A stretch of DNA of 64,000 nucleotides, taken from the NCBI RefSeq assembly GCF_988243305.1, contig NZ_OZ547136.1. One strand, 5' to 3'. Below are positions 1 to 64,000 of this stretch, piece by piece. Both the position numbers and the translations under genes were made by a program. The notes beneath the pieces are model-generated. The model saw only the letters and a program-made list of their open reading frames with translations, was not told where the DNA came from and searched no databases. Position 1 is the stretch's first letter; every line of letters starts with the position of its first letter.

Positions 1-1
1 C

Positions 2-4633
<4,632 letters not shown>

Positions 4634-4640
<7 letters not shown>

Positions 4641-5245
4641 CAGAACAACAACGTCGCGAACTGGACTGGGAAAAAACCGACGGACTGATGCCGGTGATTG
4701 TGCAACACGCGGTATCCGGCGAAGTGTTAATGCTGGGCTATATGAACCCGGAAGCCTTAGACAAAACCATCGAAAGCGGCAAAGTCACCTTCTTCTCGCG
4801 CACTAAACAGCGACTGTGGACCAAAGGCGAAACGTCGGGCAATTTCCTCAACGTAGTAAATATTGCGCCGGACTGCGACAACGACACGCTACTGGTACTG
4901 GCGAATCCTATCGGACCAACCTGCCACAAAGGCACCAGCAGCTGCTTCGGCGACACCGCTCACCAATGGCTGTTCCTGTATCAACTGGAACAACTGCTCG
5001 CCGAACGCAAATCTGCCGACCCGGAAACCTCCTACACCGCCAAACTGTATGCCAGCGGCACCAAACGCATTGCGCAGAAAGTAGGTGAAGAAGGGGTGGA
5101 AACCGCACTGGCAGCGACGGTACATGACCGCTTTGAGCTGACCAACGAGGCATCTGACTTGATGTATCACCTGCTGGTGTTGTTGCAGGATCAGGATCTG
5201 GATTTAACAACGGTGATTGAGAACCTGCGTAAACGTCATCAGTGA
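4634..5245 (+). CDS. hisI: phosphoribosyl-AMP cyclohydrolase / phosphoribosyl-ATP pyrophosphatase
   Basis: 203 aa ORF, last gene of his operon. Confidence 0.93.
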
Positions 5246-5286
5246 GTTGCGGGGTAAGCGGATGCGATGTTGTCGTCGCATCCGGC

Positions 5287-5330
5287 AAAAAAAACGGGCA
5301 AGGTGTCACCACCCTGCCCATTTTCTTTAA
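5287..5330. terminator. bidirectional rho-independent terminator between convergent hisI and wzzB
   Basis: GC hairpin gggcaaggtgtcaccaccctgccc (about 5296-5319) flanked by an A-run upstream and a T-run downstream, so it is hairpin plus U-tract on either strand. Confidence 0.7.
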
Positions 5331-5341
5331 AACCGAAAAGA

Positions 5342-6319
5342 TTACTTCGCGTTGTAATTACGCAGAGCATTACGCCCCAACACAATCCCCGCGCCAACCA
5401 TGCCGCCCAGCAGCACCGCCAGAATCAAGGTAATTGCCTTTTTCGGGCTATCGCGACGAATAGGTAACGTCGGTTTCATCACATAACGGTAAGCATGAAT
5501 ATCAAGATCATCAACCTTTAAGTTTTCAATATCCAACAGGTTTTGACGTGTCTGATAGTAGTTTGGTGAGAACACCAACGGACGGGTCGCCTCATGCTTA
5601 ATCATCGACTCCAGCGCTTCGCTACCCAAAAGGAACAACGTATCTTGCGTCACATCTTCAGTCTGCTGAACCTGTGGCTTTGTCACCTGCGCCTGATTCG
5701 CATACTGCAACGCTTCCTGAATCTGACGGATACGCAGATCTTTCTGCTCCTGCGCAACTACTTCCTGCGTTCTTAAAGAGTCCTGCAAGTTTTTCCGTCC
5801 CAGAGCAATGTTGTCCTTGAGATCCTTTTCTAACTCTTGATTCACTTTATCGTCAACTTGCTGAATGTATTGGGCCAACTTCATTTGTGCGCCCTCTGCA
5901 GTTTGCCCAACATAAGAAACAGTTAATGGTAATTGCTGGTTCTTAACAGAAGGTTCGATGGTAAGTTTTTCTGGTTCTTCCTGATTATCCAGCGTTTCTG
6001 CTAATGCAGAGAAGGCAGAACTGAAGCGACCAATTAACGTCTCCTGCAAATCCGATACTTTCGGTGCAGCCTGACCATAGATAACATTCATGGCATTGTT
6101 ATAGCCAGCAATTTGCCCCACGTCGGGCTGAGTGATAATTGCTGTTGACGTCCATTTCTCCTTCGCTACTACCAAATATCCAATAGCCAGGGCAATAGCC
6201 ACAATGACGGAAATGATGATTGTCATCTTGCCACGCCACAACTGCACTAGTAAATCAATCAAATCAATCTGTTCCGGGTCATGGTTTTGCCCAGAAACAT
6301 TATTATTTTCTACTCTCAT
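5342..6319 (-). CDS. wzzB: O-antigen chain length determinant (polysaccharide co-polymerase)
   Basis: ORF 5342-6355; N- and C-terminal transmembrane segments; start placed at the Met of MRVENNN (6319) by recollection of the known protein start. Confidence 0.85.
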   Translation of the reverse strand: MRVENNNVSGQNHDPEQIDLIDLLVQLWRGKMTIIISVIVAIALAIGYLVVAKEKWTSTAIITQPDVGQIAGYNNAMNVIYGQAAPKVSDLQETLIGRFSSAFSALAETLDNQEEPEKLTIEPSVKNQQLPLTVSYVGQTAEGAQMKLAQYIQQVDDKVNQELEKDLKDNIALGRKNLQDSLRTQEVVAQEQKDLRIRQIQEALQYANQAQVTKPQVQQTEDVTQDTLFLLGSEALESMIKHEATRPLVFSPNYYQTRQNLLDIENLKVDDLDIHAYRYVMKPTLPIRRDSPKKAITLILAVLLGGMVGAGIVLGRNALRNYNAK

Positions 6320-6464
6320 CATTACCCTAACTGACGGAAATTTCCAAGTCCGCATAGTTTAGCGATAATCCCCGTGAATGCTATAGGATAAGCGATAAAA
6401 ATAATGAATTATTGCGGAGGTAACAAAAGACAATCAGGGCGTAAATAGCCCTGATAACAAGATG

Positions 6465-7640
<1,176 letters not shown>

Positions 7641-7820
7641 TCAGAATTAACTTAACTGTGAATCATGATGTTTTTAGCATCCTGATAAGAGCTAAAAGTT
7701 TTAACGCTACGTTGTTCGATGGTCAACGCAACGAAAAACAATTCAGATTTTCTTTATAAGAATAGCTGATATTTATTAAGTTAATATTAAGCAGTGAAAT
7801 TTAGTCTATAAGATAATTGG

Positions 7821-7852
7821 CAAAAAAAAGCCCGGTGCAATATACGCCGGGC
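7821..7852 (-). terminator. rho-independent terminator downstream of gnd
   Basis: inverted repeat gcccggtg...cgccgggc followed on the minus strand by an 8-nt T-run. Confidence 0.7.
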
Positions 7853-7879
7853 CTCAATTTTATTGTTGGTTAAATCAGA

Positions 7880-9286
7880 TTAATCCAGCCATTCAGTATG
7901 GAACACACCTTCTTTATCAATGCGCTTATAAGTATGCGCACCGAAATAGTCACGCTGTGCCTGGATCAGGTTCGCAGGCAGAACAGCGGCACGGTAGCTA
8001 TCGTAATAGGCAACCGCAGCAGCGAAGGTCGGAACCGGGATACCGTTCTGTACTGCATAAGCAACGACATCACGCAGCGCCTGCTGGTAGTCATCGGCAA
8101 TTTGCTTGAAGTACGGAGCCAGCAGCAGGTTAGCGATCTGCGGATTTTCGGCATAAGCATCGGTGATTTTCTGCAAGAACTGCGCACGAATGATGCAACC
8201 AGCACGGAAAATCTTCGCGATTTCGCCGTAGTTCAGATCCCAGTTGTACTCTTCAGACGCTGCGCGCAGCTGAGAGAAACCCTGAGCGTAAGAAACGATT
8301 TTGCCCAGATACAGAGCACGACGAACTTTTTCGATGAACTCACCTTTGTCGCCAGCTGGCTGCGCTTGCGGGCCAGAGAGAACTTTAGATGCGGCAACAC
8401 GCTGCTCTTTCAGAGAAGAGATATAACGTGCAAACACAGACTCGGTAATCAGCGACAGCGGTTCTCCGAGATCAAGCGCGCTCTGGCTGGTCCATTTACC
8501 GGTACCTTTGTTAGCCGCTTCATCCAGGATCACATCAACCAGGTAGTTACCGTCTTCATCTTTTTTGGTGAAGATGTCTTTGGTGATGTCGATCAGGTAA
8601 CTACTCAGTTCACCGTTATTCCACTCGGTAAAGGTCTGTGCCAGTTCTTCGTTAGAGAGATTCAGGCCGCCTTTCAGGAGAGAATAGGCTTCAGCAATCA
8701 GTTGCATATCACCGTATTCAATACCGTTGTGAACCATCTTCACATAGTGACCCGCGCCATCAGCACCAATATAGGTAACGCACGGTTCGCCATCTTCAGC
8801 AACGGCGGCGATTTTGGTCAGGATCGGAGCAACCAGTTCATAGGCTTCTTTCTGCCCACCAGGCATGATGGAAGGCCCTTTCAGCGCCCCCTCTTCACCG
8901 CCGGAAACACCGGTACCGATGAAGTTAAAACCTTCGGCAGAAAGCTCACGGTTACGACGAATGGTGTCCTGGAAGAAGGTGTTACCACCATCAATGATGA
9001 TGTCACCTTTATCGAGGTATGGCTTGAGAGAATCAATAGCAGCATCCGTGCCTGCACCTGCTTTCACCATTAACAGGATGCGACGAGGCGTTTCCAGAGA
9101 TTCAACGAACTCTTTCACCGTATAGTAAGGAACCAGTTTCTTGCCTGGATTTTCGGCAATCACTTCTTCCGTCTTCTCACGGGAGCGGTTGAAAATAGAG
9201 ACGGTATAACCACGGCTTTCGATGTTGAGCGCAAGGTTGCGCCCCATCACTGCCATACCGACGACGCCGATCTGTTGCTTTGACAT
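7880..9286 (-). CDS. gnd: 6-phosphogluconate dehydrogenase, decarboxylating
   Basis: 468 aa ORF, N-terminal [16 protein letters not shown]-binding motif. Confidence 0.95.
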
Positions 9287-9448
9287 TGTTTACTCCTGTC
9301 AGGGGTGGTCACCGCCGAGTGTGCGGCTTAAATGTGGTATAGATGTTAACTCACTCATAGAGATGGTGAATAGCATTACCTTTGCGATACCACACTGAAT
9401 ATCTCATCTTTTCCGTCTTTTAAAACCTATTTATATGAATTTACTCAA

Positions 9449-10819
9449 TTACTTATTCAGTAACTCAAGGATAAGTTTTGTCTTTTCTTCCATCAGCGGC
9501 ACATCACCGCGCGATTCCACATTCAGGCGCACCACCGGTTCGGTGTTGGAGGAGCGCAGGTTAAAGCGCCAGTCGGCAAAGGTCATGCTGATGCCATCGG
9601 TACGATCCACCGCCAGCGCCTCGCGGCTAAAGTGCTGTTCGACGCGGTTAATCGCCTCAACGGGTTGCGCCAGTTTGCTGTTGATCTCACCGCTTGCCGG
9701 AAACGCTGCCATCCGGTCGCGCACCAGTTCGCCCAGCGTTTTTCCTTTCAGGCACACCAGTTCGGCTACCAGCAGCCACGGGATCATGCCGCTGTCGCAG
9801 TAAGCGAAATCACGGAAGTAATGGTGAGCGCTCATTTCGCCACCATAGATGGCGTCTTCCTTGCGCATACGTTCTTTAATAAAGGCGTGTCCGGTTTTCG
9901 ACATCACCGGAGTGCCGCCCGCGGCGGTCACCACATCAACGGTATTCCAGGAGAGACGTGGATCGTGGATGATCTTCGCGCCGGGATTTTTTTCGAGGAA
10001 CGCTTCTGCCAGCAGGCCGACAATGTAATAGCCCTCGATAAACTGCCCTTTTTCGTCAAACAGGAAGCAGCGGTCAAAATCGCCATCAAAGGCAATGCCC
10101 ATATCCGCTCCGTGTTTGATGACCGCATTGCGGGTGTCGTCGCGACATTCCGGCAGCAGCGGATTAGGAATACCGTTGGGGAAATTGCCGTCCGGCGTGT
10201 TGTGTACTTTGATTAATTCCACCGGTGCGCCGAGGGCTTTAAATCGGGCTTCAATGGCGTCCACCACCGGACCCGCCGCGCCGTTCCCGGAGTTAATCAC
10301 CAGCTTGAGCGACGTGAGGTTTTTGACGTTGATATAACCGAACAGGTGCTCAACGTAAGCGTCACGCAGATTGATTTGTTGATAGCGACCGCGTTTGGTT
10401 TCATCGACGGGAGGAAAGTCGTTGGCTTCTGCCAGACGCTGGACATCGCGTAGTCCGGTATCACCGCTGATCGGGCGAGCCCCCTCGCGAACCAGCTTCA
10501 TGCCGTTATAATCCATCGGATTATGGCTGGCGGTGACTTCAATGCCGCCATCCACGCCGAGATGGAACGTGGCGAAATAGATTTCTTCGGTGCCGGACAT
10601 GCCAATATCCAGCACATCGACGCCCGCATCCTGTAAACCTTTCGCCAGCGCCAGTTTTAAGGTTTCGCTGGTGAGGCGGGCATCACCGCCTAACACAATG
10701 GTTTTCGGTTTGAGAAATTCGCCATAGGCGCGACCAATGCGCCACGCAATATCTTCATTCAGTTCTTCGCCTAATTTCCCGCGAATATCATAGGCTTTAA
10801 AGCAGGTTAATTTTTTCAT
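9449..10819 (-). CDS. manB: phosphomannomutase, O-antigen cluster copy
   Basis: 456 aa ORF; nearly identical over most of its length to the colanic acid copy at 31900-33270; diverges only in the last ~15 codons. Confidence 0.9.
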
Positions 10820-10843
10820 ATAAAAACCTTACCAATAATAAAA

Positions 10844-11602
10844 TTATTTATGCGCAAATAATTGCATTAGTTTTGATATTTTTCTGATAATGATAGCAAT
10901 TTTCCAATTTACATTATGGTTTTTCATAACTTCTACAATTTCCTTTGTACTTGATATCGCGTTATCAATTCTGGTACTTTCCCCACCCAATCTCATCTTT
11001 ACAAATACTTGAGGAACATAAATAACTTTAATATCATCACGTTTCAAAATCCTGACCATCTGATCATAGTCTGCAGCAATCCTATAGGATAAATCAAAAT
11101 ATCCATCGTCTTTATATAATTCCCTCCTCATATAGAAAGATGGATGCGGTGGTGCCCAGCCTAATGATAGCTTAGAACGTTTAAAAGGACCACTACGCCA
11201 GTATCGTTTGATTATATCAATTTGGTTTTTTTCGAAAAAAACCAAATCACCGTATACAACATCCGCTTTTGTCTCATGGAAACGGCTTACAATAGTTTCA
11301 ATAATATCAGGTCTTGCTAAAAGGTCATCAGAATGAACGAATCCAATAATATCTCCCGTAGATAAATTTATACCTTTATTTAAAGCATCATAGATACCGT
11401 TATCGCTTTCTGATAGACATTTGGTTACTCTTGTTGATACTTCGTTAATTAGTTTTAACGTATTATCTGTAGAACCACCATCAATAATTATATACTCTAT
11501 ATCTTTATAGGTTTGCAACTCTATTGACTCTAAAGTATCCCTTAAAGTCTTTTCACTATTATAAGTCACTGTAATAATACTGACTTTCATTTTAACATCC
11601 AA
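10844..11602 (-). CDS. glycosyltransferase, family 2-like
   Basis: 252 aa ORF; N-terminal SIITVTYN...DGGSTD motif typical of GT-A fold; AT-rich; start may be the internal Met at MKVSIIT. Confidence 0.75.
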   Translation of the reverse strand: MDVKMKVSIITVTYNSEKTLRDTLESIELQTYKDIEYIIIDGGSTDNTLKLINEVSTRVTKCLSESDNGIYDALNKGINLSTGDIIGFVHSDDLLARPDIIETIVSRFHETKADVVYGDLVFFEKNQIDIIKRYWRSGPFKRSKLSLGWAPPHPSFYMRRELYKDDGYFDLSYRIAADYDQMVRILKRDDIKVIYVPQVFVKMRLGGESTRIDNAISSTKEIVEVMKNHNVNWKIAIIIRKISKLMQLFAHK

Positions 11603-11673
11603 TAATAATCATAATTAAATAACGTCAGTACCGCATTACGAATAATAATGTTGCATTAGTATCCAGCATCATT

Positions 11674-13074
11674 TTAGATTCTAACAACATCATCTTCATC
11701 CAAGTAAACACCTGAACGTACCTCAATAATCTCCAAAGGGATCTTTCCTGGATTCTCAATAAAATGAGGTACACCTATTGGTATATAAGTTGATTCATTT
11801 TCAGAAACAAGAAATATTTCATCTTCATAATGGACTTTTGCTGTTCCAGAAACAACAATCCAATGCTCAGTACGATGGTAATGAATCTGTTTAGCAGTTT
11901 TATGTCCAGGATGAATAACGACATGTTTAACCTCAAATCGAGATCCTTCCGCTATAGAGTCATGACTGCCCCATGGCCTAAATATTTCACGATGCTGCAG
12001 ATATTCCGTACGGTTATTAACTTTAAGTTTTTCTACAATATTTTTTACCTGTTGAACTTTATCTTTATGCGCAACGAGAATAGCATCTTTAGTTTCAACA
12101 ACTACTAAATCTTTAACTCCTACTACACCAATTAATCTATGTTGTGAGTAAAGATAACTGTCAGAAGAATCATGAATTAATACATCTCCTCTAATTGCAT
12201 TTCCACTTTTATCTTTTCTGCTAATTTCCCATAATGCAGACCAAGAACCAACATCGCTCCAGTGGGCATTTAATGGAACTACCACAGCCTCTGTTGTTTT
12301 CTCCATAACAGCGTAATCAATGGATTCTTCAGGGCAACAACTAAATGAGTCATTATCTATACGGATAAAATCAAGATCTTGTGTAGAGGACTTCAATGCT
12401 TGTTGGCATATTTTTAGTATGTCTGGTCTAAATTTATTCAACTCATCAATAAACACAGAAGCCCTAAACATGAATATTCCACTATTCCAAAGATAATCTC
12501 CATCTTCAAGATATTTTTTGGCCACATCTAGCTCAGGCTTTTCAACAAAAGCAGAAACTTTAAAACCATATTCATTTAAATTTTCTCCGGTTTTTATATA
12601 GCCATATCCAGTTTCGGGTTTGGTTGGCACAATACCAAAAGTTACCAGCTTACCTTCCTCTGCAAATTCTTTTGCAGCCAATATTGACGATATAAAGCGC
12701 TTTTGGTCTTGTATTTCATGATCGGCTGCTAGTACAAGCAGTATTGGATCCTCACCTGATGAAATCGCTTTAAGAGCAGCAAGCGCAACTGCGGGGGCAG
12801 TATTACGACCTACCGGCTCTAGTAAAATGCCACTATTCGCTAAATTTACATTACGCATCTGTTCTGCAACGATAAAACGATGAACTTCATTACAAATAAC
12901 CAGAGCAGGACGATGTTCAACCCCTTCAAGCCTTCTTAAGGTCTCTTGTAGCATAGTCAAACGACTAGTTAACGACAGGAATTGCTTCGGATATAGTGTT
13001 CGAGAAAGTGGCCACAATCTAGTTCCAGAACCACCGGCCATTACAACAGGAAGTAGCATATAAATAACCTTCAC
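11674..13074 (-). CDS. manC: mannose-1-phosphate guanylyltransferase, O-antigen cluster copy
   Basis: 466 aa ORF; [19 protein letters not shown] nucleotidyltransferase motif; paralog of the colanic acid copy but divergent and AT-rich. Confidence 0.88.
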   Translation of the reverse strand: MKVIYMLLPVVMAGGSGTRLWPLSRTLYPKQFLSLTSRLTMLQETLRRLEGVEHRPALVICNEVHRFIVAEQMRNVNLANSGILLEPVGRNTAPAVALAALKAISSGEDPILLVLAADHEIQDQKRFISSILAAKEFAEEGKLVTFGIVPTKPETGYGYIKTGENLNEYGFKVSAFVEKPELDVAKKYLEDGDYLWNSGIFMFRASVFIDELNKFRPDILKICQQALKSSTQDLDFIRIDNDSFSCCPEESIDYAVMEKTTEAVVVPLNAHWSDVGSWSALWEISRKDKSGNAIRGDVLIHDSSDSYLYSQHRLIGVVGVKDLVVVETKDAILVAHKDKVQQVKNIVEKLKVNNRTEYLQHREIFRPWGSHDSIAEGSRFEVKHVVIHPGHKTAKQIHYHRTEHWIVVSGTAKVHYEDEIFLVSENESTYIPIGVPHFIENPGKIPLEIIEVRSGVYLDEDDVVRI

Positions 13075-13526
13075 TTAAAATAATTTTTTGTGTACTGATG
13101 AACTGAGGAATTAGCTAACAATTCGGCTATATCGAACCAATTGTAAGTACTATGTTGTAGTGTTGGATAGTTAATTTGATGTGGCATCAAACTAATCTCA
13201 TATCCGTGTACGACATAATGAGTTGAAAAACAAGTCCCAGAAAAATTGTCGCTGTAGAAATGTTCATAAATCCCAAGAAATTTTGCTTCATTAATGCTAA
13301 TTTGAACACCCAATTCTTCAAAAGTAACTCTTTTGAATGCGTTCTCGAAAGACTCATCTTTAAGAATCCGTCCCCCCGGCACAAACCAATAATTTTGTGC
13401 TGGACGATTAAGGCGCTGACCAAGCAGCGCCTTACCATCTTCGTTTCTTATAATAAGGTCTATCGAGATTAGTGGAGTATGTTCAACTATTGATTTAAAT
13501 AACTCTGTTTCTAATCTCTTGTTCAA
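13071..13526 (-). CDS. gmm: GDP-mannose mannosyl hydrolase (Nudix)
   Basis: 151 aa ORF, Nudix-like, between fcl and manC as in the colanic acid cluster. Confidence 0.8.
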   Translation of the reverse strand: MNKRLETELFKSIVEHTPLISIDLIIRNEDGKALLGQRLNRPAQNYWFVPGGRILKDESFENAFKRVTFEELGVQISINEAKFLGIYEHFYSDNFSGTCFSTHYVVHGYEISLMPHQINYPTLQHSTYNWFDIAELLANSSVHQYTKNYFK

Positions 13527-13528
13527 TA

Positions 13529-14494
13529 TTAACTCCTAAATGAGTCAAGATTATTTATAAACCATTTATATGTTAATTCTAGTCCTTGTTTTAAATTATA
13601 ACGATATTTCCAGCCCAAATTCTCAAGGCGTGTAACATCCATAAGTTTACGAGGCGAACCATCTGGTTTTGTTATATCAAAAACAATTTTTCCATCATAG
13701 CCAACAACTAAAGCCATTGTTTCTGCCATTTCACGTATGGAACAATCAACACCAGTACCTACGTTAATATGAGATAACATTGGTTGAGTATTTTTTTTAT
13801 AAATTTCATCATCAAGCTCCATCACATATACTGATGCAGCTGCCATATCATCAACATATAAAAACTCGCGTTTTGGAGTTCCCGTTCCCCAGACAACCAC
13901 TTCATTTAAACCAAGTTCCTTTGCTTCATGAAAACGCCGCATAAGCGCTGGAATTACATGTGAGTTATTGGGATGAAAATTATCATTCATACCATATAAG
14001 TTAGTAGGCATTACACTGCGATAATCACATCCATATTGGCGATTATAAGATTCACATAGCTTTATACCTGCTATTTTGGAAATAGCATAAGGCTCATTAG
14101 TAGGCTCAAGAGTTCCCGTCAAAAGTGCAGATTCTTTCATTGGCTGTTCTGCAAACTTTGGATAGATACAACTTGACCCTAAGAATAATAGTTTCTTTAT
14201 GCCCGCTTTATAAGATGAGTGAATAATATTGCTTTCAATGAGAAGGTTCTGATAAATAAATTCAGCTGGAAAAGTGTTATTAGCATGAATTCCTCCTACT
14301 TTTGCTGCTGCAAGGTAAACCTGATCTATTCTCTCTTGCTCAAAAAAACATTCAACATCCTTTTGAACTGTCAAATCGAGTTCTTTGTGAGTTTTGACAA
14401 TTAACTCAACATCATTACGTGCTAATAATTGACGACAAATAGCAGAACCAACCATCCCACGATGTCCAGCCACAAAAATTCGCTTCTTGGTCAT
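13529..14494 (-). CDS. fcl: GDP-L-fucose synthase
   Basis: 321 aa ORF; N-terminus [13 protein letters not shown] matches the colanic acid Fcl paralog. Confidence 0.88.
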
Positions 14495-14497
14495 ACT

Positions 14498-15619
14498 TTA
14501 ACGCTCCAAAGAGACTGCCACGTCAAAACCATGGCTTTTAAGAAGTGCATGCTGTTTAGCTTTTTCTAAATCACTAGCCACCATTTCTGCACACATTTCT
14601 TCAACTGTAATCTCTGGCTCCCAACCCAAGACATTTTTTGCTTTTGTTGGATCACCAAGAAGAGTTTCAACTTCTGCTGGTCGAAAATAACGAGGGTCAA
14701 CGCGAACAATAACATCACCAATATTAACACCAACGGCGCAATCTGATGTTTTATTTACAACCATTGCAACCTCATCAACACCAGTACCGGAAAACTCAAG
14801 TTCAAGTCCAACTTCTTTAGCAGACATACGGACAAATTCACGTACAGATATTTGTTTGCCAGTGGCAATAACAAAGTCTTCTGGCTGGTCTTGTTGAAGC
14901 ATCATCCATTGCATACGAACATAATCTTTCGCATGCCCCCAATCACGTAAAGAATCCATGTTGCCAAGATATAAGCATTTTTCTATTCCCTGCGAAATAT
15001 TAGCTATAGCACGTGTGATTTTACGTGTTACAAACGTTTCCCCACGACGTGGGGATTCATGATTGAACAAAATACCGTTGCATGCATACATTCCATAAGA
15101 CTCACGATAGTTTACAGTGATCCAATATGCATACAGTTTAGCTACGGCATAAGGTGAACGAGGATAGAACGGCGTTGCCTCTTTTTGTGGAACTTCCTGA
15201 ACTAATCCATACAATTCAGAGGTTGACGCCTGATAAAATCGGGTTTTTTTTTCTAATCCCAAAAAACGAATAGCTTCCAATAATCGTAAAGTACCTATAG
15301 CATCAACATCAGCTGTATATTCTGGGGATTCGAAGGAAACAGCTACGTGACTCATTGCTCCGAGGTTGTAAACTTCATCAGGTTGAACTTCAGATAATAT
15401 ACGAGTCAAATTAGAAGTATCTGTTAAGTCACCATAATGAAGGTGTAATTTTAAATTAATATTATGGGGATCTTGGTATATATGGTCAATACGTCCAGTA
15501 TTAAAAATAGAAGAACGTCGTTTTATTCCATGAACCTCGTAACCTTTATTTAGTAGAAACTCTGCCAAATATGAACCATCTTGACCAGTAATGCCAGTAA
15601 TTAATGCTTTCTTTGTCAT
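14498..15619 (-). CDS. gmd: GDP-mannose 4,6-dehydratase
   Basis: 373 aa ORF; [20 protein letters not shown]-terminus, highly similar protein to the colanic acid Gmd, but AT-rich DNA. Confidence 0.9.
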
Positions 15620-15629
15620 AAAATTATTC

Positions 15630-16664
15630 CTACAGTAGTTTCTTGTAAATATCGATAGTTTTGTCAGTACATTTTTTCCAAGAAAAACGTTGTGCTTGAG
15701 ATAAACCTTTCTTAATAATTTGATTTCGATTTCTATTTATAAATGATATACCATCAATAAGGTTGCTTATACTTAACTCATCCATCAAATAACCGGCGTC
15801 ACCTGCAACCTCTGGTATTGAGGAGTGATTATACGCAATGAATGGGCATCCTGCCCTCATTGCTTCTAAAAGAGGAATACCAAATCCTTCATAACTTGAC
15901 GGATAAATAAGAGAATGAGCTTGATTAAATTTTAGATTCAACTCTTGCTCAGTTAAATATGGATAATGAATATATCGATATGGTATATATTTATCAAGTA
16001 AAAATTTCTCAGCCTTTCCCAAAGGGCCTCCACCTACAATATATAGTTTGAACCCCTCTAATTTGTTTATTGCTTCAACTGCAAGTTGAAAGTTTTTATA
16101 TGCTTTTCTCGAACCAATAAAAAGCATGAAATTATCATCATCGTTATAATTAACGTTTTTTAATTCATAAAAATTATCAGACACCCCATTGTGAATGATT
16201 TCGATTTTACTTTCAGGTACTGGACAATACCTCAACAAATCATTGGCAGTATTTTCTGAAATGCAAATTATTTTATCACTGTTTTTTATAGCATTGTACT
16301 TCTGATGACAATGAACGTATTTACGTAAACCTGACATATATTTTTCATATGTAAAGTCATGTACTGTTGTTATGTTTTTATTTTTTTTGCCCTTACTAAA
16401 TCTATAATAACTAGAATGTAATAGAGAGTTTTCAGGAATATCAACAGCTCGATACCTTTCAAGAAAGCGAGGATATAGATTAATATAACGTCCAGGTTGT
16501 CGCACATCTTCACTTATAAATTGACAGCCTGTATTCTCATAGTTTAATATCGTATATTCAATATTTGTGGCTTTTATCGCTTTTATTATTTGATTATAAT
16601 AAACAGAAATGCCACCGTATGACTGGAGATTATATATAATACCATCCAAATATAACATAGGCAC
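15630..16664 (-). CDS. glycosyltransferase, GT-B fold (family 1/4-like)
   Basis: 344 aa ORF; C-terminal [19 protein letters not shown] motif typical of GT4 retaining transferases. Confidence 0.75.
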
Positions 16665-16673
16665 CTTTTATAT

Positions 16674-17687
16674 TTAATTGTATCCATCAGGATTTAGCGT
16701 ATGCCATTTCCACGCAGAAGAAAGCATTTCGGTCAAATCTCGCCTAGCCTTCCAGTCCAGTTCTTTTTCAGCTTTGGAAACATCCGCCCAACATTCTGCA
16801 ACATCGCCGCTTCGGTTAGGGCCAAAACTATAATTAATATTTTTCCCAATAATTGATTGAAATGTTTTTATTACTTCTAATACAGAATATCCTCTACCCG
16901 TACCTAAGTTATATATTTTATAATTTCCTCCTTTGCCAAACATTTTAAATGCTGAAATATGCCCCTCAGCTAAATCATTTACATGAATATAATCTCTGAT
17001 ACCAGTCCCATCAGGCGTTGGATAGTCATGACCATAAATAGTAAGCGCAGGTAATTTACCTAAAGCAACATTCATCATATATGGAACTAAGTTAGCAGGA
17101 GTACCTCTGGGATTTTCACCTATTAACCCAGACTCATGCGCCCCCACTGGATTAAAATATCGCAAAATAATCACATCTAATTTAGGGTTTGCCAGAGAAG
17201 CATCTTTTAATATAACCTCGGAGTAATATTTACTGGTCCCGTATGGATTCGTTGTTTCACCTATACGACATTTTTCATTGATAGGTATCGTTTCTGGAAG
17301 ACCGTACACCGTAGCAGATGAGCTAAAGATAATTTTATTTACATGAAAGATCTTCATTAACTCTAACAAATTTAAAAGCCCAACAATATTATTCATATAA
17401 TAACGTATAGGACTTTGAACTGATTCTGAGACAGACTTAAGGCCTGCAAAATGTAATACTTTAGAGAATGTGTGATTCGTGAATATAGTCTTTAATTCTT
17501 TTTTGTCCAATAAATCTACCTTATATGCTCTGATTTTCTTACCACTAAGCTTTGAAATGACTTTGATGATATCTTCTGTAGAATTAGAAAAATTATCTAT
17601 GATGACAACGTCTTCATTCTGCTCCAATAATGACAGAACAGTATGGGACCCAATATATCCAGCTCCACCCGTAACTAATATTGTCAT
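16674..17687 (-). CDS. NAD-dependent sugar-nucleotide 4-epimerase (GalE family)
   Basis: 337 aa ORF; VTGGAGYIGSH Rossmann motif and YGTSK catalytic motif; substrate not determinable from sequence. Confidence 0.8.
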   Translation of the reverse strand: MTILVTGGAGYIGSHTVLSLLEQNEDVVIIDNFSNSTEDIIKVISKLSGKKIRAYKVDLLDKKELKTIFTNHTFSKVLHFAGLKSVSESVQSPIRYYMNNIVGLLNLLELMKIFHVNKIIFSSSATVYGLPETIPINEKCRIGETTNPYGTSKYYSEVILKDASLANPKLDVIILRYFNPVGAHESGLIGENPRGTPANLVPYMMNVALGKLPALTIYGHDYPTPDGTGIRDYIHVNDLAEGHISAFKMFGKGGNYKIYNLGTGRGYSVLEVIKTFQSIIGKNINYSFGPNRSGDVAECWADVSKAEKELDWKARRDLTEMLSSAWKWHTLNPDGYN

Positions 17688-17696
17688 AAAAACACC

Positions 17697-19019
17697 TTAT
17701 TTGAATTTAAAAAAAACTATTTGCATCGATAATCTCAAGCATATGTATGCCATAAAGAACATACCTAATTCAAATATCATAGAAGAAAACTCTGAGCGTT
17801 GGAAATTGATAGATTGGGAAAGAAAAACAAGATAAAGAAAATAGTTGCTCCCAATTAACCTTTCCATTATATATGAATAACCACATAAAATGGCAGGAAA
17901 TATAATTACACCATAATAATTATAATTAATAAAAGCTTCTGTAAAAGGAGTAAATGCATATCCCATCATAAACTCTTGACTTGGCAAATAAACTTCCTTT
18001 GCAAATTGAATAGCTAATGTGTCTGGCTTTAATCCCATAAATAATTCTTTTGGTATAAAGTTTACAATGAACTGAAGATAGGATATACCAAAAAATTGAG
18101 TCTGATAATGTATCGAAGAATAATATTGAAGTGTAGATATAGGATAAATAAATTCACCCAAAGCATTCAATAATCTTATGCTTGATTCGACATTATAATC
18201 TGAACGATATATCCCAAAAAGTATAATCGTTGATACAAATAGAATACTGAACAACGCTACTTTTAATGGTATCTTAAATTTAGCTTTATAAAGTGATAGC
18301 AATACAGCCATAATAAAAGATAAAGCAATTTCTCGTCTTGAACCTACCAGCATTAAAGTATAAAAATATAAAAGCACAGGTATGCTGTATATTACGAAAC
18401 TATAATTTGTGAGACTTTTTTTTACTATCTTTAAATCAAGTAAAATCCAAAAATAAGCAATAACCACATATTTCAGATACCATCCACTTTGACTTACCGA
18501 ATTAATTAACTCTAGGCGAGTACTTTCGCCCAAAGCATTCAGAGAAAGATTTCTTGATTGATATAGAAAAAATAATGATATTAACCATGCTATGCATGAT
18601 GGAATAAATAGATTATAGTTATTGTCATAGTTATATTGTTTGTTTAAAAGAAATATATTGATACCGTGAGGCCTAATCAAACTAATCGATGCAACTATAC
18701 ACCAAACAGCAACACAATATAAGAATGAAGTGTTGATTATATTATTTTCAACATTAAATACATTAACACCAAAAAAATAATACAACAAAAAAGACACAAA
18801 AAAATAAAAAGGCGATAATATTATAAATATTCCATCAAACCATACCCACATTCGATTATATACAAAAAAAAGAATTGCAATTGTAAATATTACAGATAAA
18901 AACCAAATTAGGATAGCATCAATTTCAACTTTGACAGAAGTGCTCAATACAGCAATCATTATCAACCCAATAAAGCCATAAAATTGAGCCAATACCAGTT
19001 TGTATTGTTTATAAATCAT
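17697..19019 (-). CDS. wzy: putative O-antigen polymerase
   Basis: 440 aa, very hydrophobic multi-spanning ORF, very AT-rich, within O-antigen cluster; assignment by topology and context only. Confidence 0.6.
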   Translation of the reverse strand: MIYKQYKLVLAQFYGFIGLIMIAVLSTSVKVEIDAILIWFLSVIFTIAILFFVYNRMWVWFDGIFIILSPFYFFVSFLLYYFFGVNVFNVENNIINTSFLYCVAVWCIVASISLIRPHGINIFLLNKQYNYDNNYNLFIPSCIAWLISLFFLYQSRNLSLNALGESTRLELINSVSQSGWYLKYVVIAYFWILLDLKIVKKSLTNYSFVIYSIPVLLYFYTLMLVGSRREIALSFIMAVLLSLYKAKFKIPLKVALFSILFVSTIILFGIYRSDYNVESSIRLLNALGEFIYPISTLQYYSSIHYQTQFFGISYLQFIVNFIPKELFMGLKPDTLAIQFAKEVYLPSQEFMMGYAFTPFTEAFINYNYYGVIIFPAILCGYSYIMERLIGSNYFLYLVFLSQSINFQRSEFSSMIFELGMFFMAYICLRLSMQIVFFKFK

Positions 19020-19854
19020 ATTTTAACAATCCCGTCCAGAAACCGATTAATCTGTACATATATAATTTTTTTTGTTTTTTTAAAACGATACCAAAAAATG
19101 ATTTTACTGTGATCCTGAAAATTTCCAATAGTAATAAATAACGAGATTTCACTAAATACTTCTTTATCACGACACCATATCCAACTGCATATTTTCTGTA
19201 TTTTTCTGGTATCCCTTCACAATATAAATCATTATCGTGATAAACTCCAAATATAGGTTGAAAACATACTCTAAACCCAAGAGATTTCAGCCGAAAAAAT
19301 AACTCCGTTTCTTCGGATCCACCGAATAAAGTACCAACACCTAACCTTTCATCAAAATATATATTATCGAGTTTATGAGTAAAAATAAAAGTACCCACAC
19401 TTAGTGACGATTTAATTATTTGATTATAACCCATTTCCTTTTTAGTTTTAGGATAAACTCTATTGGCATAAGATTTCATTGTTTGAAAATCTAATACAGG
19501 AACTGAAAGAACGGTTTCTTTTTTGATATTTGATTGAATCACCTTCTCAAAAAAATCAGGAGCATAAAAAGCATCATCATCACAGAACCCAATAACATTA
19601 CCACTGCATAGTTTAAGCCCTTGATTACGAGCAGTTGAAAGTGGTACTTTATTTGATTTAACCAACTTGTATTTTATATTTTTTGCGTGTTTTAAAAATA
19701 ATTGCTCAATTATGATATCATCAGTCTGATCAATAAATATAATTTCTAGGTTTTTGTACGTACTGCTAGCTATGCTATTTAGCAGTCGTTCAATTTCTTT
19801 ATCCCTTCCACCTTGAGTTGTGCCTATCAAACTAATTTTATAAAAGTTATTCAT
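19009..19854 (-). CDS. putative glycosyltransferase
   Basis: 281 aa ORF in O-antigen cluster, GT2-like N-terminal region, overlaps wzy by 11 nt. Confidence 0.6.
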   Translation of the reverse strand: MNNFYKISLIGTTQGGRDKEIERLLNSIASSTYKNLEIIFIDQTDDIIIEQLFLKHAKNIKYKLVKSNKVPLSTARNQGLKLCSGNVIGFCDDDAFYAPDFFEKVIQSNIKKETVLSVPVLDFQTMKSYANRVYPKTKKEMGYNQIIKSSLSVGTFIFTHKLDNIYFDERLGVGTLFGGSEETELFFRLKSLGFRVCFQPIFGVYHDNDLYCEGIPEKYRKYAVGYGVVIKKYLVKSRYLLLLEIFRITVKSFFGIVLKKQKKLYMYRLIGFWTGLLKYDL

Positions 19855-19855
19855 A

Positions 19856-20776
19856 TTAATATCCTTTTTTTAAGATTGAATTAATCTTTATTTTACAATA
19901 ATAAGCAAATTTTCTAAGAAAAACACCATTTATATATTTAATCTTTACTCCTAACTTAGAAAAAATAATAAAATACACCTTAAAATAATAACAAATAGCA
20001 TTAAGAAAACGATGACTTGATTGCGGAAACAAAACCATCCCTAGCTCATCTTTATCGAGAATAATCCCCTGTTTTTTTAAATTACCAATGGCAATAGATA
20101 TGTGAATATCTGCTTGTATATGCTTTTTTATATTCGATATTTGATTTCCGTGATTTCGATAATAAAGCAAGGGTATATTTATATTACAGAATTTTCCGTA
20201 GTTTGCTAATCTACTCCAAAACTCATAATCTTCAGCATATTGGTAGCGTGGCTTATAATATAGGCATTCTTTTTTTATAATGCTGCTTCTCATCATTACA
20301 GTTGGATGAGCAAAACAACTGCCCACCAACAATCCTATTTTACAGGCTTCGTCTGAGTTAGGCATTTTTATAATTTTTCCGCTATTAACAGCTGACTCAA
20401 AAACTTTGATATTAGTTCCACAACACGCTATTTTTTGATCTGCATCCATTATTTCAACTTGTAATCTCAACCTTTCTCTGTGAGCAATATCATCAGCATC
20501 CATTCTAGCAATATACACTCCCGTAGCCATGTCTAATAATTCATTTAAAGTAGCTACTATCCCTTTATTTTCTCTATGCTTAATTTTGAATATCGCGGGA
20601 TATTTATTTTTATATTCATCAAGTATCTTTTGTGTACCATCCTGCGAGCCATCATTGATGATGATAATTTCAAATATTTTATATGTTTGTTCCAATATAC
20701 TGTCAATGCATGCGCCTAAGTATTTTTCAGCATTATATACCGGTATTATAACGGATACTTTGTTTTTATTAATCAT
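19856..20776 (-). CDS. glycosyltransferase, family 2
   Basis: 306 aa ORF; VSVIIPVYNAEKYL...INDGSQD motif. Confidence 0.78.
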   Translation of the reverse strand: MINKNKVSVIIPVYNAEKYLGACIDSILEQTYKIFEIIIINDGSQDGTQKILDEYKNKYPAIFKIKHRENKGIVATLNELLDMATGVYIARMDADDIAHRERLRLQVEIMDADQKIACCGTNIKVFESAVNSGKIIKMPNSDEACKIGLLVGSCFAHPTVMMRSSIIKKECLYYKPRYQYAEDYEFWSRLANYGKFCNINIPLLYYRNHGNQISNIKKHIQADIHISIAIGNLKKQGIILDKDELGMVLFPQSSHRFLNAICYYFKVYFIIFSKLGVKIKYINGVFLRKFAYYCKIKINSILKKGY

Positions 20777-20782
20777 AATATA

Positions 20783-22054
20783 TCATACTTTGTTTTTATT
20801 AAGCAGATAACAGATCGTTACTATTAAGGAGAACATATATAATGCTTGAGATATTATATACGCTTTAAAAACATAAGAAATTTGAGCATTTTCGACGTAG
20901 CATAACGAATACTTACTTAATATACAATATACAGACCATTGTAACACTTCTAACACTATATATTCTTTTACGAATGCTTTGCTAATCAGCAAATAACCAA
21001 GCACCCATGCAATTATCTTAAAAAAATCTCCAATTAGTTGATAAACTATAACATCAACAATAGGAACGAACTCGTGTGTAAATAGAATATTTACTATCAA
21101 ACCGCGAAATGTATACATCAAGACTGAAGATATACAAACTAACGGAACCAAATACAAATAACAAACTTTTATTTCATTAAGCAATTCTGAACGGTTAGAT
21201 GCACTTGAAAACCTTGGAAAGAAATATACCCCCAATGTAGTCGTAATTAACATCAAATAGACTGAACTTATTCTATTAACAGCATCCCACAACCCAGCAT
21301 ACTCAATATTTATTGATGTTATGATTTCATTTCTCACATATAACGTACTAACTGGCACTAATATAGCTGAAGTGACTGTCATTAAAGAAAAAATTATGAT
21401 CCGTTTTAATATTGAAATATCAATTCGATTGCAATTATTAACATAGTATTCTCTTAAATATTTTTTTGAGTAAAAAAAAGTCACAAAAAACAATATAGCT
21501 TGATTTGAAACTACAGCAATCAATGCTCCTCTCATACCAAAAGAGATTGTCAATATAAAGGCGTATATTGCAGATATTAAACTCGATATGATATTAATCC
21601 ATATATAATTTTTAATAAATGACAATCCATTTAACATAGAAAGAATTATATTATTCCATGCATATAAAATAACACTCCCTCCCAAGAAATAAATTGCGAT
21701 GCTTACTTCATCATTAGAATTGAAAAATTGTTCGATAATTATATTTTTAAAGATAATTATGATAACAGCGGTTATAAATCCCATTATAGTAGACAAATAA
21801 ATTGCATTAATCCAAAAACTCCAGATTTTTTCCTTATTACTATTCTTATACTCTGACGTATACTTAACAATACTCGTTGAAATAGCTTGTGATGGCGCAA
21901 CCATAGCTATATTAAGGATATTTTGGATTTGGCCAATAAGTGCATATCCAGACGTACCTAAATATATTGCGAATACTTTATTAAGTCCAAGTAGAGTTGC
22001 TATTTTGACAAATACAGAAAGGCCATTAAGAATAAAGACATTATATACTTTCAC
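20783..22054 (-). CDS. wzx: putative O-antigen flippase
   Basis: 423 aa multi-spanning membrane ORF, first gene after the JUMPstart element. Confidence 0.65.
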   Translation of the reverse strand: MKVYNVFILNGLSVFVKIATLLGLNKVFAIYLGTSGYALIGQIQNILNIAMVAPSQAISTSIVKYTSEYKNSNKEKIWSFWINAIYLSTIMGFITAVIIIIFKNIIIEQFFNSNDEVSIAIYFLGGSVILYAWNNIILSMLNGLSFIKNYIWINIISSLISAIYAFILTISFGMRGALIAVVSNQAILFFVTFFYSKKYLREYYVNNCNRIDISILKRIIIFSLMTVTSAILVPVSTLYVRNEIITSINIEYAGLWDAVNRISSVYLMLITTTLGVYFFPRFSSASNRSELLNEIKVCYLYLVPLVCISSVLMYTFRGLIVNILFTHEFVPIVDVIVYQLIGDFFKIIAWVLGYLLISKAFVKEYIVLEVLQWSVYCILSKYSLCYVENAQISYVFKAYIISQALYMFSLIVTICYLLNKNKV

Positions 22055-22116
22055 AGTTCACCTAACATATTAAGTAGGTTATGATAACAAAACTCATATT
22101 TAATTATACCATAAAT

Positions 22117-22160
22117 ATAAACCACGCTACCGCCCCTGGCTATACAGCTACCAGAGCACT
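22117..22160 (-). promoter_or_regulatory. JUMPstart element with ops site upstream of the O-antigen operon
   Basis: plus-strand cacgctaccgcc at 22123-22134 is the reverse complement of the ops sequence GGCGGTAGCGTG; same motif context recurs upstream of wza. Confidence 0.8.
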
Positions 22161-22407
22161 GCGTGTGTGTCTACAATGTAACGAGCGTTTCATGCTCGCA
22201 ATAAACAAAAAACCAAAAGCTAAATTATCTTACTAATCAGCTCTGAAAACAAGGAAATGTGTAAAAAAAGTCCTATTGCTGACTTGTTATTATCCCGAAT
22301 ATTTATAAATCAATAATAGCAGGAAGACTCGCAACAAGTTACTTTGCCTGCTAATCTTCACAACTATTACAGTCTTTTCGCATCTGTTGCATCCGATTCG
22401 ATTTTCA

Positions 22408-23304
22408 TTATTCCCTTAACAGCTTCTCAATCCCTTTACGGAACTTCGCCCCTTCTTTTAGGTTACGCAGTCCATACTTCACAAACGCTTGCATATAACC
22501 CATTTTTTTACCGCAGTCGTAGCTGTCACCGGTCATCAGCATGGCATCAACAGACTGTTTTTTCGCCAGTTCGGCAATAGCATCAGTCAGTTGGATACGT
22601 CCCCATGCACCTGGCTGAGTGCGTTCCAGTTCCGGCCAAATATCGGCAGAAAGCACATAACGGCCCACGGCCATGATGTCTGAGTCCAGCGTCTGCGGCT
22701 GATCCGGTTTTTCGATAAATTCAACAATGCGGCTGACTTTACCTTCGCGATCCAGCGGTTCTTTGGTCTGGATGACGGAGTATTCAGAGAGGTCACCCGG
22801 CATACGTTTTGCCAGCACCTGGCTACGGCCCGTTTCATTGAAGCGTGCAATCATGGCAGCAAGGTTGTAGCGTAGCGGGTCGGCGCTGGCGTCGTCGATC
22901 ACAACGTCTGGCAGCACCACGACAAATGGATTGTCACCAATGGCGGGTCGTGCACACAAAATGGAATGACCTAAACCTAAAGGTTCGCCCTGACGCACGT
23001 TCATAATAGTCACGCCCGGCGGGCAGATAGATTGCACTTCCGCCAGTAGTTGACGCTTCACGCGCTGCTCAAGGAGAGATTCTAATTCATAAGAGGTGTC
23101 GAAGTGGTTTTCGACCGCGTTCTTGGACGCGTGAGTTACCAGGAGGATTTCTTTGATCCCTGCAGCCACAATCTCGTCAACAATGTACTGAATCATTGGC
23201 TTGTCGACGATCGGTAGCATCTCTTTGGGAATCGCCTTAGTGGCAGGCAACATATGCATCCCAAGACCCGCTACCGGTATAACTGCTTTTAAATTCGTCA
23301 TCAT
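22408..23304 (-). CDS. galF: UTP-glucose-1-phosphate uridylyltransferase-like regulatory subunit
   Basis: 298 aa ORF, nucleotidyltransferase N-terminus, conserved position upstream of O-antigen cluster. Confidence 0.9.
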
Positions 23305-23542
23305 TTTCCTACCTCTAAGTGGCTGATAGTGCGTAAATTATGCCATAGGTTAGCCAAACGGTATGGCTATATACCAAAGCTTAGTTCCGCATAACTTTGA
23401 TTAAACCTTACGATAACACTACACACCATCAGCATCTGGGTTACTCGGATTACTCGGAAATCCACATACTGATAATTTAATCAGTACCTCTTTCCGAATA
23501 ATCGTAGTCCAACCTGGTCCTTTTTTCTCTGACTCGTCTGCA

Positions 23543-24538
23543 TTACTCAGAAACAAACGTTATGTCGTCTTTTTTGGCATGAACGAATTCATACTGCAGA
23601 GTTCGATCCAGACCTTGCGACAGCGTATACGGTGCCACAAAACCTGAAGAATGCACTTTCGTTGCGTCAAACTGTGTTGTTGCGCAGAATTTTTTCACGC
23701 GCACTGAGCTGACAGCGTATTTTTTGCCCGTAATTTTGCTCAGGATATCAAAACAATATCCACCCAGCATTCCTAGTGGGTAAGGCAAGTGCATAGAAGG
23801 GATCTTTTTGTTCAGGCTTTGTTCAACTTCAGCAACCAACTGGTTCATGTTCAGGTCTGGCTTATCAACGTAGTTATAAACCTCATAACCTGCGGCAACA
23901 TTCTTCAGTTTGTACTTGATAAACTCAACAATGTTTCCAACATAAGCCATGGACTTATAGTTAGTTCCTGCACCCACCATCATAAACTTGCCGCCAGCGA
24001 TCTGTTTCAGCAAGTTATAGACGTTACCGCGGTTGCGTTCACCGAAGATAACGGTAGGACGGATGATGGTTAATGAACGTTCTGTTGGTGCTTTGTTATA
24101 CCATTCACGCAGCACTTCCTCTGCCTGCCACTTACTTTTGCCGTAGTGGTTGAAAGGGTCGTGTGGATGGTTTTCGTCAGGGTTATGTTTGTTCAAACCA
24201 TAAACAGCAACGGAACTGGTAAAGATGATATTTTTAACGCCATTTTTTTCCATGGCCGCCAGCACATTGCGGGTACCCTGAACGTTGACATCATAATAGA
24301 GAGAAGTAGGGCTGACGTCATCGCGGTGTTCCGCTGCCAGTAGTACAACAGTGTCAAAACCAACTAATGCCTGGTCGAGTGCCTGTTGATCGCGAACATC
24401 GCCAATCTGTGTGATTTCTGGATAAAAGTGGCTCTGCTGTTTGTCCAGGTTCTTGATATTAAAGTCAGCAATTGCCGTTTCAAGTAGTCGGGTTCCTACG
24501 AATCCGGAAGCTCCTATGAGCAAAACGTTATCGTTCAT
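23543..24538 (-). CDS. gne: UDP-N-acetylglucosamine 4-epimerase-like protein
   Basis: 331 aa ORF; N-terminal LLIGASGFVG Rossmann motif; lies between wcaM and galF as recalled for gne in some E. coli lineages. Confidence 0.75.
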   Translation of the reverse strand: MNDNVLLIGASGFVGTRLLETAIADFNIKNLDKQQSHFYPEITQIGDVRDQQALDQALVGFDTVVLLAAEHRDDVSPTSLYYDVNVQGTRNVLAAMEKNGVKNIIFTSSVAVYGLNKHNPDENHPHDPFNHYGKSKWQAEEVLREWYNKAPTERSLTIIRPTVIFGERNRGNVYNLLKQIAGGKFMMVGAGTNYKSMAYVGNIVEFIKYKLKNVAAGYEVYNYVDKPDLNMNQLVAEVEQSLNKKIPSMHLPYPLGMLGGYCFDILSKITGKKYAVSSVRVKKFCATTQFDATKVHSSGFVAPYTLSQGLDRTLQYEFVHAKKDDITFVSE

Positions 24539-24695
24539 AAATCACTTTAGTCTGGTTGTTACGTAAGAAACACAAGATAAAGATGAGTACCTTCCCTGAG
24601 TAGTCAATGCTGCCCAGCCCCAGCTTTAACAGTTAGTGTGAGGATTATAATCTTTTAGAACATTATATCCAGTAAGTTTATGAATGGTCGCAAAT

Positions 24696-26090
24696 CTACT
24701 CCCTCCGTTCCGGCAATCTAAAGTTAATCTTTTCCACATTAACAATATGGTGATTAATCCTGTCGATATCGACGGAGCTTTGCCCTTTTTCATTCACCGC
24801 ATGAACATTTGCAAGAGACAGTAGTGTTTCTTTTTTCGCCATAAATACGCCGCGAACGTCTTTGCGCATGTCAAAGTTCATGCTCAATGCGGGTCCAACT
24901 GAGGATTCCTGCATCACCTTGATATTTCGCATAAAAAGATGTTGCGGTTTGTTGTGTAACTCCAGCGACGCACGCTTCATCTCAATGTTAGTCAGTGCCA
25001 CAAAGGAGACGGCATTCCCGGCAGAGATTTGGATGCCGCGCAATTTGTAAGCAAGGTGGGTATTATCCAGTTGAATATTATTCACTCGGAAATTTTGCGG
25101 TATCGAGAGATATGTGCCTTTAATTACCCCATAGCCGATTAACATTCCGGCGCTATTAATCATTTCAATATTATCAATCACGAAATTGTCACAACCGTAA
25201 ATAGCGACCGTCGCGTTATCAATACCTGCTTTCTTACTGAAATCCGGCGTGATATTGCGGGCTTTGATATTACGAATAACAAAATGTTTACCATTTTCAA
25301 CATGGATCAACTGCCGACAATCTGATCCCGTGATATTCGCCACGACAAAGTTTTTCACTGCCTGGTCTTCCGGGTAATTATTATCATAAGTGCTTCCCGC
25401 AAGACCTATGCCGATGCCCCAGTTGATTTTGCCGTTGGTACAGTTGATGCGCTCGATGACATGGTCGGAGATCAAAATATCACGGTCGTTAATCGCCACG
25501 TTCCATTCAATGGCGTCGCCCTGTAAGTCGCTGAACTTACAGTTGGTGATGTTGGCACCGATAATCTGGTTATGAAATCCCTGGCGTAAGATGGCGTAAT
25601 TAGCGTGGCTAACGGTCAGGTTATCGATGGTCAGGTTGCGCATGACCCGTTTGTTTTTGCCGCCGATATAAATCTGCGTTACCGGGCCAAAGCCGCTCAT
25701 AGTCAGCCCTTTGATGGTGCAGTCAGAGCCGCGCACATCCAGGGTGATGTTATGCATACTGCCGCCCTCCTCCCCTGTCACCTGGCTGCCGTCCTCTAAG
25801 ACAAACCGCCCTCTGCCGTTGCCGCGCAGGCTTCCAAGAATGTGTAACGTTTTGCCAGCAGGAATGAAGATGCCGGTGTTGATATTGTCACAAACCAATC
25901 CGCCAGGCACGACGACTGTTTGCCCTTCGCTGAAGGCTTGTTTAAATGAGGCGATCCAGTCGTGTGGATTATAATCGTTAATGTTAACGCTTGTTCGGGC
26001 GGGAAGTGCACGGGCGAAAGGGGTATGGAGGAAGGCAAGCGCCGAGCTTACCGTCAGGAAGGTGCGTCGGGAGAGTTTTTTAAATGGCAT
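24696..26090 (-). CDS. wcaM: colanic acid biosynthesis protein WcaM
   Basis: 464 aa ORF; N-terminal twin-arginine-like signal (SRRTFL); last gene of colanic acid operon. Confidence 0.88.
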
Positions 26091-26100
26091 ACGTTCTCCT

Positions 26101-27321
26101 CTATAAAGCCTGTAACAAGCTGGCGAGTTCTCGATTAATCACCTGCTGGTTAAAATCGTGTTCGACTTTTTCGCGCGCACGTTTGACAACCGGAGCCAGT
26201 TCGTCGGTGTCCAGTTGGCTAAACGCCGCCAGTCGTTGCGCCAGTGCGCGAGCATCGTTCTCAGGCACCAGCCAGCCGGATTTATCGGCCTCCACCAGTT
26301 CCGGTATTCCGCTATGCAGAGTAGAAACCACCGGAATGCCGACCGCCATCGCTTCCATTAGCGCCACCGGAATACCTTCCATATCGCCATCCGCACCCGT
26401 TACCGATGGCAACAAGAAAACATCCGCGTTGTCGAGCATCGCTTTCACTTCATGGCTCGGTTTAAAGCCAGGCATCTCTACCACATCTTCCAGTTGATAT
26501 TGTTCGATGAGGGTGCGCAGGCGTCGTTCCCACGGGCCAATGCCGAGAATGCGATAGCGAAATGCAACGCCCTGCTCTTTCAACTGCCGGCAGGCTTCGA
26601 TCGCCACATGCAGGCCTTTTTTCTCGGTTAAGCGTGCGACGGAGATGATTTCCAGCGGCGTTGCGGGCGCTTTCACCGGACGCGGGCTAAAGCGCGTCAT
26701 GTCCACGCCCATGCGCGATACGGCGATTTTTTCCCTCGGGCAGCCCATTTTTTGCAGCCTTCCGGCCCACAAATCGCTTATCGGTAACATCAGGTCGCCA
26801 CGGCGAAACAGTTGTTGATATTCGGGAGTGTAATGGTTGAGCACTTCCCGACTGGAAATATCAATTCCGTGGAAAATGGTGGCAATTTTGCCGCGAATGA
26901 CACCCAGTTCGCGGAGTTTTGCTGCGGTTACCCCCGCAGGGCCAAAATGAGCGATAAAGACATCGGCATGAAGCGGTGTTGCGACCTGGCCGCAAATGGC
27001 AGACAAAATCAGGTTCCGCGACTCAGCACCATAGCGTTTGAGGTTGAGCGCCTGCCAGGTATTTTTACGATGAATGCCGCGTAACGTCTGGCTGGCGCGG
27101 TGGCGCAGTTTCGCTACTTTGCCCGCAGGTTCGTCCTGTAACCAACGGGTTCTTGCGGCAAGGTTGTATTTCGTCCATGCCGCGTGGGTGTTTTGTGTGT
27201 CGCCTTGTTGCAGCGCGACAATCTCCACCTCAAAGCCCATATCAATAAACGCAGTGATTTGGTTAAGAACGAAGGTTTCCGACGACAGCGGAAATTTCAA
27301 TAAGAAGAAGCCGACCTTCAT
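26101..27321 (-). CDS. wcaL: colanic acid glycosyltransferase
   Basis: 406 aa GT-B fold ORF, cluster position. Confidence 0.88.
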
Positions 27322-28598
27322 TTCACCTCCCCGATGCGTTCCAGTACAGACTGTACCATCTGCATTCCTGTCTGACGCTCACGACTGACGGCTTCACTAA
27401 GTCGCGCATTCAGCGCCGGAAGCTGGCCTAAGGTATCCGCAACCATCGCTTGCAGGCTGCCGTCTAATAAATGACGGATATCAATTGCCATCTCTGGTAG
27501 CCCCAGTTGTTGCATAATCCCGGCGGATTTATGTTCATAGTTGATGGCAATCGCCGGAGTAGCAAAGTTCATTGAGATAATGGCGGAGTGCAGGCGCGTA
27601 CCGACGGTGAGTTCACAGGCTCCGAGAATTTTGCCCATTTCCAGATCGTTGAGTTCATCCATCACCACGTGGTAACGGGCAGGATCGCTGATGTGCTGGC
27701 GAAGATTGAGCGCCACCATGCGGTCGTCTTTGTTATAGCTGTCGATGCCCGTACAGGTGGATAGCGCAATCACCTGATACCCTTCATCGAGAATGCGATT
27801 GACCACTCCGGCAAAGGCTTTTTCATACGCTTGTTGAGTGGTGCCGAGACGTTTGTCGAACGGTGCCAGTTCGCGCAGGGTAATTGCCACCGTTTTCTGT
27901 TGTGCGGCAACGTCCAGCCAATGTTGAACGGCATAGCTGGCGGTGAATTCTTCTGTGTGGTGATCGACCAGCCACGCGGTATCGACGCCATGTTCCACTT
28001 TTGCGGTAGTGATATTGCTGCGTTTCATCAAATTAAGGCTGACCGATTCGCGCAGGATCAGCGCGTCGCAATGACCAAAGACATAGTTCGCCAGTTGGTT
28101 AAATTGCTCATCCTGGAACGGGCCGACGCTGTGACCAATCATAAACAGCGGCTTTTTCGCCATAAACGTGCAAAGTGCATGTTCAAACTGCGGCACGCCG
28201 TAGAGATCGACAAAAAACGATCCGCCGACCTGAATAATGGCGTCGTAACCTGACAGCAGGCGCACGAAGTCGGTGAATCCCTGGGCGATGGCGATATTAC
28301 GCAGCTTGCCAGTGTCGGTGACGCGTGAGAGCAATACCTGATGCTGGTAGCGGCGACGGAGGACTTTTTTAACGCGCCCGACAACGCCCGCCGCGCTGTT
28401 GTGTTGTTTCATTTGCAGGAACAGCGGATCGCCCATTACCGGGCGGTTGAGCAGCCAGGAAGAACTGACCGGATAGCGGCTCATCACGTCCACTTCGGCG
28501 TGTGGATTGAGGATGTTGATGGCATCAAGTAAGCCGCGCAAGATGGCGCTGTCGCCACGATTGCCGCAAGTGTGGTTGCCCAGAATAAGTAATTTCAT
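27318..28598 (-). CDS. wcaK: colanic acid pyruvyl transferase
   Basis: 426 aa ORF, cluster position. Confidence 0.88.
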   Translation of the reverse strand: MKLLILGNHTCGNRGDSAILRGLLDAINILNPHAEVDVMSRYPVSSSWLLNRPVMGDPLFLQMKQHNSAAGVVGRVKKVLRRRYQHQVLLSRVTDTGKLRNIAIAQGFTDFVRLLSGYDAIIQVGGSFFVDLYGVPQFEHALCTFMAKKPLFMIGHSVGPFQDEQFNQLANYVFGHCDALILRESVSLNLMKRSNITTAKVEHGVDTAWLVDHHTEEFTASYAVQHWLDVAAQQKTVAITLRELAPFDKRLGTTQQAYEKAFAGVVNRILDEGYQVIALSTCTGIDSYNKDDRMVALNLRQHISDPARYHVVMDELNDLEMGKILGACELTVGTRLHSAIISMNFATPAIAINYEHKSAGIMQQLGLPEMAIDIRHLLDGSLQAMVADTLGQLPALNARLSEAVSRERQTGMQMVQSVLERIGEVK

Positions 28599-28639
28599 TT
28601 TTTCCTCATAAATTTGATGCCAGGTGAGGCTGTGTTTGT

Positions 28640-28960
<321 letters not shown>

Positions 28961-28970
28961 AAACAGCAAC

Positions 28971-30449
28971 TCACCCCGCCCGTAAAAGCATTTTCATTTT
29001 TTCGCTGCGACAAAACTGACGCTTCACTTCCACCATCAGCGGATGGCGCGACAGCACAATCATCACCACAAACGCCAGCACGCCCGCGGCTATTTGCACC
29101 GCCAGCAGCATCCCCAGCGCCAGTTGCCCTTTCAGCACAATGCCCAGCGCATAACTGACCACCAGCGTCGGCAGCGAGAGATAAAACGGCAGCCACAAAC
29201 TCAGGATGTACTGGCGATAACTGGAACCGAGTACCGGTTTAATCATCACGAAGTAACTCAGAATGGTGTTGATAATCTGCACCAGCAGGAAACCGAGCGT
29301 GACGCCGATTGCGCCCGCCATCTGCCCACCAATAACAATCGCCGGAATAAACAGAAATGTTTTGAATACGTTGAATTTAAAGCTGATATCGACCCGCGCT
29401 TTCGCCATCAGCAGCGAACCAATCGGGTTACCCACGGAGCGCAGCAGACCCACCACACACAGCAATTGCAGCACCGGAATAATACTGTTCCACTTCTCAC
29501 CAAAGACCAGCGGTACAAAGTTATTCGACACCACCATCAGCCCGAGCAGCGCCGGAAAGTTGATAATCCCCACCACCGACAGCAGCTTGTAGAAGTTGAC
29601 GCGCAGCTTTTCGGTGTCGTCCTGAATTTTGGCAAATGCCGGAAACAACACGCGGGTGATGATTGGGTTCAGTTTCATCGGCGGCACAACGGCCACGTTG
29701 TACGCCAGGTTGTATCCCCCTGCCACGCCCGCGCCGAGAATACGCGCCAGCACCAGCGTTGAAAGGTTGGTATTGAGATAGTTGATGATGCTGTCCGCCG
29801 TCAGCCAGGCACCAAAGCGTAAGTTCGGTGCCACCGACGCCAGCGAGAAATGCAGACCGGGGCGATAAATTTTGCGGCCAAAGTAGCCAAACAGCAGCGT
29901 TCTCACCGCACTATTGACCAGATAACCGAGGATCGCGGTCATCGCCAGCGGCCAGAAATGGGCGCTAACCACCGTAAAAGTGAAGCCCGCCAGTACCGCG
30001 CTGGTTTCGATCATGCCGATTTTGTTGAACTCCAGCTCCTTCTGCATCAACGCGCGGAACTGTTGCCCGTGGGGGATCACCACAAACGCCAGCGACAATG
30101 TTTTAATCAACGGTGCCAGGTCCGGGTTATTCAGCACGTCGCCGATGAGATCACTCAACAAAAACACCGCCACGCACACCACGATCCCCAGCCCGACGTT
30201 CAGCCAGTACAACGTGGTGAGTTCAAGGTGACTGATTTCTTTTCGCTGAATAATCGAGTTAGCGATACCAAAGTCAGAAAGCGTATCTGCCAGCGCGATG
30301 ATCACCAGCGACACGGTAAGCAAACCGAACTGGTGGTTGTCGATAATCCGCGCCAGCACGGTCATCTGCACCAGCCCGAGGCCGATGATGATCACCGTGG
30401 CAATCGCCGACCACTTCGCGCCGCTGATGGTTTTTTCACGTAAGCTCAT
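28971..30449 (-). CDS. wzxC: colanic acid repeat-unit flippase
   Basis: 492 aa multi-spanning membrane ORF, cluster position. Confidence 0.88.
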   Translation of the reverse strand: MSLREKTISGAKWSAIATVIIIGLGLVQMTVLARIIDNHQFGLLTVSLVIIALADTLSDFGIANSIIQRKEISHLELTTLYWLNVGLGIVVCVAVFLLSDLIGDVLNNPDLAPLIKTLSLAFVVIPHGQQFRALMQKELEFNKIGMIETSAVLAGFTFTVVSAHFWPLAMTAILGYLVNSAVRTLLFGYFGRKIYRPGLHFSLASVAPNLRFGAWLTADSIINYLNTNLSTLVLARILGAGVAGGYNLAYNVAVVPPMKLNPIITRVLFPAFAKIQDDTEKLRVNFYKLLSVVGIINFPALLGLMVVSNNFVPLVFGEKWNSIIPVLQLLCVVGLLRSVGNPIGSLLMAKARVDISFKFNVFKTFLFIPAIVIGGQMAGAIGVTLGFLLVQIINTILSYFVMIKPVLGSSYRQYILSLWLPFYLSLPTLVVSYALGIVLKGQLALGMLLAVQIAAGVLAFVVMIVLSRHPLMVEVKRQFCRSEKMKMLLRAG

Positions 30450-30450
30450 A

Positions 30451-31845
30451 TCAATATGCCGCTTTGTTAACGAAGCCTTTGAATACCGTCAGGAAAACGA
30501 TTTTGATATCGAACCAGACGCTCCATTCGCGGATGTACTCAAGGTCGAACTCGACGCGTTTTTCCATTTTCTCCAGCGTGTCGGTTTCGCCGCGCCAGCC
30601 GTTAATCTGCGCCCAGCCGGTAATGCCCGGTTTCACCTTATGACGCAGCATGTAGCCTTCAATGAGCTGTCGATACTGTTCGTTATGCGCCACCGCGTGC
30701 GGACGTGGACCGACAATCGACATCCCCCCGGTCAGCACATTGATAAACTGCGGCAATTCATCCAGCGAGGTGCGGCGCAGAAAGTTCCCCACTTTGGTGA
30801 CGCGCGGATCGTTCTGCGTCGCCTGGGTCACCACTTTGTCGTTCTCCATCACTTTCATGGAACGGAACTTCCACACTTTGATCGGCTTGCCATCCATGCC
30901 GTAGCGAGTCTGGCGGAAAATAACCGGCCCAGGTGAACTGAGTTTCACCGCCAGCGCAATGCAGCACAGCACCGGGGAGATCAGCAGCAGGATAAGCGTC
31001 GCCAGCACAATGTCTTCCGCACGTTTGAGCAGGCGGTTAACCCCGGAAAGCGGCGTGTCGTAAAGCGGCACCACCGGAACGCCGTTCATCTCTTCAAGAC
31101 GTGAATGGAGAATGTTGAAGGTAAAGACATCGGGGATCAGCAGCACCGAACAGGTGGTGTCCGCCAGTTGATGGACCAGTTTTTTCACTCGCGCGCCGTC
31201 GCACATTTGCATCGCGATATAGACGTTATGAATCTTGCCTGCTTTAGCATCCTCGACCAGCTGTTGCAGGTTACCCGCCCAGTCGTTAGAAACGCCGCCC
31301 GGTTTCGGGTCGTGGTAAACCCCCACCACTTCAAACCCTAACCACGGCTGATTACGGAAGCTCTCCATCAGCATTTGTCCGGCGGCTAAATCCCCCGCCA
31401 CCGCGACCATGCGCTTGTTATAGCCATGATTACGCAGCCAGCCCGCCCCAATGCGAATACACGAACGGCAAACCACCAGTCCGATGCTGGTCAGCCCATA
31501 CCACGCCAGCCAGATTTTCAGTTGCGTGTCGAAATCATTATTGAACGCCACCAGTCCGGCGCTGAAAATCACGCTTAACGTCCAGTTTTGTAGCAACAGG
31601 GCAAATTCTGTCGCTGCCCGAACACCGCGCCATGAGCGATAAAAATCGGTGATGCCGCCCAGCATCTGGAACACCACCAGCGTAATCAGCGCCACCAACA
31701 GGTGCATGTAGAGGAATGACAGTCCGCTGACTTCGCAAACCAGCCATAGCCCGGCAAACATGATGGTGATATCTGAAAAGCGTTGCACCATAGAGATTAA
31801 CGATGCATTGGTTTTCGCTCGCTCGCGCTTTTTTAGATTTGTCAT
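30451..31845 (-). CDS. wcaJ: UDP-glucose:undecaprenyl-phosphate glucose-1-phosphate transferase
   Basis: 464 aa ORF with N-terminal TM segments and C-terminal sugar transferase domain. Confidence 0.9.
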   Translation of the reverse strand: MTNLKKRERAKTNASLISMVQRFSDITIMFAGLWLVCEVSGLSFLYMHLLVALITLVVFQMLGGITDFYRSWRGVRAATEFALLLQNWTLSVIFSAGLVAFNNDFDTQLKIWLAWYGLTSIGLVVCRSCIRIGAGWLRNHGYNKRMVAVAGDLAAGQMLMESFRNQPWLGFEVVGVYHDPKPGGVSNDWAGNLQQLVEDAKAGKIHNVYIAMQMCDGARVKKLVHQLADTTCSVLLIPDVFTFNILHSRLEEMNGVPVVPLYDTPLSGVNRLLKRAEDIVLATLILLLISPVLCCIALAVKLSSPGPVIFRQTRYGMDGKPIKVWKFRSMKVMENDKVVTQATQNDPRVTKVGNFLRRTSLDELPQFINVLTGGMSIVGPRPHAVAHNEQYRQLIEGYMLRHKVKPGITGWAQINGWRGETDTLEKMEKRVEFDLEYIREWSVWFDIKIVFLTVFKGFVNKAAY

Positions 31846-31899
31846 CGTTGTTCCTGTTATTAGCCCCTTACCCGCAATGGGGTAAGGGAAGATCCGACA

Positions 31900-33270
31900 T
31901 TACTCATTCAGCAACGTCAGCAGAGTTCGCGTTCGCGCTTCCATCAGCGGCACATCACCGCGCGATTCCACATTCAACCGCACCACCGGTTCGGTGTTGG
32001 AGGAGCGCAGGTTAAAGCGCCAGTCGGCAAAGGTCATGCTGATGCCATCGGTGCGATCCACCGCCAGCGCCTCGCGGCTAAAATGCTGTTCGACGCGGTT
32101 AATCGCCTCAACGGGTTGTGACAGTTTGCTGTTGATCTCACCGCTTGCCGGGAATGCCGCCATCCGGTCGCGCACCAGTTCGCCCAGCGTTTTTCCTTTC
32201 AGGCACACCAGTTCGGCGACCAGCAGCCACGGGATCATGCCGCTGTCGCAGTAAGCGAAATCACGGAAGTAATGGTGGGCGCTCATTTCGCCACCGTAGA
32301 TGGCGTCTTCCTTGCGCATACGTTCTTTAATAAAGGCGTGTCCGTTTTTCGACATCACCGGCGTGCCGCCAGCGGCAGTCACCACATCAACGGTATTCCA
32401 GGAGAGACGTGGATCGTGGATGATCTTCGCGCCGGGATTTTTTTCGAGGAACGCTTCTGCCAGCAGGCCGACAATGTAGTAGCCTTCGATAAACTGCCCT
32501 TTTTCGTTAAACAGGAAGCAGCGGTCAAAATCGCCATCAAAGGCAATGCCCATATCCGCGCCGTGTTTGATGACCGCATTGCGGGTGTCGTCGCGGCATT
32601 CAGGCAGCAGCGGGTTAGGAATACCGTTGGGGAAATTGCCGTCCGGTGTGTTGTGTACTTTGATTAATTCCACCGGCGCGCCGAGGGCTTTAAAGCGGGC
32701 TTCGATGGCGTCAACTACCGGACCCGCTGCGCCGTTCCCGGAGTTGATCACCAGCTTGAGCGGCGTGAGATTTTTGACATTGATATAACCGAACAGGTGA
32801 TCAACGTAAGCGTCACGCAGGTTGATTTGCTGATAGCGACCGCGTTTGGTTTCATCGACGAGAGGAAAGTTGTTGGCTTCAGCCAGACGCTGGATGTCGC
32901 GCAGTCCGGTATCACCGCTGATCGGGCGAGCCCCTTCGCGCACCAGCTTCATGCCGTTGTAATCCATCGGGTTATGGCTGGCGGTAACTTCAATGCCGCC
33001 ATCCACACCGAGATGGAACGTGGCGAAATAAATCTCTTCGGTGCCGGACATGCCAATATCCAGCACGTCGACGCCCGCATCCTGTAAACCTTTCGCCAGC
33101 GCCAGTTTTAAGGTTTCGCTGGTGAGGCGGACATCACCGCCTAACACAATGGTTTTCGGTTTGAGAAATTCGCCATAAGCGCGACCAATGCGCCAGGCAA
33201 TATCTTCATTCAGTTCTTCGCCTAATTTTCCACGAATATCATAGGCTTTAAAGCAGGTTAATTTTTTCAT
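31900..33270 (-). CDS. manB: phosphomannomutase, colanic acid cluster copy
   Basis: ORF 31900-33318; start set at [10 protein letters not shown] (cat at 33268-33270), giving 456 aa. Confidence 0.92.
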
Positions 33271-33339
33271 GTCGTTACCCTTTTTCAGGCAATAGTTGGC
33301 CCTGACCGAAGCGGCCAATTTTGTTTTTGTCGTTATTTA

Positions 33340-33550
<211 letters not shown>

Positions 33551-34996
33551 TTACACCCGTCCGTAGCGATCCGCGAAGCGCACCACATCATCCTCTTCGA
33601 GATAAGAGCCGGAGCGCACTTCAATTAAATCGAGCGGAATTTTCCCCGGGTTTTCCAGGCAATGCGTCGCCCCCAGCGGAATATAAATGGACTCGTTTTC
33701 ACCAAGCAGTTTGATATCACCGTCGATAGTGACTTTTGCCGTTCCCGCGACCACCACCCAGTGTTCCGCGCGGTGATGGTGCATCTGTACCGACAAGCCC
33801 TCGCCCGGTTTCACGGTGATGCGTTTCACCTGGTAGCGGTCGCCCGCGTCGATAGAGTCATATTTGCCCCACGGACGATACACTTCGCGATGCACCCGAT
33901 GCTCATGGCGACCATCGGCTTTGATCTGCTCGACCACTTTTTTCACATCCTGCACCGCGTTACGGTCGGCAATCAGCACCGCATCTTTGGTCTGCACCAC
34001 TACCAGATCTTTCACCCCGACGGTGGTGACCAGGCCAGATTCGGCGTACACATAGCTGTTTTCAGTTTTGTGATTAATCACATCACCGTGGCAAACGTTG
34101 CCCTCGGCGGTGTGGGCGCTGATCTCCCATAATGAAGACCAGGAACCGACATCGCTCCAGCCCGCATCCATCGGCACCACAACGGCATCTGCCGTACGTT
34201 CCATGACCGCGTAATCCACCGACTCTTCCGGGCAGGCCAGAAACGCTTCTTCATCCACGCGAATAAAATCGAGATCCGGATCGACGGCGCTCATCGCTTG
34301 TTCACAGGCGTCGAGAATATCCGGGCGATATTTTTTCAGTTCTTCGAGATAGCGTCCGGCGCGGAACAGGAACATGCCGCTGTTCCAGTAATATTCGCCG
34401 CTTGCCACATAGGCCTGGGCGGTTTCCAGATTCGGTTTTTCGACAAACTGCGCCACTTCAAAGGCCACCGTATCCTGCTCACCCGCAGATACTTCACCGC
34501 GACGAATATAGCCATATCCGGTTTCAGGTAGATCCGGCACAATGCCGAAGGTCACCAGCTTGCCCGCTTCGGCATATGGCATGGCATTACGCACGGCGGT
34601 GCGAAAAGCGTCTTCATCGGCAATCACATGATCCGCCGCCAGCACCAGCATTAACGGGTCGCTCTCCGGGCTATGACGTTTTGCCGCCAGCGCCGCCAGC
34701 GCCGCCAGCGCAATGGCAGGTGCAGTGTTACGCCCTGCCGGTTCGAGAATAATGTTCTCGGTGAGTTTGTTCAGTTGGCGCAGCTGTTCCGCGACAATAA
34801 AGCGGTGCTGCTCATTGCAAATCACCACCGGGCTTTCGCACTCTACGCCTTTCAGGCGGCAGATGGTGGTTTGCAGCATGGTGAGATCGCCTTTCAGGCA
34901 TAAAAACTGCTTGGGGTAAAGTACGCGGGAAAGCGGCCATAAGCGGCTACCGGAGCCACCTGCCATCACAACTGGATAGAGTTTCGACTGCGCCAT
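33551..34996 (-). CDS. manC: mannose-1-phosphate guanylyltransferase, colanic acid cluster copy
   Basis: 481 aa ORF; [18 protein letters not shown] motif. Confidence 0.92.
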
Positions 34997-34998
34997 AA

Positions 34999-36222
34999 TT
35001 ATCCCCGAATATCATTTATAAATTGACGTAACACGTTCTCTTTATCGAGCGTGCGTTCGGCATATTCACGTGCCACCGTGTTGTGTTTGGGCAGCAGAAG
35101 CGCCTGACGGATCCCCGCCACCAGCGCCTCGACCGATTCCGGTTCTACGCAAACCGCAATTCCCGGAAAGGTTTCGCAAAGCTGCCCCAGTTCTGTGTGG
35201 GCTTCCGCGGTAATCACCGCGTTACCGCCTACCGCCAGAATATTGGTCAGTTTCGACGGCAATACGGCATCTGCCGCGCCGCGTTTTTGCACCACCAGAT
35301 GGCAATCGCCCATCTTCAGCAGTGCGGGTAAAGCGTCATACGATTGCAGCGGGAAAAATTGCATGTTGCGCAGTCCACGCTGCTGCGCCATTTTTTCCAG
35401 CCGCGCTTTGCCGCCGCCCTGCCCGACAATGGCAAAAATCAGCGGTTCATCGCGCAGGAGATCGGCAGCTTCAATAACGTTTTCCAGCCCCTGCTTTTCA
35501 CCAATATTGCCGGAGTAAAGAATGATTTTTTTGTTATCCGGCAGGCCAAGCTGGTTACGAAGAGCGTCAACATCGGCATCTGCAACATGCTGAAAACGGG
35601 CAATTTCCGACCAGTTGGGGAAGAAGATGACGTTTTCCGCCGCCACGCCTTTTTCGATGGCTTTATTCATCATCGAACGCGAAATCGTGGAGACGTTATC
35701 GACGTTATGCAGTCCGCTACGTTCGAACGCCGTTGCCAGCTGTGCCACTTTGCCGCCTTTGCCTTTTCCGGCAAGGCCCAGCCCCAGCATGGCGTCCACT
35801 TCGTAATCCTGAATATGCAGCACGGTACGCGCACCAGAGAGTTTCGCCAGCAGGCGCATTCCCGGCGTGCAAAACAGCGTTGGCACCACGCCAATAATGC
35901 GATCCGGCTTCCAGCGACGTTGCGCCATCAACGGGAAAAAACTGCTGACGGCAAAACTGCCGAGATGTAACAGGCGTTTCAGGGTGCTCGGCTGTTTTGG
36001 CACGTACAGCGGGCAGCGCCACACCGTAGCGGCCCCCTCTTCTCGTTTGTATCGCCAGGCGGAATAGTTCTCGCCCACCTGCCACTGCGGGTAGTAAGGT
36101 GGTGCGGTAATGACCCGCACCTCATGACCTTGTGCCGCCAGCCATTCCACCATCTCGCCGGTGTATTTGCCGATGCCGGTTAACTCCGGCGAGTAGTTAA
36201 TGCCGTAGACCAGTATTTTCAT
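34999..36222 (-). CDS. wcaI: colanic acid glycosyltransferase
   Basis: 407 aa GT-B fold ORF, cluster position. Confidence 0.88.
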
Positions 36223-36701
36223 AATCCGGGTACTCCGGCACGCTTCTCAGCGAGAAAATAGGCGCGGCTGTTAGCGTGAACATCGTTACTGGCGAGCAGC
36301 GCGTCCGGCGTCAGCCAGCGGTAATCGTCATGCTGCTCATCCGGCAGTATCAGATCTTCTTCAGCGACTCTGAAGCGAAAACCGAGCACCACATAGTGAG
36401 TGGTGAAATCCGTGCCGGAGAAGTTATCGTCATAAAAGTGCTGCCAGACACCGTAAAACTGGCCTGCTGTTATCGGCAGACGCAGCCCCAGTTCCGCCAT
36501 CGTCAGCCGCTCGAATGCGGCTTCCAGCGTTTCGTCTTTCTGCACGCGCCCTCCCGGCACAAACCAGTAACCCTGCGCCGGGCGGTTGGTTCTTTTGCCA
36601 AGCAGAAACTCGCCGCGACTGTTCTCGACAATAAAGTCGAGAGAGACAAGCGGGGTGGAGCGCACTACCGTGGCAAAGTCTTCCTGACGTAAAAACATCA
36701 T
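36219..36701 (-). CDS. gmm: GDP-mannose mannosyl hydrolase (Nudix)
   Basis: 160 aa ORF, Nudix-like, cluster position. Confidence 0.88.
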
Positions 36702-37666
36702 TACCCCCGAAAGCGGTCTTGATTCTCAAGGAACCACTGGTAAGTGCTGGCAAGCCCCGCTTCCAGTGAGATTTCGTGATACCAGCCAAGCTGATGCAGG
36801 CGCGTCACATCCAGCAGTTTGCGCGGCGTGCCATCCGGTTTGCTGGCATCAAAAACCACCCGGCCTTTGTAACCCACCACTTTGGCGATGGTTTGCGCCA
36901 GCTCGCGGATAGTGCAGTCAACGCCCGTGCCGACGTTAATGTGCGACAACATCGGCTGGGTGTTCTCCAGCCAGACTTCATGCGCCAGCTCCATGACATG
37001 AATGCTCGCCGCCGCCATATCATCGACGTGCAGAAATTCGCGCATCGGTGTACCGCTGCCCCATACCACCACGTCCGGCGCATTCTGTGCCGTCGCCTCG
37101 TGGAAGCGACGCAGCAATGCTGGGATCACATGCGAATTACTCGGGTGGAAGTTGTCGTGTGGCCCGTACAGGTTGGTCGGCATGACTGAGCGGTAATCGC
37201 GTCCGTACTGGCGGTTGTATGATTCGCACAGTTTGATCCCGGCGATTTTGGCAATAGCATAAGGCTCGTTAGTCGGCTCCAGCGTGCCCTGCAACAACTC
37301 GCTTTCTGCCATCGGCTGTTTTGCCAGTTTCGGGTAGATGCAGGACGATCCGAGAAACAGCAGTTTGTTCACGTCGTTCTGATGCGCGGCGTGAATGATG
37401 TTGCTCTCAATCATCATGTTCTGGTAGATGAAATCCGCCGGATAGGTGTTGTTGGCAACAATGCCGCCCACTTTCGCCGCCGCCAGATAGACCTGGTCAA
37501 TACGTTCGCTGGCAAAGAAATCATGCACGGCGCGGCTGTCCAGCAGGTTCAGCTCGTCGCGGGTGCGTAATACCAGTTCCACATCACCGCGCTGTTCGAG
37601 CTGCCGCCTGATGGCAGAACCGACCATCCCGCGATGGCCAGCGATAAAAATGCGTTGTTTACTCAT
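36701..37666 (-). CDS. fcl: GDP-L-fucose synthase
   Basis: 321 aa ORF, cluster position. Confidence 0.92.
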
Positions 37667-37668
37667 GC

Positions 37669-38790
37669 TTATGACTCCAGCGCGATCGCCACGTCGTAGC
37701 CGTGAGATTTCAGCAGAGAGTGTTTTTTCGCCGCTTCGAGGTCATTAGCCACCATTTCAGACACCATCTCTCTGAGGGTGATTTCCGGTTTCCAGCCCAG
37801 TTTTTCGTGCGCTTTGGTCGGGTCGCCGAGCAGCGTTTCAACTTCTGCCGGACGGAAGTAACGCGGGTCAACGGCGATAATCACATCACCCGGTTTAACG
37901 CCCGGCGCGTCATGCCCGGTGACGGAAACCACAATGCCCTTCTCTTCAACACCCGTGCCTTCAAAGCGCAGTTTGATGCCCAGCTGTGCTGCCGCCATTT
38001 CCACGAACTGACGTACGGAGTACTGAACGCCGGTAGCGATAACAAAATCTTCCGGCTGTTCCTGTTGCAGCATCATCCACTGCATTTTTACGTAGTCTTT
38101 GGCATGGCCCCAGTCACGCAGGGAATCCATATTGCCGAGGTACAGACACGACTCCAGCCCCTGGGCGATGTTGGCGATTGCGCGGGTGATTTTGCGGGTA
38201 ACGAAGGTTTCACCGCGGCGCGGGGATTCATGGTTGAAGAGAATACCGTTACAGGCGTACATGCCGTAGGATTCGCGGTAGTTAACGGTGATCCAGTAGG
38301 CGTACAGTTTGGCGACCGCATACGGAGATCGCGGGTAGAACGGCGTGGTCTCTTTCTGCGGAATTTCCTGCACCAGACCATACAGTTCAGAGGTGGAAGC
38401 CTGATAGAAACGAGTTTTCTTTTCCAGACCGAGGAAGCGGATCGCCTCCAGCAGGCGCAGCGTACCCATCGCGTCGACGTCAGCGGTATATTCTGGTGAC
38501 TCAAAAGAGACCGCAACGTGGCTCATTGCGCCCAGGTTGTACACTTCATCCGGCTGTACTTCACGCAAAATGCGCGTCAGGTTAGAGGTATCACTCAGGT
38601 CGCCATAATGCAGATGGAATTTCGGGTTGCAGGTGTGCGGATCCTGATAAATGTGATCCACGCGCTCGGTGTTGAATGACGATGCGCGACGCTTAATACC
38701 ATGCACCTCGTAACCTTTTTCCAGCAGAAACTCTGCCAGGTAAGAACCGTCTTGTCCGGTTACACCGGTGATGAGAGCGACTTTTGACAT
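37669..38790 (-). CDS. gmd: GDP-mannose 4,6-dehydratase
   Basis: 373 aa ORF, cluster position. Confidence 0.92.
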
Positions 38791-38815
38791 GTCTTATTCC
38801 TCTGTATTTTTGAAT

Positions 38816-39364
38816 TTATTCAGTTTCAACGCGTTCGCGTATCACCACTGCGGGATTCCCCCGGCAAACCACATTTGCCGGAAGCGATTTAAAAACACTG
38901 CTTCGTGCACCCACGACGGTGCCGTCGCCGATTGTGACGCCTGGGGCAACAAAGACATCGGTTGCCAGCCAGCATTTCTCGCCAATCACAATAGGCGTGG
39001 CGTTAATGGTGAAATGTTGACTTGCATGGTCGTGGCTACCGGTGCATAAATAACTTTTTTGCGATATCACCGAATGTGCGCCAATGGTTATTTCACCGAG
39101 GGTATATAAATTGACGTCATCGCCGACCCACGCGTAATCACCTAAGGTTAATTTCCACGGATAGGTAATTTTTACTGACGGACGAATAACTACGTTTTTT
39201 CCTATTTTTGCTCCGAATAAACGTAATAAAAAAGCCCGCCAGCGATACAATACTTGTGGCGACCAGGCAAATATTGTTGCCTGTACTGCCCACCATAATT
39301 GCACTTTAATAGCGTTGCCGCCCCGGAACCCTTTCGGCACCGAGAAACCGCTTAAATCTTGCAT
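38816..39364 (-). CDS. wcaF: colanic acid acetyltransferase (hexapeptide repeat)
   Basis: 182 aa ORF, cluster position. Confidence 0.88.
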   Translation of the reverse strand: MQDLSGFSVPKGFRGGNAIKVQLWWAVQATIFAWSPQVLYRWRAFLLRLFGAKIGKNVVIRPSVKITYPWKLTLGDYAWVGDDVNLYTLGEITIGAHSVISQKSYLCTGSHDHASQHFTINATPIVIGEKCWLATDVFVAPGVTIGDGTVVGARSSVFKSLPANVVCRGNPAVVIRERVETE

Positions 39365-39379
39365 TGGTTTTCCTTATAT

Positions 39380-40126
39380 TCAGACTTTGTTATATAAGGC
39401 TTTCGTCTTTGAGGTAGTACGTTGGCGTAAATGCCAGGATAATTCAGCCCAAAAGCCAGGCACATGTAATATTTGTCGTTGGACTTTTTTCGCGTCAGCA
39501 CACAATTCCATATTATTGGTGGTAGATACCCCACCCATGGAAAATTCAGACACCAGGCCATTGAGTTTTTTAAATGCATAACCGGCTTTATACATTTTGG
39601 CTGCCAGCGCGTAGTCGGAAGAAACTTTATATTCCAGGTCATAACGCCATTTTTTCAAGCCGGATACAGGGAAAAATATCGCCTGATGACTGGCGGGCAG
39701 GCTGTGATAAATATACCAGCCCGGTTTGGCGCTACGTTTAATTTTATGCCCGTCGCCAAAATCCAGCAGCGCATCGCCGGTGATCATCACGTTATCTTTT
39801 TGCATTTTTAACTTACGGACAAAATTTGCGGCATTCTGATGAAAAATATCGCCCGAATTGAGAAACAACGCGAACTTGCCTTGTGCCATCGCAATGCCTT
39901 TGTTCATGGCGTCGTAGATACCGTTATCTGGCTCGCTGACAAAGCGTAGGTTAAAGATACCATTGAGATTTTCCAGATACTCACGGGTGCCGTCGTTGGA
40001 ACCGCCATCGACAACAATCCATTCGAAGCTGATATCTTCCACCTGCGCCAGATGCGCCAGCGAGGCATGTGTTTTGACTATCCCTTCGAGGTTACGAAAC
40101 GCGACAGTGATTATGCTAAGCAACAT
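39380..40126 (-). CDS. wcaE: colanic acid glycosyltransferase, family 2
   Basis: 248 aa ORF; SIITVAFRN...DGGSNDGT motif. Confidence 0.88.
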
Positions 40127-40136
40127 GTTCTTATTC

Positions 40137-41354
40137 TTACCTCGTAATATTTAACGCTTTTCGCAAAATAAACGGACAGACGATTAAAAATGCATATTCC
40201 GGGCTAAATATCGAACCGGTAAAAAACAGCGATACCGGAGTAAAAAGATATAATTGCACGCGAAAATTGCGGTTATCACCAAAAGCGTTGATCATCATTT
40301 TTATCACTTTCCCCATGTACCACAGCGATAAAAACACTGCGAACCAGGAAAAATAAATAATCAGCAGATACAAACCATTGTCTATGGTTTTTCCGACATC
40401 CGCACCGTTAAATATTCCGAATGATGCGACATATTCATAAAGTGAGCCAAATCTGACTACACCGTCAATATGGGTCAAAGAATAACCGACCATCACCAGC
40501 GGACCGACAATACGATAATACGATGACGATCCTTCCGTGCCTAAATCACCCAGACGGGTGGAAATATAAGGAAATGCAATTACCACACCAACCAGGAATA
40601 CAGCCAGAGAAATCAATGCTAACGGTAACTTTTTCTTAATCGCCTCTTTATTCAGATATTGAAATGCCCACTCCAGCAAATAAAACAGGATAAAGGTCAT
40701 AACCCCTGAAAACGATCCGGATAATATTATCCCTGCGAGAATCATAGCATCGGTTTTAGGGGTTTTGATACCAAACTGTTTGATGCTGAGCCAAATTGAG
40801 ATTAATGCCAGAGCGAAAAATGCCGGTTCGAAATAAAGTGCTGTCGTGCGCTTGCCGCCGAATTTGATGAAATTCAGCACATAGCTGTTGCTGTAAATCA
40901 GATATTTCGAAATCGATTCCATAATACTGCTGCCGCCGGTGAGGATAATTTGCGCCATCTCCACCGCCGCCAGCGCCACCACCAACCCGACCACCAGATA
41001 AAAGAAACGTAATATCTTGCGATGGTTGTGTGGCGAAATCGTTTTAAAGCGAATACTCCACACCATGCCAATAATGATCACAATATAGACAAACAGCATG
41101 GTTGAAGTGACGTATTTACTGGCATCCAACGACTGACCAAACAGGTAGTTAAACGCCGTGAGTCCCGCGCCAATCCCCAGGGCAATCATTAATTTTTTAA
41201 CGCTGATGCGCTCTAAAAACAGCAGCAGCAAGACAGGTAAAAAAGTGACGATGGTGATGGGGAAACTTTCGCCCAGCTGGGCGATTTTGACGTTAACCAG
41301 CAGGTAAATCAGCGGCAGCAGCAGGTAGCTACAGATTCTGATAGAAGTTGACAT
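40137..41354 (-). CDS. wcaD: colanic acid polymerase
   Basis: multi-spanning membrane ORF; ORF track gives 40137-41426, start moved to the Met of [10 protein letters not shown] to give about 405 aa and reduce overlap with wcaC. Confidence 0.8.
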
Positions 41355-42546
41355 ACTCCTCCAGCATCTGTTGTCCACTGTAGGCGGCGCGGCTGCATTG
41401 GCTGAACTCAGCCAGCGTGGTGCCAAATATCGCCTTCGCGATTTCCGGTTTGCTTAACTGCACCAGTTGCAGCACGTCTTCTTCGCTGACGGTTTTACCG
41501 CCGGATTTTTGCAGCACTTCACGTGCCGCGTCGCTATGGGTGGCAATCACCGGCACGCCAATCGATAGCGCCTCACACAAAATCAGCGGGTAGTTATCGA
41601 CGCGAGAACTGAATACCAGCGCATCCATCTGATTGAGCGCGCTCATCAACTTGCGCTTGTCAGTTTCAAAGCCGTGATTAACCACGTTGCCAGCGGTGAA
41701 CGGCGAGAACTTACCAAAGGTATGCAGTTCGATTTTGTCGCCCAGCGCCATCATCTCGCGTACCAGTTGCTGGTTAGTTTTGCCGTCGTAACGCAGATCA
41801 TGCGCCACCACCGCGATTTTCGGCTTGCCCTGAGTTTCGCGCACCGGAGGCAGGTCCGCCAGAATCGCTTCGGTTGCCATATCAATGCCATTATTGATAA
41901 TCCGGCAACGCCCTGGACCGTACAGACTATTGAAAGCATCAGCCACATGCTGGCTGGGGGAAATAAACTGACAGCCCAGCGCCAGCATCTCACGGAATAA
42001 CTGGCGTTTGCCCGCCACCAGCTGGTGTGCGCGATCAATCTTCACCGGCGGATAGTTATTTAAGGTCGGGCATTTCTGGCAGCCCTTTTTCCAGCCTTCA
42101 CAACCGTCGGTAAAGGCGCAGCGTCCGGTAACGCTCCAGTGATCGTGTAACGTCCAGACCAAAGTGACATTCGGTTTGTGGTTTTTCACCTTTTCGCAAA
42201 AGCGCACCACGCTCTTAAGATTCAACCAGTAGCTGTGCAGCACATGAAAATGCAGGACCACCGGACCCGGTGTGCGAGTAATGGTGCGATATAACTCATT
42301 GAAATTGCCGAACAGATCGCGATTAAACAGACGAAACAGGGCAATGTTCGCCATCGCGGTCATCCGCGGCGTATGTTTGATGACCTGCGGATAGTTCTGA
42401 TGGCTGACGCTCTCTTTGCCGCCTTTGCCGTAACCGTAGACAAAATGTGACGCCAGCCCCTGTTGCAGCGCACGCTGGTGGAGATCTAACGCCACACCTG
42501 CCGCCCCGCCTTCCGCCAGTCGCACATTAAATTGCAGAATATTCAT
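41329..42546 (-). CDS. wcaC: colanic acid glycosyltransferase
   Basis: 405 aa ORF, cluster position. Confidence 0.88.
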   Translation of the reverse strand: MNILQFNVRLAEGGAAGVALDLHQRALQQGLASHFVYGYGKGGKESVSHQNYPQVIKHTPRMTAMANIALFRLFNRDLFGNFNELYRTITRTPGPVVLHFHVLHSYWLNLKSVVRFCEKVKNHKPNVTLVWTLHDHWSVTGRCAFTDGCEGWKKGCQKCPTLNNYPPVKIDRAHQLVAGKRQLFREMLALGCQFISPSQHVADAFNSLYGPGRCRIINNGIDMATEAILADLPPVRETQGKPKIAVVAHDLRYDGKTNQQLVREMMALGDKIELHTFGKFSPFTAGNVVNHGFETDKRKLMSALNQMDALVFSSRVDNYPLILCEALSIGVPVIATHSDAAREVLQKSGGKTVSEEDVLQLVQLSKPEIAKAIFGTTLAEFSQCSRAAYSGQQMLEEYVNFYQNL

Positions 42547-43031
42547 TTAATTACCTTCACTCGCGCTTTTTCTCCCACCACCAGCGCGTTGTCCGGGACA
42601 GAGTCGAGCACCACGCTGCCCGCGCCCACGGTGACGTTGTTACCAAGCGTGATATCACCAAGAATAATGACGTTGGCACCGAGCTCGACGCCGTTGCCAA
42701 TGTGTGGACATGCCATGTTATCGGCACCACGATTGCCGATAGTGACGCCGTGGCGAATGGTGAAATCATCCCCCGCTACCACGTTTTTATTGATCACTAC
42801 GGCGTAACCGTGATGGATAGTGAAACGGCGACCAATGGTTGCGGCTGCCTGGATTTCATAACCGAAAAAGCATTCGGTGATAATGCGATACAGCACCAGC
42901 AGCGGGGCCGCCCAAATATTGTTGAGGACGTTCTTTTTGCGCCACACCGAACAAAAATGAGCGACGCGATAGGCAAGAACCATGCAGCACGGGCGTAAAC
43001 TCCAGCTGTTGGCGCGCAGATCTTCCAGCAT
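42543..43031 (-). CDS. wcaB: colanic acid acetyltransferase (hexapeptide repeat)
   Basis: 162 aa ORF, cluster position. Confidence 0.88.
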   Translation of the reverse strand: MLEDLRANSWSLRPCCMVLAYRVAHFCSVWRKKNVLNNIWAAPLLVLYRIITECFFGYEIQAAATIGRRFTIHHGYAVVINKNVVAGDDFTIRHGVTIGNRGADNMACPHIGNGVELGANVIILGDITLGNNVTVGAGSVVLDSVPDNALVVGEKARVKVIK

Positions 43032-43033
43032 CT

Positions 43034-43873
43034 TTAGCGCCCCCGAATACCATCAGCCAGACGTTTGCCGTTACGCACCGACAGCAGCGTCAGCAAAGTG
43101 CGCCAGGTCATGCGTTTATTGCGGATCTGGTAGAGGGTAAACAGCTGATATTTTTTGCTGGCACGGTCGAATTTGTCTTTGTGCTTGCGGTAAAAGTGGA
43201 AGTACCCGGAGAATTTTTTCGGTGACGAGGTGATCTGCATTTCACCGTGATTGATATGCAGGATCTGCGTCGCCTCTTCCACTTTCCACGGTTCGCCATA
43301 CTCCACCACCATCCGCAGGAAGATGTCGTAATCCTGTGCCGCTTTCAGTTCGGTATCAAACAAACACTCTTTGAAACGCCATGCCCAGGTAAAGACCTGA
43401 TTGCCAATGATATTGCGTTTGTAGAACAGGCGGCGTGAATACGGCGATTTGGGATACAGCGGTAAGCTTGCCGGTTGGGAATAGACTTCGCCCTGGCAAA
43501 CGTAATCGTTAGCGTACAAAAAGGCGTGAGTGACCAGTTGCTGTTTATGGGCGAGGAAGACGCTCAGACGGTTGGGGGTCCATTCATCATCATCATCGAT
43601 CCCGGTGATGTATTCCCCTTGCGCCAGCATAATAGCCTGGTTACGTACCGCGCACGCCCCGCTGTTAATGTCGTTGTGAATGTAGGTAATACGCGGATCG
43701 TTGAGGGCGGTGACGTACTGTTGCAGTTGTTCCCAGGAGGTGGAGCAATCATCCACGACGATCATCTCCCAGTTGTTGTAGTCCTGGCGCAGGACCGATT
43801 TTATCGCCCGAATCGCCAGTTGTTGGCGGTTCCAGGTCGGCATATAGATTGAGATCAGCGGATTGTCTTTCAT
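43034..43873 (-). CDS. wcaA: colanic acid glycosyltransferase, family 2
   Basis: 279 aa ORF; ISIYMPTWNRQ...DDCST motif. Confidence 0.88.
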   Translation of the reverse strand: MKDNPLISIYMPTWNRQQLAIRAIKSVLRQDYNNWEMIVVDDCSTSWEQLQQYVTALNDPRITYIHNDINSGACAVRNQAIMLAQGEYITGIDDDDEWTPNRLSVFLAHKQQLVTHAFLYANDYVCQGEVYSQPASLPLYPKSPYSRRLFYKRNIIGNQVFTWAWRFKECLFDTELKAAQDYDIFLRMVVEYGEPWKVEEATQILHINHGEMQITSSPKKFSGYFHFYRKHKDKFDRASKKYQLFTLYQIRNKRMTWRTLLTLLSVRNGKRLADGIRGR

Positions 43874-43889
43874 AGGTTGTTCTCCCGGC

Positions 43890-43965
43890 TTATGAGCTGG
43901 TTTGCTTGCCGGATGCGGCGTGAGCGCCTTATCCGGCCTACGGGGCGGTGCGAATGCAGGCGTCG
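43890..43965. repeat. REP element between wzc and wcaA
   Basis: palindromic gccggatgcggcgtgagcgccttatccggcctac unit. Confidence 0.8.
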
Positions 43966-46128
43966 TTATTTCGCATCCGACTTATATTCGTATTCGTAAT
44001 AGCCATAATCCTGATACGCGCTGGCGCGACGGAAGATGGAGTTCAGAATCACCCCTTTCACCGGAATACCGTTTTGCTCAAAGCGGCTCAGACTGGTTTC
44101 CACTTCTTTCAATGTGTTGACCGCATAACGCGCCACCATTAACGTGGTTCCGACATGACGACCAACAATTGCCGCATCGGTCACTGCCAGAATCGGCGGC
44201 GTATCAATCAACACCAGGTCATAGTTTTTACTCGCCCAGTTCACCAGTTCGGCAAAGCGTTCGCTCATCAACAGTTCAGAAGGATTTGGCGGTACCTGAC
44301 CGCGCGGGATCAGGTCAAATTTGGCAATAGAGGTCGGTTTAGCAGCGGTAGTAATATCGCCCTGACCAATCAAAATTTCCGACAGGCCATTGACGTTATT
44401 GGTGCCCAACAGCTCGTGGGTGTAGCCTTTGCGCATATCGCAGTCGATCAACAACACCCGTTTATTGGTCTGACTGATCACCGCCGCCAGGTTAGCGCAG
44501 ACAAAGGTTTTACCGATTGACGGGCTAACCCCGGTCATCATCAACACATTGTTCTGCGCCTGCATCATCGCGAAGTGCAGACTGGTACGCAGACTGCGGA
44601 TGGCTTCAATCGCCAGATCGGTTGGATTCCCCACCGCCAGTAGCTGGCTCTGTTTATAGCGTTTAACCCCTTTGATGGTTTTGACGCTATCGCGCGCTTT
44701 CTGCCATTCCGACAGCGGGATGCTGGCATAGACGCTAATACCGTGTTCTTCCAGCACCTGTGGGCTTTCGATGCCGCGATTGAACAACGAGCGCAGCAGC
44801 ACACCCACGATAGAGAGCATCAGGCCGAGGATAATCGCGCCGAGGATAATCAGCCCTTTCTTCGGTTTTAGCACGCCAGGCTGGGTGATTGCCGGGTCAA
44901 CAATGCGCACATCGCCGACGGTGCTGGCCTCGGTGATTTTCAGCTCCTGCTCTTTATTCAGCAGTTGCATATAGACCTGTTGACCAGACTCGACATCGCG
45001 GGTCAGACGGACAATTTCCTGCTGGGTTTTCGGCATCGCCGTTACGCGACCGTTAAGTTTGGCTTTTTCGTCTTCCAGCGCCTGCCGTTTCTCCAGCAGC
45101 GTGCGGTACGCCGGGTGAACTTTGGTGTACAGCTTGGAGATTTCCGCTTCTTTAAAGGTCAGTTCGTTCAACTGCGCGTCGATGTTCACCATCGAATCGA
45201 GCACCGCTTTCGCTTCCAGCGGCAGATCAACAGAATCTTTATCCTGACGGAAGGCATTCAGTTTGTTTTCGGCAACATCGAGGCGGCTACGTACTTCCGG
45301 TAACTGTTGCGCGAGGAAAGCGAGGCTTTTCGACGCTTCCGCCGATTTGCGCTCAATATTTTGTTCCTGATAGTTACGGGCGATGCTGTTAAGAATGTCG
45401 CGGATCTGTTCGCGATCTTCACCGGTATAAGTCAGGCTCAAAACGCCAGCATCTTTGCCGTTCTCCGTTACCGTCAGGCTGTTTTGCAGTTGGTTGATCA
45501 TCCCCAGCGTGGAGTATTTGGTGACGGTAAACTCACTGCCCGGGCTGGCGTGAATGGCTTCAACCATCAGCGTGACGCCTTCTTTTTTCAGCATCTGGCC
45601 CGCTTGCCCACGGGCGCTAAAGCCGCCATCACTGCTCAGGGTGTAGTTTTTGTCATCAAGCACATTAAGCGTAAACACCTGATCCGCCATCTCTTTCGGG
45701 CGGTTAAAGGTGGTCACTTTCACCGTCTCGTTCTGACGTCCCATCAGGCGATCCCAGCCCGCACCGAAAATCGGGAACGTGTTTTTGCTCACCGCAATAT
45801 CGAGGTCGAGATCGTCCACCGTTTTACCAAGCACCAGACGCGAACGAATCAACTGGATCTCGGCGTCCGATGCTGGCGGTTTGTTGGCTAATGCCGAACC
45901 AATGTCCTGCACTAACGAATTGCCGCTGTTTTGCTCGATTTGTACCAGTGCGTCGGCACTATAAATCGGCGTGGCGAAGAAGGTGTAAACCACGGCACAG
46001 AGGGCGAATACGGCAGTGATGCCAATTACCCACCAGCGCGCCTCAATGACGGTGCCAACCAGGCGACCAATATCGATTTCATCACTGCCCGTTACCGGAG
46101 CGGCATGTTGTTTTACTTTTTCTGTCAT
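43966..46128 (-). CDS. wzc: tyrosine autokinase / polysaccharide co-polymerase
   Basis: ORF 43966-46164 trimmed to start at MTEKVKQH (720 aa); Walker A GVSPSIGKT; C-terminal Tyr-rich tail YQDYGYYEYEY. Confidence 0.92.
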   Translation of the reverse strand: MTEKVKQHAAPVTGSDEIDIGRLVGTVIEARWWVIGITAVFALCAVVYTFFATPIYSADALVQIEQNSGNSLVQDIGSALANKPPASDAEIQLIRSRLVLGKTVDDLDLDIAVSKNTFPIFGAGWDRLMGRQNETVKVTTFNRPKEMADQVFTLNVLDDKNYTLSSDGGFSARGQAGQMLKKEGVTLMVEAIHASPGSEFTVTKYSTLGMINQLQNSLTVTENGKDAGVLSLTYTGEDREQIRDILNSIARNYQEQNIERKSAEASKSLAFLAQQLPEVRSRLDVAENKLNAFRQDKDSVDLPLEAKAVLDSMVNIDAQLNELTFKEAEISKLYTKVHPAYRTLLEKRQALEDEKAKLNGRVTAMPKTQQEIVRLTRDVESGQQVYMQLLNKEQELKITEASTVGDVRIVDPAITQPGVLKPKKGLIILGAIILGLMLSIVGVLLRSLFNRGIESPQVLEEHGISVYASIPLSEWQKARDSVKTIKGVKRYKQSQLLAVGNPTDLAIEAIRSLRTSLHFAMMQAQNNVLMMTGVSPSIGKTFVCANLAAVISQTNKRVLLIDCDMRKGYTHELLGTNNVNGLSEILIGQGDITTAAKPTSIAKFDLIPRGQVPPNPSELLMSERFAELVNWASKNYDLVLIDTPPILAVTDAAIVGRHVGTTLMVARYAVNTLKEVETSLSRFEQNGIPVKGVILNSIFRRASAYQDYGYYEYEYKSDAK

Positions 46129-46130
46129 TC

Positions 46131-46574
46131 TTATACCTGCTCTGCGTTCAATGCCTGCGCCCACTGGCGGGCAGACCGTTCAAGTAATGTGTACACCGCT
46201 GCAAACGTTTCCCGGCTTTTGCGATACGGATCGGGGATTTCACATTCGTTATCCCAGTGACCAAACAGCATCACTTTGCCGCGCATCTCAGGTGCCATCT
46301 CGCATAAGCGTTCGATATGGCGCTTTTCCATGGTCAAAATCAGGTCGTAGTTGCGACACAGGCGACGGCTGATTTGCCGTGCACAGTGACCTTCCAGAGA
46401 CAGTTGATGTTCTGCGGCGACGCTGATAGCAGTAGGGTCAGCGCCCTTACCGACCAGCGCGCCGAGTCCAGCGGACTCCACTTTCAGCTCCGGGTGATAA
46501 CGTTGCAGTAAGCGTTCCGCCGTCGGGGAACGGCAAATATTGCCGACACAGACAACTAAGATGTTGTTAAACAT
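46131..46574 (-). CDS. wzb: low-molecular-weight protein-tyrosine phosphatase
   Basis: 147 aa ORF with CVGNICRSP P-loop signature. Confidence 0.92.
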   Translation of the reverse strand: MFNNILVVCVGNICRSPTAERLLQRYHPELKVESAGLGALVGKGADPTAISVAAEHQLSLEGHCARQISRRLCRNYDLILTMEKRHIERLCEMAPEMRGKVMLFGHWDNECEIPDPYRKSRETFAAVYTLLERSARQWAQALNAEQV

Positions 46575-46579
46575 GACGA

Positions 46580-47719
46580 TTACCAGTTATGAATGTCGCT
46601 GGCTGTATCCGTCATGTAACGGACACCGCTAATAGTTGGCAGCAACTGATTGATCAGACGGTTCCAGCGGGAAACCGGGGCGGTGGTGACATACACCACG
46701 TCATAAGGTTGCAGGCGGAATTCTGTCGCCATCACCAGCGACGTGGCATCGGACATATCCAGCTGGTAGATATTGGCAATCTTGCCGTTACGCCCACCCT
46801 CGCCTTTCAGCGGACGAATGACAAAGATGCCGCTGGCGTTGGAGGTGGTCATGTCGATGCCTTCAGCATTGCCCAGGGCTTCAGTCAGGGTCATGCCGCT
46901 AAAGTCCATTTTCAGGGTGCTCTGTTTTTTAACTTCACCCATCACAAATACTTTCAGATCATCATTACGCGGCACGTAGAGAATATCGCCGGGGTAAAGC
47001 AGTCGGTTCTGATTGAGGTCGCCGTTTTGCATCAGCGCCTGCAAAGAAATGCGTTCTTCACGACCATTGTGTGTTAGCACCACGTTGCGCCAGTCAGCGG
47101 TGTCGGTCAGACCACCTGCGGCGTTGATGGCATCGAGAATGGTCAGTGGTACGTTGGTGATGGCCTGTTGACCGGATTTATTCACCTGACCTGAGATATA
47201 CGCTTTTTGCGAGCGGAAGGCGGCGATATTAACGTCCACCTGCGGGTCAGCGATGTACGTCGCTAAGCGCCCGGTAATATCACTGCGGATTTCAGCGAGC
47301 GTTTTCCCCACCACGTGAACTTTGCCGATATACGGGTAGAACATGGTGCCGTCAGGCTGTACCCAGTTGCCGGTGTCGCTGGAGCTGCGGTACTGACCGG
47401 CTGGCGTGGTAAGTTCCGGGTGATCCCAGACGGTGACATTAAGAACGTCCCCCGGCCCGACGCGATACTGGTAATTCGCGATCTCGCTTTCCAGCGTCAT
47501 ATTGGGGCGCGCTACGTTGGGTCGTGGGCGTAATTGATCAATCAGGCGCGGGGTCAACGGATAAACATTCACCATTTTGTCGAGATCGAAATCAGCGTCC
47601 TGCTGTTTGATGACGTCTTTGCCCATCGTCGACATATTGCTGCCCGGAAGTACTGTGCAACCGCTTATCAAGGTTACTGACACCAATAATGGCATCAATT
47701 TCATTTTGGATTTCATCAT
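46580..47719 (-). CDS. wza: outer membrane polysaccharide export lipoprotein
   Basis: 379 aa ORF with lipoprotein signal (LISGC); first gene of colanic acid operon. Confidence 0.92.
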
Positions 47720-47892
47720 TGTTTATTTATCACTTTGGCAGAGTAATTATCCTGTGCACTATTAATAGCAATGTCGCCATGCACATTTACCTTGCAGTTA
47801 ATTGAATAAAAATTTAACTGGCATCAGTCCTAAAAAAATTGATTTCATCCGCAGGCTATTGACAGAATAATTCAGACTGGTCTTTCAGGCAT

Positions 47893-47935
47893 CCAGACAC
47901 GCTACCGCCCCTGGCTTTTTAGCTACCAATACACT
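47893..47935 (-). promoter_or_regulatory. JUMPstart element with ops site in the leader of the colanic acid operon
   Basis: plus-strand cacgctaccgcc at 47898-47909, reverse complement of GGCGGTAGCGTG, about 180 nt upstream of the wza start. Confidence 0.8.
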
Positions 47936-48377
47936 GATTTAGCTTAATTTTTAAAACCCTCTCAACATACAGTCGTTGATGAGAAAGGGTTATTGCGGAA
48001 ATTAACTTCCGAATATAAGGTGACATTATGGTAATTGAATATTGGCTCTCCAATAATGCAGGAGGAAGTGTTACAGCTAACGGAATAGCAGGCAAGGTAA
48101 CAATTCGGCAATTGGCTATTTTTAAGAATTATATTAAGTGTCATTCAACATGGTTTTTAGGAGTTTCTTTAGGTTGACAATATTTAATATAGTGTCTCCA
48201 CATGCGATATTTCTTAAATAATGTTTTATTATTACCACTTTTAATTCAGGGATAATGTGAGGTTATAAACCTCAAATAATATGAGATAAATAGTGCTGCA
48301 ACATTGCATTTTTGCCCCGATTTATCCATGATCGAATTGTGACATTTGTCATACAACGAATAGGTTTTGTACTTACT

Positions 48378-49961
48378 ATGGAATGGATTGCCGATCCGTC
48401 TATCTGGGCCGGGTTAATCACGCTGATTGTGATCGAACTGGTCCTCGGCATTGATAACCTGGTCTTTATTGCCATCCTCGCCGAAAAACTACCGCCGAAG
48501 CAGCGCGACCGCGCACGGGTTACCGGGCTGCTGCTGGCGATGTTAATGCGCCTGTTACTGCTGGCGTCAATCTCCTGGCTGGTCACCCTGACACAACCGC
48601 TATTCAGCTTTCGCTCGTTTACCTTTAGCGCCCGCGACTTAATCATGCTGTTTGGTGGTTTCTTCCTGCTGTTCAAAGCCACGATGGAGCTGAACGAACG
48701 GCTGGAAGGGAAAGACAGCAATAACCCCACGCAACGCAAAGGTGCGAAGTTCTGGGGGGTGGTGACACAAATTGTGGTACTGGACGCCATCTTCTCACTC
48801 GACTCGGTGATTACCGCCGTCGGGATGGTCGACCATTTACTGGTCATGATGGCCGCCGTCGTTATCGCTATTAGCCTGATGTTGATGGCCAGCAAGCCGT
48901 TAACGCAATTTGTTAACAGTCACCCGACGATCGTTATTCTCTGCTTAAGCTTCCTGTTGATGATTGGCTTTAGCCTGGTGGCAGAAGGTTTCGGCTTCGT
49001 CATTCCGAAAGGCTACCTGTACGCTGCTATTGGTTTCTCGGTGATGATCGAGGCGCTCAATCAGTTGGCTATCTTTAACCGGCGACGTTTTCTTTCCGCT
49101 AACCAGACACTGCGCCAGCGGACTACCGAAGCGGTAATGCGCCTGCTTAGCGGGCAAAAAGAAGATGCGGAACTGGACGCCGAAACCGCGTCCATGCTGG
49201 TGGATCATGGTAACCAGCAGATCTTTAATCCGCAGGAACGGCGGATGATTGAGCGGGTACTTAATCTTAACCAGCGTACTGTCAGCAGCATTATGACGTC
49301 GCGCCACGATATTGAGCATATCGATCTCAACGCGCCGGAAGAAGAAATCCGCCAGTTGCTGGAGCGAAATCAGCATACGCGGTTGGTGGTTACCGACGGT
49401 GATGACGCAGAAGATTTGCTCGGTGTTGTTCACGTTATCGACCTGCTACAACAGTCACTGCGCGGCGAACCGCTCAACCTGCGGGTGTTGATTCGCCAGC
49501 CGCTGGTGTTCCCGGAAACCTTGCCGTTGTTACCTGCTTTGGAGCAGTTCCGTAATGCCCGCACACACTTTGCTTTTGTGGTGGATGAGTTTGGCTCGGT
49601 GGAAGGGATTGTGACATTAAGTGACGTCACGGAAACTATTGCCGGTAACTTGCCGAACGAAGTGGAAGAGATCGACGCCCGCCATGATATTCAGAAAAAC
49701 GCCGACGGTTCCTGGACGGCGAATGGTCATATGCCACTGGAAGATCTGGTGCAATATGTGCCGCTACCGCTGGATGAGAAACGCGAATATCACACCATTG
49801 CCGGGCTGCTGATGGAATATTTGCAGCGTATTCCAAAACCTGGCGAAGAAGTTCAGGTGGGGGATTATTTGCTTAAAACGTTGCAGGTGGAAAGCCATCG
49901 CGTGCAGAAGGTGCAGATTATACCGCTGCGTAAGGATGGCGAGATGGAGTACGAGGTGTGA
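48378..49961 (+). CDS. yegH: inner membrane protein with TerC-family membrane domain and CBS / CorC-HlyC C-terminal domains
   Basis: ORF 48312-49961; start set at [10 protein letters not shown] (ATG at 48378) to give 527 aa; domain call from recollection and hydrophobic N-terminal half. Confidence 0.8.
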
Positions 49962-50179
49962 TGGTATCGCCATTTTACCCGATGCTGCGTAACGCCTTAT
50001 AACTTCAGCAATGAAGCGATGTCTGTGGTACATGGACATCACAGCGGGGGTGTGGGTCCGGGTTGCCAGGGTGGTGGAGATTGAGCCACCCTGGCACGTT
50101 CACCGGCTTGAGCGTTCCATAGTAGCGAGGAACATCAAGTGAACGGAACAGCCTTCGATCTTACATATTCAGAATATAA

Positions 50180-50245
50180 TGGTGCCGCCACGAACGCCTG
50201 ATGCGACGCTTTACGCGTCTTATCAGGCCTACAGGACAGGTCACC
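50180..50245. repeat. REP element between convergent yegH and asmA
   Basis: gcctgatgcgacgctttacgcgtcttatcaggcctacagg palindromic unit. Confidence 0.8.
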
Positions 50246-50252
50246 TGGTAAA

Positions 50253-52106
50253 CTACATCTTCTCCAGCAACTTCTTCACATCTTTGCCATTGCGGGAATC
50301 TTTATTCCGCTCGGCCCAGTCATTCAGGCGACGTTTCGCTTCGTCCTGTAGATGTTTGCGCAGCAGCTGGTCCACTTGCAGGCTGTAATTGAGTTGCTGC
50401 CAGTTGCCATAAACCCGCAGCGGTACTGGCGTTTCTTTGAGGAAATCAATCAGTTTGCTTTCTCCGTTCCATCCACCCACGACCCGAATATCAAACTGGG
50501 TGTCGCAGGTTTGCTCCGCCAGATTCAACGTACCAGCCCCGGAAAGCGCCAGCACAGGCGATTGACCTTGCATGTCGTTTAACGTCACGACGCCATCCTT
50601 CAACGTCAAATAGGTGGTAAAGCGGTCAAGACGCGTCACGTTATCGAAGTTTTCAGCGGCCTTCACATCACCACCATTACGTTCTACCGCTTGCTGAATC
50701 ATCTGCTGGAAGTTCATCCCTTCCATGCGTGTGTCGGTCATTTCGACATGTGCCTGTCCTTGCCAGTTGTGGCGGAATGCGTCGGCATCTATGTCAGCAC
50801 CGGAGAAATCACCAGCCAGTGACATCTTTCCGGTCAACGAAATCGGATAGTTAAACGCCTTCAGAATGGTGCCTATCTCAACGTTTTCCAGCCGTGGCTG
50901 GAAGTTTATCCGCGGATTTATTGATGTCGCGTCCAGCGTGCCCGGCAGTGAAACCTGTCCACCGTTAAGCTTGCCCTGCAGTTGAGTAATTTCCAGCAAA
51001 CCCGACTTGTTGGTCATTTGCGTGGCAACATCTGTAAAATTCATTCCGCGCCAGCGCACGTTACTGGCCTGCAACAAAATATCAGCCGTAAAGCCTTGCA
51101 GTCCCTGATAGGCCGGTTCATCAATACGCGAAGAAATGACCGGGCGCGGCAACGTTGATTGGCTCTGCCCCTGCTGCGCGGCACCGTTTTCACCGTTCGC
51201 TGTTTCATTAAGCGGGATGAGGTTGTCAAGATTCAGTTGCGGGAATTGCAGTCTCAGCTGCCATTCCGGTTTCTCTGTCAACGTGACCTGTGCTTGCCCG
51301 CTCAGCGTACTGTCATTGGCGGTCAAACTAATTTGGTTAAATGAAAGGCGTTTATGTGACTCCTGCCACTGGGCCTGGAAACTCCCCTGCCCCTGAATAC
51401 CTTGTTTTGGTAAATCTGCACCCTGCAACTGCCAGTTAATTTGTTCAATAGCCGCCGTTAAATCATGCGGATAATCAGAAGCATCTACCGTACCGTTAAG
51501 GGATATCGTGAGATCGCGCTGATCGCGATTAACCCGCCCGGAGAACTCAAATGAGCCACGATGTTGGGGATCTTGTTCCATTTGCAGACGGATATTGCGG
51601 ATTGTCACCTGCTCGTCATCTTCATGCTGGAACACCAGCACGCTGTCCGCCACCTTAAGACTGGATATATCAAACGACCATCCGCGATCGTCTGACAGAT
51701 CCGGCAAGGTATTGTCGCGCGGTGCAACCGGAGCGTCTTCACTGCGCACCGCTTCCGTCTGCGGCGTCAGTTGGATCACTGCCCCTTTTAGCATCACCTG
51801 CTTAACGCTCAGTTGATGACTCAGTAGTGGTAAAAGCGCCACGTCCAGACGCATGTTGTCGGCGCGAACCAGTGGCTGGCTCGCGCCCTGGGCGGTGAGA
51901 GACATTCGCCCGGAGAGGATACTAAGCTGCGGCCAGACGTGCCAACGCAGTGGCCCGTCGAGCTGCAATTGATAACCGCTACGTGCAGCAACTTGCTTGA
52001 CCATATAGTCGCGGAAATCATTCGGATTCACCAGCAACACTAACGCAGATAACCCGGCCACCAGCACGACCAGGAGTATCATCAGCGTCGTCAGAAATCG
52101 TCTCAT
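50253..52106 (-). CDS. asmA: AsmA, outer membrane assembly / lipid transport family protein
   Basis: 617 aa ORF with N-terminal TM anchor, conserved position upstream of dcd. Confidence 0.88.
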   Translation of the reverse strand: MRRFLTTLMILLVVLVAGLSALVLLVNPNDFRDYMVKQVAARSGYQLQLDGPLRWHVWPQLSILSGRMSLTAQGASQPLVRADNMRLDVALLPLLSHQLSVKQVMLKGAVIQLTPQTEAVRSEDAPVAPRDNTLPDLSDDRGWSFDISSLKVADSVLVFQHEDDEQVTIRNIRLQMEQDPQHRGSFEFSGRVNRDQRDLTISLNGTVDASDYPHDLTAAIEQINWQLQGADLPKQGIQGQGSFQAQWQESHKRLSFNQISLTANDSTLSGQAQVTLTEKPEWQLRLQFPQLNLDNLIPLNETANGENGAAQQGQSQSTLPRPVISSRIDEPAYQGLQGFTADILLQASNVRWRGMNFTDVATQMTNKSGLLEITQLQGKLNGGQVSLPGTLDATSINPRINFQPRLENVEIGTILKAFNYPISLTGKMSLAGDFSGADIDADAFRHNWQGQAHVEMTDTRMEGMNFQQMIQQAVERNGGDVKAAENFDNVTRLDRFTTYLTLKDGVVTLNDMQGQSPVLALSGAGTLNLAEQTCDTQFDIRVVGGWNGESKLIDFLKETPVPLRVYGNWQQLNYSLQVDQLLRKHLQDEAKRRLNDWAERNKDSRNGKDVKKLLEKM

Positions 52107-52127
52107 GGTATCCTCAATGGGCCTGAA

Positions 52128-52709
52128 TTAGTCTTTATCGATTCGGCTGGCTACCGCGCCCTGCTGGTTGCGATATTTCGCATCTTCACGGCGGTTGTAA
52201 GGTCGCGCCGCCGGGCCGGAAAGCGGCTCAAAGCTCAGCGCACCAATTAACATGCCCGGACGCAGCGCCAGCGGCAGCTTACCGGAGTTGTAGAACTCCA
52301 GCACAATACAGCCAGACCAGCCCGGATCGATACGGTGCGCGGTGACGTGCACCATAAGCCCCAGACGCGCCAGTGAGGAACGACCGTCCAGCCATCCCAC
52401 CAGATCGGCTGGCAGCGTCACCGACTCCAGCGTCACCGCCAGCGCCAGCTCTCCTGGGTGAAGATAAAACGCCTCGCTTTCATCGAGTACGATCTCATCG
52501 CTCATCACGCGGTCAAGCGCGGCGCTCACTTCATCTTTGGGACCGCTCAGATCGATAAACGCTGCCGTGTGACCACGGAAGGTACGAAATTTATTGCCCA
52601 GGCGCACATCCACCGTCGCGCCATTAATACGCTCCACTGGCGGACGTGGGTTGATCGACAAACGGCCTTCATCAAGCCAGGCTTCAATATCTCGGTCACA
52701 CAGACGCAT
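52128..52709 (-). CDS. dcd: dCTP deaminase
   Basis: 193 aa ORF. Confidence 0.92.
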
Positions 52710-52800
52710 GGCATTTTCTCCTTTCGTGCATCACTCCCTTAACGCCAATTACGTCAAGGGCATACCAGGTTATCACTGAACGGTACACAATTTATCAAGC

Positions 52801-53442
52801 TTATTCAAAGAACTGACTTATTTTCGCTTTCAATATATCGATGGCGATGCGGTTTTTCCCGCCGCGCGGCACGATAATGTCCGCATATTGTTTAGAAGGC
52901 TCAATGAATTGCAGGAACATCGGACGCACGGTTTTTTGATATTGCGCCATCACTGAATCCATTGAACGCCCACGCTCGTTAACGTCACGCTTGATGCGGC
53001 GCATCAGGCAGATATCCAGCGGGGTATCAACGAAAATTGAGAAGTTAAGTTCATCACGCAAACGCGCATCCGTTAGCAGCAAAATGCCTTCGAGAATGAT
53101 GACTTTCTTCGGCTCAACCGTCACCGTTTCTTTCATACGCGTATGTTCAACATAGCTGTAAACCGGCAGGTCAATTGCCGAGCCGCGTTTCAACGCTTGT
53201 AAATGCTCAAGCAGCAGGCTGTGATCCATCGCGCTGGGATGGTCGTAGTTGGTCTTAACGCGTTCTTCCATCGACAGATGGCTTTGATCTTTGTAATAGC
53301 AGTCTTCGGGAATTACGCCGATGTGTTCATCACCGACTTGCTCACGTAATTCACGATAAAGGGTACTGGCAATAAGACTCTTGCCGGAAGCCGATGCGCC
53401 AGCGATACCGATAATGACGCACTGATGAGACTGATCAGTCAT
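52801..53442 (-). CDS. udk: uridine/cytidine kinase
   Basis: ORF 52801-53505 trimmed to start at [22 protein letters not shown] (Walker A), 213 aa. Confidence 0.9.
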
Positions 53443-53759
53443 ATATTTAGCGACCTGATTAACCTGGATGTTAGGAAGGGGGCGACGAAGCGCCAAACGC
53501 GGCAATTATAGGGATTTCATCCGCCTGATACCAGTCGAATAGCGTTGCCGCGCGCTCAGAGTTAATTGTTGACAAAGAATTCCCGGTGGCAAATTACGTT
53601 GATCAGTTTTATACAAGGTAAAAAATGTTATACGCCGTTGCGCAAATTATCCGCCTTTACGTCACTTTATGAGCAATTCGCATATAAAATGTAAAACTTT
53701 TGTACTAGCATAAACACAGAAACGAATACTGGCGACCTGGTCTTGCGGATAAAGCGGTA

Positions 53760-56700
53760 ATGAGCAAACAATCACAGCATGTATTAATTGCCCTGCCCCA
53801 CCCGCTGCTTCACCTGGTCAGTTTAGGTTTAGTCTCGTTTATCTTTACCCTTTTCTCGCTTGAGCTTTCGCAGTTTGGCACCCAACTCGCCCCACTGTGG
53901 TTCCCGACGTCCATCATGATGGTGGCGTTTTATCGCCATGCCGGGCGTATGTGGCCGGGGATTGCGCTGAGCTGCTCACTGGGAAATATCGCCGCATCCA
54001 TCCTGCTTTTTTCCACCAGCTCGCTGAACATGACCTGGACGACCATCAATATTGTTGAAGCCGTGGTCGGGGCAGTGCTACTGCGTAAATTGCTGCCGTG
54101 GTATAACCCATTGCAAAATCTGGCTGACTGGCTGCGTCTGGCACTCGGCAGCGCCATTGTTCCGCCTCTGTTGGGGGGTGTTCTGGTTATCCTGCTGACG
54201 CCCGGAGACGATCCTCTCAGGGCATTTTTGATATGGGTACTGTCAGAATCCATCGGCGCACTGGCACTGGTGCCACTGGGATTGTTATTTAAACCACACT
54301 ATCTGCTGCGCCATCGCAACCCAAGGTTGCTTTTTGAGTCGCTGCTCACGTTAGCCATCACACTGACGTTAAGCTGGCTTTCGATGCTGTATCTGCCGTG
54401 GCCTTTTACTTTCATTATTGTGCTGTTGATGTGGAGCGCCGTGCGCCTGCCACGAATGGAAGCCTTTTTGATCTTCCTTACCACGGTGATGATGGTGTCA
54501 CTGATGATGGCCGCGGATCCCTCCCTGCTTGCTACGCCGCGTACATACCTGATGAGCCATATGCCGTGGCTACCGTTTTTGCTGATCCTGCTGCCCGCCA
54601 ACATCATGACCATGGTGATGTATGCCTTTCGTGCGGAACGCAAACACATTTCCGAAAGCGAAACCCGCTTTCGGAACGCGATGGAATATTCCGCTATCGG
54701 TATGGCGTTAGTGGGCACCGAGGGACAATGGCTGCAATCCAACAAAGCACTCTGCCAGTTTCTCGGTTACAGTCAGGAAGAGCTGCGCGGACTCACCTTT
54801 CAGCAACTGACCTGGCCGGAGGATCTCAATAAAGATCTGCAACAGGTTGAAAAGCTGATCAGCGGTGAAATAAACACCTATTCAATGGAAAAACGCTACT
54901 ACAACCGCAATGGCGATGTTGTCTGGGCGTTGCTTGCCGTCTCACTGGTGCGCCACACGGATGGCACGCCGCTCTATTTTATCGCTCAGATTGAAGACAT
55001 TAACGAGCTAAAACGCACCGAACAGGTGAATCAGCAACTGATGGAGCGCATCACGCTGGCTAACGAAGCGGGCGGGATTGGCATCTGGGAGTGGGAGCTT
55101 AAGCCGAATATTTTTAGCTGGGATAAGCGGATGTTCGAGCTGTATGAAATTCCTCCGCATATCAAACCGAACTGGCAGGTGTGGTACGAGTGCGTGCTGC
55201 CGGAAGATCGCCAGCATGCCGAAAAAGTGATTCGTGATTCGTTGCAATCACGCTCTCCCTTTAAACTGGAATTTCGCATTACCGTGAAAGACGGCATTCG
55301 CCATATCCGCGCCCTCGCTAACCGGGTACTGAATAAAGAAGGCGAAGTCGAACGCCTGCTCGGCATTAATATGGATATGACCGAGGTAAAACAGCTTAAC
55401 GAGGCATTGTTTCAGGAAAAAGAGCGCCTGCACATTACGCTGGATTCCATCGGCGAAGCCGTGGTCTGTATTGATATGGCAATGAAAATTACCTTTATGA
55501 ATCCGGTGGCGGAGAAGATGAGCGGCTGGACGCAGGAAGAAGCGTTAGGTGTTCCACTCCTGACGGTGTTGCATATTACTTTTGGCGACAACGGACCATT
55601 AATGGAGAACATTTACAGTGCCGACACCTCACGTTCCGCGATTGAACAAGATGTGGTGTTGCACTGCCGAAGCGGCGGCAGCTACGACGTGCATTACAGT
55701 ATTACGCCGTTAAGTACTCTGGACGGCAGCAATATTGGTTCGGTTCTGGTGATTCAGGACGTCACCGAATCGCGCAAAATGCTGCGCCAGCTGAGCTACA
55801 GCGCCTCCCATGATGCACTGACGCATCTCGCCAATCGCGCCAGTTTTGAGAAGCAACTACGCATCCTGCTGCAAACGGTAAACAGTACACATCAGCGACA
55901 TGCACTGGTGTTTATCGATCTTGATCGCTTTAAAGCGGTGAATGACAGCGCCGGGCACGCCGCTGGCGACGCTTTACTGCGCGAACTGGCGTCATTGATG
56001 CTGAGTATGCTGCGCTCCAGCGACGTGCTGGCGCGACTCGGTGGCGATGAATTTGGTCTGCTGCTGCCAGATTGTAATGTCGAAAGTGCGCGTTTTATCG
56101 CTACACGCATTATCAGCGCCGTGAATGACTATCACTTTATCTGGGAAGGACGTGTACATCGGGTAGGTGCCAGTGCCGGGATTACCTTGATTGATGACAA
56201 CAATCATCAGGCGGCTGAAGTGATGTCGCAGGCTGATATCGCCTGTTATGCCTCCAAAAATGGTGGCCGGGGCCGGGTGACGATTTACGAACCGCAGCAA
56301 GCTGCCGCACATAGCGAACGGGCGGCGATGTCGCTTGATGAACAGTGGCGGATGATTAAAGAGAATCAGTTGATGATGATCGCCCACGGTGTCGCTTCGC
56401 CGCGGATCCCGCAAGCGCGTAATTTGTGGCTGATTTCACTTAAGCTCTGGAGTTGCGAAGGCGAGATTATTGATGAACAAACATTTCGTCGTAGCTTCAG
56501 CGATCCGGCACTTAGCCATGCTCTTGACCGACGGGTATTCCACGATTTTTTCCAGCAGGCCGCCAAAGCGGTTGCCAGTAAAGGTATAAGCATCGCCCTC
56601 CCGCTTTCCGTTGCCGGTTTGAGTAGCGCCACGCTGGTGAATGAACTAATTGAGCAGCTGGAAAATAGCCCTCTACCACCACGGTTATTACATCTGATTA

Positions 56701-57077
56701 TTCCGGCAGACGCGATTTTAGATCACGCAGAAAGCGTGCAAAAACTGCGGCTGGCGGGATGTCGGATCGTATTCAGTCAGGTGGGCCGCGATCTGCAAAT
56801 CTTCAACTCGCTGAAAGCGAATATGGCAGATTACCTGCTACTTGATGGTGAGTTATGCGCCAACGTGCAGGGAAATTTGATGGATGAGATGCTGATTACG
56901 ATCATTCAGGGGCACGCTCAGCGGCTCGGGATGAAGACCATCGCCGGGCCAGTAGTTTTACCCCTGGTGATGGATACGCTTTCTGGCATCGGCGTCGATC
57001 TGATTTATGGCGATGTGATTGCCGATGCCCAACCGCTGGATTTGCTGGTGAATAGCAGTTATTTCGCGATTAACTGA
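53760..57077 (+). CDS. dgcE: membrane-anchored diguanylate cyclase (sensory N-terminus, GGDEF domain, C-terminal EAL-like region)
   Basis: 1105 aa ORF; hydrophobic N-terminal third; GGDEF motif present (RLGGDEFGLLL); no canonical EAL motif seen in the C-terminal region. Confidence 0.88.
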   Translation: MSKQSQHVLIALPHPLLHLVSLGLVSFIFTLFSLELSQFGTQLAPLWFPTSIMMVAFYRHAGRMWPGIALSCSLGNIAASILLFSTSSLNMTWTTINIVEAVVGAVLLRKLLPWYNPLQNLADWLRLALGSAIVPPLLGGVLVILLTPGDDPLRAFLIWVLSESIGALALVPLGLLFKPHYLLRHRNPRLLFESLLTLAITLTLSWLSMLYLPWPFTFIIVLLMWSAVRLPRMEAFLIFLTTVMMVSLMMAADPSLLATPRTYLMSHMPWLPFLLILLPANIMTMVMYAFRAERKHISESETRFRNAMEYSAIGMALVGTEGQWLQSNKALCQFLGYSQEELRGLTFQQLTWPEDLNKDLQQVEKLISGEINTYSMEKRYYNRNGDVVWALLAVSLVRHTDGTPLYFIAQIEDINELKRTEQVNQQLMERITLANEAGGIGIWEWELKPNIFSWDKRMFELYEIPPHIKPNWQVWYECVLPEDRQHAEKVIRDSLQSRSPFKLEFRITVKDGIRHIRALANRVLNKEGEVERLLGINMDMTEVKQLNEALFQEKERLHITLDSIGEAVVCIDMAMKITFMNPVAEKMSGWTQEEALGVPLLTVLHITFGDNGPLMENIYSADTSRSAIEQDVVLHCRSGGSYDVHYSITPLSTLDGSNIGSVLVIQDVTESRKMLRQLSYSASHDALTHLANRASFEKQLRILLQTVNSTHQRHALVFIDLDRFKAVNDSAGHAAGDALLRELASLMLSMLRSSDVLARLGGDEFGLLLPDCNVESARFIATRIISAVNDYHFIWEGRVHRVGASAGITLIDDNNHQAAEVMSQADIACYASKNGGRGRVTIYEPQQAAAHSERAAMSLDEQWRMIKENQLMMIAHGVASPRIPQARNLWLISLKLWSCEGEIIDEQTFRRSFSDPALSHALDRRVFHDFFQQAAKAVASKGISIALPLSVAGLSSATLVNELIEQLENSPLPPRLLHLIIPADAILDHAESVQKLRLAGCRIVFSQVGRDLQIFNSLKANMADYLLLDGELCANVQGNLMDEMLITIIQGHAQRLGMKTIAGPVVLPLVMDTLSGIGVDLIYGDVIADAQPLDLLVNSSYFAIN

Positions 57078-57093
57078 GGCGTGCTTCCCCATC

Positions 57094-57117
57094 GCCTGAT
57101 GCGGCGTATCAGGCCTA
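57094..57117. repeat. REP element overlapping the alkA stop codon
   Basis: gcctgatgcggcgtatcaggcctac palindrome. Confidence 0.75.
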
Positions 57118-57972
57118 CAATTCGTCCGTTCCGTCTGGTTGCCAGCCTTCCGTATACCAGATATGCAACAGCGCATAAGAACGCCAGGGCTTCCAGCGTT
57201 CGGCATAACGGCGGATTTGTGCCGGTGTCATTCCCGGAAATCGCTGTTTAATCAGATAATCATCCGGCAGGAAAACATCTTTCGCCTGCCAGCCACGTAA
57301 GGCGAAATAATTCGCCGTCCAGCGCCCGATACCCGGAAAAGTTTGCAGCGTTTTCATCGCTTGCTCTACGTCGCCCGGAAATGTCATTGGTAAGGTGCCC
57401 TCCAGCGCCGCATTTGCCAGATGAATCAGTGCCTCTGCCCGTTTCAACGGCATACCTAACGCTTTTAATGCCTGCGGGTCGGCTGCAGCCAGCCGCTGAG
57501 GCGTGGGGAAGCAGACATAATCCGGAAAATCATCCAGCCGTTCGCCATAAAGCTGTGCCACTCTGGCGGTCAATTTTGCCGCCATCGCCACGCTCACCAG
57601 TTGGCCTAAAATCGCCCGCACGCCCTGCTCAAAAGCATCAACACTGCCGGGTAAACGCAATCCGGGCCGCGCCGCGCCTAACTTGCCCAACGCACCGTTA
57701 ACAATCTGCGGGTTACATTGCAGATCAAACAGGCGGCTCATTTTCGCCAGACACTCTGCGGCAACAGGTTCTAAACCTGCACTTAAATTTATGTGCAGAG
57801 TATGGCGGGCTATATCCGGAATAGCAGTCACCACGCCGCGATATTCGCCCACCGCCAGACTACGGGCATAATAATCGTCAGCGACCGTTTCCACACCGTT
57901 CACCGCACGGGCGGCGAGAAATCCCAACATCCACGACCAGTCATACGGCGGCTGCCAGTTCAGGGTATACAT
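57115..57972 (-). CDS. alkA: 3-methyladenine DNA glycosylase II
   Basis: 285 aa ORF starting MYTLNWQPPYDW. Confidence 0.92.
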   Translation of the reverse strand: MYTLNWQPPYDWSWMLGFLAARAVNGVETVADDYYARSLAVGEYRGVVTAIPDIARHTLHINLSAGLEPVAAECLAKMSRLFDLQCNPQIVNGALGKLGAARPGLRLPGSVDAFEQGVRAILGQLVSVAMAAKLTARVAQLYGERLDDFPDYVCFPTPQRLAAADPQALKALGMPLKRAEALIHLANAALEGTLPMTFPGDVEQAMKTLQTFPGIGRWTANYFALRGWQAKDVFLPDDYLIKQRFPGMTPAQIRRYAERWKPWRSYALLHIWYTEGWQPDGTDEL

Positions 57973-58024
57973 CGCATCTCCTTGTTAATCCGCTTTCAGC
58001 ATAAACGTTATTCAGACGTTACGC

Positions 58025-58032
58025 TTTGCTTT
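58025..58032 (-). promoter_or_regulatory. candidate Ada box in alkA promoter
   Basis: plus-strand tttgcttt is AAAGCAAA on the alkA strand, about 55 bp upstream of the alkA start; matches my recollection of the Ada recognition sequence. Confidence 0.45.
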
Positions 58033-58105
58033 CATATTCCGGTTGTCGCGACGGCAACATTTCGCTAAAGTCACGCCCCTTCTTCACCGGCATGGGGATT
58101 ATTTC

Positions 58106-59458
58106 GTGTTTATTGGTTTTGATTACGGTACAGCAAACTGTTCAGTGGCGGTCATGCGCGACGGTAAACCGCATTTGCTAAAAATGGAAAACGACAGCAC
58201 GCTGCTGCCTTCAATGCTTTGCGCGCCAACGCGTGAAGCGGTAAGCGAATGGCTGTACCGCCATCATGATGTTCCGGCAGACGACGATGAAACGCAGGCG
58301 CTGCTGCGTCGGGCGATTCGTTATAACCGCGAAGAAGATATCGATGTTACGGCGAAAAGCGTGCAGTTCGGTCTTTCCTCACTGGCACAGTACATTGATG
58401 ATCCAGAAGAAGTGTGGTTTGTGAAATCACCAAAATCGTTCCTCGGTGCCAGCGGCTTAAAACCGCAGCAGGTAGCGCTGTTTGAGGATCTGGTCTGCGC
58501 AATGATGTTGCACATTCGCCAGCAGGCGCAGGCACAGCTGCCAGAAGCGATTACTCAGGCGGTGATTGGTCGCCCTATCAACTTCCAGGGGCTGGGCGGC
58601 GATGAAGCAAACACCCAGGCGCAGGGGATTCTGGAACGCGCGGCGAAGCGTGCCGGGTTTAAGGATGTGGTATTCCAGTACGAGCCGGTCGCGGCTGGGC
58701 TGGATTACGAAGCCACCTTGCAGGAAGAAAAACGGGTGCTGGTGGTGGATATCGGCGGTGGTACGACTGACTGTTCATTGCTGCTGATGGGGCCGCAGTG
58801 GCGTTCGCGTCTCGATCGTGAAGCCAGCCTGCTGGGTCACAGTGGTTGCCGTATTGGCGGTAACGATCTGGATATCGCACTGGCGTTTAAAAACCTGATG
58901 CCGTTACTGGGCATGGGTGGCGAAACCGAAAAAGGCATCGCCCTGCCGATTCTGCCGTGGTGGAATGCGGTTGCCATCAACGACGTACCTGCGCAAAGTG
59001 ATTTCTACAGTAGTGCCAACGGTCGTCTGCTTAACGATCTGGTACGCGATGCCCGCGAACCGGAAAAAGTGGCCCTGTTACAGAAAGTCTGGCGTCAGCG
59101 TTTAAGCTATCGCCTGGTACGTAGCGCAGAAGAGAGCAAAATTGCGCTTTCAAGCGTAGCGGAAACCCGCGCCTCACTGCCGTTTATCAGCGATGAACTG
59201 GCTACGCTGATTAGCCAGCAAGGGCTGGAAAGCGCCCTCAACCAGCCACTGATGCGGATTCTGGAACAGGTGCAACTGGCGCTGGATAACGCCCAGGAAA
59301 AACCGGATGTCATCTACCTGACCGGCGGTAGCGCCCGTTCGCCGCTGATTAAAAAAGCGCTGGCAGAACAGTTGCCGGGCATTCCGATTGCAGGCGGCGA
59401 TGACTTTGGCTCCGTCACCGCCGGGCTGGCACGCTGGGCGGAGGTGGTGTTTCGTTAA
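58106..59458 (+). CDS. yegD: Hsp70/actin-fold ATPase family protein
   Basis: ORF 58043-59458 begins at TTG; likely true start is GTG at 58106 (MFIGFDYGTANCSVAV), giving 450 aa; DYGT and DIGGGTTD motifs. Confidence 0.85.
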   Translation: MFIGFDYGTANCSVAVMRDGKPHLLKMENDSTLLPSMLCAPTREAVSEWLYRHHDVPADDDETQALLRRAIRYNREEDIDVTAKSVQFGLSSLAQYIDDPEEVWFVKSPKSFLGASGLKPQQVALFEDLVCAMMLHIRQQAQAQLPEAITQAVIGRPINFQGLGGDEANTQAQGILERAAKRAGFKDVVFQYEPVAAGLDYEATLQEEKRVLVVDIGGGTTDCSLLLMGPQWRSRLDREASLLGHSGCRIGGNDLDIALAFKNLMPLLGMGGETEKGIALPILPWWNAVAINDVPAQSDFYSSANGRLLNDLVRDAREPEKVALLQKVWRQRLSYRLVRSAEESKIALSSVAETRASLPFISDELATLISQQGLESALNQPLMRILEQVQLALDNAQEKPDVIYLTGGSARSPLIKKALAEQLPGIPIAGGDDFGSVTAGLARWAEVVFR

Positions 59459-59470
59459 TTGAAAACTGGC

Positions 59471-61417
59471 TCAGCAACGGCTTAAATCAGCCTGCGCCTG
59501 AGCCAGTTTTTCTGCCGCCTGACGTAACGGTTCCATCAACGGCATGGTCCGTGCTGGAGCATGAAGGCGGAATCGCTGCAACTCTGTCGCACCGACAGTC
59601 AGCGCCGATTCCAGCCGATGTCGTTTGGCGGCCATTTTTGCCATTACCGCTTGTCTGTCTGCAGGCGTTACCGCTTCGTTCGGCCTGAAAACAAAACGGC
59701 GTTCGCAACTCGCTTTCCAGTCGATAACCGCCTGGGTCAGATGATCACCAAAACCTTTTACTTGCTTAACGCTCCGTCGGGTAACGTCTGCCGCCGTTTC
59801 AATACCAAAGGACCGTAACGCCGCTTTACGCGCAGGGCCAACGCCGGGAATAGAGGCAACATCAATAAAAAATCCCTCCAGAAACTTCTGCTTCTGCCGT
59901 TCCCTTGCGGTGTCCTGAAGTGCTGCCAGATCGCGCTTTTCTTCTTCCGGTAACCCAAGAATTTCGTCCTTCATTTTTTCGAGCATCGTCCGTTTGGCGA
60001 TAAAACCTTCCAGCCCGCCCAACCGTTGGATCTGGCTGACTAAATGGTCATAGTCCATTTTCGCGCGATTAAACGCCTCACGGCGTTGCTGGATTTCTGC
60101 TTTGTACGCTTTGCTTGTCAGGCTGCCAATAATCCAGATAGCCGCCAGCACAGGAACCAAAATAATATAACGCGGTTCTGCCTGAAGGCCGCAAAGCAAC
60201 AGCGATAACGCTGACAGTGCGATCTCAATCAGAATGATGTATTCGCGCCGTAACAGGCCTAAAGGAAGCGGCCTGCCAGTCAGTTGGAAATGATCGGGTA
60301 ATGGCAGTTGCAATGCTGGCGGTGCTACTGACGCCATCACCATCGCCCAGACTTTCGCCAGCACAAAATCACCGCTGGTGGTAATGACCTCTTCGCCGAG
60401 ATCAATAAAATAGATAACGCCTTGATTATCCAGCGCACACCACGGGCAGTCAGTCAAATGACCGGGGTAAACATGCATTGCCGAAACGGTACATTTCTTT
60501 AACTGTTGGCGTAGTAAATCAAGTGCCGCAACCCACGCTTTTGCCGTCGGACGCCCGGTTGCCACGCCACTTTCCGTGAATGCCTGCTGAAACATGGTTT
60601 CAACATCGCCCGGTAACATCGACAGCGGAATAGATCGTGGCGGCGGTTTTAAACCACGTCGCTGATTATCTGACGCGTAGGCATAACGGAAATGGGCAAT
60701 ATCCGTCTCCAGTGCATTACCCGCATCAGAGACAAGCGGTACACCGGAATAAGGATGCCGCCCACCAAACAAGACGTGAAAAATCAGCAACGCAAGGCCA
60801 AAATTATCGTGATTCGCGGTGCGTTCAAAGCCGACAAATGATGGCAAGGTTTGCAGCTCTGGCGGCGTAAAATGCGACACGCCGACTTCGCATAAATGCA
60901 GCGTGCCATTGGCGTTAATCTGAAAGGAGTCGCTATCAATCAACACCACTTTGCTGTCACGGCCTACCATAAAGCTGTTCTGGTTTACGTCACCCACGAC
61001 ATGCCCGTGCTCGTGAACCGTAGCAAAAGATGAAGCAATATTGCGCGCAACATAGAGTAGAAAATCCCACGCACAATGAGGGTAACGTTGGCGACGATGT
61101 GCCGGGCTATAGATCATATGAATCGGTTCTTTACCAGAAACTTTTGGCATCATAAAACCGATAACCTTTCCGCCTCGTCCACCGTGAAGCGTTGCCTGCG
61201 GCCAGGCGACATAATTCAACAATTGCGCGTCAGCTGTCGCAGCCATAAAGGCAAGTTTGTCCTGTTTTAAGGCGGGTGGCGGCGTGTGATAAATCTTGGC
61301 GACACTATCGACAAACTCCTCGATATCATAAACCGCGCCTTCGCCACCTTTTCCCAGTTCACGCCCGAGAGTGGTCAATTCACCTGTCGATGTAAATACT
61401 TTTATATTTGTCTTCAT
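59471..61417 (-). CDS. yegI: eukaryotic-like Ser/Thr protein kinase family membrane protein
   Basis: 648 aa ORF; N-terminal glycine-rich loop LGKGGEGAVY followed by VAKIY lysine motif; central hydrophobic segments; C-terminal extension. Confidence 0.85.
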   Translation of the reverse strand: MKTNIKVFTSTGELTTLGRELGKGGEGAVYDIEEFVDSVAKIYHTPPPALKQDKLAFMAATADAQLLNYVAWPQATLHGGRGGKVIGFMMPKVSGKEPIHMIYSPAHRRQRYPHCAWDFLLYVARNIASSFATVHEHGHVVGDVNQNSFMVGRDSKVVLIDSDSFQINANGTLHLCEVGVSHFTPPELQTLPSFVGFERTANHDNFGLALLIFHVLFGGRHPYSGVPLVSDAGNALETDIAHFRYAYASDNQRRGLKPPPRSIPLSMLPGDVETMFQQAFTESGVATGRPTAKAWVAALDLLRQQLKKCTVSAMHVYPGHLTDCPWCALDNQGVIYFIDLGEEVITTSGDFVLAKVWAMVMASVAPPALQLPLPDHFQLTGRPLPLGLLRREYIILIEIALSALSLLLCGLQAEPRYIILVPVLAAIWIIGSLTSKAYKAEIQQRREAFNRAKMDYDHLVSQIQRLGGLEGFIAKRTMLEKMKDEILGLPEEEKRDLAALQDTARERQKQKFLEGFFIDVASIPGVGPARKAALRSFGIETAADVTRRSVKQVKGFGDHLTQAVIDWKASCERRFVFRPNEAVTPADRQAVMAKMAAKRHRLESALTVGATELQRFRLHAPARTMPLMEPLRQAAEKLAQAQADLSRC

Positions 61418-61617
61418 AATGTTTTAAGGGCAGTCATATTATATTTTAATGAATAATAACACTGCCCATTATAATTATTTCCATATTGGAAGAGTCCCAC
61501 TCAAGAATAAAAATGATAATGCAATTTCATCAGGATACAATTCAATTCCAACCTGATAATGATTCACTTCCACAGATTTTTTGCTAACTTTTACTACACA
61601 GGGATTCTGGAAAAAAG

Positions 61618-62079
61618 ATGAAAAAGATATTACTTATGTTGAGTCTGCTATTTTTTACTACCGCGGGCTTTAGTGAAGTTTCGGATACGTTAGTGACGGG
61701 AGGTTATGATAAACAAGCGATGTCTGACGCCATTCAACATGCGCGGAAAGAAACCGATCAATTCATCGAAATTATGAATAAAAAAGATGCCGATACTTTC
61801 GCGGTCAAAGCCCCGATAACCGATCACGGAAGAACAGAGCATTTCTGGCTTACGGATGTCACTTATTCTAACGGCATGTTTATTGGCGTAATAAGCAATG
61901 ACCCTGGTATTGTTACAAACGTAGAATATGGTCAGGAGTGGAAAATCAAGAAAGAAGATATTTCAGACTGGATGTATACGCGCGGGGATAAAATTTACGG
62001 CGGTTATACCATTGATCCTTTATTAGTCACCTATCCAAAAGAAGAAGCCGACGAGCTAAGAGCAAAATTAGTTCGCTAA
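61618..62079 (+). CDS. yegJ: secreted protein of unknown function
   Basis: 153 aa ORF with N-terminal signal peptide (MKKILLMLSLLFFTTAGFS); AT-rich. Confidence 0.8.
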   Translation: MKKILLMLSLLFFTTAGFSEVSDTLVTGGYDKQAMSDAIQHARKETDQFIEIMNKKDADTFAVKAPITDHGRTEHFWLTDVTYSNGMFIGVISNDPGIVTNVEYGQEWKIKKEDISDWMYTRGDKIYGGYTIDPLLVTYPKEEADELRAKLVR

Positions 62080-62143
62080 CCAGCCATTATATTGATTGCT
62101 TAAACTGGCGGTTGAACTGTTGTCTTCAACCGCCATGCGATGT

Positions 62144-62905
62144 TCATTCTGTCCACAGCGCCAGTGCCAACGTTTTATCATCATCCGTACGCTCGTTTAC
62201 CGCCGGGCTGGACAAAAACTGCTTTAACAATTCAGGTAATAAATCGAGTTGTTCCTGCGTTGCTGACGCCAGTCCATTGAAAAACGGGGTAAAAAAAGGC
62301 ACATGCGGAGAATTATTCAACATATTTAACGCCAGCCTCTGAATACCATCCGTAAATGCTGCAACTTTATGCGCACGCTCAGTACTGGTGTAAGTTTCCA
62401 GTCTGGAAACAGCATCGTCATCGGTAATGAAGTGCGTCATGTTGGCATATTCACCCACCATCGGCGTGAGAGGCAATTGCAGACCGTGACCCAAATCTAC
62501 CACCATGCCGCCATCGCCAATCTGCATAATCAAGGTGCCGTCAGGCGATGAAATCAGTCCCAGAAATGTACAGGCAAAATCGCGAACCGCTAATTCTTTG
62601 GCCTCTGCCTCGGCAAAAAGTCGCTGACGAATGGTCAGCACAATATCCGTGGCGAGGACATCATTAAGCCCCAATTCCCCACCCTGCACTTTTTGCGACA
62701 TATAAGCCATCGCTTCATTGACGGCGAGCATCGCGCCTTCGCCACCCTGCGAGACGCTGCCTGCGCCATCAGCGACAAATACCGACAATAATGGCTGCTG
62801 GTCATTTAACCAGGCAACCTGCATCTGGCAGGCATCCTGGCAAGGCAAGTCCGCGCTGATGTGCGACGTTCCAACGGTTGATGCATAGACCAGACGCCAG
62901 CTCAC
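62144..62905 (-). CDS. yegK: PP2C-family protein phosphatase
   Basis: 253 aa ORF; acidic metal-binding motifs (VADGAGS, DGG); 4-bp overlap with yegL. Confidence 0.82.
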
Positions 62906-63561
62906 ACTGACGTCCAGCCTTTTGGCGCTTCCAGCACAACTTCCGTTCCCGGCGTGGAGCGGGAAACCGAACGCAGCGAACTGGATAACCAGCTAAACAG
63001 TTCACGGAATTGTAATCCCTGCAGTGGCAAAGGCTGACGAACGCTGATTTGTGCCAAAGTCTTCATATCCGCCCCCTGAACACCGATGGAAAAGAAGGCA
63101 AACTTCTTATCTTCTTCCCCCTGAAACACTTTGTTGGCGGCAGCCTGCCACTCATCGGTTGGAGCGCCATCGGTGATCAGGAAAATCCACGGGCGATAAT
63201 AGGAAATACCATTGGCGCGATACTCACGTTTGCGCTCCTCAACCATATCCAGGGCTTTGGTAATGGCGGCCCCCATTGGTGTATCGCCCTGGGCAAACAG
63301 GATGGGCGGGAAAAAATTAGCGGCGCTGGTAAAGGGTTGTTCCACATGCACCGGGCCGAACGTCACAATACCGAGTTCCACTCTTTTTAAGGCCAGCGGA
63401 TCGGCAAGCAGTTCATCGCGAAAGGTAACCAATCCGGCGTTAAGTTCATTAATAGGTCTACCACTCATCGAACCAGAAACATCCAACAGCAAAATGCAGG
63501 GGCAACGTGGTTCCGGGTTACTGGCAAAATCGCTGGTGGCAAACGTGATTTGTTCGCTCAT
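62902..63561 (-). CDS. yegL: von Willebrand factor A domain protein
   Basis: 219 aa ORF with MIDAS-like motif LLLDVSGSM. Confidence 0.82.
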
Positions 63562-63739
63562 AAGAAATCCTTTCTTAGAGAATTATTGAGGTCCGGTATC
63601 ATACCGATTGCAATAATGAAATAAGAGCAAACGAAGAAACTTTCAGAATTAGGCCCGGCGGCGCAGAAAATTTTGCTATTCGCCTCGCAAGAACGGAGAG
63701 CCGTCGATTGACACTAAGGGCGGAGTGACATAATTTCAG

Positions 63740-63885
63740 GAGTGAGGGTTAGGGAGAGGTTTCTCCCTCCCCCTGGTGTTCTTAGTAAGCCTGGAAGCTA
63801 ATCACTAAGAGTATCTCCAGTATGATGACGTGCTTCATCATAACCCTTTCCTTATTAAAAGCCCTCTTCTCCGGGAGAGGGTTTC
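63740..63885 (+). ncRNA. Sib-family antisense RNA (antitoxin of Ibs), boundaries approximate
   Basis: plus-strand region fully overlapping the minus-strand Ibs ORF, ending at a hairpin plus T-tract; locus position after yegL matches the recalled sib/ibs location; 5' end not determinable from sequence. Confidence 0.5.
63782..63841 (-). CDS. Ibs-family type I toxin, 19 aa hydrophobic peptide
   Basis: hand translation of the minus strand gives MMKHVIILEILLVISFQAY followed by a stop; not in the ORF track because it is below the length cutoff. Confidence 0.65.
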   Translation of the reverse strand: MMKHVIILEILLVISFQAY

Positions 63886-63890
63886 CCGTT
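63861..63890 (+). terminator. rho-independent terminator, probably of the Sib RNA
   Basis: hairpin ccctcttctccgggagaggg followed by tttcccgtttc. Confidence 0.6.
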
Positions 63891-64000
63891 TCAGCGTCCC
63901 GCTGAAATCGTCGGCTTACCTCCTTTCGCCCTGAATGCAGTCTATCGCTAACGCGTGAACAAAATAGTTTCCTCTGTGATTATTGCGTAACGACTCGCAA

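What the first reader, a model, noticed from the sequence alone, without database searches (positions are those of the whole stretch)
63740..63890. Ibs/Sib type I toxin-antitoxin locus; the toxin carries polar residues inside the hydrophobic core
A 19-codon minus-strand ORF (63782-63841), absent from the ORF track because of its size, translates to MMKHVIILEILLVISFQAY, which matches the Ibs toxin family pattern. The plus strand across it ends in a hairpin and T-tract, as expected for the antisense Sib RNA. Compared with my recollection of Ibs peptides as uniformly hydrophobic, this copy has Glu at position 9 and Gln at position 17. A charged residue mid-helix could weaken membrane insertion and toxicity, so this may be a naturally attenuated toxin. 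K-12 has two tandem ibs/sib copies here; only one complete copy is visible before the window ends.
Basis: partly seen in the sequence, partly recalled or inferred. Interest (0 to 1): 0.5.

Follow-up and report, generated by a model that had tools for sequence, protein, structure and literature searches.

The report
Known sibA/ibsA toxin-antitoxin locus, rare allele
This is the well-known E. coli SibA/IbsA small-toxin/antisense-RNA pair; the "odd" glutamine is the normal residue, while the mid-helix glutamate is a real, rare natural variant already in RefSeq whose effect on toxicity has never been tested.

Summary
Window 63782-63841 (-) translates to MMKHVIILEILLVISFQAY, and the opposite strand is SibA (Rfam SIB_RNA, 145.9 bits against a gathering score of 56). 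The locus lies next to yegL, as in E. coli K-12.

Q17 is the reference IbsA residue, and position 17 varies among IbsA-E (Q/P/S/A). E9 is a genuine V9E change (GTG>GAG, window 63816). Position 9 is V or I in all five K-12 Ibs peptides and V in Citrobacter, so E9 is derived.

The exact E9 ORF occurs in 15 of 5,426 complete E. coli genomes; 4,310 carry the K-12 allele. All 15 share one distinctive ibsA-yegD haplotype, and PGAP already annotates the peptide there (WP_072146903.1). E9 is always linked to a second SNP at 63764. The window carries the same segment on a different yegL/pphC/yegJ background, which implies recombination or an old polymorphism.

V9E puts a charge in the middle of the 12-residue hydrophobic stretch (about +3 kcal/mol insertion cost). 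It is also predicted to break a U-A pair in SibA (MFE -58.5 to -54.8 kcal/mol). Attenuated toxicity is plausible but untested. This is a known system carrying a minor allele, so interest is low.

The parts
63708..63734 (+). sibA promoter: -35 TTGACA (63708-63713), a 15-nt spacer, and an extended -10 TGaCATAAT (63726-63734)
   Evidence: Read directly from the sequence. The Rfam SIB_RNA model begins at the TTGACA and includes this stretch. The generic sigma-70 scan did not call it because the spacer is 15 nt, outside its 16-18 nt rule. The stretch is identical to K-12 from 63722 onward.
63744..63887 (+). SibA antisense RNA (antitoxin), 144 nt
   Evidence: K-12 sibA (b4436) coordinates transferred by alignment. 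Rfam RF00113 scores 145.9 bits. The consensus fold of 8 Sib units has 42 pairs, 11 of them with compensatory changes.
63782..63841 (-). ibsA ORF: 19 codons plus stop, encoding MMKHVIILEILLVISFQAY (V9E allele of IbsA); it lies wholly inside sibA (SibA +39 to +98)
   Evidence: Translation. It is 95% identical to K-12 IbsA. The identical 60-nt ORF is annotated as ibsA, protein WP_072146903.1, in 15 RefSeq records.
63844..63853 (-). ibsA Shine-Dalgarno region (AAGGAAAGGG, ending 2 nt before the ATG); it overlaps the SibA region equivalent to TRD2
   Evidence: Read from the sequence. Nearly invariant across the 8 aligned Sib units. The TRD2 equivalent maps to window 63841-63860 (domains defined for SibC in PMC2943612).
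63788..63810 (+). Equivalent of SibC target-recognition domain 1 (TRD1), SibA +45 to +67
   Evidence: SibC +46 to +68 (PMC2943612) mapped through alignment A4. This is inferred by homology and has not been shown for SibA.
63816..63816 (.). SNP giving V9E (plus strand T, against A in K-12; codon GTG>GAG); SibA position +73, 6 nt 3' of the TRD1 equivalent
   Evidence: This position is A in all 7 other Sib units aligned. RNAfold predicts loss of the U-A pair in the CUGGUG/CACCAG stem, with SibA MFE going from -58.5 to -54.8 kcal/mol.
63764..63764 (.). Linked second SNP (T, against C in K-12); SibA +21, in the loop of the 5' hairpin and outside the ORF
   Evidence: Present in the window and in all 15 E9 records, and in none of the three V9 genomes compared. 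No intermediate haplotype exists among 5,426 genomes. Its predicted effect on folding is neutral, -58.8 against -58.5 kcal/mol.
63862..63884 (+). SibA intrinsic terminator: an 8-bp hairpin (CCCTCTTC-TCCG-GGAGAGGG) followed by TTT. Read on the minus strand, the same palindrome is followed by CTTTTAATAA just upstream of the ibsA ribosome-binding site.
   Evidence: RNAfold. The scanner called the minus-strand reading. The stem shows compensatory changes across Sib units.

Best explanation
Window 63708-63887 is the first unit (sibA/ibsA) of the chromosomal Ibs/Sib type I toxin-antitoxin array that lies between yegL and mdtA in E. coli.

Established for this family, not tested here: the minus strand encodes a 19-residue hydrophobic inner-membrane peptide, IbsA, whose overproduction depolarises the membrane and stops growth. 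The plus strand makes the roughly 144-nt SibA RNA, which is perfectly complementary to the whole ibsA coding region and ribosome-binding site. SibA pairs with the ibsA mRNA and causes its degradation, so the toxin is normally not made.

Shown here: this copy differs from the reference by two linked point changes. One, at 63816, converts Val9 to Glu. The other, at 63764, lies in a SibA hairpin loop. Gln17 is the normal IbsA residue. V9E is a rare derived allele. It is fixed in one E. coli haplotype (15 of 5,426 complete genomes) and also occurs in this window on a different flanking background. It is already annotated in RefSeq.

Inferred: because toxin and antitoxin are read from the same DNA, the change keeps perfect complementarity and lies outside both recognition domains, so repression should still work. 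A charged residue in the middle of the 12-residue hydrophobic stretch most likely lowers membrane insertion and therefore toxicity. I put roughly 55% on a measurable reduction. On that reading the allele is a tolerated, mildly defective or neutral polymorphism rather than a new function.
For: Locus identity: Rfam SIB_RNA at 145.9 bits; alignment to annotated K-12 sibA/ibsA; yegL/pphC/yegJ neighbours; 99.8% identity to records annotated ibsA.

Q17 is normal: K-12 and 4,310 genomes carry the Q17 ORF exactly, and position 17 varies among IbsA-E.

E9 is rare and derived: 15 exact matches against 4,310. V or I occupies position 9 in IbsA-E. Citrobacter has V9 encoded by GTG, with its first 45 nt identical to K-12. 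The E9 24-mer has no hits in GTDB species representatives or in JGI metagenome contigs.

Single haplotype: all carriers share an ibsA-yegD block with at most 2 differences in 5.2 kb, and the nearest non-carrier is 97.6% identical.

Second background: the window is identical to the carriers from 63487 to 64000 except at 63592 (and at 63959 in nine records), but it has 58 further mismatches upstream in yegL/pphC and it carries yegJ.

Physics: GRAVY drops from 1.98 to 1.58, and the single substitution costs about +3 kcal/mol on the Hessa 2005 scale (scale values are from memory).

Literature: the hydrophobic centre of IbsC (residues 6-19) determines its toxicity (PMC8309996, PMC9860968). The SNP lies outside the TRD1 and TRD2 equivalents.
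Against: No experiment on this allele exists in the literature I could search.

Ibs peptides tolerate many mutations. A minimal toxic IbsC needs only about 10 hydrophobic residues, and the E9 peptide still has 10 in positions 5-16. An alanine scan of Salmonella IbsA found only H3 and L11 to be essential. Frameshifted IbsC was reported to stay toxic, although that claim is disputed. So E9 may not attenuate the toxin at all.

The carrier haplotype is so young (at most 2 SNPs in 5 kb) that the absence of further decay in ibsA or sibA says nothing about selection.

K-12 IbsA may be a weak or cross-repressed toxin anyway: expressing ibsA in cells deleted for ibsA/sibA was not lethal (PMC2943612).

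The ibsA promoter was not located.
Confidence: 0.88

Rival explanations
1. V9E is functionally silent for the toxin. The peptide still inserts into the membrane, with Glu protonated or snorkelling, and remains as toxic as wild type on overexpression. The allele is then a neutral polymorphism that hitch-hiked with its haplotype.
For: Ibs peptides tolerate extensive mutation. A 15-residue core with about 10 hydrophobic residues is enough. Only H3 and L11 were essential in the Salmonella IbsA alanine scan. The E9 peptide keeps 10 hydrophobic residues in positions 5-16 and keeps all family-invariant residues: M1, M2, I6, I7, L11, L12, S15, Y19.
Against: Position 9 is V or I in every reference Ibs peptide and across genera. 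The reviews identify the hydrophobic centre as the determinant of toxicity. A mid-segment Glu costs about 3 kcal/mol. An alanine scan does not test charged substitutions.
Confidence: 0.35
2. The relevant effect is at the RNA level. A73U in SibA, and the mirror U>A in the ibsA mRNA, weakens the stem at the base of the TRD1 hairpin. That would change RNA stability, processing or pairing kinetics, and so the set-point of toxin expression. The amino-acid change would be a by-product.
For: RNAfold predicts that the CUGGUG/CACCAG stem loses its U-A pair. SibA MFE goes from -58.5 to -54.8 kcal/mol, and the 207-nt ibsA-sense RNA tested with both SNPs goes from -77.9 to -70.9 kcal/mol. The outer four pairs of this stem are supported by G-C to A-U covariation. 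The position is A in all other aligned Sib units. The first 45 nt of ibsA are identical between E. coli and Citrobacter, with no synonymous changes, which suggests constraint on the nucleotides themselves.
Against: The affected pair is not part of the family consensus structure, and SibC has a G.A mismatch at the same place. The SNP lies outside both mapped recognition domains. Conservation of this A is equally well explained by the need for an NUN (hydrophobic) codon. The energies are predictions only.
Confidence: 0.15
3. V9E is a change or gain of function. A membrane-embedded carboxylate drives helix oligomerisation or proton conduction, or it alters binding to the Fo a/b subunits. The allele has then spread between backgrounds under positive selection.
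For: The same 0.5-kb segment with both SNPs sits on two different flanking haplotypes, consistent with transfer by recombination. The carriers are geographically and ecologically dispersed: Japan, USA, Italy, Spain, Taiwan, and an Australian marsupial. Salmonella IbsA acts through specific protein contacts rather than generic membrane damage. From general knowledge, polar residues can drive association of transmembrane helices.
Against: The allele is very rare (0.28% of complete genomes) and absent from the species representatives and metagenome contigs scanned. Sharing across two backgrounds fits neutral recombination in a known recombination-rich region equally well. There is no functional evidence.
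Confidence: 0.06
4. The E9 codon is a sequencing or assembly error in the window.
For: It is a single-base difference from the common allele.
Against: The identical 144-nt SibA unit with both SNPs is present in 15 independently assembled complete genomes.
Confidence: 0.01

Closest known systems
E. coli K-12 sibA/ibsA (b4436/b4667), the first unit of the yegL-mdtA Ibs/Sib array
   Same: Same genomic position next to yegL. The 144-nt RNA has the same ends, promoter and terminator. The 19-codon ORF sits inside it on the opposite strand. Three of the 144 SibA positions differ (63764, 63816, 63881). The peptide matches at 18 of 19 residues, including Q17.
   Different: Val9 is replaced by Glu (GTG>GAG). 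A linked C>T change lies at SibA +21, and a G in place of C in the terminator stem perfects that stem. The flanking yegL/pphC are about 4% diverged from K-12.
RefSeq protein WP_072146903.1 ('type I toxin-antitoxin system Ibs family toxin', gene ibsA) in 15 complete E. coli records, e.g. WP4-S18-ESBL-07, O7:H15 strain ST70, MS 69-1, NRZ14408
   Same: The 60-nt ORF and the whole 144-nt SibA unit are identical, including both SNPs. From 63487 to 64000 there are only 1-2 mismatches.
   Different: Those genomes lack yegJ and carry a distinct yegL-pphC-yegI haplotype that is 96.8-97.6% identical to the window. The window therefore carries the allele on another background.
IbsC/SibC, the experimentally dissected member (Fozo 2008; Han 2010, PMC2943612; Mok 2010)
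   Same: Same architecture: a cis-antisense RNA covering the ribosome-binding site and ORF of a 19-residue hydrophobic peptide. The conserved helices are shared. The peptide is 68% identical.
   Different: It is a different paralogue at a different locus (fau-serA). TRD1 and TRD2 were mapped only for SibC. IbsC has an uninterrupted aliphatic core (I9). ibsA is reported to be cross-repressed by non-cognate Sib RNAs.
Salmonella Typhimurium IbsA (bioRxiv 10.1101/2025.05.26.656083)
   Same: A 19-residue Ibs-family toxin with a SibA antisense RNA. The basic residue at position 3 and L11, which are required there, are both retained here as K3 and L11.
   Different: It lies at the yqiK-rfaE locus, so it is positionally an ibsD/E orthologue. 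Its target (Fo subunits a and b) was shown only in Salmonella, and no charged-core variant was tested.

Membership tests
Ibs/Sib type I toxin-antitoxin (Rfam RF00113 SIB_RNA plus Ibs peptide) | An antisense RNA that matches the SIB_RNA covariance model above the gathering score | tested here: met
   145.9 bits against a gathering score of 56; full-length model match 1-147 at window 63708-63856 (+).
Ibs/Sib type I toxin-antitoxin | An 18-19 codon ORF on the opposite strand, wholly inside the Sib RNA, with the Ibs pattern (MM-K/R ... aliphatic core ... S-F-x-A/T-Y) | tested here: met
   The ORF at 63782-63841 (-) corresponds to SibA +39 to +98. It is 95% identical to K-12 IbsA. All family-invariant residues are present: M1, M2, I6, I7, L11, L12, S15, Y19.
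Ibs/Sib type I toxin-antitoxin | An uninterrupted aliphatic core (positions 5-14 are V, I or L in all reference members) | tested here: not met
   Glu at position 9. IbsA-E and the Citrobacter Ibs have V or I there. This is a property of the known members rather than a formal criterion. It bears on activity, not on homology.
Ibs/Sib type I toxin-antitoxin | A Shine-Dalgarno sequence upstream of the ATG, covered by the antisense RNA | tested here: met
   AAGGAAAGGG at 63844-63853 (-), inside SibA and inside the TRD2 equivalent.
Ibs/Sib type I toxin-antitoxin | The Sib RNA has its own promoter and an intrinsic terminator | tested here: inconclusive
   The TTGACA and TGaCATAAT elements and the hairpin plus TTT are visible, and in the stretch aligned with K-12 (63722 onward) they are conserved. 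The consensus scanner called no promoter, because the spacer is 15 nt, and it called the hairpin only on the minus strand. Transcription was not measured.
sibA/ibsA orthologue (as opposed to sibB-E) | Position directly downstream of yegL, as the first unit of the array before mdtA, with the IbsA-specific residues H4 and Q17 | tested here: met
   yegL ends at 62902 and the intergenic region aligns with K-12. H4 and Q17 are present. mdtA lies beyond the window end; it follows the array in all 15 closest records.
Ibs/Sib type I toxin-antitoxin | Tandem repetition of the unit in the same intergenic region | not testable with these tools
   The window ends at 64000, about 75 nt before the next unit would begin. 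Relatives have 2-4 units.
Ibs/Sib type I toxin-antitoxin | The peptide is toxic when overproduced, and the cognate Sib RNA represses it | not testable with these tools
   This needs expression assays. It is published for K-12 members only, and never for the E9 allele.

The most novel reading that the evidence does not exclude
V9E is not a defect but a functional variant. A carboxylate buried mid-membrane would change how IbsA oligomerises, conducts protons or binds its Fo target. On this reading, the roughly 0.5-kb sibA/ibsA segment carrying it has moved between unrelated E. coli backgrounds by recombination because it is advantageous.
Probability: 0.06. Interest if true: 0.45.

Novelty: already known. 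Interest (0 to 1): 0.13.

Why it matters
It matters little beyond annotation. The locus is a textbook type I toxin-antitoxin pair, and the exact variant peptide already has a RefSeq accession.

The one point of modest value is that nature has supplied a charged-core Ibs allele, in strains that can be obtained (for example MS 69-1 and O7:H15 strain ST70). It could serve as a ready-made test of whether Ibs toxicity needs an uninterrupted hydrophobic helix. It could also show how a single base change plays out at once in a toxin, its mRNA and its perfectly complementary antitoxin.

The case also shows that a 19-codon gene missed by ORF tracks is recovered reliably through the Rfam model on the opposite strand.

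Tried and rejected
I therefore could not survey all natural Ibs variants for charged core residues. The comparison is limited to IbsA-E, six IbsB-type array variants and two Citrobacter sequences.

2. The primary papers are not held: Mok et al. 2010 (PMC3009890) and Fozo et al. 2008 (PMC2597788). Their content is cited only through reviews.

3. Exact scans for the E9 24-mer found nothing in GTDB species representatives or in JGI metagenome contigs. The source lineage of the window was not identified. Every part of the window tested is only 98.0-98.7% identical to its best complete E. coli genome.

4. The generic promoter scan found nothing in 63560-64000. I could not place the ibsA promoter. 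By analogy with the 159-nt ibsC mRNA it should lie roughly within 63890-63960 on the minus strand.

5. I looked for single-SNP intermediates between the K-12-like and E9 haplotypes and found none at full length.

6. Gene conversion from a paralogous ibs copy as the source of E9 is rejected, because no paralogue has Glu or an A at that codon position.

7. Sequencing error is rejected.

Full report
**1. Observation.** The minus-strand ORF at 63782-63841 translates to MMKHVIILEILLVISFQAY*. The opposite strand matches the Rfam covariance model RF00113 (SIB_RNA) over its full length at 63708-63856, with 145.9 bits against a gathering score of 56. Aligning the annotated K-12 MG1655 locus places SibA (b4436) at window 63744-63887 and ibsA (b4667) at 63782-63841. 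Upstream lie yegL (62902-63561, -), pphC/yegK (62144-62905, -) and yegJ (61618-62076, +), as in K-12.

**2. Anatomy.** The following elements are read from the sequence and conserved in the alignments:
- a -35 TTGACA at 63708-13, a 15-nt spacer, and an extended -10 TGaCATAAT at 63726-34;
- the RNA start near 63744;
- the ibsA ORF on the other strand at SibA +39 to +98;
- its Shine-Dalgarno AAGGAAAGGG at 63844-53;
- an 8-bp G+C hairpin at 63862-81 followed by TTT.

A consensus fold of eight Sib units (the window, K-12 SibA-E and two Citrobacter sequences) gives 42 pairs, 11 of them with compensatory changes. The generic promoter scan called nothing, because the spacer falls outside its rule. 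It called the hairpin only on the minus strand. The SibC recognition domains defined experimentally by Han et al. (PMC2943612) map to window 63788-63810 (TRD1) and 63841-63860 (TRD2).

**3. The two flagged residues.** Annotated K-12 sequences give:
- IbsA: MMKHVIILVILLVISFQAY
- IbsB: MMKLLIIVVLLVISFPAY
- IbsC: MMRLVIILIVLLLISFSAY
- IbsD: MMKLVIILIVLLLVSFAAY
- IbsE: MMKLVIILVVLLLLSFPTY

Q17 is therefore the normal IbsA residue, and position 17 is the family's variable position. Position 9 is V or I in all five peptides. The window has Glu there through a single change, GTG>GAG (plus-strand T at 63816, where K-12 has A).

**4. Frequency and polarity.** The exact 60-nt E9 ORF occurs in 15 records among 5,426 complete E. 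coli genomes. The exact K-12 ORF occurs in 4,310. PGAP annotates the E9 peptide as gene ibsA, protein WP_072146903.1, with the generic product name 'Ibs family toxin'. The E9 24-mer is absent from 100,044 species-representative genomes and from the JGI metagenome contigs. With the SNP position left open, the same pattern finds Citrobacter youngae and Citrobacter sp. MGH106. Both encode MMKHVIILVILLVISLPAY, with GTG at codon 9 and the first 45 nt identical to K-12. V9 is therefore ancestral and E9 derived. The equivalent base is A in all seven other Sib units aligned.

**5. Haplotype structure.**
- *Linkage:* E9 is always accompanied by a second SNP at 63764 (C>T, SibA +21, in a hairpin loop). 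The window and all 15 records have both, the three V9 genomes compared have neither, and no full-length intermediate exists.
- *The carriers:* the 15 records represent 14 strains, because NRZ14408 appears twice. They come from Japan, the USA, Italy, Spain, Taiwan and an Australian marsupial. They share an ibsA-yegL-pphC-yegI-yegD block with at most 2 differences in 5.2 kb. That block lacks yegJ, and its nearest non-carrier relative is only 97.6% identical. On the mdtA/mdtB side the same strains differ by up to 127 positions in 4.3 kb, and their arrays hold 2-3 ibs copies. So recombination breakpoints fall in or near the array.
- *The window:* it matches the carriers from 63487 to 64000 except at 63592 (and at 63959 in nine records). 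It then diverges, with 58 more mismatches in the 1.3 kb of yegL/pphC, and it carries yegJ.
- *Conclusion:* the E9 segment therefore sits on at least two backgrounds. That implies a short recombination tract or an old polymorphism. Every tested part of the window is only 98.0-98.7% identical to its best complete E. coli genome, and I could not name the source lineage.

**6. Mechanism.** Established for the family (reviews and primary work read): Ibs peptides are small inner-membrane toxins whose overproduction depolarises the membrane. Each Sib RNA is encoded opposite its ibs gene, pairs with the mRNA through TRD1 (inside the ORF) or TRD2 (the translation-initiation region), and triggers degradation. 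In Salmonella, IbsA binds Fo subunits a and b and lowers ATP; of the residues scanned with alanine, only H3 and L11 were essential.

Inferred for this copy: toxin and antitoxin share the same DNA, so the SNP keeps perfect complementarity. It lies 6 nt outside the TRD1 equivalent and far from TRD2. Cognate repression, and the reported cross-repression of ibsA, should therefore persist.

At the peptide level, V9E splits the stretch V5-F16 into 4 + 7 apolar residues. It lowers GRAVY from 1.98 to 1.58 and costs about 3 kcal/mol on the Hessa 2005 scale (scale values from memory). Reviews of Mok et al. 2010 say that the hydrophobic centre (residues 6-19) determines IbsC toxicity, but also that about 10 hydrophobic residues suffice. 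The E9 peptide still has 10 in positions 5-16. I therefore rate a measurable loss of toxicity at about 55%, not as established.

In SibA the SNP is A73U. RNAfold predicts that the CUGGUG/CACCAG stem at the base of the TRD1 hairpin loses its U-A pair, taking the MFE from -58.5 to -54.8 kcal/mol. The 63764 change alone is neutral at -58.8 kcal/mol. The ibsA-sense RNA loses the mirror pair. The outer four pairs of this stem covary (G-C to A-U). The affected fifth pair is not part of the family consensus, and SibC has a mismatch there. So this remains a weaker rival. The complete nucleotide identity of codons 1-15 between E. coli and Citrobacter does suggest constraint on the RNA as well as on the peptide.

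**8. Comparison, novelty, verdict.** This is the known sibA/ibsA locus. It passes every sequence-level membership test. The exception is the uninterrupted aliphatic core, which is a property of the known members and bears on activity rather than on homology. The variant peptide is already in RefSeq.

The carrier haplotype is too young (at most 2 SNPs in 5 kb) for the intactness of ibsA and sibA to say anything about selection. What remains is a rare, derived, untested allele: a convenient natural reagent for Ibs structure-function work, but not a surprise. I rate novelty as already known and interest as low (0.13).

The most novel reading not excluded is that the buried carboxylate changes function and that the segment spread by selection. 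I give that about 6%.

Noticed in passing
window 1-64000 (tested: 1-10000, 40000-52000, 56000-63700): Every stretch tested is only 98.0-98.7% identical to its best match among 5,426 complete E. coli genomes, and the best-matching strains differ from stretch to stretch. The window comes from a lineage that is poorly represented there, or from a mosaic of the recombination-rich his-rfb-wca-yeg region. The source organism was not identified.
   Followed up: partly
window 63487-63592 (boundary); 62153-63486: There is an abrupt change in relatedness. Downstream of about 63487 the window is nearly identical to the 15 E9 carriers. Upstream, yegL/pphC carry 58 mismatches to the carriers, and 18 of those positions differ from all four references compared. 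This looks like a recombination breakpoint at the 3' end of yegL.
   Followed up: partly
window 61618-62076 (+); compare L004 6689-6740: yegJ is a presence/absence polymorphism. The window, K-12 and CFSAN061770 have it between yegI and pphC. ABU 83972 and all E9 carriers lack it, and in them yegI overlaps pphC by 4 nt.
   Followed up: partly
L001, L004-L018, L011 (ibs arrays between ibsA and mdtA): The array holds 2 to 4 units in different strains. The 18-residue IbsB-type peptides vary mainly at residues 4-5 and at the aromatic residue before P-A-Y (F, Y or W). Among the E9 carriers, the mdtA/mdtB side differs by up to 127 positions in 4.3 kb, while the ibsA-yegD side differs by at most 2 in 5.2 kb. 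This suggests that the repeat array is a recombination hotspot.
   Followed up: partly
L019 3010-3069 (+), L020 7325-7384 (+): Citrobacter youngae and Citrobacter sp. MGH106 carry an IbsA-type gene whose first 45 nt are identical to E. coli K-12 ibsA, with no synonymous changes across genera. This is consistent with constraint on both RNA strands, or with recent horizontal transfer. I did not distinguish between the two.
   Followed up: no
window 63862-63881: The SibA terminator hairpin is palindromic. On the minus strand it is followed by CTTTTAATAA, directly upstream of the ibsA ribosome-binding site. It could act as a bidirectional terminator or as a 5'-UTR structure of the ibsA mRNA. The ibsA promoter itself was not found.
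   Followed up: no
window 22123-22161 (-), 47898-47936 (-), 28718-28885 (+), 33411-33481 (+), 33275-33324 (-): Other Rfam matches above the gathering score: two JUMPstart elements (expected upstream of the O-antigen and colanic-acid operons), three naRNA4 (REP-type) elements, and one 'algC RNA' motif.
   Followed up: no
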